DNA of 64,000 bases from Octopus sinensis (lineage: Eukaryota): NCBI RefSeq assembly GCF_006345805.1, contig NC_043021.1:23622001-23686000 (forward strand), given 5' to 3'. Below the pieces are notes generated by a model that had not been told where the DNA came from, ran no database searches, and was given only the letters and a program-made list of their open reading frames with translations. This document shows positions 1 to 64,000 of this stretch, piece by piece. Position numbers and translations under genes: made by a program. Position 1 is the first letter of the stretch. Each line of letters opens with the position of its first letter.

Positions 1-392
1 TCGACTAGTTTTCTCCCCCAATATTTCAAGCTTTGCGCCTGTAATAGAACGACTATTATTATTTTTGTTTTACTCAATAAATACGTAATTCTACTTCAGT
101 TTTCTAATATTCCATACATTAAGTATGTTGACAATCAAATTATCTTTTATTTAACAAGTAGGTGGCAACCCTAACCATTCAGGACACGGCCGTCACTCTG
201 AGAGGTACTTTCAAAATACCCGCATCACCTTCTTTGTTATGGTACATTTCACTGCTACCATAAACCCATCATTTCTCGTTACTTAGATTTATAACGTTTT
301 TATAAGTCAGGCATTATGCACTGACCGAGTGTCTCTGTTTTTCCATTCATCCCTTCACTATTTTTTATAATCAATACATTATCGTATGAGAA

Positions 393-700
393 GGTGCATA
401 GCACAGTGGTTAGAGAGTCGGGCCCACAAGCATGAGGTAGTGAGTTCGACTCCCAGACCGAGGCGTGTGTTGTGTTCTTGTGCAAGACCCTTTATTTCAC
501 GTTCCTACAGTTCACTCAGCTGTAGAAATGAGTTGCGACCTCAGTGGTGCCAAGCTGTATCGGCTTTTCCTTTGGCATGGAAAAAGGAGGCAGGTATGCA
601 TAGCTGACTGCTTATCTTCCATAAACAACCCTGCCCATTCTTGTGCTTTGGGGGGGGGGCAACTTTCTAAGTGCAGACCCATGGTCATTCATGACCGAAG
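393..700 (+). mobile_element. tRNA-derived CORE-type SINE (inverted paralog at about 34130-34387)
   Basis: A box TAGCACAGTGG (399-409), B box GAGTTCGACTC (442-452), followed by a CORE-like TGTGTTCTTGTGCAAGACCC...CAGCTGTAGAAATGAG segment. Confidence 0.75.
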
Positions 701-941
701 GTTTTTTTTTACCCTTCCTTCTACGCGCCATCATTAACTTATCTATTCTTTACTCCGCCAGATTAGAGAGACAAAGAATTGGGGTCTTTGTTATCTACTT
801 GGCCTCCATTCCTCTCAAAATTACTGCTCTTTTGTTAAAAGTAGATAGAATTACTATTCACTCCCCCCAAATAAATAAATAAATAAACAATCCCCCAAAA
901 GTCAATTTTTGCATTCACTAATCACTGTCTAATATTCACAG

Positions 942-1168
942 GGTAAGATCTGGATAAATAGTATCACAAAATGTTTTGTGAAAGAGGCAACAAAAATCTA
1001 CCAACGTCCGTCAATCGATTGTAAAGAAGCTAACAAAATTGTCCTGGACATACAACAAAAATGTTATACAGACAATGATTTCTGTAATGTTGGCTGGAAG
1101 CACCGCAATGATCTGTGGAGAATATTCAGTAAACCCATAACCACGGCCAAAACACAATACTATAAAAT
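942..1168 (+). CDS. STC: Stanniocalcin-like gene, paralog A, exon 3, GKIWINSITKCFVKEATKIYQRPSIDCKEANKIVLDIQQKCYTDNDFCNVGWKHRNDLWRIFSKPITTAKTQYYK (exons 1-2 presumably upstream of the window)
   Basis: Acceptor TTCACAG|GGT, donor AT|GTAAGT, same 227 nt length and same four Cys as paralog B exon 3. Confidence 0.9.
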
Positions 1169-1417
1169 GTAAGTATTTGTTATTTTTGTTATTGTTGTTG
1201 GCGGTGGTGATAGTAATAGAGGAGGTGGTCGTGGTGGTGGTGGTGGTCGTGGTGGTGGTCGTAGTGGTGGTATTCGTGATGATGGTTGCATTGATCGAGT
1301 GAGGGACATCTTGGTGTTGTGGAGGGACATGTAATTGTTGGCGGAGACTCAGTTCAATTTTGCTCGAACATTCAGATGGACGGGTGTCGTTCTGGATATC
1401 AGGATATAACATATGTG

Positions 1418-1825
1418 TGGCTGTGTAGGAAGAAGCTTGCTTCCAAATCACATCGTTCCGGGTTCAGTCCTACTGCATGGCACCTTGGGCAAGTGTCTTC
1501 TTCTACAACCTCGAGCCGACCAAATCCTTGAGTGGATTTGATCGGCAGAACCTGAACGAAGCCCGTCGTTTGTATGTGTGTGTATATGTGTGTGTATGTG
1601 CGAGTGTATGTGTATCTGTGTGTGTTTGTTTCCCGTATCTGTGTTTTCCCAACCACAACGCACGACTACCGGTGTTGGTGTGTATACGTCCGCATGAATT
1701 AGCGGTTCGGCAAAATAGATAGGCTTAAACAATGAGGACTGGTATCGATACTCTCGACTAAAATTCTTCAAGGCGGTGCCACAATATGGCCGCAGCTTAA
1801 ATGAATGAAACAAGTAAAATATTGA
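1418..1825 (+). mobile_element. Abundant tRNA-derived SINE with internal (GT)n; further copies at 9770-10125(+), 24570-24950(-), 33020-33440(-)
   Basis: GTGGCTGTGT..AAG head, GGTTCAGTCC B-box-like motif and CACCTTGGGCAAGTGTCTTC core, repeated four times in the window. Confidence 0.8.
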
Positions 1826-2613
1826 AGATGTCTGTGTCTGGCTGAATAACATGCATTTACTACCCATTCCATCGTGGTGTGACGAATCATTGAGGGATAT
1901 TCTTTGCTGTTACATGTAAAATTCCCTGCTAACCTCTCAAAGCACCACCTTTGAATATTACGATAACAACGGCATGATAAGTCTATATCTACCAAGCAAG
2001 CAAATAAACAATCAACCAAGATAAAACTATGTAACCACTTAAAGCATGATATTTGTAGTGGAGGAAGTATTTTTTCTCTGCAATATTTTCCCAGCTCCTT
2101 TTTCAGTCATAGTGCCTATAGCTAAAGGAATATTTTCTCCATATTTCTATGGATATTGAGCTTTATTAAAGTGTTTTTGTTTTGTTTTTTTTGCTGCTGC
2201 TTTGAACGACAATCCTGTCTTATTTAGGTCGACATTAATCTTGTTTTCCTTTTAGGTAGAGGCAGTCTACGGCATTGTTGATGTAGGCACTTTTTGTACT
2301 AGTCAATATCTTTCAGGCTTTCAGATCAAGGGTTCCGATCTTATAAAACATTCAACCAAGTGGCCGAAATGCTGGAATGCATACTATATTGGTATTGCAA
2401 ATACATTGTGGTTCATTAATTTAACGTATTCAGATTGTTCTGAGATTCATATTTTCTTGTCCGTCTGTTAAATGTTTTAGTTACGCGTTCCCTGTTATAC
2501 AACCATCGTTAGATATGTTTTCATATACCCCAAGGTACCTGTGACATTCTTCATCAGATAGAGCAGTGACATTATTTACGTTATTTACAATTGATGGATA
2601 TTTGTTTGTTGTT

Positions 2614-2659
2614 AACACAACGTTTCGACTGATATGCCCTCCAGCCTTCATCAGGTGTC
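2614..2659 (-). ncRNA. Minimal type I hammerhead ribozyme in a solo pLTR-like repeat
   Basis: GACAC-CUGAUGA-A-GGCUG(GAGGGCAUAU)CAGUC-GAAA-CG-UU-GUGUU: 5-bp stem I, 5-bp stem II, palindromic stem III, GUU triplet. Confidence 0.7.
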
Positions 2660-2817
2660 TGAGGAAAATTTCGAACATGGGTTCTCATTCCTAAGGTGTT
2701 TTTTGATGTTACCATTCTTCTTCTTCTTCTTCTTTTTCTTCTTCTTCTTCTTCTTATTGTTATTATTATTATTATTGTTGTTGTTGTTGTTGTTGTTGTT
2801 GTTATTATTATTATTAA

Positions 2818-2860
<43 letters not shown>

Positions 2861-2861
<1 letters not shown>

Positions 2862-3283
2862 TATATTTGACTTTTGCTTTATATTTGTACAAGTTGGCTC
2901 CAAGTCTCACCCAGAGACCTCAAGAGACAACAGGTTGGAGGTTCATGTTGTTGTTATGCCTAGTGTGCCATATATTTGATTTTTTTGTGGGGGTGTTGTA
3001 CTAGTGAATGTCCAAAAAAAAAACGAAAATTATGTTTGTTTTAAACCTTGCGATTACATAGAAAGTATTTTGCGTAGGATATGAGCAGTTCCCATGAGCA
3101 CTATCTTTTGAATTTCTGCCAATTTTGGATTTCCTGGTATCTGAGTTAGGTAGCAATCATTCCCAGGGCACTTATGACAACAGGTATTGTTTTAGTCTTC
3201 AGGTTCCACATTTTGCTGATTTCTATTTCAAGATCGTTATATTTGCTCAATTTTTGGTAGGTCTTGACAGATACGTTTATATC
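2861..3283 (-). mobile_element. 5'-truncated R4/Dong-type (RLE) non-LTR retrotransposon, 3' end
   Basis: Translates to YQKLSKY.DLEIEI...LGM...KIVLMGTAHILRKILSM, matching 30310-30696. Flanked by (TAA)n arrays on both sides. Confidence 0.8.
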
Positions 3284-3499
<216 letters not shown>

Positions 3500-3519
3500 T
3501 TTAAAAGGATTGACGTAAC

Positions 3520-6210
3520 TCTTCCCAAAGGTAAACAGTCAAGACGAAGAGCGCGATTCGATTGTAAGGTATTTTATTAGTCGAACGATATTTCAACAGT
3601 ATATCTGCCTTTGTCAAGTTCAAAATAAGAAGTGATCAAAATTCAAAATTACAGAAATTTAAGCGTAAAGTATGAACGCGAGCAACCAGCTTACACGCGT
3701 TGATTGAATGACATCATCAGATTTTAAGTTACAATTTTATAACAGGCGAAAAGAAAAAGACAGAAAAAACCAGAAAAAAGAAGACGAAAGAAAAAAAGGA
3801 AAGAAAAAGAGAGAAAGAAGAATATTTAATCAAACAGTTTTGTATAAATTTGATGATATTCTCCTGTCATCTTATTCAACCCTCCAGGGCGTGATATTAA
3901 TAACCCACAAACATATTTCTCCTCATACATTCTGAGAAGTGAAAGTGAAACAGATTGAGACTATTTTCTGAGAATATGCACTTTAAAGTCTTCTTCAAAA
4001 TTGTAGCCGCTTGAAACGAAATGTCAGCAAGTTCTGTCCAACTACAGTTATTGCGCCTGGCGTCGAATCTGTGCCCATTAAACATAAATTGTGTTTCGTG
4101 CATTCTGCAGCGTACAGCAAATGGGAATCTTTACATATTCCACCCTCTGTATAAATCATATCATTTCTGTTATGATTTCTGATGAAATTCACTTCAATCA
4201 TGTTGTTGCACAATGAACAGGGCTTACCTCTCTTGCGACTGTTCTTTAAAGTACAGCGTGCAGATACTCCAATGTTCGTTTTCTTGTAGTCAGATATAGA
4301 GGTCAATAACTCTCTAACATTCTTATTCCGTCTAAAGGCTACAATAGGCAGCTGAGGAAATACCTGTTTGAAACGAGGATATTTTTTTGCCACATGCTGG
4401 TAACTTTCATGCAACACTTTTGAAATGTCAGCGAAATGTCGGTTCCAGCTAATCGCTAAATGAATTCTGTCATCCATTGTATTGTGTTTGCTAAAATTAT
4501 GCTTGTAGATTTACTATCTTTGCTAATCTTAGCTATTTCATTTGCTATTTCCTTTAATCGTGATTCACTGTAACCGCGTTTGACATAATGGCATACAAAA
4601 GCATTTGCATGTTTCCAGTAGTCCCCTATGCCAGTACAAATCCATTTTTTCCTCACAAATTGGGATTTCGGATTTGACCGAATAAGATGATGTGGATGAT
4701 CGGAGCGGCGATGGAGATAAATGTGGGACGACGTGGCTTTGCAAAATAACTGTCACTATTCTGCCTCCAGAAAACTTAACTTTTGGGTTCAAAAAATTCA
4801 ACGCTACTCTTTGAAAAACTAGACGTAAATTTTATGTTGGGCTTAACAGTCACAGAAACGCAAGAAGTCTATTAAACTATCCTGTGATCATTCCCAGACA
4901 AAAAATACGTCGTCAATGAACCGAAACCAGAGTATTGGTTCATGACCATGAAGGAATTTCAATATCTTCAGTAACTGTGTCTCGAATTTCGTCATGAAGA
5001 CATTAGCGAAATTAACTGCCGTGGGGGTGACCATGGCGCAACCCTTCGTCTGGTAGTAAAATCTTTGACTAAACTTCATTGTGTTACTTTCTAACACAAA
5101 CCTCAATAATCTACAGAGAAAATTTGATGGAACACTTTTGTTTGACCGCTCTTCGAAGGCATCCATGCATGCGTCTACCTTTTCATTGTAGTCAATATTA
5201 GGATATAAGGATGAAACATCCATGGTTACCAAAAAAGAGTTCTCAATATGGTCTCGGTGCTTCAAAATAAGTTGATTTCAGATACAAAATCAAAGGTATC
5301 CCGTATATATATGAACTTGATCGTTTTGCGACGGGGAGTAGAAAGCCATCCAGCCAATCCGAAATTTTGGCCGTGCAACATTCATATCCGCTGCAAATTG
5401 AGCGCATTGGATGAAATCTTTCGAACATTTTTGTGTATTTTAGGGAGACCATAATATACAGGTGTTCTTCTTTCTGACCTTAAAATCTTAGATTCAGCCT
5501 TATTAACGAAATTGTTTTCCTCCATTTCCAGAATTATTTTGTCAAGTTCCTCTCTGTAATTGGGGTTTGGATCGACGGGTAATGCCTCATATGAAGTTTT
5601 GTCACTTAAAACTCCTTCAAAATCCGAAATATACTCACTTGTGTCCATAATTACGATAGCACTTCCCTTATCCGCCATGTTAATAACAATAGAATCGTTA
5701 TTAGCTGGACGTCGGAGTGCATAACGTTGGAAATTTGTGAGGTTATTCCAGGACCCTTTTCACTTGACTTTCTCTAATGCTTGCCTGACAAGATTCACGG
5801 AATTCTAGTAATGTCAGTGAACGTCCATCCCGAACATTATCTGGATACCAATTGAGATTCTTTTCAATCCAATTATGCCAGGTTCAATAATCATCATTTT
5901 TATTTTTAGTAAACATAGGGTTTTCTGACTCCTCGTTACCAGCTTTTTAAAAAAATATTCTTTTAGCTTGTGACGCCGGACAAACTGAAATAGCCCTTGA
6001 GCTAGTTTATTCTTGTCGAAATTCTTAGTGCTTGGGCAAAAACTCAGTCCAAGCTCTAACACTGAGACATCATCGGGCGAAAGTTTTAGTTTAGATAAAT
6101 TTATGACCGACTTATTCTCTAGTGTGATGGTTTTTTCTCGGGCAAGTGGTTTTCAGAGCCTTTTTCTCATTAGATTCCTGACTACATTTTGGGCTTTGCT
6201 CGAAATCTTC
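3520..6210 (-). mobile_element. Degenerate Penelope-like element (RT + GIY-YIG) in intron 3 of paralog A
   Basis: Fragmented ORFs with INLS..LELGLSFCP, ADKGSAIVIMD, YGLPKIHK, TMDVSSLYPNI, GCAMVTP, WFRFIDDVF, and CSLC..C..LLYAAEC before a partly deleted GIY-YIG. Many frameshifts. Confidence 0.88.
3581..3623 (-). ncRNA. Minimal hammerhead motif with U3-A8 core in the 3' region of the PLE
   Basis: UUGAAC-UUGACAA-A-GGCAG(AUAUA)CUGUU-GAAA-UA-UC-GUUCGA: stems I and II pair, AUC triplet. Confidence 0.6.
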
Positions 6211-6329
6211 ACTTAAAACACGGAACCTATTGGGTGATAAAATTTGTTGTGAATGTTCACGTGAGAAGTTATAATTTTTAGTCGCCTTTCTAGGGGTAAC
6301 CCATTTCTGGGTGGGTGATAGACAGTGTC

Positions 6330-6890
6330 TTCTGTGGATTTTGTAGACATTTGAAAAACCTTTACTTTCGGGAAAGGAACAAATTTATTGTTTTCGAGGC
6401 AAAATCTTAAATGTGCTCGCATTTTTGACTGATCAAATAGAAACTTCCCTGGAGCGTTTCCAATGACCAGTTCAAATGCATACGCCAGGGTAAAAGGGCC
6501 ACAATCATATGCGCCAACTTGGGGATTAATTATATGAACTTGTTGAATTGTAGGAGTAATGTTTGTTTGTGGTGAATACAACGTTGATTTTGTGCCATTA
6601 GTTCCTGCGAAACTGGCAAATTCAAACTGTCATAAATATAAAAATCTCCTAAAAAATTGGTTGATAAAACAAAATGATTGTTCCTGGTGTGATGAATAAA
6701 CAGTGTGCGGTGTTGATTGTATGTTAGAAATTCCGTGTGATTATTATTCAGGTGCTCCACACAGAAATTGTAGGAGCTGCTTAGAGATATTGCTCGCTCT
6801 TCTGTTGGTGGCTAAAACCATGTCAATGTAGGGAATCGCTTTCGTATTCAGCGAGTATCTGAGGGTCGCAAGTGTCTCGCTTCTTAATCT
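6330..6890 (-). pseudogene. ULP1/C48-like cysteine-protease domain relic, probably transposon-derived (partial inverted copies at 29650-29790 and 31055-31222)
   Basis: NNHFVLS...YIYDSL...PQVGAYDCGPFTLAYAFEL..G..P..F.FDQSKMRAHLRFCLE..F.PFP gives a His-Asp-Gln-Cys arrangement; frameshifted near 6580. Confidence 0.65.
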
Positions 6891-7199
6891 GTACGCTCTG
6901 CCGGAGTTGGGCAACAACAAAAGGGCACGAGGCCACGTGTAATCCCCTGACAAGTGTCTCATCAAATCAGTCCTGAAATGTGGCTTCTTTCTTCTGATAA
7001 AAAAACGAGTCCACCAGTCAAATCTACTTGATTCTCTTAGTGTAAGATTTGTTGCAATATAGAAAGCAGGTTCCCTACAGTCGCTTTCGCCTTTTCTTGC
7101 TTCTGAAATTGGTATTTTCCCACCTCTTTGCAGAGTTGAATTTGCCTCCAGATTCAAACTGAGTTAGCATTAGACAATAAAAGAAAACTCTGTTACTCT

Positions 7200-7306
<107 letters not shown>

Positions 7307-7417
7307 TGTCTGTCTATCTATCAGTTTGTCTGATGTCTGCCTATTTGAGTGTGTTTGTCTGAGTGTTATTGACTGAGTGTGTTTGATTAAGACACCAATA
7401 TATTTTTTATATTGCAG

Positions 7418-7547
7418 AATGTGGAAAAATTTTGCCAAGATATCGTCAAAATGCAGTACGCCATCTGCTCAGAAATTAATACCATGGATCAAAGCCCACT
7501 TCGACGCTAGCGATGATTTGGCAACCCTGTGGAAGAAATTACATTAA
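7418..7547 (+). CDS. STC: Stanniocalcin-like gene, paralog A, exon 4 (terminal), (I)MWKNFAKISSKCSTPSAQKLIPWIKAHFDASDDLATLWKKLH*
   Basis: Acceptor TATTTTTTATATTGCAG|A, phase-compatible with exon 3 (AT+A), conserved KC.TPSA..L.PWIKAH, TAA at 7545-7547. Confidence 0.85.
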
Positions 7548-7623
7548 CGTACCTAGTTACTGGGAAGAATTCAAGATTTACTGACTTGTCGGACTTTGGA
7601 CTTGGTTATTTAGTATAGCTACC

Positions 7624-7711
<88 letters not shown>

Positions 7712-7864
7712 GTAATAAATGGGAACTGTTTCATTAGTGCAGTATATACTTGTAATTGTGTACATGTATGCACAAACAATACTAGCTTCCATATAGTTAT
7801 ATCTCCTATATTATTCATACATACATACGTACAAATATACATACATACATACATATATGTATAC

Positions 7865-7916
<52 letters not shown>

Positions 7917-8149
7917 GTATGAGTGTATATATATATGTGTATGTATTTGTATATATATATGTATATGTCTTCACACACACATACACACATATATATATAT
8001 ATATATATATAAAAGCAATTAAGATTCAAGTAACTTCCAATGAATTTACTTGAATTTATCTGCAACAATTTTTGCAACTTGTAATAAAGCCTGTCTTTGT
8101 ATGAAACAATTGTACTAAAAACCAATCCATTCTTGTTGCTTCTTTCTCG

Positions 8150-8218
<69 letters not shown>

Positions 8219-8220
<2 letters not shown>

Positions 8221-8430
8221 CGGGAAGCTTTATGAAAATAAACTAAAGACGACGGCAGGTGGAATACAAACAAACAATTGTATTAGTATGGCGCTCAGGA
8301 ATATAAATAAAACACGTCTTTTACGTTTCGAGCCTACGCTCTTCAACAGAAAGATACACAGAAAACAAACACGGAGAGAAACAAGGAGAGAAAAAAATGC
8401 GTGCAGAAGCTAGTGAATCAACATGGCGAT
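8219..8430 (-). mobile_element. Short (~210 bp) hammerhead-carrying non-autonomous element within (TA)n; second copy at about 53790-53990
   Basis: Two diverged copies share GGCGCTCAG/ACGCTCAG, TTTCGAGCCTACGCTCTT and GGAGAGAAA motifs; absent from the duplicated right arm. Confidence 0.65.
8317..8354 (-). ncRNA. Minimal hammerhead motif with CUGUUGA (U6) core
   Basis: UCUUU-CUGUUGA-A-GAGC(GUAG)GCUC-GAAA-CG-UA-AAAGA. Confidence 0.6.
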
Positions 8431-8454
8431 CTCTCTCTCTCTCTCTCTCTCTCT

Positions 8455-8511
<57 letters not shown>

Positions 8512-8925
8512 TGTATGTATGCATGCATGTATATTGGTATATCCAAGCAAGGAGGAACATGCACATATGGAAAGTATCTTAACTATCTGTAGAATAAAAA
8601 ATAACCAATTAATGATTATGAGAAATAAAGTTTGATGCCACTTCTGCTAGATCATTGCTATTTTTACTGTTATCATTGTTTGTGTTTCCTTGTTTAACCC
8701 CAGGGCAGCCTCGAAACAGTGTTAACTGACGTTTCAACCGTAACCATCATAAAATGTTTTGTCTTTAAATAGACATTTTCTGGTGGGCGTATTCTTCAAA
8801 TACTTTGTTTCTACAACAACAACATTTACCATTATTGGAGAACTGTATTTCAAGTGTTCACATGAAGTGAAAATATTTTTCTCATTGTGAGAAATATAGT
8901 TTGGTGACTATCCTGCCACCGAAAG

Positions 8926-9500
8926 TTGTTCGCTTCAGCCTCATCAACCCAAAAAAGATTAAAAAGCAAAAAGGCGGGCAACAATAGTTGCCCGCCAAAT
9001 GACCCTAAGGCTTCTGGAGGTGGTGTAGAGACTCCGGACAAAGCGGAAGAGCTCCATTCTCCCGAAGTCAGGAAGAAAAAAAAAAGAAAGAAGAACGGGT
9101 CATTGCAGGAGGGAGATGATGTGCCGTCTGCATGTCCCGACGTTTTGCCACCCACGGTGGAAGAAACGACCGTCACCCTTAAAGATAATGTACTAATTAT
9201 CTTTTTCTACAAGGGCGGGGAGGTGGAAAAAGTAGTCGAAGAACATAAAGAGACAGTAGATATGCCCTTCACACAGGATTCCGAATGGCCTCCGCAGATA
9301 GCTGTGGAGGTCATAAGGTTTCCCTTATGGGAAAGGCTTAAAGGATATTAGGAGGAGTTTCGTATATGGTGGGTTGGATATTACACGACCCAGATGTCCT
9401 TCATGAAATGGCGGGATACAGGAACTCAAGCAGCATTGAAGATGGTGATGAATATATCGATGAGTATGAGGTGGAAAAGCCTCGTGAGAGGGTTTGAAAC
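8926..9500 (+). pseudogene. Left copy of a gag/ORF1-like relic downstream of paralog A (zinc-knuckle segment deleted)
   Basis: Reverse complement of 25266-25810; in-frame TAG at 9349-9351; lacks about 160 bp present in the right copy. Confidence 0.45.
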
Positions 9501-10139
9501 CTCATTTTATTGTATTATTTGTAGTGGTTTATAACTTCAATTGTGTGTTTTTCATAAAAAATCAGGTTAAGTAAGAGGTTTTAGTGCCTCCTTGTAAGAG
9601 GTTTGAAATCTCATATTGATTTTAAAAAAAAAGAAAATATGTTTCCGAGAAAAATCCAATCGGCGGGTGTTGGGCCTCGTCTCTCATTTATTCATTTTAT
9701 TTCATTTTCATTCCTTAATGTGTTTGTCCAGCCCAGAAAGCTACCCAATCTTTGTACTTTTATTAAATAAAGTAGCTTGCTTACGAACCACTTGGGCAAG
9801 TGTCTTCTACTATAGCCTCGGGCCGACCAAAGCCTTGTGAGTGGATTTGGTAGACGGAAACTGAAAGAAGCCGTATATATATGTGTATATGTATGTGTGT
9901 GTGTTTATGTGTATTGTGTTTGTCCCCCAAACATCGCCTGACAACCGATGGTGGTGTGTTTGCGTCCCCATAACTTCGCGGTTCTGTAAAAGAGACCTAT
10001 AGAATAAGTACTAGGCTTACAAAGAATAAGTCCTGGGGTGGATTTGCTCGACTAAAGGTGGTGCTCCAGCATGGCCACAGTCAAATGACTGAAACAAGTA
10101 AATGAGTAAAAAGAGTAAAAGAGTACTACAAGTATGAAA

Positions 10140-10445
10140 ACGACAACAGCAATACTCCTTTCTACCATAGGCACAAGGTCTGGATCTTGTGGGGAGGGTC
10201 ACACGCGATCACATCGACCACAATACACAACTGGTACTTAATTTATCGACACGGGATAGATGAAAGGCAAAGTCGACCTCGGCATGATTTGAACTCAGAA
10301 CGTAGTGACAGACGAAATACCTCTTTGTTTACAACCCACATGGGGCTAAACACAGAAGGGACAAACAAGGACAGACAAACGGATTAAGTCGATCACATCG
10401 ACTGTAGTGCGTAACTGGTACTTAATTTATCGACCCCGAAAACTG
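10140..10445 (-). mobile_element. tRNA-derived SINE of a second family (compound); copies at 20098-20330(+), 22040-22430(+, degenerate), 37995-38057(-, head only)
   Basis: Shared GGCGGCGAGCTGG head, GAGTTCAAATTCC B box, GTCGATAAATTAAGTACCAGTT body and TCTGTGTTTAGCC tail. Confidence 0.8.
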
Positions 10446-11040
10446 AAGAAATTTAGTCGAACGAATCGATTCCAGTACTTATTTTTAAAGCTTCGTATTT
10501 CTTCCAACGGTCCATTTTGCCGAACCACTAAGTTTCGCCAAACCGCTAAGTTACGGGCGTTTAGTCACAACTACATCGGATTTCAAGTGGTAGTGGGAGG
10601 CAAACAGGTACATCACACACCCACAAACCCACACATCGAAATTCCTTCTGTTTTCATCTACTAAATCCCCTCACAAGATTTTGCCTTATTGGATTTTCAA
10701 AGCATAAAACTAATAATAGCACATATTTAAGTACTGTGTATGTTTATAGAAAATCATAATTTTTTTGTTTTTTGGAATGCTGCATCTCAAAGCAGAGACC
10801 CTATCAAAAATAGCAACGAAATATTGGGTTACTTCCATCATTCATTCACTGTCCCGTCACTGTCTCTCACATAATACCCTTTCTCTGCTACCTCTAATTC
10901 ATCACTCTTAGCACTGCCTTTTCCATCTTTCTTTGATGGATTCGAGACTATAGAAGAAGACATTTGCCCAAAGTACCACGCCCTGGGAATGAACGCACAA
11001 CCATGTGGTTGGGAAAGAGACTTCTTACCACGCAGCTAAA

Positions 11041-11330
11041 TAGTGTGAAGGTTTGTGGTCTAGTAGTGAGAGTATTGCACTCACAATTGCGAGATTGTGG
11101 TTTCGATTCCCAGCGTACTGAAATCTAAATGAATAATCCTGCGATGGACAGGCGTTCCGTTCGAGGGGAATGTTGGCCTGCCTCTCAAACCAGTGAGACA
11201 GTATATTTCAAAAGCTAGAGCCATGCGATGCGCATTGTGACCAGCGGTGTACAATAACATCTGATAATCTGGTCGATACCGCGATGCTGTGATATATAAA
11301 ACATATATAAAAGTATAACTATAGCGATCA
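11041..11330 (+). mobile_element. Degenerate tRNA-derived SINE
   Basis: TGTGGTCTAGTAG A-box-like and GGTTTCGATTCC B-box-like motifs. Confidence 0.5.
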
Positions 11331-11595
11331 TTAAACTTATAAACTGTGTCTTCTTTAATGAAGAAACCTTTCATTAGAACATGGACAAGTATAACTAATC
11401 ACCAAATCACCTTATCACCAAATCCAGAACAGCGTCTGTTTCAATATTAGACAGCAAATTAGGTGTTTTGTGATGCTATTAGCTGTAACAGAACAAAATC
11501 AAGTGTGTGGACTTCAAAAGTACACCCCTACCATCGATGTGGCAGTTCGCTGCTGATTGTCAGCGACCCCAGTCGTCCTTGATCTCCTCCTTGGC

Positions 11596-11626
<31 letters not shown>

Positions 11627-11636
11627 TATATGTGTG

Positions 11637-11669
<33 letters not shown>

Positions 11670-11674
11670 CCATG

Positions 11675-11724
<50 letters not shown>

Positions 11725-11920
11725 CATACAAAAATCATTGAACAAGCAAATACAAAGTCAACCGCATGTCATTTCATAATTCGAACATTTAATTATAGAA
11801 TAAACATATAACCCGCAAGATGGAACAAAATTCATATGTACAGCACGTAATAATAATAATATGGTATGGTGCGAGAAAAATTCTTATCATTAAAACTTAG
11901 AATTAATATTCTAGCGATTC

Positions 11921-13633
11921 AAAGAGAAAACACTTGTCTCCTATAATGAGAATGAATGGCAAAGAGCCGACTCAGAAAATTTCTTTGATATTACCATGGG
12001 GTCATCAGATTCTGCGCAGGTGACTGACTTGGTTGGCCTGTATCTACTCTCGGAAGTTTGGAAAAGCTTCCCTAACCTTACTGGTGGATTATATAGGGAT
12101 GATGCCCTCTTTGCCGTGCGGGGCCTCTCTAAGACCGAATTAAACAGATTAAAGAAGTCGTTGAGAAGCTTCTCGAAAGATTTTTTAAATCTTGATATCA
12201 TCTACGACAGTAACTCTAGGGTAGTAAACTTCTTGGACGTTACCTTGTGTCTTAATACCGGTCTATACTATCCCTTTCGTAAGGCTAATAAATCGATAGT
12301 ATATATCAATGTGTCATCCAATCATCCGAAATCCACAATAGATAGTATCATAACTGCGATTTCAACTAGAATATCCAATTTATCTGCGAACGAAGAGATT
12401 TTTGAGCAACATGCACCAGTGTATAATAATGCCCTAAGTTTAAGTGGTTTCAAGTCTAAAATATTCTATATCCTTAATACTAGACTAAAAAACAGAATGG
12501 CTGGTTTGCCAATTGAGCAAGTTGCAATTACTACAGATAAATACAATAATAAATACTGTAATAATAATAGGTTTTTGAATAATAATTATTATAATAATAA
12601 TAATACGTCTAGGAATAATAAGAGGCCTTTAAATAATAATAATAATATGTTTAGGAATAATAATATGTTTAGGGATAACAGCAGTAAGGGTAGGTATAAG
12701 GAAATTAAAAATCCTGATAAGAAGTTAAACAAAACAGGAAGCTCACGGCCTAGAATAAGGGAAGTTATTTGGTTCGCTCCCCCTTTCTCCCTTAGAGTAA
12801 GGAATTTACCAAAACTATTTTTTAAGATTCTGAAGGAGAACTTCCCAAAGGACCACAAATATTATAGCATCTGCAATAAGTCGACAATAAAATTCTCCTA
12901 TTCTGTAATGCCTAACTTTGCTTCCATCATTGCTTCAATCAATAGAAGCAAGCTTACTAGGTGGAACGACAGAAAAAGTACCTTTGAGGATGACCAAGGA
13001 AATGTGGTTGATAATCCTGTAAAGCTGAGTACCAAAGCTATAAATGGTCTACCTTTACCGGACTCATCGAACCCATGTAATAAGGGTAGTTTAGAGGGAA
13101 GGAATGAGCGAAACCCGTCTGGAACAGGAGATAAAATAAGTAAAGATAATAATAGGAAAAAAATTAGGAAAAGCCCCGAAAAGACATGTAACTGTAGGAA
13201 ACCCAAATTATGTCCTTTGGGTGGTTCATGTCTGGTTACCAACGTAATATATAAATGTGTAGTTAAGGATGTAGATAATCTAAACAAATTTTATATAGGT
13301 AATACGATGGATTTTAAGGCGCGATATAGGTCACACATGAGCTCTTTTACTAACGAAAAATACTTTAACTCAACTACACTTGCATCGCATATACACAACC
13401 TGAGAAAGAACAATAAGAATTATTTCCTAGAATGGTCCATCATTTCTAAAATCCCAAACTTCAAGAGAAATATCAGCAAGTGTAGGCTTTGCATAAGGGA
13501 ATCACTTACCATCCTTAGGTGTTATGGACCGCACATTCTGAATAAATTTACGGACGCGATCCCCTTTTGCGTACATAAATTTTCTTCTACATTCCTGAAA
13601 ATCTACAGGAATAAAATAAATTGTAGTAAGTAA
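11921..13633 (+). CDS. Naiad PLE protein, C-terminal part of RT + CxCx5C linker + GIY-YIG endonuclease
   Basis: FFDITMGSSD, GLYRDDAL, NFLDVTL, YINVSSNHP, CNCRKPKLCPLGGSC, VIYKC..FYIGNT, KCRLC. No internal stop from about 11921 to 13633. Confidence 0.9.
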   Translation, partial: KEKTLVSYNENEWQRADSENFFDITMGSSDSAQVTDLVGLYLLSEVWKSFPNLTGGLYRDDALFAVRGLSKTELNRLKKSLRSFSKDFLNLDIIYDSNSRVVNFLDVTLCLNTGLYYPFRKANKSIVYINVSSNHPKSTIDSIITAISTRISNLSANEEIFEQHAPVYNNALSLSGFKSKIFYILNTRLKNRMAGLPIEQVAITTDKYNNKYCNNNRFLNNNYYNNNNTSRNNKRPLNNNNNMFRNNNMFRDNSSKGRYKEIKNPDKKLNKTGSSRPRIREVIWFAPPFSLRVRNLPKLFFKILKENFPKDHKYYSICNKSTIKFSYSVMPNFASIIASINRSKLTRWNDRKSTFEDDQGNVVDNPVKLSTKAINGLPLPDSSNPCNKGSLEGRNERNPSGTGDKISKDNNRKKIRKSPEKTCNCRKPKLCPLGGSCLVTNVIYKCVVKDVDNLNKFYIGNTMDFKARYRSHMSSFTNEKYFNSTTLASHIHNLRKNNKNYFLEWSIISKIPNFKRNISKCRLCIRESLTILRCYGPHILNKFTDAIPFCVHKFSSTFLKIYRNKINCSK

Positions 13634-14241
13634 TGGATTTACGAAAAGATAAGTTGTAAAAAAATAAAAATAACTGGTTTAGATATTGCAGGATTTGAAA
13701 CCTCGAAGGCTCAATTTAATTTAATTTAATTTTAACCCAATTAATTCAGTTTAATTTAGTTAAGTAAACCCATTCTTTTTGAGTATATAGAAAGTAAATA
13801 AATTGAAAAATAAAAGTATTTAAGTTTTGCAGGATTTGAAACCACGGAGGCTCATTTTAAGTCAATTTAGTTCAATTCTAATTAATTGGAATTAATTTGA
13901 TTTGAAATTTTTTTTTTTTTTACCGCTTCCTCTACTGCTTTAAAAGAAAAAAATTCTTCACTGCTTTGTCTTTTGGGCTATCTGTGCATGAATACCCAGT
14001 CTGTGTTTGTCATTTTGCTGTTTATTACCGGTTTGTGAATTTAACTATTGTTGCTTTGTTTTACATATTGTGTATTTTGGGTAAAAACTGTCAGTAGCCT
14101 TCGCGCGAAGGCTACGTATTTAATTCCCCCCTGCGGGGGAATTGTTTTGAAACAATTGTTGTGAAACAGTTTAAAACATACACAAAAGGCCTGTGAAGCC
14201 AAAATTTTTGAAGGCTTGTCAAAGCCAATTGAAAAGGCTTG

Positions 14242-15499
14242 TAAAGCCACATCTAGAGATGGAGACTCCTATCTCATACTCACCTGTATCAGGTGAAGAA
14301 AGTTCACCGGCGGTGACGCCAGAAAAAGAAGAGGCCCCAGCGAAGAAGTTCGCAGAAGTTGCAGGAAAAAAACAAAAGAAAATCAACACAGATAAGAGCA
14401 ACTTAGAAAAGTATGAAGCACTTTTGAAAAAGGAAGGAAATGAAATAGCAGTGGAATCAGACGTCAGAAAGAAAGAAGAAGTAGAAAAAAAAGGATTATC
14501 TACAAGACATACAATACAACGATGAAAAGCATTCAAAGAGTGGAGGAAAAAAAAAATAGAGGATTGTCTGAAGACAATAAGGAAAGACATTACGTATATA
14601 AACCGTGGCAGAAAGTTTGGAACAGTTGACGTGAGGTTTAGGACTGAGGAGATAGCCAAGAAGCTATCGACCGAACCTCAAAAAGCGGAGAATATAGTCC
14701 TTCTTCCCCTGTACAGAGGCAGAAGGACCTCAAAAATATTAATGAAAAATATTCCGCCAGAGGCGGACGCCACGTGCCTGGTGGCGGCAGTGATGTTGGG
14801 CCTAGAGGACAAGATCACTATCCTCCAGGCTACAGTAGAGGAGGAGGGGTTTTGGCAATTCAGGCGGAGGTCCAAACATTAGAAGAAATAACGGAGATAT
14901 TGAGGCTCAGCGAGGAGGAGAGGGTGCTAGTGTTTATGGAGGGCAGAAAGCCGAGGTGCTTCGGCTGTGGTAAAAAGGGGCACGTAAGAGCGGAGTGCCA
15001 ACCTAAACCGCAGGAAGCAGCACCGCCGGAAAAAGAAAAAACAGAAGAGAAAACAGAAGAGAAAACACCAGAAACTACAGAAACCAAAGAGGCAGCAGAA
15101 GCAACAAGTGGCGAAGAAAAGGAAAAAGAGGAGGGGTGGTCAAAAATTACCAAAAAAAAACGGAAAACAGAAACCACCCCTCAGAAGGAGAACCAAAAAA
15201 AGAGGAAAGAAGCGACTAATACATTTATGGCCATTAAGGCTACCAACAACAGGCTAGTTAATGTTTTGGCAGCCATGGCCAAAGTGGAAAAAATGAAAAA
15301 AACAAAAGACTGTATTGTTTATAAGATAGGCCGGAAGGATTACGGACGGATAAAATCCGAATTCTTTCACGACGTGGGCCCTCTGAGATTGGACATATCT
15401 CCATATTTATACGAGGGTCTGCGTCGGACTCCCCCACGAGCCAAGGAAAAAAATAAAAGCGAAGAAGACGACGAAAAACAAGTCGAACCACTGATATAA
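14242..15499 (+). CDS. LINE A ORF1 (RRM-like region + CCHC knuckle CFGCGKKGHVRAEC), two frameshifts
   Basis: Three overlapping frames (14193-14525, 14631-14882, 14774-15499), homologous to LINE B ORF1. Confidence 0.75.
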
Positions 15500-15507
15500 G
15501 GTAAGCT

Positions 15508-18500
15508 ATGGATTGCATTTATGTTAGTTGTTTAAATGTGCGCGGCCTGGGATCAAGCGGGAAGCAAGGTCGCTTCCTTAATGATATCAGGTCGCGTAAT
15601 TTGGATGTTATTGTTGCTACAGAAACCCGGTTAAAGGGGCCAAGTGGTCTACTCCCGCTGTTTGACGGCTACGAGAGTTTTTTCTCTCCGGCCAGTCCTA
15701 CAGGCGGGGGTGGGGTGTTGGTCCTATTAAAAAGAAAGCGGGTTTTTGAGAAAAAGTTAATTTTTTCAGACCCAGAAGGTAGGATGGTCGTCATGGATTT
15801 GACGTTCAGTAACGGTAAAGTTATCAGACTGGTTGCAATTTACGCACCCAACCATACAGGGCAAAGTGATTATTTTCGTGAACTAGAAAACTTTCTTGGT
15901 ACTTCACATTCATTAGTTGTGCTGGGAGACTTTAACACAATTTGCAAAGCGGATGTAGATTGTGTTGGCTCGCGTTCAGATAGAAAAGGTAACAGTGGCT
16001 TCATGGATCTGCTAAGCCGCTTTGAGCTAGCAGATCCTTATAGGTTGGAATTTCCGAACGCTCCATTGTGGACATGGTCAAACAGCGACGGATCTTCCAG
16101 GTCATACATAGATAGGATACTAATTAGAAAAGTAGACAGAAAAATAGCTAAGTGTCCACAGTTTTACATGGTCAGCTACAGTGATCATAAAATGGTCATC
16201 TGTAAGCTTGACATAGATAAGGTTAAAAATAGAGGCTCCGGTTACTGGAAACTTAATACGTCCCTTTTGGCGATTAAGGAGTACAGAGACCGGATTAGGA
16301 CTATAATTCAGAGGGCGCTGTCTGGTGCCATCATTAATAACAAATGGTGGTATGCCCTCAAGCGAGCCATCAAATTCGAGTCAATTAGATATAGCATAGG
16401 ATTAGTGGCTAGAGAGGCTAGGAGGGAATCTACTCTAGTTAAGGAATTAGAGGAAGCCTTGAAAACTGGCTCTGCGGTTCAGGTGGCGGCCAAGAGACTG
16501 GCGTTAAACCAGCACCTCGAGGCCAAACACATGGGCTGCATAGTCAGGGCTAGGATCCGCGCAATGGGTTGTGAAGGAATCAACGCCGTGAGATGGGCCC
16601 GAGTGGTGGAAGCTCAGCGTGGTAACGACGCCACGATTCGATCTATGACGAACCAACAAGGTGAGTTGATAAACGAGCCCGAGGAGATGTGTGAGGCCTT
16701 TCAGGAGCACTTCGCTCAGCTTTTCGGTGAATGCGGCGGACTGGACAGGAGGAGGACCTTTACGGACCTCCTCGACGGTCTTCCGCGCTTATCGGGGCGA
16801 GATGCGGAGGGCTGTGAAGGGCCAATCACGCCTGGGGAGGTGGTTGAGGCGATGGCGGACTGCGGCGCGGGCAAAGCGCCGGGTTTAGATGGTCTACCCT
16901 ACGAGTTATATAAGAGTATGCCAGACTTGTTCGGGCACCTACTGGTGGAGGTCTATGCGAACTGGCAGCAGAACGGGTTCATACCCAGATCTGTGCGCCG
17001 GGGAGTAGTGACACTCGTCAGAAAGGACCCGAGCAAGGGAGAGTGCATTGATAATTTTAGGCCCATCACTCTGCTAAACACAGAGTTGAAGATTTTGGCC
17101 AAAGTGTTATCGAAAAGATTGGCGCGTGTCGCGGATGGTCTGATCGGGGAGGCACAGACATGTGCCGTTCCCAGCAGAACCATTCAGGATAATCTCCATC
17201 TTATGCGGTACACTATAGAGGGGTTTAATAGTGATTCTGGCAAGGGTGGGGCACTGGTCCATTTAGACCAATCTAAAGCGTTCGATAGGGTCGACCATCG
17301 CTACCTGGTATCTGCCCTGGCACAGTTCGGGCTGGGCCTTGGCTTCCTCAGGTGGATTATCCAAATTTACGACAACATCGACATTGGTAGTTCGGGTGAA
17401 CGGCTTCTTGTCGAAGCCGTTCAGCATCAAGCGCTCGGTTCGTCAAGGGTGTCCGCTCTCCCCGCTTTTGTACGTGATGGCTCTTGAGCCATTACTGCGA
17501 AAACTGAGCGGCATCCCGAGACAGCCAGGTAGTGGAAAATCGGTGTCAGCGTACGCGGATGACATCACCATCATCGTAACCGAAATGGATCACCTACGTA
17601 AAGTAGGCAAGGCCATAGAGGTTTACGAGACGGTGACAGGAGCAAAAGTTAATCGCGAAAAGTCAGTCGGCTTGCAACTCGGCACCTGGAGAGGCAAGTC
17701 GATGCCTCCTGACAGCGTCGTGGGACGTTGGGCGGAGGGTCCGATTAAGTTGCTAGGGGTTTGGTTCGGTCCAGACCTCCAAATAGAGAAGAATTGGGGC
17801 GAGGTATCGAGCAGGGTGGCTGCAGTAACCAAGACCTGGTCTTGGCGGTGGCTATCCCTGAAAGGGAAGGCGGAGGTAGCCAATGTGTTTATCGCATCGG
17901 TTATCACCTACCGCCTTTCCGTCGTTCCTTGCCCTGATTCGTGGTTGATCAAGTTGGAAAGACAGCTCTTCTACTTCTTGTGGAAGGGCGGGAAACCACT
18001 TGTGAAACGCTCTACTTGCTGTCAACAACCTTTAAAGGGTGGGCTAGGGATGCCTTGGCTGATGATGCGCAGACATGCGCTGAGGTTAAGACATCTGTGG
18101 CTCTACCTGGATGGTGAACGGGTGTGGTCTCCGCTAGCAAAACTGATGTTTCCCAAGTTCACTAGTTTCGGTGGATGGGAAACCTGGCTGAATCGTAGAT
18201 CGAAACTAGGCACATGGTACACGGAGTGTCGCAAGGCTCTCCTGCTATTCCGTCGCTCGGGCAATGCCTGCGGTGGGGGTTCCACCACATTCTTCTATAG
18301 AGGGTTGGTAGAGGCGGAATGTGAAGATACCTTGGGGGAAACCCTGGGTCTCGACGATAATCAGCTGGCCAGTCTGTTCCGACGTACGTTCGAGCCGAAG
18401 ACACTGGACAACTTCCAGAAGTCTCTGGCATGGCAATGCTACAGAGGAGCTCTACCTGTTCGGGATAAACTCGCAAGGCACGGTGGCCAAGACAGTCCGA

Positions 18501-18904
18501 TATGTCCAAGATGCGGGCGGGATAGGGAAACCGTCCCGCACGCTATTGTTCATTGTTCGGTCGTGTCTGAGGTGTGGGTTTATGCCGAACAGCTGTTGTC
18601 AAGCACACGAAGAGTACAGCTGTCGACTGAGTCTATTACAAAAATTGACCCACCAGATTTCCTCGCGAAAGAAGGTAAGAATTGTTTTCTCGTTGTGGTA
18701 GCAATTGCGAAAGAGGTGATATGGAAGACGAGAATGAAAGGTTTACGGTCAGGCAAGTTCATAACCGGCCCTGGTTTGATGAATTACTTCATCTTTCACC
18801 TGAAAAGGAAGATAGCGCTGGAGAGAAAATGCCTGACTAAGAGAGTGTATGAAGAACGATGGAAGGATGTAGCACGAAAGTTGCGAATGGATGACACCAC
18901 ATAA
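15508..18904 (+). CDS. LINE A ORF2: APE endonuclease + RT + zf-RVT, one frameshift near 17380
   Basis: LNVRG, ATET, LGDFN, YIDRI, SDHK; APGLDG, FRPITLLN, LDQSKAFDRV, RQGCPLSP, AYADD; CPRC...ETVPHAIVHC. Confidence 0.93.
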
Positions 18905-19231
18905 ATGTAAAACAAGACGAAACCAAAGTATCAGTGGTGAGGCGGGGCTCGTGGGGTCCGAGCTAAACCCGCCCCCACTCCATCCGTAATGTCTTCCGGT
19001 CTGTTCTTCATTCGATTTTATATTTTTGTATTTTTGTGAATTTTTAATCTCATCTTTTTTGTAACTCCATCCGAGAATCTGACCCCACATCAGGTTGTAT
19101 TGTCCCCTCTATGTTCGCCCCTTGTGGGTAATAATAAAACATATCCGTGCATGAATACCAAAGTGGGAAAGCAAACAACACCGTACGGGCCTGGTGCGTG
19201 ATGGCTATCTTTGCGTTTATATATATATATT

Positions 19232-19316
19232 TTTTTCCCCTGACGAAGGAGGTATTATCTGAATGCACCCTAGTGCTTTAAACATAATACACCCCTGAAA
19301 TGGCCATAGGGATAAG
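19232..19316 (+). ncRNA. Type I hammerhead ribozyme of the Naiad 3' UTR, with a long branched stem II
   Basis: UUCCC-CUGACGA-AGG.G.GUAUUAU...GCAC(CCUA)GUGC...AUAAUAC..CCCU-GAAA-UGGCCA-UA-GGGA; canonical core, AUA triplet at 19306-19308. Confidence 0.8.
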
Positions 19317-19403
19317 TAAACATGATTTCCTTCTTATATATAAGGCTTATTTTACCTGATTAAGATTTCTATACGATGAACATTATTTTACTTTATTTAC
19401 ACG

Positions 19404-19434
<31 letters not shown>

Positions 19435-19862
19435 TACATGCTCCTAAATGTATATATATTTATATATGTTTTATATATTTTTATATGCCTATATTTTTAT
19501 ATACCTATATATTTTTATATATTACTTATATTATATTTTACTTTCTACGTCCTTTTATAAATGTATTCTCTTTGAATCTCTAGAATATTAATTCTAAGTT
19601 TTAATGATGAGAATTTTTCTCGCACCATACCATATTATTATTATTACGTGCTGTACATATGAATTTTGTTCCATCTTGCGGGTTATATGTTTATTCTATA
19701 ATTAAATGTTCGAATTATGAAATGACATGCGGTTGACTTTGTATTTGCTTGTTCAATGATTTTAGTTTGATATTTTTGTCTCTTCCAATAGAGCACTTCT
19801 ATTGCAGTCCTATTAAACCTTTTTTTGTTCCTGACAAGAAACAATTATTGTATCGATATACA

Positions 19863-19898
<36 letters not shown>

Positions 19899-20339
19899 TG
19901 TATATAGCTAATGAGAAATATCCTCTATTAAGTAATTTAATTGAGAGTGAAAGATATTATCTATATTAAATCATATAGAAAAAAGTGAAATATATTATAA
20001 TAAATACCATTCTAAAAATCACTAAATGAAATAGACATTAAACTGACTACGCGCGTTTCGTGACCATATATTTATAACGATATTTATAACTATATTTATA
20101 AGGCGGCGAGCTGGTAGAAACGTTAGCACGCCGGGCGAAATTCGTAGCCGTATTTCGTCTGTCGTTACGTTCCGAGTTCAAATTCCGCCGAGGTCTTTGC
20201 CTTTCATCCTTTGTGGGTCGATAAATTAAGTACCAGTTACGCACTGGGGTCGATGTAGTCGACTTAATCCGTTTGTCTGTCCTTGTTTGTCCACTCTGTG
20301 TTTAGCCTCTTGTGGGTAGTAAAGAAATACATATATTTA

Positions 20340-21350
20340 TAACGATAATAATAAAATCGATGATATCAAAATTCGATTTAAAAATACAGCAACTCTTCAG
20401 GTCTAAATTAATAAAATAAATGTATGTATCTTAACCTATAATAATTAACAAATAAATATAGAAATATATGTATCGTAACAATAAATAATCAAATAAAATG
20501 TAACAATATTAATGAAAAATAAAATCATAACTTATTTCATTGAAGAATACCAGTTAACTGAAATTTTAAACGTTAAAGTTAGAACCTAGCGTTGCTAAGA
20601 AATTCATCAGGTGAAAAGATGACGTAAATAATAACTATAGATTAAATAAATGGAAATGTGTATTTTAGCGGTGAAAATAACAAATAAACTAGATTTAATA
20701 TACCAATTACTGGGAAAAATTCTAAATTCTCAATAATATAAAACTAAAACATTTTACGTAAAATACATAAAATAAACTAAATTTCGATAAATTAATATAT
20801 ATTCATCAATTTATTTATTCGTTTTATAAACACCTTGGTTTAATCTTATTCTAGTTAGGTTCATGCACTACATAATCTACGGCTGATTTATACTCATTAC
20901 GAATTATAACTGCATAAATTAGTAACATAAATCAGGGTTTATAGATATACACAAATTAGCTAAATTTATTATTTCAGTAATTTAACATATGTCTACATTT
21001 AGTATTTCTCCCATCTTATAATTTGTTGATCTGATGAGCTAGACTTCTATATCTGCATTGGTTTGTTTATAAAATGTACAATAGTTCTTTTATAGCATCC
21101 AAACGATTGCAGGCATGTAAAGTAATATATTATACACTAAAATAAATCATTTCTACATGATGTTGACTGCGAGATGAATGTTATCCTATGGATATCAAGT
21201 GGTGCGATAAATATATTCATCTCGTACCTCCTGACTTTCTTTAGAGTCTACATACTCTTCATGAAATAATCCTCCTTCATTAGGTTGACTGCATTACAAC
21301 TGCATAAGACTCTACATTACACTCCTACGTATTGGTTTCCTATGTAGTTT
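20340..21350 (-). mobile_element. Degenerate Naiad-like 3' end and UTR, inverted relative to 24350-24478
   Basis: KMGEILN terminus and ACATAAATCAGGGTTTATAGATATACACAAATTAGC shared in reverse complement with 24430-24475. Confidence 0.55.
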
Positions 21351-22793
21351 GTGGTCCGGTCCACTAAAGGGGATTTTTTTGTGATTACCACCGAATTATA
21401 TACATGCGTATATTGTGAATTAAATATGAGTATGTTTGGGAATGAATGTGTGTTTGTATGTGTGTGTGTATGCGTGTGTATGTGTGTGAGTGTATATATG
21501 TGTATATGTGTAAGTATAGTGCCTGTTTACGCACTATGATTCTATGAGTATCACTAGCAGAGATATCGCTGCTGACTCCAGCAGTGGAGCTTCTATAATT
21601 AACAAAGTCAGTGAAGACCGAAATCCCGTTATCTGGAAGTTTCGGTGGTGGCGATGGCAAGTGAGTTATCTCCCCGCTCGCAATATAAAGAAGAGTGCTT
21701 TTATACACTAAAAGCCAATATCAGAGTTCTCTCATGGTAACTATCGCAGTAATTTTTGTTTTAAAACAACATCCACTTTTAAATAAGGATCAATATTCCT
21801 TCTTTGCTATTCATACTGCTTCTGTCGCTAATAATGATCTTAAAAGCCTACTGGCTATTTCCGACACCAGTGCTTGTTTAGACACTGTGATTCTATGTAT
21901 GTCCCTAGCAGAGATGGTTCTAATGACTAAATTTGAGTAAAATAAAATCATTATTCTTCAATCAGTGCTCAAATTATATATTTATTTAAAGCTTAAATCA
22001 TATTTTAGTATAAATGTACCTTAATCCGTTACCTGACAGAATTGTCAGCACCGCCAGACATAATGCCTAGCAGTATTTCATATCTCTTTACGCTCTCAGT
22101 TCAAATCCCACCGGGGTCAACTTAGCCTTTCATCTTTTCGAAGTCGATAAAATGAGTACCAGTTGGATACTGGGGCTGGATGTAATCGACTGGCCCCCAC
22201 CCGCCAAAATAGCTGCTTTCGAATCAAAATTTGAGACTTATACAAATGTCTGGCTTGCGCCCTTATTTTCGACAGCGGATACGTCTTCCATAAGGTAGAG
22301 GACCGGCAGAATTGATAAAGCATCGAGTTGAATGATTCACAAAATTCTTTTCAGTTCCCTCCACTTTCAGGTCAAATCCTGCCAAGCTCAACCATTCCCT
22401 TTTTATTATAATGGGGGTCGATAAATAACATGCAAATTCAGTCATGGAGTGCATTTTTCTCTCTTCCCTCTGCTTATTCTAGAGACGAAAATGGCTTAAA
22501 CTGATGTTTAGAACTGAAAAGGGTTATCCTCTGCCAAATTTAAAACTTCTTGGACCCACATTTTGGATAGGCTGACATGAGCTACGCAACAATAATCACA
22601 CAGAGAAGTGGTTCCTGGTTTGCGTAAGTTTGTTTTTAATTACAGTGCACTTTAGAAATAAATAAGAAATATTTCGACACACGCTGTAAATATAGCCAAA
22701 GGCAATGCAAAATAAATAATTGTAAGTTTCGTGTTTGTATTAATATATATGAATTTTTCAGTTACTATACGTTGGTTTACGTATATATATATA

Positions 22794-23799
22794 CTAGCAT
22801 TAAAGACCCGTCGTTGCCGGGCCGTAGTGCTAGTGCATGTTTATATGTGTCTATATATGTGTACATATTACATGTACATCTATATATATACATCTACACA
22901 TAAAATGCAAAATACAAAGTTATATCTTGATATCGCTAGTGATAACAATACTGAATTGTTAGCCCGTCTCTTGTAATTTCGATCAATTGTATCTTGTCCT
23001 CCCTTTTGTATAGAAGTGTGGTTACAATCCAGCCTACCTCTACTTCTGGGGGGAGGCATTTAAAAATGTTTCTGGGATGTCCTACGTCCCAGATATAAAG
23101 GTAAAAATAAAATATATTTCCACTTTGCAAGTTCGAGTCGAGTACTCCCTTGCACGCTCCGTTGACTCGAAACTTGCTTCTATTTTAGAAAATTTACCGC
23201 CTCTGATTAGATATCTTTCATAGTCGCCCCAAGACACTTTTCGAAGGTGCTTTCCTCCATGTGTTCAAATCTTCTTTTTTCTCTACATTGTATACTTTAT
23301 AGACAATAGTCTTTTCTTTAATTTAATTTTTTATTATCCATCTGAACTATTCCATTTCTGCACGCTAATTTTATTTTTTAATTTATTCCCATTCATGTGA
23401 AACCAATTATTCTAGTTCAAATCATTGATGCAATTTTATACCAATTGCTATTTTTACTTTTGTTATGTTACGATTATATTAAACTTTAGTTTGATTTTCA
23501 TTATTACTTACTACATATAATTCAATTGTTATTATTATTTTTATTGTTAAAGTGAAAGCATCTGAAATAAAATAGAGAAATATTTTTGTTTCACTTTTAA
23601 CACGTAATACTGAAATAGTTGAGAAGATATGATATTGCTATGGGCTCGCTCTAGGCAAGAAGTTAACATTTTTTTGCCCATGAAATTACTGGAACCTAAG
23701 TGAGCATGTGTAAAATTTGAATGAAATTGGTTGTGTAGTTCTTAAGTTATAGGGAAACACACAGACAGACACACATTCTCAGATTTATATATATAAAGA
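22794..23799 (-). mobile_element. Non-autonomous Helitron-like element
   Basis: 5' A|TCTTTATATATATAAATC, 3' hairpin CCCG-GCAACGA-CGGG followed by CTAG|T, inserted at AT within (TA)n. Confidence 0.75.
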
Positions 23800-23862
23800 T
23801 ATATATATACATGTATATAAAGATTGCCTGAAACCATGCATGGTACAGGAAATACAGTGTAA

Positions 23863-24478
23863 ATGTTTTTCTTTTTCATTCCCTATATATTAATAATAGT
23901 AGGGGTTTTAATAATAGGTATTATGATAATAATGCCTATTAACAAATTAAAGAATTATTCCATTAATAATAGAGACCAAAATATTATTAATTGTACATGC
24001 AGAGATAAGACAAAATGTAAATTTATAAATAAATGTTATTTGGATGATGTAATATGTAAAAGTTTAGTGAGTTTGATTGATGATAATATTAATAGGATTA
24101 ATTATAATTGAAATGCGATTTACGTGGGATCAACTTCTAATAAAATTAAATTTAAGGTTGACTCAACATATGCATTCATTTAAGAATAAAACATTGATTA
24201 ATTCTATTGGCCTTAGCAAATATATATGGGAATTAAAATCTAAAGGAATTAGGTATAATTTAAATTGGGAGATAATTTGTAAAACTAAATCTTATCGAAT
24301 AGATAATAAGGTTTGTTTATTATGAGCAATTGAATTTATGGAGATATTACTATCTCATAATAAAAAATTGATAATTCCCAAGATGGGAGAAATATTAAAT
24401 ATAGACATAGGTTAATTACTTATATAATAAGTTTAGCTAATTTGTGTATATCTATAAACCCTGATTTATGTTACTAAT
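23863..24478 (+). mobile_element. Naiad-type PLE fragment (CxCx5C linker + GIY-YIG), degenerate
   Basis: CTCRDKTKC, IYVGST, RLTQH..SFKN, LSKYIWELK, LNWEII, CLL[TGA]AIE. Confidence 0.8.
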
Positions 24479-25265
24479 GTGATCGCCTGTGACCCTCCCC
24501 ACAAAATCCAGACCTTGTGCCTATGGTAGAAAGGAGTATTGCTGTTGTCGTTTTCATACTTGTAGTACTCTTTTACTCTTTTTACTCATTTACTTGTTTC
24601 AGTCATTTGACTGTGGCCATGCTGGAGCACCACCTTTAGTCGAGCAAATCCACCCCAGGACTTATTCTTTGTAAGCCTAGTACTTATTCTACCGGTCTCT
24701 TTTACCGACCGCTAAGTTACGGGGATGCAAACACACCACCATCGGTTGTCAGGCGATGTTTGGGGGACAAACACAAAACACATAAACACACACACACATA
24801 CATATACACATATATATACGACGGGCTTCTTTCAGTTTCCGTCTACCTCACAAGGCTTTGGTCGGCCCGAGGCTATAGTAGAAGACACTTGCCCAAGGTG
24901 CCACGCAGTGGGACTGAACCCGGAACCATGTGGTTCGTAAGCAAGCTACTTTATTTCATAAAATTTGTCATATAGACAGTACAAAGATTGGGTAGCTTTG
25001 CGGGCTGGACAAACTCATTAAGGAATGAAAATGAAATAAAATGAATAAATGAGAGACGAGACCCAACACCCGCCGATTGGATTTTTCTCGGAAACATATT
25101 TTCTTTTTTTAAAAATCAATATGAGATTTCAAACCTCTTACAAGGAGGCACTAAAACCTCTTACTTAACCTGTTTTTTTTTTTTATGAAAAGCACACAAT
25201 TGAAGTTATAAACCACTACAGATAATACAATAAGATGAGGTTTCAAACCCTCTCACGTGGCTTTT

Positions 25266-25945
25266 TCACCTCCTACTCATCGATATATTCATCATCATTA
25301 TCAATGACGCTTGAGTTCCTGTATCCCGCCATTTCATGAAAGACATCTGGGTCGTGTAATGTCCAACCCACCATATACGAAACTCATCCTCATATCCTTT
25401 AAGCCTTTCCCACAAGGGAAACCTTATGACCTCCACAGCTATCTGCGGAGGCCATTCGGGGTCCCGTGTGAAGGGCATATCTACTGTCTCCTTATGTTCT
25501 TCGACTACTTTTTCCACCTCCCCACCCTTGTAGAAAAAGATAATTAATACATTATCTTTAAGGGTGACGGTCGTTTCTTCCACCGTGGGTGGCACAACTT
25601 CGGGACATGCAGACGGCACATCATCTCCCTCCTGCAATGACCCGTTCTTTTTCTTTCTTTTTCTCTTTTCTTCCTGACTTCGGGAGAATGGAGCTCTTCC
25701 GCTTTGTCCGGAGTCTCTACACCACCTCCAGAAGCCTTAGGGTCCTTTGGCGGGTAACAATAGTGGCCCACCTTTTTGCTTTTTAATCTTTTGGGGGTTG
25801 AGGAGGCCACACCCACCTCTCCCTTTGACCAGGTAGGGGAGATGGCATCCAGTGACTGTTCCAGGACCTTACGATGGTCCTGGGAGCAGTTCTTTTTATT
25901 GTGACCTGGCTGCAGGCACGAGTGACACTTTCCAACGTAGTCGTA
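25266..25945 (-). pseudogene. gag/ORF1-like relic with CCHC zinc knuckle (DYVGKCHSCLQPGHNKKNCSQD...)
   Basis: CX2CX4HX4C at about 25880-25925, then a basic linker and WPPQIAVEVIRFPLWERLKGY; one frameshift in a purine run near 25660. Confidence 0.55.
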
Positions 25946-26857
25946 AAATACACACTATTTAAAAACGGCGAACAACTTTCGGTGGCAGGATAGTCACCAA
26001 ACTATATTTCTCACAATGAGAAAAATATTTTCACTTCATGTGAACACTTGAAATACAGTTTTCCAATAATAGTAAATGTTGTTGTTGTAGAAACAAAGTA
26101 TTTGAATAATACGCCCACCAGAAAATGAGAGAAAAATCTTCATTTGCTATGGAGCATATTGCTGAACCACAAGTAGACCTGCATCCTCAATTCAGTGAGG
26201 AATCCCTGTTTGTAAAATATATAAGCACAGACAACGAACCTCCCCGGGTCCAAGAGAAGGGCCTTACCTTGCAGCAGCTTCTTTTGGCAGGCTAAACACA
26301 TCTGCGTCAGTGCACAACACAATGGCGCATGCGCACACTGACAACAAAGACTCATGGGAAGTCTCAAAGACTCATGGGAAGCAAGCTACTTACCACACAG
26401 CCACTCCTGCGCCCGTCACTTAGCGGTTCAGCAAAATCTAATAGTTGTTTTTGTTGTTATTTTATTGTTGCTTTAACCATTATGTTCATAGTATTTTTGT
26501 TGATTCAAATGATTGTCCTCTCTTTGTGTTATTCAAACAAACATTTCGAAATAAATATGGACGAATTCACAAATCAACTAATATTTGTTAAATTTGAGAA
26601 AATCTATTTAAAGACAAAACATTTCGTGATGGTTATGGTTGAAACGTCAGTTAACACTGTTTCGAGGCCCTGGGGTTAAACAAGGAAACACAAAGAATAA
26701 TAACAGTAAAAATAGCAATGATCTAGCAGAAGTGGCATCAAACTTTATTTCTCATAATCATTAATTGGTTATTTTTTATTCTACAGATAGTTAAGATACT
26801 TTCCATATGTGCATGTTCCTCCTTGCTTGGATATACCAATATACATGCATACATACA

Positions 26858-26904
<47 letters not shown>

Positions 26905-26909
<5 letters not shown>

Positions 26910-28693
26910 CGAGAAAGAAGCAACAAGAATGGATAGGTTTTTAGTACAATCGTTTCATACAAGGACAGGCTTTATTAAAAGTTGCAAAGATTGCAGCATA
27001 TAAACGTGTCCCGTACTCATCAGCTAAAATACATGTGAGTTCTCTAGACATACTAGTGGTTGAGGCTATACTCATGAAGTAATGTAGATAATTAAGTAAC
27101 ATAAACAGATTTACAAAGTTCATTAAAGTTCTTTAAAGATGATGTACAGTCTTATCACAGAATTTTAAAAAAGTTTTAATAGCATCACAGAGAAGGTGAC
27201 CTAATCCATAGTGCACATATGAATTTCCAGAGATATGAGGAGGGATTACATACTCACAGACGACAAATTTATCCATTGTTAATCACAACGAGGTGGGTCT
27301 CAATTCCTGCTTATTAGCATTACAGAGAGGGTGAATTAATCCTTTGTATAGATGCACAATTTCCAATGGTGTAGATGTAAATTTCCAGAGAAATGAAGAG
27401 GAATTTCATATTCACAGGCGATAAATTTATCAATGGTTGAACACAATGAGGTAGGTATCAATTCTTGTTATATGATTAGGTATTTGCCACATTAATCACA
27501 TTACTGCTATTTACAAGAGGCTGTAGCTATTTAACTTTTAAAGGCTGAAGGGCTTTCTAGAGATGCAAAGAACAGAAAAGGGAAGGGAAGAGAAGAAAAG
27601 AGAGAAAATAAAGGAGGAGGGAGCAAAAGGGGGGGGACTAAAAGAGAAGAGAAAAGGAAAAAGAGAATAAGAAGAAGAAAAAGAAAAAAACAGAGATAAC
27701 ACGGTCTTTAGATTCTCTTTAAATTCATAGCTGCTTTCAACAGCAATAAATTAGCTGTTTTACTGGTCAAAGAATAATATTCTCCTCTAGTTCCTAGATG
27801 CCTGTAAATTAAAACCAGACTTGCCGTCTACTAATTCTTCTGTATAACTAGAACCCTCTTTTTTTCTTTTTCTTTTTTCCCTTCTTTCCCTATTTCTTTC
27901 TCTTTTCTCTTTTTTCTTTTTCTTCTTCTTATTCTCTTTTTCCTTTTCTCTTCTCTTTTAGTCCCCCCCCTTTTGCTCCCTCCTCCTTTATTTTCTCTCT
28001 TTTCTTCTCTTCCCTTCCCTTTTCTGTTCTTTGCCTCTCTAGAAAGCCCTTCAGCCTTTAAAAGTTAAATAGCTACAGCCTCTTGTAAATAGCAGTAATG
28101 TGATTAATGTGGCAAATACCTAATCATATAACAAGAATTGATACCTACCTCATTGTGTTCAACCATTGATAAATTTATCGCCTGTGAATATGAAATTCCT
28201 CTTCATTTCTCTGGAAATTTACATCTACACCATTGGAAATTGTGCATCTATACAAAGGATTAATTCACCCTCTCTGTAATGCTAATAAGCAGGAATTGAG
28301 ACCCACCTCGTTGTGATTAACAATGGATAAATTTGTCGTCTGTGAGTATGTAATCCCTCCTCATATCTCTGGAAATTCATATGTGCACTATGGATCAGGT
28401 CACCTTCTCTGTGATGCTATTAAAACTTTTTTAAAATTCTGTGATAAGACTGTACATCATCTTTAAAGAACTTTAATGAACTTTGGAAATCTGTTTATGT
28501 TACTTAATTATCTACATTACTTCATGAGTATAGCCTCAACCACTAGGATGTCTAGAGAACTCACATGTATTTTAGCTGATGAGTACGGGACACGTTTATA
28601 TGCTGTAATTTTTGCAACTTTTAATAAAGCCTGTCCTTGTATGAAACGATTGTACTAAAAACCTATCCATTCTTGTTGCTTCTTTCTCGCTTA
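26905..28693. repeat. ~1.8 kb fold-back: ~790-bp inverted arms (26905-27689 / 27910-28693) with a ~220-bp spacer; probably a PLE 3' end plus inverted pLTR
   Basis: Arms are near-identical by eye. The right arm contains LYIIFK (Naiad C-terminal-like) and a decayed CTGATGA at 28576. Confidence 0.85.
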
Positions 28694-29128
28694 TAATCAC
28701 CCCACATTACTGTATTGTTAAAACAGTATAGTTTTTTTTGGTGCATCTAAGTTAGGTACCATATTCAAGTAAATTCATTTAAATTAACTTGAATCTTTAT
28801 TGCTTTTTGTATATATATATATATATATTACAAGCGTATGTATGTATGAATATATACATGTATGTACATTTATATATATATATATGTATATAATACATAC
28901 ATACTCATATGTATATAATACATACATACATATTTGTATATATATATATATTTATATATATTTATATATATATGTATGTATGTATATATATGCATATATG
29001 CCTGTATGTATGTATAAATAATATAGGAGGTATAACTATATGGAAGCTAGTATTGTTTGTGTATACATGTACATGATTACAAGTACATACGGCACTAATG
29101 AAACAGTCCCCATTTATTATTATTATTA

Positions 29129-29196
<68 letters not shown>

Positions 29197-29285
29197 TTCA
29201 TCCTCATCATCATTGGTAGCCAAGTAACCAAGTCCAGAGTCCGACAAGCCAGTAAATCTTCAATTCTTCTCAGTAACTAGGTACA

Positions 29286-29397
29286 TTAAGGTAAATTCCT
29301 TTTGTCACCGTTGTAGTGGGCTTTGATCCATGGTCCTAACTGGTCAGCAGATGGCGTTTTGCATTTTTCAGACATCATGCCAAGATTTATCCACAAC
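29286..29397 (-). CDS. STC: Stanniocalcin-like gene, paralog B, exon 4 (terminal), (M)LWINLGMMSEKCKTPSADQLGPWIKAHYNGDKRNLP*
   Basis: Acceptor TATTTTTTATACTGCAG|G, phase 2 matches exon 3 (AT+G). Supplies the 10th Cys; TAA at 29288-29286. An open homologous exon exists in paralog A. Confidence 0.85.
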
Positions 29398-29515
29398 CTG
29401 CAGTATAAAAAATATATTGGTGGCTTAATCAACTACACATACTCAGACAAACTCACTCTGTCAATAACACTTAGACAAACACATTCAGATAGGCGGACAT
29501 CAGACAGACTGATAG

Positions 29516-29582
<67 letters not shown>

Positions 29583-30309
29583 TAGTAACACATTTTGTTT
29601 CACTTTGAATCAGGAGGCAAATTCAACTCTGCAAGCGGTGGGAAAATAGATTAAGAAGCGAGACACTTGCGACCCTCAGATACTCGCTGAATACGAAAGG
29701 GATTCCCTACATTGACATGGTTTTAGCCACCAACAGAAGAGCGTTGAATACCTCTAAACAGCTCCTACAAGTTCTGTGTGGATCATAACCTCGCTGGTGT
29801 TTATTTTATCTATAACTCAACCCGTAAACACATACATACATACATACATACATACATACATACATACATACATACATACATACATACATACATACATACA
29901 TACATACATACACACATACGTACATCAAATCACTATACGTCTCGCCAACACAAAGTGAAGAAGATGGAAGTAATGTTTGACTTTATTGAACTGATCAACC
30001 TTCAAAAGAAGCTAAAAAGCTATCAGTGAGAAACTCCAACATCAATGAAGGGAAAGTGAGAAAATAATCAAGGAAAAATTTAACCAAAACCAGGCAGTTG
30101 TATACAGAGATATGAGAAGAAAAGCAGTAGATGCCATAGAAGCTTCTTCACTATAAAATATAGATTCCTTCTGGTGAAAATCTGGAGACATGCAGCGTCA
30201 ATGGCGATGCTCTTGCGACTGCAATTCAAAACCTCCTTCATGGAAAAGCCTACTTTCTCAATCTGTACCCACAAGTTTCAATGGGAATATTAGCATATCA
30301 CACTTGAAA

Positions 30310-30870
30310 TTACATAGAAAGTATTTTGCGTAGGATATGAGCAGTTCCCATGAGCACTATCTTTTTAATTTCTGCCATTTTGGGGTTTCCTGGTATCTGA
30401 GTTAGGTAGCAATCAGCCCCTTTTGCTATCATTCCCAGGGCACCTATGACAACAGGTATTTTTTTAGTCTTCAGGTTCCACAGTTTGCTGATTTCTATTT
30501 CAAGATCTTTATATTTGCTCAGTTTTTGGTAGGTCTTGACAGATACGTTTATATCGATTGGGACAGTCATATCAATGAGGAGGCATGTTTTTTGTCTGAA
30601 GTCTTTCAATATGATGTCTGGCCTATTCGCATCTATCTTTCTGTCAGTTTGAATGGTGAAGTTCGAGAGGAGTGAGATGTGATCATTTCCAAGCACTGGG
30701 GGTGGTTTATCTTCCCAGCAGTTTTTTTTTTTTCATGGGGCAAGTTCAGGCTTTTGCAATTTTGCCAGTGAATATATTGTGCAGCTCCATCATGCCTGTT
30801 GAGATACTCTATAAGCGCAAGAAGACTGCACTTTCATTTTGTTGTTGACATACACATGTTGGGCTACTGC
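30310..30870 (-). mobile_element. R4/Dong-type LINE 3' fragment (RLE domain)
   Basis: DANRPDIILKD...LIDMTVP.D...KLSKYKDL..KIVLMGTAHILRK, preceded by (TAA)n. Confidence 0.85.
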
Positions 30871-30880
30871 CGCTCTTTAA

Positions 30881-30947
<67 letters not shown>

Positions 30948-31245
30948 GGAATCGAACTCTGGAACATGGAGTTAGTAGCACGCGCTCTTAACCACTATGC
31001 CATATGCCCACGTGCTATTAATCCCAAGATGCAGCGTTCGTTTCCATGCAGTCAGTGACCTGAATAATAATCACACGGAATTTCTAACATACAATCCATA
31101 CCGCACACTGTTTATTCATCACACCAGGGACAATAATTTTGTTTTATCAACCAGTTTTTTCGGAGATGTTTATATTTGTGACAGTTTGAATTTACCAGTT
31201 TCGCAGGAACTAATGACACAAATATTATTATTATTATTATGATTA

Positions 31246-31294
<49 letters not shown>

Positions 31295-31479
31295 TATTAT
31301 TTCTCCTTCTTTCTTCAAATTTTCTTCCGTTTCTCGCCGAGTGTTTTCCGTACACCTAGGGCAGAGAAGGTCATTGTATGCATTCCCAGATTACACACTC
31401 AAATTCACAGGTAAAATATGTATTTAAAAATTAATAAATAAATAAATTCATTGGTGGATGTTGTTTTAACAGCGATAGT

Positions 31480-31785
31480 GCTCTTCTCAGTACATGAGCC
31501 GTTCCAGTAAACACGATGTTTTACACTTCCTGTAGGTATGGTAAGCCTGGTATCATTTTCAAATAGGTTTCAGAAACTTTTTTTATCATTCCTAGAGATC
31601 CTACAATCACCGGTATTGTAGTTGCCTTGAGATGCCACATTTTTTTCAATTTCTATTAGCAGGTCTTTATATTTATTAATCTGGTCAAATACTTTTGCCG
31701 CTATATTGTGATCGCAAGGAATACTCACGTCAATTAATAAACACATCCTTTTTGTCTGATCTTTTATGATAATATCCGATTTATT
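31480..31785 (-). mobile_element. R4/Dong-type LINE 3' fragment of a different subfamily
   Basis: KSDIIIKD...CLLIDVSIPCDHN...KYKDLLIEI...GTAHVLRR, preceded by (AAT)n. Confidence 0.7.
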
Positions 31786-31790
31786 AGATT

Positions 31791-32515
31791 ATTATTATTA
31801 TTGAGTGAGAGAGCAGTTCATGCCAACAAAGTGACACTGGGGTAAAATATACGAAGCCCAATATACCCATCATGACTACCCGTCTGATAAGGGTACACCA
31901 GGCACATGCATCACAACCATATGTGCGCGACATGGTGATCTCATATCAAGATAAACAGCACATGACCTTGCAGGTGGGGCCCAGTTAGAATTTTCTTCAG
32001 ATTGAGTAGCCCATCCCGCTCAAAAGGTCCCTGAAGAAGGGTTGTTTAAGGATGTTGAAAGAACCACCCATGTTTCCAGAGGTGAATTATTCAAACCCCA
32101 AAGAATCCCTCTCAACACATGGCTATGATGCTCCCCCACTATTCCTGCTCATGATCAGAGATGCACGTATCGTCAGCCACTAAGGGACATGCTCAACTGG
32201 TTACGGTTAATCAACTAACAAGCAAATCTGTGGTATTGAGCAGAATATTTGCTGTAGCCCTTCTTATATTTGCTGTAGCCCTTCTTATATTTGCTGTAGC
32301 CCTTCTTATATTTGCTGTAGCCCTTCTTATATTTGCTGTAGCCCTTCTTATATTTGCTGTAGCCCTTCTTATATTTGCTGTAGCCCTTCTTATATTTGCT
32401 GTAGCCCTTCTTATATTTGCTGTAGCCCTTCTTTTATTTGCTGTAGCCCTTCTTATATTTGCTGTAGCCCTTCTTATATTTGCTGTAGCCCTTCTTATAT
32501 TTGCTGTAGCCCTTC

Positions 32516-32517
<2 letters not shown>
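31791..32517 (-). mobile_element. Non-coding retroposed element with (AAT)n tail and a 13x21-bp tandem array at its 5' end
   Basis: Unit ATATTTGCTGTAGCCCTTCTT x13 (32245-32517); trinucleotide arrays on both sides. Confidence 0.55.
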
Positions 32518-32560
<43 letters not shown>

Positions 32561-33655
32561 CATTATTATTATTCAGGTCACTGCTTGGGATCGAACTCGG
32601 GATCTTGGTGTTAGTACCCGCGCCCTTAACTACTGTGCCATATGCCCAAGATTTTAAAAAACACTTTAATAAAGCTCAATTTCCATAGAAATTTGGAGAA
32701 AATATTCCTTTAGCTATAGGCACTAGGACTGAAAAAGGAGCTGGGAAAATATTGCAGAGAAAAAATACTTCCTCCACTACAAATATCATGCTTTAAGTGG
32801 TTACATAGTTTTATCTTGGTTGATTGGTTATTTGCTTGCTTGGTAGATATAGACTTATCATGCCGTTGTTATCGTAATATTCAAAGGTGGTGCTTTGAGA
32901 GGTTAGCAGGGAATTTTACATGTAACAGCAAAGAATATCCCTCAATGGTTCGTCACACCACGATGGAATGGGTAGTAAATGCATGTTATTCAGCCAGACA
33001 CAGACATTTTCAATATTTTACTTGTTTCATTCATTTAAGCTGCGGCCATATTGTGGCACCGCCTTGAAGAATTTTAGTCGAGCGTATCGATACCAGTCCT
33101 CATTGCTTAAGCCTATCTATTTTGCCGAACCACTAATTCATGGGGACGTATACACACCAACACCGGTAGTCGTGCGTTGTGGTTGGGAAAACACAGTTAG
33201 GGGAAACACACACACACACAGATACACATACACTCGCACACACACACACACATACACACACACATACACACACACATACAACCGACGGGCTTCATTCAGT
33301 TTCGGCCTATCAAATCCACTCAAGGATTTGGTCGGCTCGAGGTTGTAGAAGAAGACACTTGCCCAAGGTGCCATGCAGTAGGACTGAACCCGGAAATATG
33401 TGATTTGGAAGCAAGCTTCTTCCTACACAGCCACACATATGTTATATCCTGATATCCAGAACGACACCCGTCCATCTGAATGTTCGAGCAAAATTGAACT
33501 GAGTCTCCGCCAACAATTACATGTCCCTCCACAACACCAAGATGTCCCTCACTCGATCAATGCAACCATCATCACGACTACCACCACCACCACCACCACC
33601 ACCTCCTCTATTACTATCACCACCGCCAACAACAACAAAAATAACAAATACTTAC

Positions 33656-33882
33656 ATTTTATAGTAATGTGCTTTGGACGACTTTATGGGTTCCCTGAAT
33701 ATTCTCCACAGTTCATTGCGGTGCTTCCAGCCAACATTACAGAAATCATTAGCTGTGTAACATTGTTTTTGTGTGTCCATGACCAAATCGTCGACTTGAG
33801 TACAATCGAGTGTCGGACGTTGGTAGATGCGCGTCATCGATTCCAAGTAACATTTTATGATACTATTAATCCAGATCTTCCC
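33656..33882 (-). CDS. STC: Stanniocalcin-like gene, paralog B, exon 3, GKIWINSIIKCYLESMTRIYQRPTLDCTQVDDLVMDTQKQCYTANDFCNVGWKHRNELWRIFREPIKSSKAHYYK
   Basis: Acceptor TTCACAG|GGG, donor AT|GTAAGT, 227 nt open. Positions G1 K2, K10 C11, C27, Q38, C41 Y42, C48 and P65 align without gaps to STC1 GKAFVKESLKC...C...QEECY...C...P (recalled). Confidence 0.92.
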
Positions 33883-34619
33883 CTGTGAACGTTAGACAGT
33901 GGTTAGTGAAAACAGAAATTGACACTTTTAGAGATTATTTATGTATTTATTTATTTGGGGAAAGAGAATACTAATTCTATCTACAAGACCAGCAATTTTG
34001 AGAGGGATGGAGGCCAAGTAGATAACAGAGATCCCAGTACGCGGTCTCTCTAATCTGGCGGAATTAGGAAGTAAGGAATAGAATATCAAGATAAGAATGT
34101 GGCGTAGAAAAAGAAAGAGTAAAAAGAACCCCTTTGGTCATGAATGACCATGGGACTGCAGTTAGAAAGTTGCCCTCCGAAGCACAGTTCTGGGCAGGGT
34201 TGTTTATGGAAGATCAGTAGTCAGCTCTGGATACCAGCCTCCCATCTGCAAGCAACCGATGTTATGCGAAGGAAAAGCCGATACAGCTTGGCACCACAAG
34301 AACACAACACACGCCTCGGTCCGGGAGTCGAACTCACTACCTCGTGCTTGTGAACCCGACCCTCTAACCACTGTGCTATGCGCCTTCACATACGATAATG
34401 TATAGATGTTAAAAAATAGTGAAGGGATGAAAGGAAAAATAGAGAGAGACACTCGGTCAGTGACGGCCGTGTCCTGAATGGTTAGGGTTGCCATCTATTT
34501 GTTAAATTAAAGATTAATTGGTTGTCAACATACTTAATGTATGGAATATTAGAAAATAACATAAATATTAGAAAATAACGTAAATATTAGAAAATAACAT
34601 AAATATAGACTTGGATACG

Positions 34620-37600
34620 GCAATGAACCCTAATAAACTAGCTAACGTACGAAGATACATTCTCAACGCAAAAAAATATCAGAAATAGAAATAGAACATC
34701 TAATAGAACAAAATACACCAGGAAAATGTAGATAGAAGCCACACAACAATGCCCAATAATATAAACACTGAAACAGTAAAACACGAAGACAAACGTAACA
34801 TTCCCAACAAACACGATGTAAACAAAAAACAACAAACCCAGACCGTATGGATGCATAATAATACACGAGAAACAGCAAGCCAAAACACGACAAACAAACA
34901 TATAAATAAGAAAGAAAGCGACACAAATCTAAAACCTGGACGCAACGAAAGGGAGCCTAATGATTATGATAATATAAAAAGTAAAATAATCAAAGAACTG
35001 AAAACCACAGAGCTCAAAATGGACCACCGACCATACCTCCCAAAAATCAAAATAGACGAAACAACACCAATTATAAACAGCATAAACCTAGCCGTCACGA
35101 AACTAATAGCCACTGAAACAAAAAGCGATATCACTGAGCTAAATGACTTAGTATATGCAGCAGCCACTGCAGCCACAAAAGAAGCTGGATACTCACTCAA
35201 ACCCATCCAAACAGGAGTACCACCACCCAAACAAACCATGTGGATAAATAACATCCAAAACAAAATACAAAAAATGAGAAAAGGTCTGTCGATTCTTAAT
35301 GAAATCAGCAAACAATCAACGCTACTGAGCAACAAAAAGAAAACAAAAATACTCCGCAAATATAACATCACAGAAAAAGATTTACTCGAGATAAAAGAAT
35401 AGCTGAAGCAAGATATCCTTGCCAAAGCACAAAGGATCCGCCGGTACGAGAAACGCCAGCGCTTCTTTGAACAAAACAAAAAGTTCTACCAAGAACTTGG
35501 CAAAAATAAAATAGAAATCACTGCAGCACCAACGGCAGAAGAAGTGGAAGAATTCTGGAGAGAAATATGGTCGGCGAACGAACAACCAAAAAAAAGGAGT
35601 ATTAAAACAACAAACTCAGCATCTGAGCAACTTTGGACCCCCATAACAACTGAAGAGGTCACCCAGGCACTGCAAAGACTAAGCAACTGGAAGGCACCTG
35701 GGCATGACAAGATCCCCAACTTCTGGTTGAAATATCTAACAGGAATGCACAAAAAGCTGGCTGAAAACTTTAACAACATACTAGCAGAGCCAGAGACAAT
35801 GCCTGAATGGCTCACGAAGGGGAAAACCATCTTAATTCCCAAATCAAATGAGACAGCAAAACCAGAAAACTACAGACCAATAACCTGTCTCCCTACAATG
35901 TACAAGGCATTTACTGCAGTGATATCGCAAAGGTTGAACAAGCACCTGGACGAAAACAACCTGTTTCCAGAAGAGCAGAAAGGATGCCGCAAAGGCTCAT
36001 ATGGCTGTAAAGATCAACTAATGATTAATAAAGCCATAATTGAAGACAGCCACAGAAAGAAGAAAGGCCTCAGTATGGCCTCGATCGACTACAAAAAGGC
36101 GTTTGATAGCATCCCCCACACATGGATCCTCGAAACACTAGCCATTAACAAAGTAGCTCCAACAATTATAAAATTCATAGGGCACTCTATGAATAAATGG
36201 CAAACAGTGCTACAGCTCCAAACAAAAGAGGGACTCATGAAAACCAAAGCCATCCCCATTAGAAGAGGAATATTCCAGGGAGACACGCTCTCTCCACTCC
36301 TTTTCTGCTTGGCACTGTCACCTCTATCGGATATGCTAAATAGAACTGGATGCGGATATAAATATTACGGCAAAACGATCAGTCACCTTTTATATATGGA
36401 TGACCTAAAACTATACGCTGCAAATGACAAACAACTGGAAACACTATTAAAGACGGTTCATGGATTTACCAAAAAAATAGATATGAAATTTGGATTAGAA
36501 AAATGCGCCAAAGTAAACATGAAAAGAGGAAAACTAGTTCAGAGTAGCAACATCGCACTAGATAAAACCAATGAAATACAAAAGTTAGACCAAAGCCAAA
36601 CTTACAAATACTTAGGAATCCATGAAATAGATAAGACACAACACACACAAATGAAAGAGAAAATAAAAAAAGAATATTATAGACGAGTTAGATCAATACT
36701 AAAAACAGAGCTCAATATTAAAAACAAGATAATAGGTATTAAAACTTTAGCTGTCCCAGTTATAAGTTACAGCTACAATAACCTTAACTGGACACTAAAT
36801 GAACTGACCAAAATAGATTGGAAAACAAGAAAAATAATGATAGGATCTAGGATGCATCACCCAAAATCTGACATAGAAAGACTATATATACAACGTATAG
36901 AAGGTGGTAGAGGCTTTATGCAGCTGGAAAACTACTATAAAATAACCACCATAGGACTGCAAAAATATCTACTTCAGAAGGAAGGAAAACTGATACAAAT
37001 AGCGGCAAAACACGAGCAAAACGAAAAACTGTTCTCAGTATTTAAGGAAGCTGACAAATACAAACAAGAAATCATACCACCTAATAAATATGAAGAAGAA
37101 GAAGAAGAAGAAGAAGAAGAGAAGAAGAAGAAGAAGAAGAAGAAGGAGAAGGAGAAGAAGAAGAAGAAGAAGAAGAAGAAGAAAAAGAAGAAGAAATAGA
37201 AACAACGAAAGCTATAAAACAAATGAAATCTATACTAAAAATAGAACAACAACGAACCATGATAAGACGATCGCAAGAAAAGCCCGTTCATGGTAAATAC
37301 TGGACTAAACTAAACACAAACGAAATAGACAAAGAAAAATCCCAGCAATGGTTGAGAAGCTCAGGACTCAAAGCAGAGATAGAGGGATTTTTAATTGCAG
37401 CACAAGACCAAAGCCTCCCCACCAGAAATTACCAAAAACATGTAATGAAAAGAAATATTACAAGTAACTGCAGAATATGTGGAGATGGACAAGAAACAAT
37501 AAATCATATTATCTCTGGCTGCCCAGTCCTGGCTAAGAAGGAATATATTCACATACATGACAGAGTTGGAACCTACATACACTGGAATCTATGCCAACAT

Positions 37601-37994
37601 TATGGAATAACAACAGAAAAATGATGGTATAGGCACACACCAGAAAAGGTCACAGAAAACGAGAAAGCAACCATACTCTGAGATATGCCGATACACACAG
37701 ATAGAGAAATTAAGGCCAACAGACCAGATATAGTTTTCAAAGATCATGAAGAAAAAAATGCTTTCTAATTGATGTATCAATACCGGCAGATGACAACGTG
37801 TCTCTAAAAGAAATGGAGAAACTCTCAAAATACAAAGACCTGGAAATAGAGATAACCAGAATGTGGAATCTAAATACAGAAACAATTTCTATCATAGTAG
37901 GTGCATTAGGCATGATAAAAACATATTCAGACAAATACATAACAAAACCACCAGGACATACAAAAACATATAACATACAGAAAATTGCACTACA
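34620..37994 (+). mobile_element. R4/Dong-clade non-LTR retrotransposon (RT + CCHC + RLE), disrupted, antisense in intron 2 of paralog B
   Basis: KAPGHDKI, YRPITCL, IDYKKAFDSI, GIFQGDTLSP, LLYMDDLK, CRICGDGQETINHIISGC, NRPDIV, LIDVSIP. Stops at 35400, 37197 and 37622; 3' end cut by a SINE head. Confidence 0.92.
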
Positions 37995-38150
37995 GAATGT
38001 AGCGGCAGACGAAATACGGCTAAGCATTTCGTCCGGCGTGCAAACGATTCTGCCAGCTCGCTACCTTAAGATATAATAATGATAATAAAACATGACATCC
38101 TCCTTCCTCTTAACTTTCTCTTCATGCTCTCTCTCTCTCTCTTTCTCTCC

Positions 38151-38191
<41 letters not shown>

Positions 38192-38247
38192 ACTCTTTTG
38201 TTTCTTACTATTTCTCAGGCGCGTTTCTAATCAGACGCTTGACCTAC

Positions 38248-38405
38248 CACATCAGTCAATTTATTTGCTCTTTCCTTGGCTGTCACACAGTGAGTACGGG
38301 GCCTATTCTTCTTCTTGGGTCCACCACAGGGAAATCTTTTGTGTAAACAATCATAGAACCTGCAGTCCAAATCCTTACTGTATTGCAGGCATTCCTTAGT
38401 GACAG
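38248..38405 (-). CDS. STC: Stanniocalcin-like gene, paralog B, exon 2, (A)VTKECLQYSKDLDCRFYDCLHKRFPCGGPKKKNRPRTHCVTAKERANKLTDV
   Basis: Polypyrimidine acceptor TTTTCTTTTCTCCATTTTTCAG, donor GTG|GTAGGT, 158 nt, phase 1 to phase 0. Five Cys spaced 9,5,7,13, then 14 residues to the exon-3 Gly; human STC1 (recalled) has 9,5,6,9 and 14. Confidence 0.9.
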
Positions 38406-38497
38406 CTGAAAAATGGAGAAAAGAAAAAAAGTAGGATGTTGTTCTTGTTGTTATTGTTGTATTAGAGGTTACTTCTAAAGCGGCGCTGATCAAACAT

Positions 38498-39230
38498 ATA
38501 GGGTGTTCGGGGTAAATTTGACAATTTTTATGTCTTCTGTTTTCGATGAACAACTTAATGTAGTAGTGAACAGTCAACGACGTTGGTGAGCATGTTGAGA
38601 AAAAGTTTACTGATATGGAGGACTGGAAGCCATTTGAACATTAGAGAAGAGTTCCCTGTATATTGACGACTCGTGCCGGGTGTCAGAATACTGACATCAT
38701 GACTTCTGCTCAATGCTCTGTGAACATTATAAAGGCTGAAAGAAGTGACGGACAACTGCAACGGAGATACAAAGACGTGGACGACACAACAAGCGTTCTA
38801 ACTGCGCCAGCACGCCAGAACAGGGCCTTAGGCTCAATTCAGACGGTTATATGAAGCTGCTGGAAACTGTGGTTGAAAATCAGTCTGGGGAGGGTTCTAC
38901 TGAAATGCCATATGTGTGGCCCACAGAATTCGATTCCTTGCCACACCTCCGGAAAGTCTGAAATCGGAGAATCTTTACAACTTTACGACTTCACCAGACC
39001 CAATTTCTGGACTTCTAATTCCCTCAATTTTAATACCATGGATTATTATGTGTGGGGAGCGGTTGAGAAAGATACCATCTGCACCGCCTGTAGCACCATG
39101 GCCGAGCTAGTGACCAAGTTCAAGAAAGTGCTTGAAGATCTTCCCACAGACTCAGTGAGTTGACGCATGCGCTAGGCTTTGGAGTCGTCTTGAGGCCGTG
39201 GTGGAAAGTGAGGGCGACTACTTTGAATAA
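38498..39230 (+). mobile_element. Tc1/mariner transposase relic (DD37D/maT-like)
   Basis: TATAGGGTG start; ..PCHTSG..FW..NS...N.MDYYVWGAVE...RLEAVVESEGDYFE* across frameshifts. Confidence 0.7.
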
Positions 39231-39374
39231 ACCATTATTTCATAGCTAAGGCAACAAAACTATGTAGCATATAGAAGCGAAGACCCAAACTTCTGAATGG
39301 TGTTGGGTGGTGTGCGACAAACACACACAAACACACGCACGCACACACACACATACACATACACATACATAAAC

Positions 39375-39419
<45 letters not shown>

Positions 39420-39447
39420 CATACATACATATATACATATATCTGTA

Positions 39448-39560
<113 letters not shown>

Positions 39561-39873
39561 TAGTGAGCACATTGAGAAATGCGCAAAGCAACTACTGCCA
39601 CAATTTTTAATCTTCCCATTTTACCAATGTGCTTTCGGATCATCAACACAAATGAGACTGAACAAGGAAACATTCTTCATTGAAAAGTACAAACCCAGAC
39701 TCAACCATCCGAACATACTGACACAGAGAAATTAACAAGGAAAAGGGAAAAAAAATTTTTAAGCGATTATCTTCCCTACACCGGAAAAAATCACTCACTA
39801 CCTCCCCTTATTTAGAAATCTCCTGGAAATAAAAACAACGATAATTCCATGCAATATAAACATAACGTCACAA

Positions 39874-39909
39874 GAAATTTGAAAAGCTACACGCGAAACC
39901 GGTAATTTC
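39874..39909 (+). ncRNA. Minimal hammerhead motif, U3-A8 core (5' pLTR copy)
   Basis: GAAAU-UUGAAAA-GC(UACAC)GC-GAAA-CCGG-UA-AUUUC. Confidence 0.65.
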
Positions 39910-40115
39910 TTTAAAAATTTTTTAAATTATGTCATTTTAAGGAAAGGAAAAAAAATTTTTCCAATATTCTCCAGACATTTTTACACAAATATATATATTT
40001 TTTAACATTTAAGCCTTCTGTCGTTTTTTCACACTTTACTATTTTCTTATATATTCACCCACGTGCTTTACCAAACAAACTTTCTTATCTATATATTAAA
40101 CACGCGAGAACGAAA

Positions 40116-41471
40116 ATGCCACAGAAGTCAAACACCTCGGACAAAACCTTAAATGAGGACATACTCAAAGAACTGAAAAATATTAATTCACAGCTTCTTA
40201 ACCTGAACGACAAAATCGAGGAATCAAACTTACTCGCCCGGGAAAGTAAAAGCAATGAAGATGCAACCCGTTACACTGACCAGGTGAGTAAGGATCTACA
40301 ACTGTTATATACAACACTGAACTCAATTTTCATCAACAAATCCGAAAATAATACACAGGCACCTAATGAAACACAGCAGGACACCATACGCACCCAAACC
40401 AACCCAACAAAAAGAAAAATAGGAAACGTTTGGAATACAAACCTGCACAACAGAAAACTCACCTACTGGAACATGATAAAAAATTCCAACAAAGCAGATA
40501 TCTACGAGGGATGGATAAACTCAACACCAATTATCCTCCCACGCAAATTCCAGATAAAATTAATTCCTAACGAGCCTGACGGACAGAGATCTATTAGAGA
40601 AAAGTCAGCTCTGTTCAATTTTAAATCAGAAATAGAGCTTCTAAGACTCAGGGCCTCCACAAATGAAGAAAAACTTAAAAGCATAGACGAGGAGATGCAC
40701 AATCTAATACTAAAATATACCGAGGGACAACCCCTCGATAATACATTGGATCACTGGAAGGATTCCTGTGAGAGAGAAGAGAGAAATTCTCTCCTACGCT
40801 GGGAGAAAAACATGGACTTCTTCCAAAAATATAGTGAAACCTTCAAAAATGAATTGGGTACAAATAATCCCTTCCTTAAGAAAATTACAATAAATAAAAA
40901 AGAAAAACCTAACAACCCACGAACAACCCCCAACTATCCTCCATACACTAAAAACAGAAATCACCCACAACCAACCTTTACAAACCACGCTAGACCTAAC
41001 AGGGAACTAGCTGAAAGAGGACGCGTCTATGAAAGAAATTACACCAAAAACAGAACAAACCAACAACATCCTAATACCAGACCCAACCACCATACAGCAC
41101 AATACGACACTAGGATAAGAAATACACCACACACAAATCACTACTACCCCATGAACCAAAACTACTGGTCCCCACTAAACACAAGACAAACGCAAAGAAA
41201 CACTATGTCAAGCAACATCCCACATACAAGAAGTTCGAAACAAAAATATTCCCCATACAGAAATTTTACACACACCACAAGCATTAACAACCATAGATTC
41301 CCCCACACACACAACGATCGGAGGCAACAATACCACCACTCCCCCGACCAAATACCACACAACCTCACAGACAACTCATACAAACAAAATTACACCCAAC
41401 ATTTTTTAGCCAGGGACCAGGGACACCAGGACACAGGCTGGAACCTAGTAATAAGGAAAAACCGAAGATAA
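40116..41471 (+). CDS. Intact 451-aa N-terminal ORF of the PLE (coiled coil, conserved W..NL..RK..YW..ILPRKF domain, basic N/H/R-rich tail)
   Basis: Uninterrupted ORF starting 61 nt after the 5' pLTR; homologous to 45363-46347. Confidence 0.8.
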   Translation: MPQKSNTSDKTLNEDILKELKNINSQLLNLNDKIEESNLLARESKSNEDATRYTDQVSKDLQLLYTTLNSIFINKSENNTQAPNETQQDTIRTQTNPTKRKIGNVWNTNLHNRKLTYWNMIKNSNKADIYEGWINSTPIILPRKFQIKLIPNEPDGQRSIREKSALFNFKSEIELLRLRASTNEEKLKSIDEEMHNLILKYTEGQPLDNTLDHWKDSCEREERNSLLRWEKNMDFFQKYSETFKNELGTNNPFLKKITINKKEKPNNPRTTPNYPPYTKNRNHPQPTFTNHARPNRELAERGRVYERNYTKNRTNQQHPNTRPNHHTAQYDTRIRNTPHTNHYYPMNQNYWSPLNTRQTQRNTMSSNIPHTRSSKQKYSPYRNFTHTTSINNHRFPHTHNDRRQQYHHSPDQIPHNLTDNSYKQNYTQHFLARDQGHQDTGWNLVIRKNRR

Positions 41472-43866
41472 TCAATCTTTCAACCAAACCTCTTTCTAAC
41501 ATAAAAATTGACATCCTCGCAAAAGGGCTCAAATTTACACCAACTCCACGCAGAGCAAACCTAAATGAACTCAAGGATAATATAACAGAATTTTGCAGAA
41601 AATTAAGACTAGCAGAAGCATCAAACAGTTTCAATACTGAAGATGAATCACTAGTCAAGAACAAAAGTGAACACATCCCACACAGAGGAAGAAATAAAGA
41701 TCTTGACGAATTCTGTAACCACATTGAGAACTTCCCCTACCATACTATACATAAACAGAAAGCTAACCCAAATTTTAACACTACACAATGGAAAGAACTG
41801 ATAGAACTCCAAAATGATGAAGATATAACCATTAAGGAAGCGGACAAGGGAAATGCAGTTGTAATAATGGATACATCATACTACAGAAATCTTGTAATTT
41901 CCTTGCTTGATGAAGACCTACATTATGAAAAAATTACCAACTACACCCCACAAAAAATAATGAAAACTCTATCTTCACTAATTAAAACCCATGAAAAGGA
42001 ACTGACAACCAAAGAGATTGATTTCCTAACAAACTTTAAATGCAAACCTAGCCTTTTCTATGGTCTGCCAAAAATTCATAAAATCAAATTATAAATGAAA
42101 CCATTAAAAAATCACCAAAGACATACATACACACACCTAATCCGGGGACCTAAAACTACGACCCATTGTAGCTGGCCCAACCTGTGAAACACACAGACTA
42201 AGTCTACTTATGGACATCCTCTTGAAACCCTTCCTTAAACATATCGATAGCCATATCAGAGATGACTTAGATATGTTAAACCACCTCCCAAAAAAAACCA
42301 AGGAAGAAACAATCCTGGTTTCATTTGATGTAGTCAACTTGTATACCAGTATTCCTCATAATTATGGACTGGAGGCAATACAATTCTGGTTAGACCAATT
42401 TCCGGAAGAAATACCAAAAAGGATCAGTAAGGAATTCATTACTAAATCAATTGAATTCATCCTACACAATAACCACTTCATGTTTGACAATACATTTTAC
42501 CGTCAAAAATCCGGAATTGCTATGGGTACAAGGGCAGCACCAGTCATTGCGAACTTAACAATGGGATACATGGAAATAATCATTTACCAGGAATCTCTAT
42601 CAATCTTTGGAAACTCCCTCTCTCAATACATAAAAGAGAATTGGAAACGATTCCTAGACGATTGTTTCATTCTCTGGAATGAAAACATAGATAAACTCCT
42701 AAAATTTAAAAACCTATTGAACAGCATAAACCCAAATATACAGTTCACAATGGAATACAACCAAAAGGAGCTCCCGTTCTTGGATATACTAATTAAAAAA
42801 ATTAACCTTAAAATAGAAACAGACATTTTTACAAAGCCACAGACGCCAAACAATACCTTCTTTTTAATTCATGCCACCCAAGACACACTAAAACAAACAT
42901 CCCCTTCAACCTTGCAAGAAGGATATGCACAATAGTGTCAGAACAAAATACCAGGAACTTTAGACTGCAAGAACTCAAAAACACCCTAATTGACAGACAT
43001 TACCCAGCTCAACTCATAGAGGATGGGATCAGACGTGCAACAGAAATCAACATAGAAACTTTAAGAAAAGTTCAACACAACAACACACCTTCCCCGAAAA
43101 TACTACCTTACATATCTACATACAACCCCAGAAACAAAGAAGCCTTCACCATCATCACCCAGAATTTACCAATACTTCATAAAAACCCAAAATTAAAGGA
43201 AATTCTAAACACACACCAAATCATTAAAAGCTACAAACAGCCTAAATCACTTAAAAAGATTCTCACAAAGGCAAAATTGTCTTCTAAAATTACGGATGCA
43301 AAAGTAAAAAAATGTGGTAGATCGAACTGTGCAACATGTCCTAACCTATTGGAAGGATCAGAATTCTTCTTTAAAGAGGGACAGAAATTTAAGATCAAAT
43401 CTAACTTTACTTGTGCCTCTGAAAACATAATTTATGTTATTAAATGCTCGGGCTGCCACCAAGACTACGTGGGTTCCACGGGACTATCACTCAGGCCCAG
43501 ATGCACACTGCATCGACAACAGATTGCATTCCCAGAATATAGAATGATACCTTTTAGTGAGCACATTGAGAAATGCGCAAAGCAACTACTGCCACAATTT
43601 TTAATCTTCCCATTTTACCAATGTGCTTTCGGATCATCAACACAAATGAGACTGAACAAGGAAACATTCTTCATTGAAAAGTACAAACCCAGACTCAACC
43701 ATCCGAACATACTGACACAGAGAAATTAACAAGGAAAAGGGAAAAAAATTTTTAAGCGATTATCTCCCCTACACCGGAAAACATCACTCACTACCTCCCC
43801 TTATTTAGAAATCTCCTGGAAATAAAAACAACGATAATTCCATGCAATATAAACATAACGTCACAA

Positions 43867-43902
43867 GAAATTTGAAAAGCTACACGCGAAACCGGTAATT
43901 TC
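43867..43902 (+). ncRNA. Minimal hammerhead motif, U3-A8 core (3' pLTR copy)
   Basis: Identical to 39874-39909, 3993 nt downstream. Confidence 0.65.
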
Positions 43903-44038
43903 TTTAAAAAATTTTTAAATTATGTCATTTTAAGGAAAGGAAAAAAAATTTTTCCAATATTCTCCAGACATTTTTACACAAATATATATATTTTTTAACA
44001 TTTAAGCCTTCTGTCGTTTTTTCACACTTTACTATTTT

Positions 44039-44106
<68 letters not shown>

Positions 44107-44257
44107 TGGTAAAATAGAAAGATGAATAATCTTGTTGCAGATTAATCAAAAGTTTAACCGATACCTTGGTAGCAAAAATCACAGCAGAAGAAAGCACGGT
44201 TGGAGATAAAACCATTTGGTTTTGCAACCGTGCGTTGGTGCGGATAATTGAATTTTA

Positions 44258-44377
44258 ATATTATTAGTGAATTGAAGAAATGGAGTTGAACGAAGATTGA
44301 ACAGAATTCCTTTATTCCTTTTATAAAAGGAATTCTGTTCAATCTTCGTTCAACTCCATTTCTTCAATTCACTAATA

Positions 44378-44381
<4 letters not shown>
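44258..44381. repeat. Perfect 56-bp inverted repeat with a 12-nt loop
   Basis: 44258-44313 is the exact reverse complement of 44326-44381. Confidence 0.9.
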
Positions 44382-44471
<90 letters not shown>

Positions 44472-45115
44472 ATAAAAGGAATTCCAACCTTGTCTGATTT
44501 TCACGTTTTATTTACAATCTTATAATGATATAATATAAGATAATATAATATAATAGAATAAAATAAAATAGTAGAATGTTAAATGTTCCTTCTGATTGAA
44601 CTAGTACTTTCATGCATTAAATTATGCAGTCTTTGGATTCATGTAGTAGTGGTGACAGTCATGCTTCACAATTTTTGACTGTAGCGAGATGGTTAAATCT
44701 GTGCCTTAAATACACCTGTGTGGGCTCCAGATTGCTAGGTTTTGCAAACTGTATTCTGACCAATCAGTGTGTAACATCACTCAATTACTTAAGCTGATTG
44801 GTTGGTTTAGGCGTCACGCTTTGTTGAACATGTCAAGAGTCCTGTATCTTAACCCTGGCCGAGGCAGCAATTGTTGGGCTATTTTTAGAAATGTTGTAAA
44901 TAGCCTTTGTCAGGGATTTTTATATTTCAAATGTCATCATCATCATTGTCAGCACCTTAATTATTGTTGCTAGTGGTGTTGGTGGTGGCAATAGAACTTT
45001 TAACCCTAAATAAGATAATTTTCCTGCTATCTTCATCTTGATCACCTTTAGTATTGTTGTTGTTGTTAGTGGTCATGGTCGTAGCAGTAGAAGTAGTACC
45101 TCTAAGTATTATTAT

Positions 45116-48100
45116 TATTGCTTATTTAGCTTGGGTTCGAATTTATCAATAAAATTCTTTTCTCTGATTTTCCTCTCGATTTCACTTGGGCTGTGTAATT
45201 TGTAGAATGGAAATAATATATATATTTTCCGACCACATGTTGCTAGGTGGTTACTCAACGGTATCTGACAGACCTCTGGTTCTCTAATCTGTTGTCGGTG
45301 TACCCGTGAGCGTTCTGATAGTGTATTTCTCGTCTGACCTACATATATTTCTTCACAATACGGAAGACATGGAAAAAACTTAACATAAGAAAACAAAACT
45401 TCTGGAAGGCATATAAATGCAAAAAATATGCTGAAATACATTCGAAATGGATATCTTTAGCGGCACCCATACTTCCTCGGAAGTACCTAATTAATGAAAT
45501 TGCAGGAGAACCAGAAGAAGAAACATAACTTCGATGGGATCTTAGTTTGATAAAATTCAGGACCGACATCTCCATTACCCTGTCTAAACAATCCCGCTAC
45601 AAAGCCAAATACGAAGCTATCGATGATCAAATCAGAGACGAAATATCCAAACTAACGACCGGCAATATAGCAGAAAAAATGCGAGAACTATGGACCAGAG
45701 ATATCTCAAAAGAAGAAAGCAGATCAAGAATGTCTTGGCAGCGGAAACAATTATTTCTCGACAAATATGCTACAAATTACGGTAAAGACACCAGAACTCT
45801 GAGAAATAGCATTAAAAGTGGACAACCTCACCAACGCAACATACGCCAGAACACGTGGCAACATGAACACCCGTTTCACCACGAATCGAAGACGAACTAC
45901 GGTAAGAACTCTTCCCTTTTTGTATGCAAACACCCTAATGCACACAACATGAACAAAAAGCACAAACAAAATAGATACTCCTCTGATCAGACCATTAGCA
46001 GTAGAAATAACAGGAGATCATTTTCAAGACCTCAACAGAGATTACCCACAAGAAACTGGACAAAAAAACGATCTAGATCTGGAAGTAAACCCAGATCATT
46101 TCCCCAGGAGGTTAAAAACAATACTAACAAGAAATTGAAAAATAATATACATAATACCAAAAACAAGACAGAAAACATAACGAAACCAAGTAAAATACCA
46201 CAACCAAAACGCAAAATTCATCAAGCAAACATCAACAGGAATATAAATCATAACCAGAAAAAAATCCATTTTTTTACGTCAGGACAACAAACACCGGAGA
46301 AAGAAAAAATCCAAGAGGAAACATACCCAAAACAACTGAACGTATAGATCCTAAAATAATTAATTTATCAAAAAGAGATCTTGACAATGATGAAATCCAA
46401 CTTCTGTCAAAAGGACTGAAATTCACACCTACACCAACAGCCAGCCACCAAGAATTAAAGGAGGATATCCAAAAATTCTGTCGAAAATTACGACTTGTAG
46501 AATTCTTTGCTAACAAAAGTAATGATATTGATGAACCCCTAGTAAGGAATAAATCAAATTTCACCCCACCAAAAGGAAGAAATAACTACCTTGACCAATA
46601 CATTGATATCCTGTCTAAATTTCCCCATAGACGCAATACCAATGTTAGGCCAAACATTAACAAATCAAACAATAATAATTAAACAAGCAGATAAAGGTGG
46701 TGCAATTGTTATTATGGATACCGAATACTATAAGGATTTGGTTGAGGACCAACTGAAGGACACAACCTTCTATTGTGAAATACCCTCAAATATAGACCGC
46801 CACATCATGAAAAAGATCACCAACCTGATTTCAAAACACTACAACTCACTTACCGATAATGAAAGAGACTGCATCACCAATTTCGAACCAAAACCCAGCA
46901 ACTTCTACGGCTTACCGAAAATACATAAATCAAAATATATTCAACATGCAGTAAAAGAACAAGGAAGTGAGTACATAAAATTACTACATCCAAAAGACCT
47001 AAAACTTAGACCTATTATAGCTGGTCCAGCATGCCCTACCCACAGTCTAAGCAATTTTATTGACATTGTTTTGAAACCACTATGTACTTACATACCCAGT
47101 TTCATCAGGGATGACATCAACTTCCTGTCCCATCTTCCCAAAACAACAGAAACAAATTCAGTTTTACTAAGTTTTGATGTGGTAAGCCTCTACACCAATA
47201 TTCCACACGATTTAGGAATAAAGGCGATTAAATACTGGTTAGAAAAACATAGAGAAGTGATTCCCAGCAGATTCACAGTGCCATTTATATTAGACACAGT
47301 CAAACTTATTCTAGAAAACAACACATTCTTCTTCAATGGAAAGAATTACATCCAAATTAGAGGCACGGCGATGGGAACGAGGTTTGCTCCCGTTTACGCC
47401 AACTCTGTAATGGGATACTTAGAACAACAACTCTACCAAGAGGTGGAGGTAAACTATGGCACTGGATTTAGAAAGTATATTGAAAAGGCATGGAAGAGAT
47501 ACCTTGACGACTGCTTCATAATCTGGACAGAATCTCTAAATACTCTGGAAGAGTTCAATATCCTCCTGAACAACCTACACCCATCTCTCCAATTTACAAA
47601 GGAGATGAGTAGTACCAAATTACCATTCCTAGATATAATGGTAATTAAAAAGGACACCACCATCACCACAGATATATACTATAAACACACAGACACACAT
47701 CAATACCTGAATTTTAAGTCGTGCCATCCACCCCATACAAAACGCAACATCCCATACTGCCTAGCCAGAAGAATTTGTACCATTGTAGAAGATGCAAATA
47801 TCAGGAACAAACGCCTAACAGAACTAAGAGAATTTTTGCTCAAACAAAAATACCCATCTCTACTTATAGAAAATGGCATACAGCGGGCTATAAAAATACC
47901 CATACAACAACTTAGGACAACCCAAGGAAGAGGAAAACAAGAACAAGTCATACCATTCATAATGACACACAACCCATGTCACCAGAATATCTTCAACATT
48001 GCCAAAGCAAACCTACCAATCATTGCTCAAAGTAATGAATTAAAATATATAACCACGGATCGAGCTATGGTTCTTAGTAAAACTTGAAAAAATTACTAAC

Positions 48101-48651
48101 AAAGGCAAAATTTGACCTTAGCAAAAAAGACCAAACATTCACTGTATCTAAATGCAATGATAGCCGATGTGGCACATGCCAATTCATACATACCGGCCAA
48201 TATATAAACACAAAAACCTATGGAAGCAGCAAACACTAAGTCATGAGCACAATTAAGTACCCCAAATACATCCAAAATAGAAATACTCCAGCCCATTCGA
48301 GACACGTGCGATTTGAACTGAGGCCCTCACAGAGTGAGAGAGTCCGGAAGTGAACGCTTAAATTTATTTCTAATGTAGGATAAAATTTTTTTCGAAAAAC
48401 ATTTCTTTTCAAAAAAATTTTATCAATTTTATTTCTTTTGCCATAAGTATCACTGACGAAGGGAGGGCTGTTATGAGCTAACCCTGAAATCGGTCCGATA
48501 TGGTAATAATGGAATTTTTTAGAAATTTCTGTCGACCTTTTTTCGAGTAGCGTGCGTATTGTGAAAAAATTATATGGTTAATGGACAATATGTCCAATTT
48601 TTCAGCATATTTGGCATTAGAAATTTTTTCGTTTGCCCTTATTTATGAATT

Positions 48652-48655
<4 letters not shown>
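45116..48655 (+). mobile_element. Penelope-like element with a 5' inverted GIY-YIG segment (45116-45362, minus) and forward N-ORF + RT (45363-48220)
   Basis: Minus: CEEIYVGQT..L..R..VHRQQI..LSNHL..C. Plus: ADKGG, YGLPKIHK, SFDVVSLYTNI, GTAMGT, RYLDDCF, LNFKSCHP. Confidence 0.9.
48447..48505 (+). ncRNA. Type I hammerhead ribozyme in the PLE 3' UTR
   Basis: UAUCA-CUGACGA-AGGG.AG.GGCU(GUUAUG)AGCU.AA.CCCU-GAAA-UCGG(U)CCGA-UA-UGGUA; canonical core, AUA triplet. Confidence 0.78.
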
Positions 48656-48682
<27 letters not shown>

Positions 48683-50345
48683 CTAGCAGTATCGCCCGGC
48701 GTTGCTCGGGTTTGTTTCGACCCGCTGGAATTGTAATTTTGAAAAGTAAAAATTTTGTGAACATTTTTCTGGTCGAAATACACCGAAAAGTGGCGACACA
48801 GCAGTGAAAAAATCGTAAAAAGTAGGGATTTTCATAGAAAAAAGCATCTTTTTGATGTAAATAATTTTTGGTGTTAACATGGTCCGATTTGAATTTTATG
48901 TTCTACGGAAGGAAGAGCAACCCTTCTTCTACCATACTCTCAATTTTGGTCAACTTGCGCCGCAGGGTCTCAGAGGAGATAGTGTTAGTTGAAGGTTACC
49001 ATTCTAGGTGCCTGAGTAACAACCTCGCGGATTTACAGATAAATGAATTAATTACTATTTTACAGAATAAAATTAAATAATTCTTGAAAATTAATTAATA
49101 TTAATATTTTTTGAACAAAGTAAATAATTTTTAAAACTTAAATAATAATTTTTTTTACACAAACGCGAACGGGGAAAAGGGGGTGGCGAATTCGATTTAC
49201 ATACCTAAATTTTTTCTTTTTCATGACATTGTAGCAAAATAGTAGTGAATTATATAAATACCAGCAGTACATTTTTTTTTCTGGGGTATTTTTTTTCAAC
49301 CTCGTCACATATTTGCCCCTTTCAATTTAAACAAAGTCTTAATTAAGCAATTACGGCAGCTTAGCAATGGTTTCAATACAGGCGTGACATGTGTATCTCA
49401 ATTGTTCAAAACCCTTCGAATTTTTTCGCACGTGATGATATCATAGTGAAAACTTTCAATTACGCGCGCTTAGAAGTACGCTCGCAAATTAATACTACCA
49501 AAATTTTGAAGTTCGCGCTCCGCTTGTGTGTGTGTGTGTGTGCGTGCTTTAGGTGTACGTAGGTATGTGTTTTTGTGTGTGTGTGTCACTGAAGCCATAC
49601 ATACATATATACATACATAACCTCTCTCTCTCTTTTCTCTCTCAGTCACTCACTACAAAAAGTGAATTAAAAAAGTTGAGTTATTTCTGTCTTTCACTCT
49701 GTCTGTCTCTTTACACACACTAACAAAAGCACTTCACTTACACACCACACTTTCTGTGTCGCACAACCCATCAAACACACACACACACACACACTCACGC
49801 ACGCACACATGTACATCAATGCTTTCGGAGTGAAATGTTAAAATATTGAGTTTTCTCGAATTTTGTCTTAATTGGGGGTGAAATTGAAAGAAATATATTA
49901 TGGCATGAGCGAATGGAGTACTTTGAAAAATCTTAGGTAAACTCTAATTGAAGAAATTGTGTGAGGAGTAAATCGTTATGTATTTATTTGTTTCTGTTTG
50001 CTGTGTTTTTTTATTTTTTGAGTAGTGGTTTAAATACTTTCAGTTTAGTCTTCCTCAAATCACTCTGTCGCTATTTACTTTCATTTTATTCGTTGCACAC
50101 TGTGTGTGTGTGCGTGTGCGTGTGGTGTAAACCACATTAAGAAAAGCATTTGACATACACACCAGAATGTGAGTTTTCTGTAAATTTTGCTTAATTGGAG
50201 TTTAAATTTTAAAAACTGGACCTGGCATGACCCGATGCATTCTACTCTTAAAAATGCTAGGTAAATTGTAATTGAAGAAATCCTATATTGTAGATTTCTA
50301 TAAGTTACAAAGGGAGGCAGATAAAATCTGCCTTTTATAATAAGA
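48683..50345 (-). mobile_element. Non-autonomous Helitron-like element
   Basis: 5' A|TCTTATTATAAAAGGCAG, 3' hairpin CCCG-AGCAACGC-CGGG followed by CTAG|T, in (TA)n. Confidence 0.75.
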
Positions 50346-50468
50346 TATATATATATATCAAAAGGATGTGTTGTAATACTATTCTACATATACAAAATCA
50401 GCCATACCAACAGTCCAACATACCTCCATCATCAGCTGCCTCTCGAATATCATTATAATTACATGTGC

Positions 50469-50507
<39 letters not shown>

Positions 50508-51379
50508 ATCACACTTATATACATAAATATATATGCATATATATACATGTACATGAGTATATATTTATATATATGTGTCTGTGTGTATATATATATATAT
50601 AATAATAATAATAATAAAATATTAGGGAATAAATCCAAACTTACAGGGAAAAATCAGATTTAGGATTAAATCTAATTTTATAGTATAAATATATTATATT
50701 ATATTATATTAAATTAGAGATAAAACCACTATTAGGCAAATCAAAAAATGAAAAACATAAGCCAATACATAAAATTAATTAATTTATATTATTTCAAATA
50801 TATATCAAAAGTATTAAAAGTTTAATAAAAGATAAAGAGTATATATATATGTATATATGTATATATGCATATATATACGCATACTTACATACATATATAC
50901 TTATATGTATATATACATGCATATGTGCATGAATATATATATATGTATATACATACATGTATACATATATATATATATATATATAATACACATATGTATG
51001 TAAATATGCATATAAGTATATATGTATATATATATACATATATATACGTATATATATATATATACATGTTCATGTACATGTATATATATATATAGATATA
51101 TATACATATGTGTGTATATATATATACATACATATATGTGTGTGTGTGTATTACGTAAATTAAAACATTATAGTCTAACAAACAGCTTGGCCTTTGAGTG
51201 TATAACTGCGTAATGATGCATCTATCTCTATCATACATGCATAAATACATACATACATACATTTGTGTTTGTGTGTGTGCGTGCGTGTGTGTGTGTATGC
51301 GTACGTGTGTGTGAGTGTGGACCCTTTCCCATGAGCAATGCAGTATCCACGGCTCAATAGTTTGAAATGACTAAACATG

Positions 51380-51690
51380 AACTACTATTGGATCTTACAT
51401 ACCATGTACAGGAACCATTTTTACCACTTTCCACGACTAATGGAACTGCAACTACAATATCTTTGTATATCTTATGTTTTATTCCTACTTTCATTCTCTT
51501 ATTTCCCTCTAAATTCCTTATCTCCTCCTCTTCCATAATAATTCCTTATTTCAAACTGAAATATTCACCTCTGATGAAGGGGTATCCATAATATCCCAGA
51601 AACAGCTGTAAGACTATATATCTTTTTCCTTATAAATATTCTGAAAACTACTCACATGTTATAACATTTTGTCTTGCATACATACATACA

Positions 51691-51764
<74 letters not shown>

Positions 51765-53395
51765 CAAGATAAGAAAATGGAGAAATACATCTAAATCAAA
51801 TATCAATTACCAGATAATACTCAATCACATACTTTATTAAACCACCACATAAGAGACTGTAGGGTTAAATATAAAAAGCAGAACAAATCAGTGTACATAA
51901 AAGAATGTACATAAAAAGGTGTACATAAAAGAGTAATGTTGTATAATAAGCAGAATATATATAAAAGAGAATATAAATATAAGTAAATATAAATATAAGT
52001 ATAGATTACATCTTACAGCTGTTTCGGCCATGTAGATAAGTATGTCTCATTTTACCAATATTAGCCCTTTATGGTTGGTCAATATATAGATATAAATGAG
52101 ACATTTACAAAAATATCATAAGGCCTCTTAGGAGATTATGTAATATAACTCAGTCTACATATATACCCACATGGGTGTGGGTGCATACCCACAATACAAC
52201 ATATACATATACATATGAGTGCATATACTCACACTCTTATACATATAAAAATATACATTTACATAATGATATAAATAAATAATATAAATTAGTAAACATA
52301 TATATGTGTTCCACATTCAATGTCTCAGTTTTTCGACTTAATATTGTGATAATAAACATACACAAATTAGTACCTAGATGCAAATATACATTATATTACT
52401 TCATAATAATTTCTAAAGTGTCATTAAAGTTAGCATCATCATTGTTGTCAATACCATTAATGTTATCATTATTATCATTCATAATATTGTTAATAACGCT
52501 TACGTTAGGATCCAGAGCGGTATATATGTATGTCTGGGTTCCAGTTAATAATTTTCCTTATGACATAAATACACTATTGGATTTGAATTTAAAATTATCA
52601 TTATCTTCCTCACGGTTGGTCAATTGAGAGCCGCCCGACATCCACCACACCGCACAAGCAAAACATACACATCCACATCTAACCCTAAACCCACACATCC
52701 ACACAGAAACTCACACACACATGTACACACACATGAATACATCCCGACACATCTCTACACATTCAATATATTGCAGAGTGCGTGTCTGTCATCGCATGGC
52801 TTATAAACATATCAGTACAGGCAGCAGTGTCTAACACTAACACACACACTCACACGCACATCCGCATATACGCATAAATATTGATACACTTTCCTATACT
52901 GTGTCAGGGAACTTTCGCACACACATATATATATTTAAATATATATCTGCGCACTCATACGTACAAATAAAACCTATATTTATATCCACCCATGAATGAA
53001 TATTCGCATATACATATATACATATCCAAGTACGCACCTGCGACTCATATGTGTAATAAAAACATACATCCGTACATCCACCCACAATCATACCTATATG
53101 TACAAAAACATACATACGTACACATACACATTTTCACACACCTACAGAGGTTACTATTAATTTAGAATAAGTTTATTAATTATAAATTAAATTAATTAGT
53201 AAGTGCCAAATATACAAAACAACAACAAAAATGTACACTTTTTTATGTACATTCTTTTATGTACACTGATTTGTTCTGCTTTTTATATTTAACCCTACAG
53301 TCTCTTATGTGGTGGTTTAATAAAGTATGTGATTGAGTATTATCTGGTAATTGACATTTGATTTAGATGTATTTCTCCATTTTCTTATCTTGTAT
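51380..53395. mobile_element. Decayed PLE remnants with a ~165-bp inverted repeat (51764-51925 / 53230-53393) and two hammerhead-like motifs
   Basis: Inverted repeat read directly; hammerhead-like motifs at 51567-51613(+) and 52011-52135(-). Confidence 0.55.
51567..51613 (+). ncRNA. Hammerhead motif with canonical core and weak stem I
   Basis: CU-CUGAUGA-A-GGGGUAU(CCAUA)AUAUCCC-A-GAAA-CAGCUG-UA-AG. Confidence 0.55.
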
Positions 53396-53564
53396 TAGTA
53401 ATTTCTGGTAAATCATTTTACCTTTGCCCATATAATACAGTAAATGAATTGATTGCATCACAATCATTAGCATTTATGTATTAATTTTGTTGGGTACTTC
53501 ACTAGCAGTATATTGGATATATGTTATCCCATGGAGGGTTGCATTTACAACCCCTATCTCAATT

Positions 53565-53621
<57 letters not shown>

Positions 53622-53881
53622 TATATAATTAGGATTCAGCAACGATTAGCTTATCCACACACCGAAGTTTAGAAATAGCAGTCAAAATCTTAGCTATTCC
53701 TTCTACATTAAAGGGAGTTCCCAAAAAAACAAACCACTTGAAAACAAACCACGTAGGCAAAAGGGGAAAAGATGACGAAAAAAATATATATATTGGGAGA
53801 ATTTACGGAAATACAAAAGATGAAAACAGGTGGTGTACAGAACAAACAGATATATTAGTATAACGCTCAGAAATAGAAAAG

Positions 53882-53919
53882 TTTTTTACATTTCGAGCCT
53901 ACGCTCTTCTACAGAGAGG
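53882..53919 (-). ncRNA. Hammerhead motif with CUGUAGA (U6) core, second copy of the short element
   Basis: CUGUAGA-A-GAGC(GUAG)GCUC-GAAA-UG-UA; stem II identical to 8317-8354. Confidence 0.5.
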
Positions 53920-53988
53920 GACACGGAAAAAAAGGAGAGAAACCAGGGGAGGAAAAAATGTGTGTAGTGGCTAACGATCTATCATGGC

Positions 53989-54034
<46 letters not shown>

Positions 54035-54056
54035 GGACTTACTTCAATATACTAAC

Positions 54057-54162
54057 CTGTTTGGGGTTTTATGGTTCCTTCCCCATCGAGTTCAGTCCGA
54101 AAATAAAATCCTTGAGAGGTTAATGCCCATTGCAGTAAAATAATTGAGAAAAGCTTCAACAT
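54057..54162 (-). CDS. STC: Stanniocalcin-like gene, paralog B, coding exon 1 (signal peptide), MLKLFSIILLQWALTSQGFYFRTELDGEGTIKPQT
   Basis: ATG at 54162, hydrophobic N-terminal signal-like stretch, 106 nt ending in phase 1 at donor G|GTTAGT. The phase matches exon 2 (G+CT = Ala). Linking it to exon 2 across a 15.6 kb intron is inferred from phase and signal peptide only. Confidence 0.75.
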
Positions 54163-54351
54163 ACTTCGTATTTCTTTCTCTTGGCTTATATATAAGGTCT
54201 TCTGTTGCTATCAACGTGGTCTTCTCCCTTCAAGTTCCTTTCTCCAAGTCTATCGATGATGTCAGCTGTCAGTGGTTTCGTTTAGCTCTCTCCTGCTTTC
54301 ATATAGTCATATATAGATATGTGTAAGTTTGTCCAGATATGTATATTTGTA

Positions 54352-54501
<150 letters not shown>

Positions 54502-54577
54502 CGTGTGTGTGTGTAGATATATAGATATATAGACATAAATATATATACATGTATATGCATTTATGTAAATACATATA

Positions 54578-54621
<44 letters not shown>

Positions 54622-54704
54622 TACATATATGTATATATATATTTGCCTATGGATATGTGGATATGTATGAATATGCATATATGTGTGTATCATAGATAGA
54701 TAGG

Positions 54705-54780
<76 letters not shown>

Positions 54781-55143
54781 TACGTGCATGTTTACGCAGT
54801 TATTCGCTCAAAGGCGGTACTTCTCGGCCAAGCTGTCAGTCTATATTATATTAATTGATGTAATATATAGATGATAAGCGTAACTCATGTTCCTCAGAGG
54901 AACACTTTGAAAGGAGAGAGTGGGAGACCCATCCATCAACTGTATTCAGGAGTCAAGCAGGGATATTTACGAACCTGTGTATTCATTGAGTTGCTTTCCA
55001 TCATTTGGTGTCATTAGATAAACTGTTGCATCAGATGTATAGGAAAAATATGTAAGTTCTGCATTTATTCAATCACAATGCAATAATTTCAGTTCAAAAC
55101 ATTACTAACAAAAGTGGCTGCTATCTATTTTCTAGGGAAGTGG

Positions 55144-55224
<81 letters not shown>

Positions 55225-55226
<2 letters not shown>

Positions 55227-58200
55227 CTTTTTATTGTAGCCACACAGGGCTAAACACAGAATAAAAATGGACGAAATACAATGTAGAATTTTTTCTTTTC
55301 GAGGTGGGATGGGCGGGGCACAAAAAAAAACGTTTGATCAATAGGGATCTGTGGGTTGTGTGGTGTATAAAAAAGCAATATATATATATATATATATATA
55401 AGGTTCACAGTTTAGGTCTAGCCTTGGAAAGAAAAACCTACAAAAAAGACCAAAGTCACCTCAGACAGTTCGAAAAAGAACACATGAGTAAGTCGCCTTA
55501 CTTCTCGTTGTCTCTTTTGGTTACAGATTTATGCTTAAAATAGTGTCGTCTTTCATACTGACCATTTTTGCCACTTTTACCCACTTTTTATTAAAACATT
55601 CGTTCGACAAAGCCTTCCTATCTATTCTCATCCTCCTTTTCAAGTGGTACTTGAAAACGTTGACGAAAGACTGACCAGAGAGGAAAGTGTTTGTTTGCAG
55701 TCCTTTCAAACGCGTCCACCACACACATTTTTTCGCCATAGCCATCAGCGTAACAAAATCCGTTTTCCCTTCCCGTTTAAAGGAAGGTGGTGGAACAATA
55801 TTCAGGATAGACTCGGCCGATAGGCGGGCCCGACCTACACGTGACAACAGCTGTTCGACGAAGGTCCACGGCTCTGAAATATCTGGACACTGCACGAATG
55901 CGTGCAGAACGGTTTCGTCGCTCTGACCGCATCTCGGGCAGGTCAGTCCGGTGATGGTTTTCGAACTGTGCCAGTAGCTCTTTTCTCGAACAGGTAGTGC
56001 GTCTCGATAGCATTGCCAAGCCAGGGATTTCTGGAAGTTATCCATAGGCCCCGGCCCGAACGTCGTCCTGAACAGGCGGGTTAGGAATTTCTCGTCGATG
56101 TCCAGGTTTGCCCCGAGTGTGTCGTCGGACCTCCCCTCCACTAGTCCTCTATAAAACGCTTTAGTTGTTTGTAAGTTGCACAAGTTTGACCTCGGTCGGC
56201 AGAGCTGCAGTAGAGCTTGACGACACTCTCGGTGCCAATCGCCCAGTTTCGGTCTCTTCTTGATCCACGTTTGCAGTTCGGTCAGTGAGACTAGCTGCGG
56301 GAAGGCGCGCCTCACAAACGGCGCCCACACCTGTTCACCGTCGTCGATGAAGTTCCAGAGATGTCGCAATCTCAGCGCATGCCTGCGCATCATCAACCAC
56401 GGCAAATGGACTTCCTCACCATCGGAACGCCACCCTTCCACAGGAAGCGGAAGAGTGTGCGTTCAAGTTTGGTGATGGTGGAGTCGGGACAAGGTACGAC
56501 GGTCAGGCGGTAATCAATGACGGATGCGATGCACGCGTTGGCCACCTCTGCCCGGCCTTTTAGAAACAGCTTTCTCTCGGCCCATGTTTGGCTGAGAGCG
56601 ACCACTCTACTCGTGATCTCGTCCCAGTTCTTATCCATTTGGAGATCCGGACTGAACCAGACCCCGAGCAATTTAACCGGTCCGTCCGTCCAGCATCCCA
56701 CTATTGAGCTGCAGTCGGACGGTATGGGCTTGCTTCTCCAGGTGCCGAGTAGCAAACCCACTGACTTTTCCGGGTTAATCTTCGCTCCCGTCACCGTTTC
56801 GTATTTTCTTATTGTCTCACCTATCATCTGGATGTGTTTGTCGCTCGATACTATGACGGTGACATCGTCCGCATATGCTGACACGCTCGTCCCGCAACCC
56901 AGTTCCCGTGGGATGCCCCTCAGTGTCGCCAGCTTCCGCAGTAGTGGCTCGAGAGTCAATACATACAGAAGCGCCAACAGGGGACACCCCTGACGGACCG
57001 AACGCGTGATGTCAAACGGTTTCGGTAGGTGACCGTTCACCCGAATCACCGATCGGATTCCGCTATACAAGGCAGCGATCCAACCGCGGAAGACGGGACC
57101 GAAGCCAGCCGCCCTGAGGACGGCCGCCAAGTACCGATGGTGGACCCTATCGAAGGCTTTAGACTGATCCAAATTGATCAGCGCCCCACCCATCCCAGGA
57201 TCCTTAACCACCCTGTCCACAATGTAGCACATCAGATGGAGGTTGTCATGTATGGTTCTGCCCGGCACGGCGCATGTTTGCGCCCTGTCGACCAGTTTAC
57301 CAATGACAAGCGCCAACCTCTCGGCTATTACTTTGGCCAAAATTTTCAAATCTGCGTTGAGCAGAGTGATGGGCTTGAAATTATCTATAAAATTCCCCTT
57401 GTTTGGGTCTTTGTTCAGCAACGTCACTGCACTTTGGCTCACGAAACCGGGGATTCTCCCGTTTTGTTGCCAGTTGCAGTAGACTGATGCCAAGAGGTCG
57501 CCAAACAAGTCTGGCATTTGACAATACAGCTCGTAGGGTAAACCATCCAATCCAGGCGACTTATCCCTCGCGCAGCCCGCCATCGCATCCCGCACGTCAG
57601 CGGCTGTGATGGGACTTTCACAACACTCTGCTTCTCTTGCCGAGAGCCGCGGCAGGTCGGTCAGGTAGGCACTGAAATCGATCCCGCGTTCCGACCCACC
57701 ACTCGCACCAAACAGTCGAGCAAAGTGCTGTTGAAAGGCCTCACACATCCTTTCGGGTTCGAGTAAACTGCATCTCTGTTGATCTATTAGAGACCGAATG
57801 GTGGCTATGTTGTCACGCTGCGCCTCCACTACCTCTCGCGCAGCTTCGATCCCTTCGTTCCTTAAGGCACGCATTTTAGCTCTGACGACGCAACCTTCGT
57901 GATTGGCGTTGAAGTGTTGGTCGAGGGCCATCCTCGCAGCCAGCACGTTGGTTGCGCTGCCAGTGGTAAGTGTCTCTTCTAGTTTCTTAACCAGGTCTCC
58001 CTCTACTCTATTTCGATCTATCGCTAATTCCTTGCTAAACCTAATTGATTCCGATTTTATTGCCATTTTCAGGGCGTACCACCAGCGGTTGTTAACGACG
58101 GCTCCCGTCAGCGCCCTCTTAATTAACTCGCTAATCCGGTTCCTGTAAACCTGTTGCGCTAAGAGCGACGTGTTCAGTTTCCAGTAACCGTGACTCTGTC

Positions 58201-61054
58201 TATGTGTCTTATCTAAGTCGAGCGTACACGTCACAAATTTGTGATTTGTGTAGCTGACTATTTTAAATTGTGGACATCCTACACTATCCCTATCCGCTGT
58301 CCTGCATAGAATTCTATCTAGATAAGATCTCGACGATCCGACGCGGTTTGTCCAAGTCCACGTTGGCACGTTCGGATGGTCGAGTCGGAACCTGTCAGAC
58401 AAATGAAAACGTCTGAGTAGGTCTTTGAGGCACTTACATCCCCTTCTATTCCTATCCATTCCCACATAATCTAGATGCGTGTCCAAGGTAGCGTTCCAAT
58501 CCCCTACTAACAGTAAAGGTCTAGACGTACCCAGGAAAACCTCTAGACGTCTGAAGAAATCCGCCCGACCCGTTAAGGACGGTGCATAAACTGCCATCAG
58601 ACGGAATGCATACCCATTTCTGCCATCCACGTCCAAGACAACCAGCCTACCCTCTGGGTCTAGGAATATTGTTCTTACTTTTACATTTAGACTCTTTCGA
58701 AAAAGCACCACGGTATCTCCACCACCCATGTTCGGCAGACAAGGAGAAAAATAAATATCAAATTGATCGCCAAACATGGACGCGAGGGCCCGCAGCTTGC
58801 TGAGTCTGGTTTCACTGATAGCTACTATATCCACGTTCAGTGACTTGATGTCGTTTAGAAGGTAACCTTGCTTCCAAGCCGACGCCTAGACACTCGCATT
58901 CATACAACCTAATTTAAGCATAATTGACATTTACGAAAATTGTGTTTCACACACTACATTGGAAGATACAAGAGGCAAGAGGGAAGGTCACTTACTCATT
59001 TCGAAAGTTTCAGTTTTTTCTTCTTCTTTTGTAGTGTCTTTGATGAGGTGTTTGTATAGTTTTTTGGAGAGGTATCGTTGAAACCCGCCTACCGCATTTG
59101 GAAATATTGTTTTCAGTGTATGGTGTTGTGTTTGTGTTATGTGTACAATTCTTATGTGTTTCGGTGGTGTGGTGCGCGGATGATTGTTTGTCTTAAAGTC
59201 ATCTTCACAGATGTCCGTGTTGGATGCAATATAATCCATTAATTTGTTATTGTCTGTGTCTATTGCAGTTAGTTGTGTGTGTGGTTTTGCGGGTTCATTG
59301 ATTTTTTGATTGTCTAGGGGGATGCTGTCCGGAGTTAAATATCTCCCTGCTTTACTTCCTTGTTTGTTGGGCTTTTTTATCTTTTCCTTTTACCCCCTGT
59401 GGCTATTTGCCATTCCGTCGAACTTTCGTCGTCCGACGAATCAGAAGGGGGTAAAGGCAAATCATTTGCGTTAATATGTATGCTTGTAGAAATTGTTGAT
59501 GTTTTGTGCGGTGTTTGTGTTGTTGTGGTGTTAGGGGTAGAATTTGTCTTCTCGTCACTGTTTTGTGTCTTTTTAATTGTTGTCCTCGGTGTTGGTGTTG
59601 GTCTATCTTTAGTTGGTTCAGTATGTTGAATTGGTTGCGACGTCAACAGTGATTGTGTTGGTACTGTTTCTTTTCTTGGTGATGTTGTTGGGGTTTTGTT
59701 TGCTGGTTTGTTGTTTTTCTTGACATTGTTCCATAATTGAGTGTGTTGATGTTGGTATTGGTGTTGGCAACAAGGGTTTTTTTATTTGTTTTCTGATTTG
59801 TTCTTTCTTGTCATTTCTGTGCAAGAGCACACTTGGCAATTAAATGTTCTGGGCTGCCACAGCTGTAGCATCTGGGCATTTTGCCTTCTGCTACAACATA
59901 TAGGCTTTGCCCATTTTCTAAGTGGATCCTATCAGGTAGGTTCTCGATAGAGGCGCCCTCAATCTGGATGGTCACTGCTATTGTTTTTCCACCCCAAATG
60001 TCGTTTAGGTATACGGCAGTCTCTAAGATATTTATAGTTTTCAAATGGTAACAGATTGCCCCTGTTATCCATTTGTTAGGAATCTCGGGGGTACATTTTC
60101 AATAGTAATTCTACTCACTCTCTAGCCTTTGTAGTATGGTACCATGATGATTTCATCATTTTCCAAAGACTCGGTAGAGTGAGCTTTTGCCACTACCTGG
60201 TTAGGGAAGCGGACCACTACTGTGTTAAATTGGGGAGCCAAGTTTATATATTCTTTTTTTTTCATTATGTTTTTTAAACACTTTTCTATATCCGTTTTTG
60301 TAATCTGTTCATTTTGTTTTTTGTTTTTTCTTATAATTTTATATATAATTGTCTTATTTTCTATTTGTTCCTTTATGTGTTGAGGTGTATGCAGCACTAA
60401 ATCTTGCTCTCGTTTCTATTAACTCTACATTCGTAAATTTTACTATTTCTTTTTTCTGACGCAGAGTGTCAGCGAAATTTACTGGTGTTGTTGATTCTTT
60501 TATATTAACGTCTTCACTATTAGATAGTTCATTTTTATTGTTGTTTTTCTTGTTGTTGTTTTTGTTAATAGTATTCGCGTGAGTTTCATTTTTATCATTT
60601 ATGTTGGTCGTGGTGGTGGTGGTGGTGGTGGAGTTCATGGTGGTGGTAGCAGTAGTAGTCTCGTTGTTGTTGTTGTTAGTGGTGGTGGTGGTGGTGACAG
60701 GGCTATTACCGCGAGTGGTTGCAGCGTTCACTACCACGTCATTCAGGTTTGGACTTGGGGTGCATAAGTTCTTTTTTTCTCCTAGCGTTTCCAGACTACG
60801 AAAATGCTGGTCCATAAAGGAACGCGACCAGCGTTCTACAATAAAATTTCTCGACATTTTTCAATGTCGAGAAGAAAATTACACAAATTAAATAGGGTTG
60901 AAACTGCCCCTAGGAGCGAATTCCTCCCTTGGGAAAGCACTTAAACGAAAGTTGGGTGCCTTACACACCTTATTTACAAAAATGTACACAAAATATGGGC
61001 TATAAATAGTCGAAATAAACGATTACCTTCGGAGCCGAAATGACAGCACGTCCG
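55225..61054 (-). mobile_element. Full-length Tx1/L1-clade LINE (LINE B): ORF1 about 60857-58990 (CCHC CYSCGSPEHLIAKC), ORF2 about 58930-55521 (APE-RT-zf-RVT), frameshifted
   Basis: ISETRL, VGDWN, YLDRI, SPGLDG, LDQSKAFDRV, RQGCP, AYADD, CPRC..ETVLH; bounded by (GATA)n on both sides. Confidence 0.92.
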
Positions 61055-61056
61055 TA

Positions 61057-61324
<268 letters not shown>

Positions 61325-61325
<1 letters not shown>

Positions 61326-64000
61326 GTTTCTTTATTAGCCACACAGGGCTGCACACAGATGGGACAAATTACAAAGTAGAGCTTTTCTTTTTGAGGATAA
61401 AAAAGGGGGTCTGGTTTTCGATCAAAATGGATCGTAAAAAGGAAAAAAGAAAAGAAAAGAAAAAAGGAAAAGAAACAAAAAAAAGAAGGAAAGAAGGGGA
61501 AGAGGTAAAAAAACGATCAATAGGGATCGTGTATCACAGTGTCATGATGTACGGTGTAAAGCGGGAAGCAGATAAGGTTTATCCGTGAGAAGAAAAGCCT
61601 ACGAAAAAGACCACGGTAACCTCGGTCAATGTTGTTATATGTTACCACATTTGTTTGCAAGTGCGTAACCCTCTGTTTTCACTTTCTGGGTTCATAGGAT
61701 TATGCTCAAGGTGGCTTCGTCATTCATACGTGCCATCCTTGCTACATTCACCCATCTTTTTTTAAAACATTCGCTAGACAAAACTTGCCTCTCTACTCTC
61801 ACTTTCCTTTTCAAGTAGTACTTGAAGAAGTTGATGAGAGATTGACCAGAGAGGAAAGTGTTTGTCTCCAATCCTTTCAGACGCGTCCACCAGATACATT
61901 CTTTCACCATAGCCACAAGGATGATGAAAATAGCTCTTCCTTCCCGTTTGAAGGAAGGAGGCGTGACAATATTGACGATAGACTCAACTGTTAAACCGAC
62001 TCGTCCCACAGGTGACAGCAGTTGTTCGACATAAGCCCACATGTCGGAAATTGTTGGACACTGCACGGGTGCGTGCAGAACGGTTTCGTCGCTCTGACCG
62101 CATCTCGGGCAGGTCGGCCCCGTGTTTCTCAAGCCGTGTCTGTAGAGCTTGTCCCGAACGGGTAGCGCTTCTCGGTAGCACTGGAAGATGTCCATGGGAC
62201 CTGGAGTCACTCAAGGTCGACCCGGGACGGTAGAGTCTCTTGATAGCAACGCGACACACGCGGTGCCATTCGCCCTTCCTCGGCCTCTTTTTGATCCACG
62301 ACTGCAGTTCGGTCACGGAGACGAGCTGCGGGAAAGCGTGCCTCACAAACGGCGACCACACCTGTTCACCGTCGTCTACGAAGAGCCTGAGATGTCGCAG
62401 TCTCAGCGCGTGTCTGCGCATCATCAACCACGGCATGCCCAATCCTTTTTTTAACGGGTGTTGACAGCAAATGGATCGCCTGACCATCGGGACGCATCCT
62501 TTCCACAAGAAGCGAAAGAGAATGCGTTCTAGTTTGGTGATGGTAGAGTCGAGACAAGGCACGACGGTCAGGCGGTAGTAGATGACGGACACGATGTACG
62601 TGTTCGCCACCTCTGCGCGACCTTTGAGGGACAGTTTCCTCTCGGCCTACTTCCGGGCGAGAGTGACCACCCTACTCGTTATCTCGTTCCAGTTCTTCTC
62701 CATTTGGAGGTCCGGACCGAACCAGACCCCGAGCAACTCGACCGGACCGTCGGTCCAGCGTCCCACAACGGAGGCGCTGGTGGACGGCAAGGGCTTGCTT
62801 CTCCAAGTGCCTAGTCGCAAGCCCACTGACTTTCCCGGTTGATTTTCGCTCCTGTCACCGCTTCGTAGTCTTTCAGTGTCTCGCCGACCTGCTCGATGTA
62901 CTCGTGGCTAGACACTATGACGGTGATGTCGTCCGCGTATGCAGACACACTCGTCCCGCCTCCCAGTTCTCGCGGGAAGCCCCTCAGTATTGCCAGCTTC
63001 CGCAATAATGGCTCGAGAGTCAATACGTATAGAAGCGACGAGAGGGGGCATCCCTGACGGACTGAACGTGCGATGTCGAAAGGTCTCGATACATGTCTAT
63101 TTACGCGAATTACCGAACGGATGCCTCTGTACAAATCGGCTATCCAGCCGCGGAAGACGGGACCGAAACAAGCCGCTCTGAGGACTGCCTCCAAGTATTG
63201 ATGGTCCACCCTATCGAAAGCTTTCGATTGATCCAAATTGATCAGTGCCCCACCCATGCCAGGTTCGTTAACTACCCTGTCTATGATGTAGCGCATCAGG
63301 TGGAGGTTGCCATGGATGGTCCGGCCCGAAACGGCGCACGTTTGCGCCTTGTCGACCTGTTTCTCGATGACAAGCGCCAATCTCTTGGCTAACACCTTGG
63401 CCAAAATTTTCAAGTCTGCATTAAGCAGAGTGATGGGCCTAAAGTTATCTATTACATTTCCCTTGTTTAGATTTTTCTTCAGCAGTGTTACGGCTCCTCG
63501 GCTCACAAAACCAGGAATGCTCCCGTTTTACTGCCAGTTGCAGTACACCGCTGCCAAGATATCTCCAAACAAGTCTGGCATACAATTGTAAACTCGTAGG
63601 GTAGACCATCAAAACCCGGTGATTTGTCCCTCGAGCATTCTGCCATCGCGTCCTGCACTTCCGCCGCCGTGATGGCACCTTCGCAGCGCCCTGCCTCTCT
63701 CGTCAAGGGTCGTCATAGGCTGTGTAGGTAGGCACTGACGTCCACCCTACGTTCTTGCCCGCCACTCGTCCCGAACAGTCGGGCAAAATGCTGTTGAAAG
63801 GCCTCACACATTTTACTTGGCTCGATCAATTCGCGCCCCTGTTCATGTACTAGAGACAGAATCGTGGCTTTGTTGCCCTGTTGCCCTGTTGCCACCCGGG
63901 CCTCTCTCGTGGCTCCAACACCTTCGTTCCTTAGAGCACGCATCCTAGCTCTGACAGCATACCCTTCGTGTTTGGCGTTGAAGTGTTAGTCGAGGGCCAA
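61325..64000 (-). mobile_element. Tx1/L1-clade LINE (LINE C), 3' part, running off the window
   Basis: RT and zf-RVT fragments closely similar to but distinct from LINE B; 3' end GCCCTGTGTGGCTAATAAAGAAAC followed by (TATC)n. Confidence 0.92.

Follow-up and report, generated by a model that had tools for sequence, protein, structure and literature searches.

In a 64,000-nucleotide stretch of the Octopus sinensis genome (the window, to which all coordinates refer unless another locus is named), two stanniocalcin-like (STC-like) genes, A and B, share an exon 3 that has diverged mainly by amino acid changes and is followed directly by a nearly identical intron. The question that this raises is whether the contrast reflects positive selection on the exon, a divergence maintained by selection, as a sequence-only reading of the window offered as its alternative, or a difference in the ages of adjoining segments of DNA. 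The features on which the answer depends are as follows.

100-34556: large inverted duplication holding genes A and B tail-to-tail, with arms at ~100-11935 and 34556-19559, recovered by self-BLAST and as a collinear chain
100-941, plus strand: old segment of intron 2 in gene A, corresponding to gene B 34556-33883
942-1168, plus strand: gene A exon 3, 75 codons plus 2 nt
975-995, plus strand: first variable patch of gene A exon 3, codons 12-18
1011-1073, plus strand: second variable patch, codons 24-44
1128-1157, plus strand: third variable patch, codons 63-72
1169-2178, plus strand: young segment of intron 3 in gene A, homogenised with gene B 33655-32657 (2.5% divergence)
7418-7547, plus strand: gene A exon 4 with its stop codon, absent from the NCBI model
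54162-54057, minus strand: gene B exon 1, with start codon and signal peptide, 2-8.5% divergence among paralogs
38406-39274, minus strand: 3' part of gene B intron 1, 98-99% identical in four genes, with sequences grouping by species
38405-38248, minus strand: gene B exon 2, its first ~50 nt conserved in all copies and the other ~107 nt hypervariable
33882-33656, minus strand: gene B exon 3
29397-29286, minus strand: gene B exon 4 with its stop codon

Positions 1-11172 of the window match O. sinensis CM016883.1 (GCA_006345805.1, from 23,622,001 onwards) with 100% identity. Gene A is O. sinensis LOC118767949, its exon 3 being 100% identical to residues 89-164 of the annotated protein (P0031), and its exons 1 and 2 lie outside the window, to the left. 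Gene B is unannotated; it is a complete four-exon open reading frame of 200 amino acids on the minus strand, and protein searches returned no matching annotated protein. Current NCBI models of these STC-like genes are truncated or fused. The LOC118767949 protein (164 aa) ends in 'YYKM*' (1166-1172) because the model reads through the exon-3 donor, and the canonical open exon 4 sits 6.2 kb downstream; two O. bimaculoides models, P0001 and P0032, are likewise cut short, and in XP_052832787 (333 aa) two adjacent copies have been fused. An open reading frame at 2256-2468, which has a good acceptor, was rejected as exon 4 of gene A, being in the wrong phase (with an immediate stop) and without a counterpart in the arm of gene B. 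The spacer between the duplication arms is packed with retroelement open reading frames, among them, within 11915-16998, a reverse transcriptase-like frame of 572 aa (11915-13630) and gag-like and endonuclease-like frames (14648-16998).

The assignment to the stanniocalcin family, proposed from the sequence-only reading, is borne out at the levels of profile and fold. The genes match the Pfam Stanniocalcin family PF03298 at about 38.6 bits (gene B 38.7, gene A 38.5; cutoff 23), the exon-3 peptides by themselves reach 23.4 and 27.1 bits, and a family profile matches human STC2 structures with E=5e-13. An AF2 model of moderate quality (pLDDT 73) consists entirely of helices, and in a Foldseek search of the PDB the top four matches are STC2 chains (probability 1.00, TM 0.47-0.58), the remaining matches being noise. 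The ten cysteines of gene B (C41, 50, 55, 62, 75, 99, 115, 129, 136 and 177) align to cysteines of human STC2 (7y5q_C), and all ten are invariant in genes A and B (hereafter sinA and sinB) and in the syntenic O. vulgaris copies vulA (P0029, locus L002) and vulB (P0030, locus L003). A tblastn search with an approximate human STC1 sequence matched only exon 3; the 75-aa exon-3 peptide gave no matches in a word-indexed protein search, despite the existence of an identical annotated protein, a full-length query and a representative search succeeded, and a protein search with the family profile added only distant or fragmentary matches.

Vertebrate STC1 and STC2 are inhibitors of PAPP-A, encoded by one or two conserved hormone genes, and C211 of STC2 is an extra cysteine that serves a disulfide-linked homodimer. 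The octopus proteins share with them the PF03298 match, the ten aligned cysteines, a coding-exon count of four and the predicted helical fold, but are only 16-19% identical, have a short C-terminus, lack counterparts of C211 and C120, and are encoded by many clustered copies with omega (dN/dS) at or above 1. An eleventh cysteine of any kind is absent from sinA, sinB, vulA and vulB, which suggests that these proteins form monomers or non-covalent dimers. At least eight STC-like loci are named in octopus genomes, including LOC118767948-50 and LOC115224535 in O. sinensis/O. vulgaris and LOC106876188-90, LOC128250800 and LOC128250809 in O. bimaculoides; octopus genomes also carry a homologue of more conventional type, represented by an Argonauta protein named after LOC115215717. 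O. vulgaris locus L002 carries a further Stanniocalcin-family gene (65874-68571 of that locus) with a 184-aa product, which starts ~7 kb downstream of vulA, and its exon 1 has no counterpart at the matching place in the window.

Exon 3 is open in sinA and sinB, with AG/GT splice sites and identical acceptor and donor contexts. The sequence-only counts proved exact: 44 of 225 nucleotides and 28 of 75 codons (by amino acid) differ, four conserved codons (1, 5, 17 and 42) carry a synonymous change only, and eight substitutions fall in codons 63-72; the four cysteines, the three tryptophans and the CNVGWKHRN block are likewise invariant as described. Several codons have two or three changes each. 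The near-identity of the intron after the donor is also real, with ~180 bp identical (A ~1273-1453, B 33577-33397) and 24 mismatches in 979 aligned sites over 1169-2174 (p=0.025), as is the strong divergence of exon 4, which amounts to 25% plus one in-frame 18-nt indel. The contrast is, however, one-sided, since only the downstream intron is near-identical and the upstream intron is diverged like the exon: intron 2 just upstream (544-941) differs at p=0.164 with seven indel events, exon 3 differs at p=0.194, the two are not distinguishable (Fisher p=0.38), and each departs from the intron-3 divergence with p<1e-17.

These values bear on the simplest explanation of the contrast, a recent duplication dated by intron 3 and followed by fast adaptive point substitutions within exon 3. 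The 44 exon differences beside an intron diverged by 2.5%, the codons with two or three changes and a family-wide omega above 1 (see below) would all fit, but intron 2 is as diverged as exon 3, dS in exon 3 (0.26) exceeds the intron-3 divergence tenfold, the topology switches inside exon 3, and patches of these types are found again at other loci and in O. bimaculoides, so that we regard this course of events as very improbable. Because of the tenfold excess of dS, intron 3 is younger than the exon, a conversion tract and not a neutral yardstick for it; within gene clusters generally, a near-identical intron beside a diverged exon should not be read as a neutral yardstick.

Comparison with O. 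vulgaris reveals the composition of the exon. In intron 2, sinA and vulA are ~97% identical, and they do not differ in the first 35 nt of exon 3; divergence over exon 3 is 20% overall and ~25% past those 35 nt, with ~3% in the flanking intron. In a four-way alignment of intron 2 and exon 3 the quartet-informative sites, coded O for grouping by synteny, X for sinA with vulB and S for grouping by species, read OOOOOOOOOOSOOOOOXXXXXXXSSSXXS; these form seven runs, a number as low as this being found in 1 of 200000 permutations (p ~5e-6). Three of the topology switches lie inside exon 3, at 1014-1025, 1072-1109 and 1129-1141; in this exon sinA is the same as vulB over 994-1056 and 1136-1160 and the same as sinB over 1098-1135, and codons 12-18 are present in four versions in the four genes. 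The variable patches extend beyond these two species: 29 of 35 residues of the exon-2 patch in sinB are shared with O. bimaculoides LOC106876188 and only 15 of 35 with the syntenic vulB, and in the exon-3 patch at residues 112-132 sinA and vulB agree at 19 of 21 positions, each of them agreeing with O. bimaculoides LOC106876189 at 15 of 21. Since patch types recur in other loci and in O. bimaculoides, these are old types moving between loci and not changes made in place. Exon 3 has been pieced together by recombination from several old sequence types, and the supposition that two paralogs diverged in situ is not upheld.

These comparisons draw on a single assembly per species, within which alleles and paralogs are not separable, and the cluster is rich in repeats, circumstances that would suit an inverted 'paralog' that is really a misplaced haplotype. 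The likelihood of such an assembly artefact is close to negligible, as long stretches of the arms differ by 16-25%, the transposons inserted in them are not the same, and O. vulgaris has a separate syntenic counterpart of each copy.

The introns have a history of their own. The ~870 nt upstream of exon 2, together with the first 50 nt of that exon, are 98-99% identical in the four genes, each of the 19 informative sites upstream of exon 2 is of the species type, and further upstream there is species-specific sequence common to both paralogs of each species. Within exon 2, identity is at least 98% up to position +50 and gives way to 20-35% divergence in six of six pairs, and the intron downstream of exon 2 returns to syntenic grouping (16 of 17 sites). 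For intron 3, a three-taxon count finds vulB to be the odd one at 28 sites, sinB at 9 and sinA at 8, and vulA is without the tract altogether. Introns group by species, which points to gene conversion after speciation, and the variable exons do not. The near-identical intron 3 is a gene-conversion tract of at least 1 kb, formed on the O. sinensis branch once O. vulgaris had separated. Its end lies within ~10 nt of the exon-3 donor, and a second, independent tract end lies inside exon 2 in both species; in both exon 2 and exon 3 the conversion tracts thus end where they meet a variable coding patch. Part of intron 2 has also escaped homogenisation, and the escape is therefore not strictly exon-specific. 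The intron-3 homology breaks at A 2178 and B 32657, with vulB matching gene A to ~2574, and a 21-bp satellite (~14 copies, 32245-32522) with a SINE-like piece occupies 32214-32657 at this break. The ~870-nt intron-1 block (38406-39274) does not recur as a dispersed repeat among the sequences compared; gene conversion alone could have produced it, or it could be a regulatory element that has been conserved.

The test proposed for positive selection, a codon-based dN/dS, gives different answers at different scales. For the exon-3 pair on which the sequence-only reading had placed it, positive selection is not supported: NG86 gives dN 0.220, dS 0.258 and omega 0.85, and maximum likelihood gives omega 0.98 with 2dlnL 0.00 against omega=1. 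Over the mature region, pairwise NG86 omega is 0.97-1.40. Codon models (our own implementation; four genes of two sister species, 163 codons, one tree and a uniform synonymous rate) yield a single omega (M0) of 1.73-1.80 under five codon-frequency models, with 2dlnL of 6.6-7.9 against omega=1 (p 0.005-0.01), and a similar value is obtained with the presumed young parts left out. The site model M2a improves on M1a by 2dlnL 31-36 on all three topologies, placing ~40% of sites at omega ~4.5-5 and ~25% at omega 0, with 26 sites at posterior > 0.9, although recombination, multi-nucleotide changes, synonymous-rate heterogeneity and the mosaic of young and old segments can inflate codon tests, M2a most of all. 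Exon 3 alone, in the four genes, has an omega of 1.4-1.6 that is not significant, and exon 4 alone has ~3.7 (p ~0.01-0.02). The codon test is thus positive across the four genes, at omega ~1.8, and close to 1 for the focal pair and for exon 3 by itself.

A pairwise omega of 0.85-1.0 and an exon divergence at the level of intron 2 would also be expected if one or both copies were functionless and drifting, the patchy identity arising by chance conversion between inverted repeats, and the NCBI models that end after exon 3 could be taken the same way. Constraint on the coding sequence nonetheless makes this decidedly unlikely. Complete open reading frames, splice sites, all ten cysteines and only in-frame indels are found in four of four genes from two species; the exons are without frameshifts against seven indel events in 428 intron columns (probability of zero indels 0.024), and in neutral simulations of exon 3 the probability of no stop codon with all seven cysteine and tryptophan residues kept is 0.0036. 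Moreover, omega of the mature region is significantly above 1 and not equal to it, and exon 1, encoding the signal peptide, is under purifying selection and more conserved than its flanks. The description of a secreted, cysteine-rich scaffold, with a signal-peptide exon and ten cysteines in intact genes, accordingly stands, and the evolution of this family is clearly not hormone-like, a departure that had been remarked on as unexpected for a conserved hormone.

Conversion could also be limited by a mismatch barrier without any selection: tracts could not enter DNA that is more than 15% diverged, old patches would persist passively, and the omega above 1 would be an artefact produced by recombination and multi-nucleotide changes. 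The equally diverged part of intron 2 fits this account, as do the sensitivity of site-model tests to recombination and synonymous-rate heterogeneity and the lack of significance of exon 3 alone. We consider it unlikely, though the least so of the alternatives without selection, as it leaves unexplained that, in both species and at two independent tract ends, the old DNA falls on patches coding for the mature peptide, that the single omega, averaged over all sites including the invariant ones, exceeds 1 under all five frequency models, and that the scaffold is strictly conserved.

The reading that we favour, to which we give a probability of roughly two in three, is that of an octopus-specific STC-like cluster evolving by patchwork gene conversion, with the diversity of the variable patches maintained or selected. 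It builds on what was observed: a mosaic, introns that evolve in concert, intact genes and an omega above 1 across four genes. The genes would encode secreted proteins of ~200 aa with ten cysteines and a predicted helical-bundle fold. Within each species, non-allelic conversion would repeatedly even out the introns, the exon for the signal peptide and the conserved stretches with which exons 2 and 3 open, and the last two thirds of exon 2, the three patches of exon 3 and exon 4 would stay old and different or be swapped as cassettes. The step from 19% to 2.5% at the junction of exon 3 and intron 3 would then be the end of one conversion tract, with exon 3 and the intron upstream of it being old DNA. 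The patches change at or above the neutral rate while the cysteine and tryptophan scaffold and the reading frames are kept, and the diversity in the variable patches is therefore most likely favoured by selection; we infer that the conversion tracts are halted by selection and not just by a mismatch barrier. The earlier alternative of selectively maintained divergence fits best with introns homogenised per species and tracts ending at the edges of variable patches. If this reading is true, the cluster is a clean genomic case of a hormone scaffold turned into a fast-diversifying secreted family in cephalopods, in which gene conversion acts both as the homogeniser of introns and scaffold and as the shuffler of variable cassettes.

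Interlocus conversion also keeps introns alike while functional coding patches differ at the MHC class I and class II loci and in the primate L/M opsins. The octopus genes resemble these in their homogenised introns, their differing patches and the sequence types common to several species, and they differ in belonging to another protein family and in that allelic and paralogous parts are here inseparable. A more specific form of diversification, like that of the MHC, in which ancient cassettes are kept across species and shuffled among clustered paralogs by short-tract conversion, in a recruited family of secreted and possibly venom proteins, is a tentative proposal that we hold well short of even odds; the same conversion process would keep the introns, the signal peptide and the scaffold uniform. 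If true, it would amount to an inbuilt mechanism for producing diverse toxins or ligands.

Conotoxins, snake PLA2 and three-finger toxins combine a conserved signal exon and conserved introns with a hypervariable mature region. The octopus family is similar in its conserved signal exon, cysteine scaffold, mature-region omega above 1 and local arrays, but unlike these toxins much of its contrast between exon and intron derives from gene conversion, and one intron is as diverged as the exon. By these analogies the family behaves like a diversifying secreted family of toxin or immune type, the toxin role being putative here. Stanniocalcin-like 'doppelganger toxins' (SF5) have been described from cephalopod posterior salivary glands, and SF5 members of O. 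bimaculoides and H. maculosa are highly expressed in that gland (bioRxiv 10.64898/2026.02.02.703354). This preprint is the only paper linking stanniocalcin and cephalopods that a search of a collection of PMC and bioRxiv papers found. Genes A and B are likened to the SF5 toxins by family and not by sequence identity, as octopus secreted stanniocalcin-like proteins. The main text of the preprint makes no mention of positive or diversifying selection or of the arrangement of SF5 genes (bioRxiv 10.64898/2026.02.02.703354), and the gene cluster, the mosaic and the pattern of selection described here are absent from that text. If our reading holds, the proposed STC-like venom components gain a gene-level context from them, comprising a cluster, an omega above 1 and patches common to species.

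For functional work the analysis indicates ~26 candidate target-contact residues, and the variable sites were related to STC2 by secondary-structure positions and alignment. The patches span residues 57-81, 101-106, 116-127, 148-160 and 167-194. In the human PAPP-A-STC2 structure the contact residues include V63 and K104 (PMC9579167), and these align to conserved blocks of the octopus proteins. STC2 111-116, to which the hypervariable octopus patch at residues 101-106 aligns, lies shortly ahead of the tethering Cys120, a residue that the octopus proteins lack; the position of this patch relative to the PAPP-A tether is a lead only, drawn from the alignment.

Several repeats accompany the genes. 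Just downstream of gene B is a 786-bp inverted repeat with 99.2% identity (26904-27689 and 27910-28695), and upstream of its exon 1 is a direct repeat of ~79% identity (55546-57930 and 61717-63999), a doubled structure that is also present at O. vulgaris locus L003. Intron copies of tRNA-like or SINE-like repeats are located at 380-480, 1430-1625, 9791-10000, 24767-24951 and 34300-34400, and such scattered repeats account for some of the off-diagonal matches in the self-comparison of the window.
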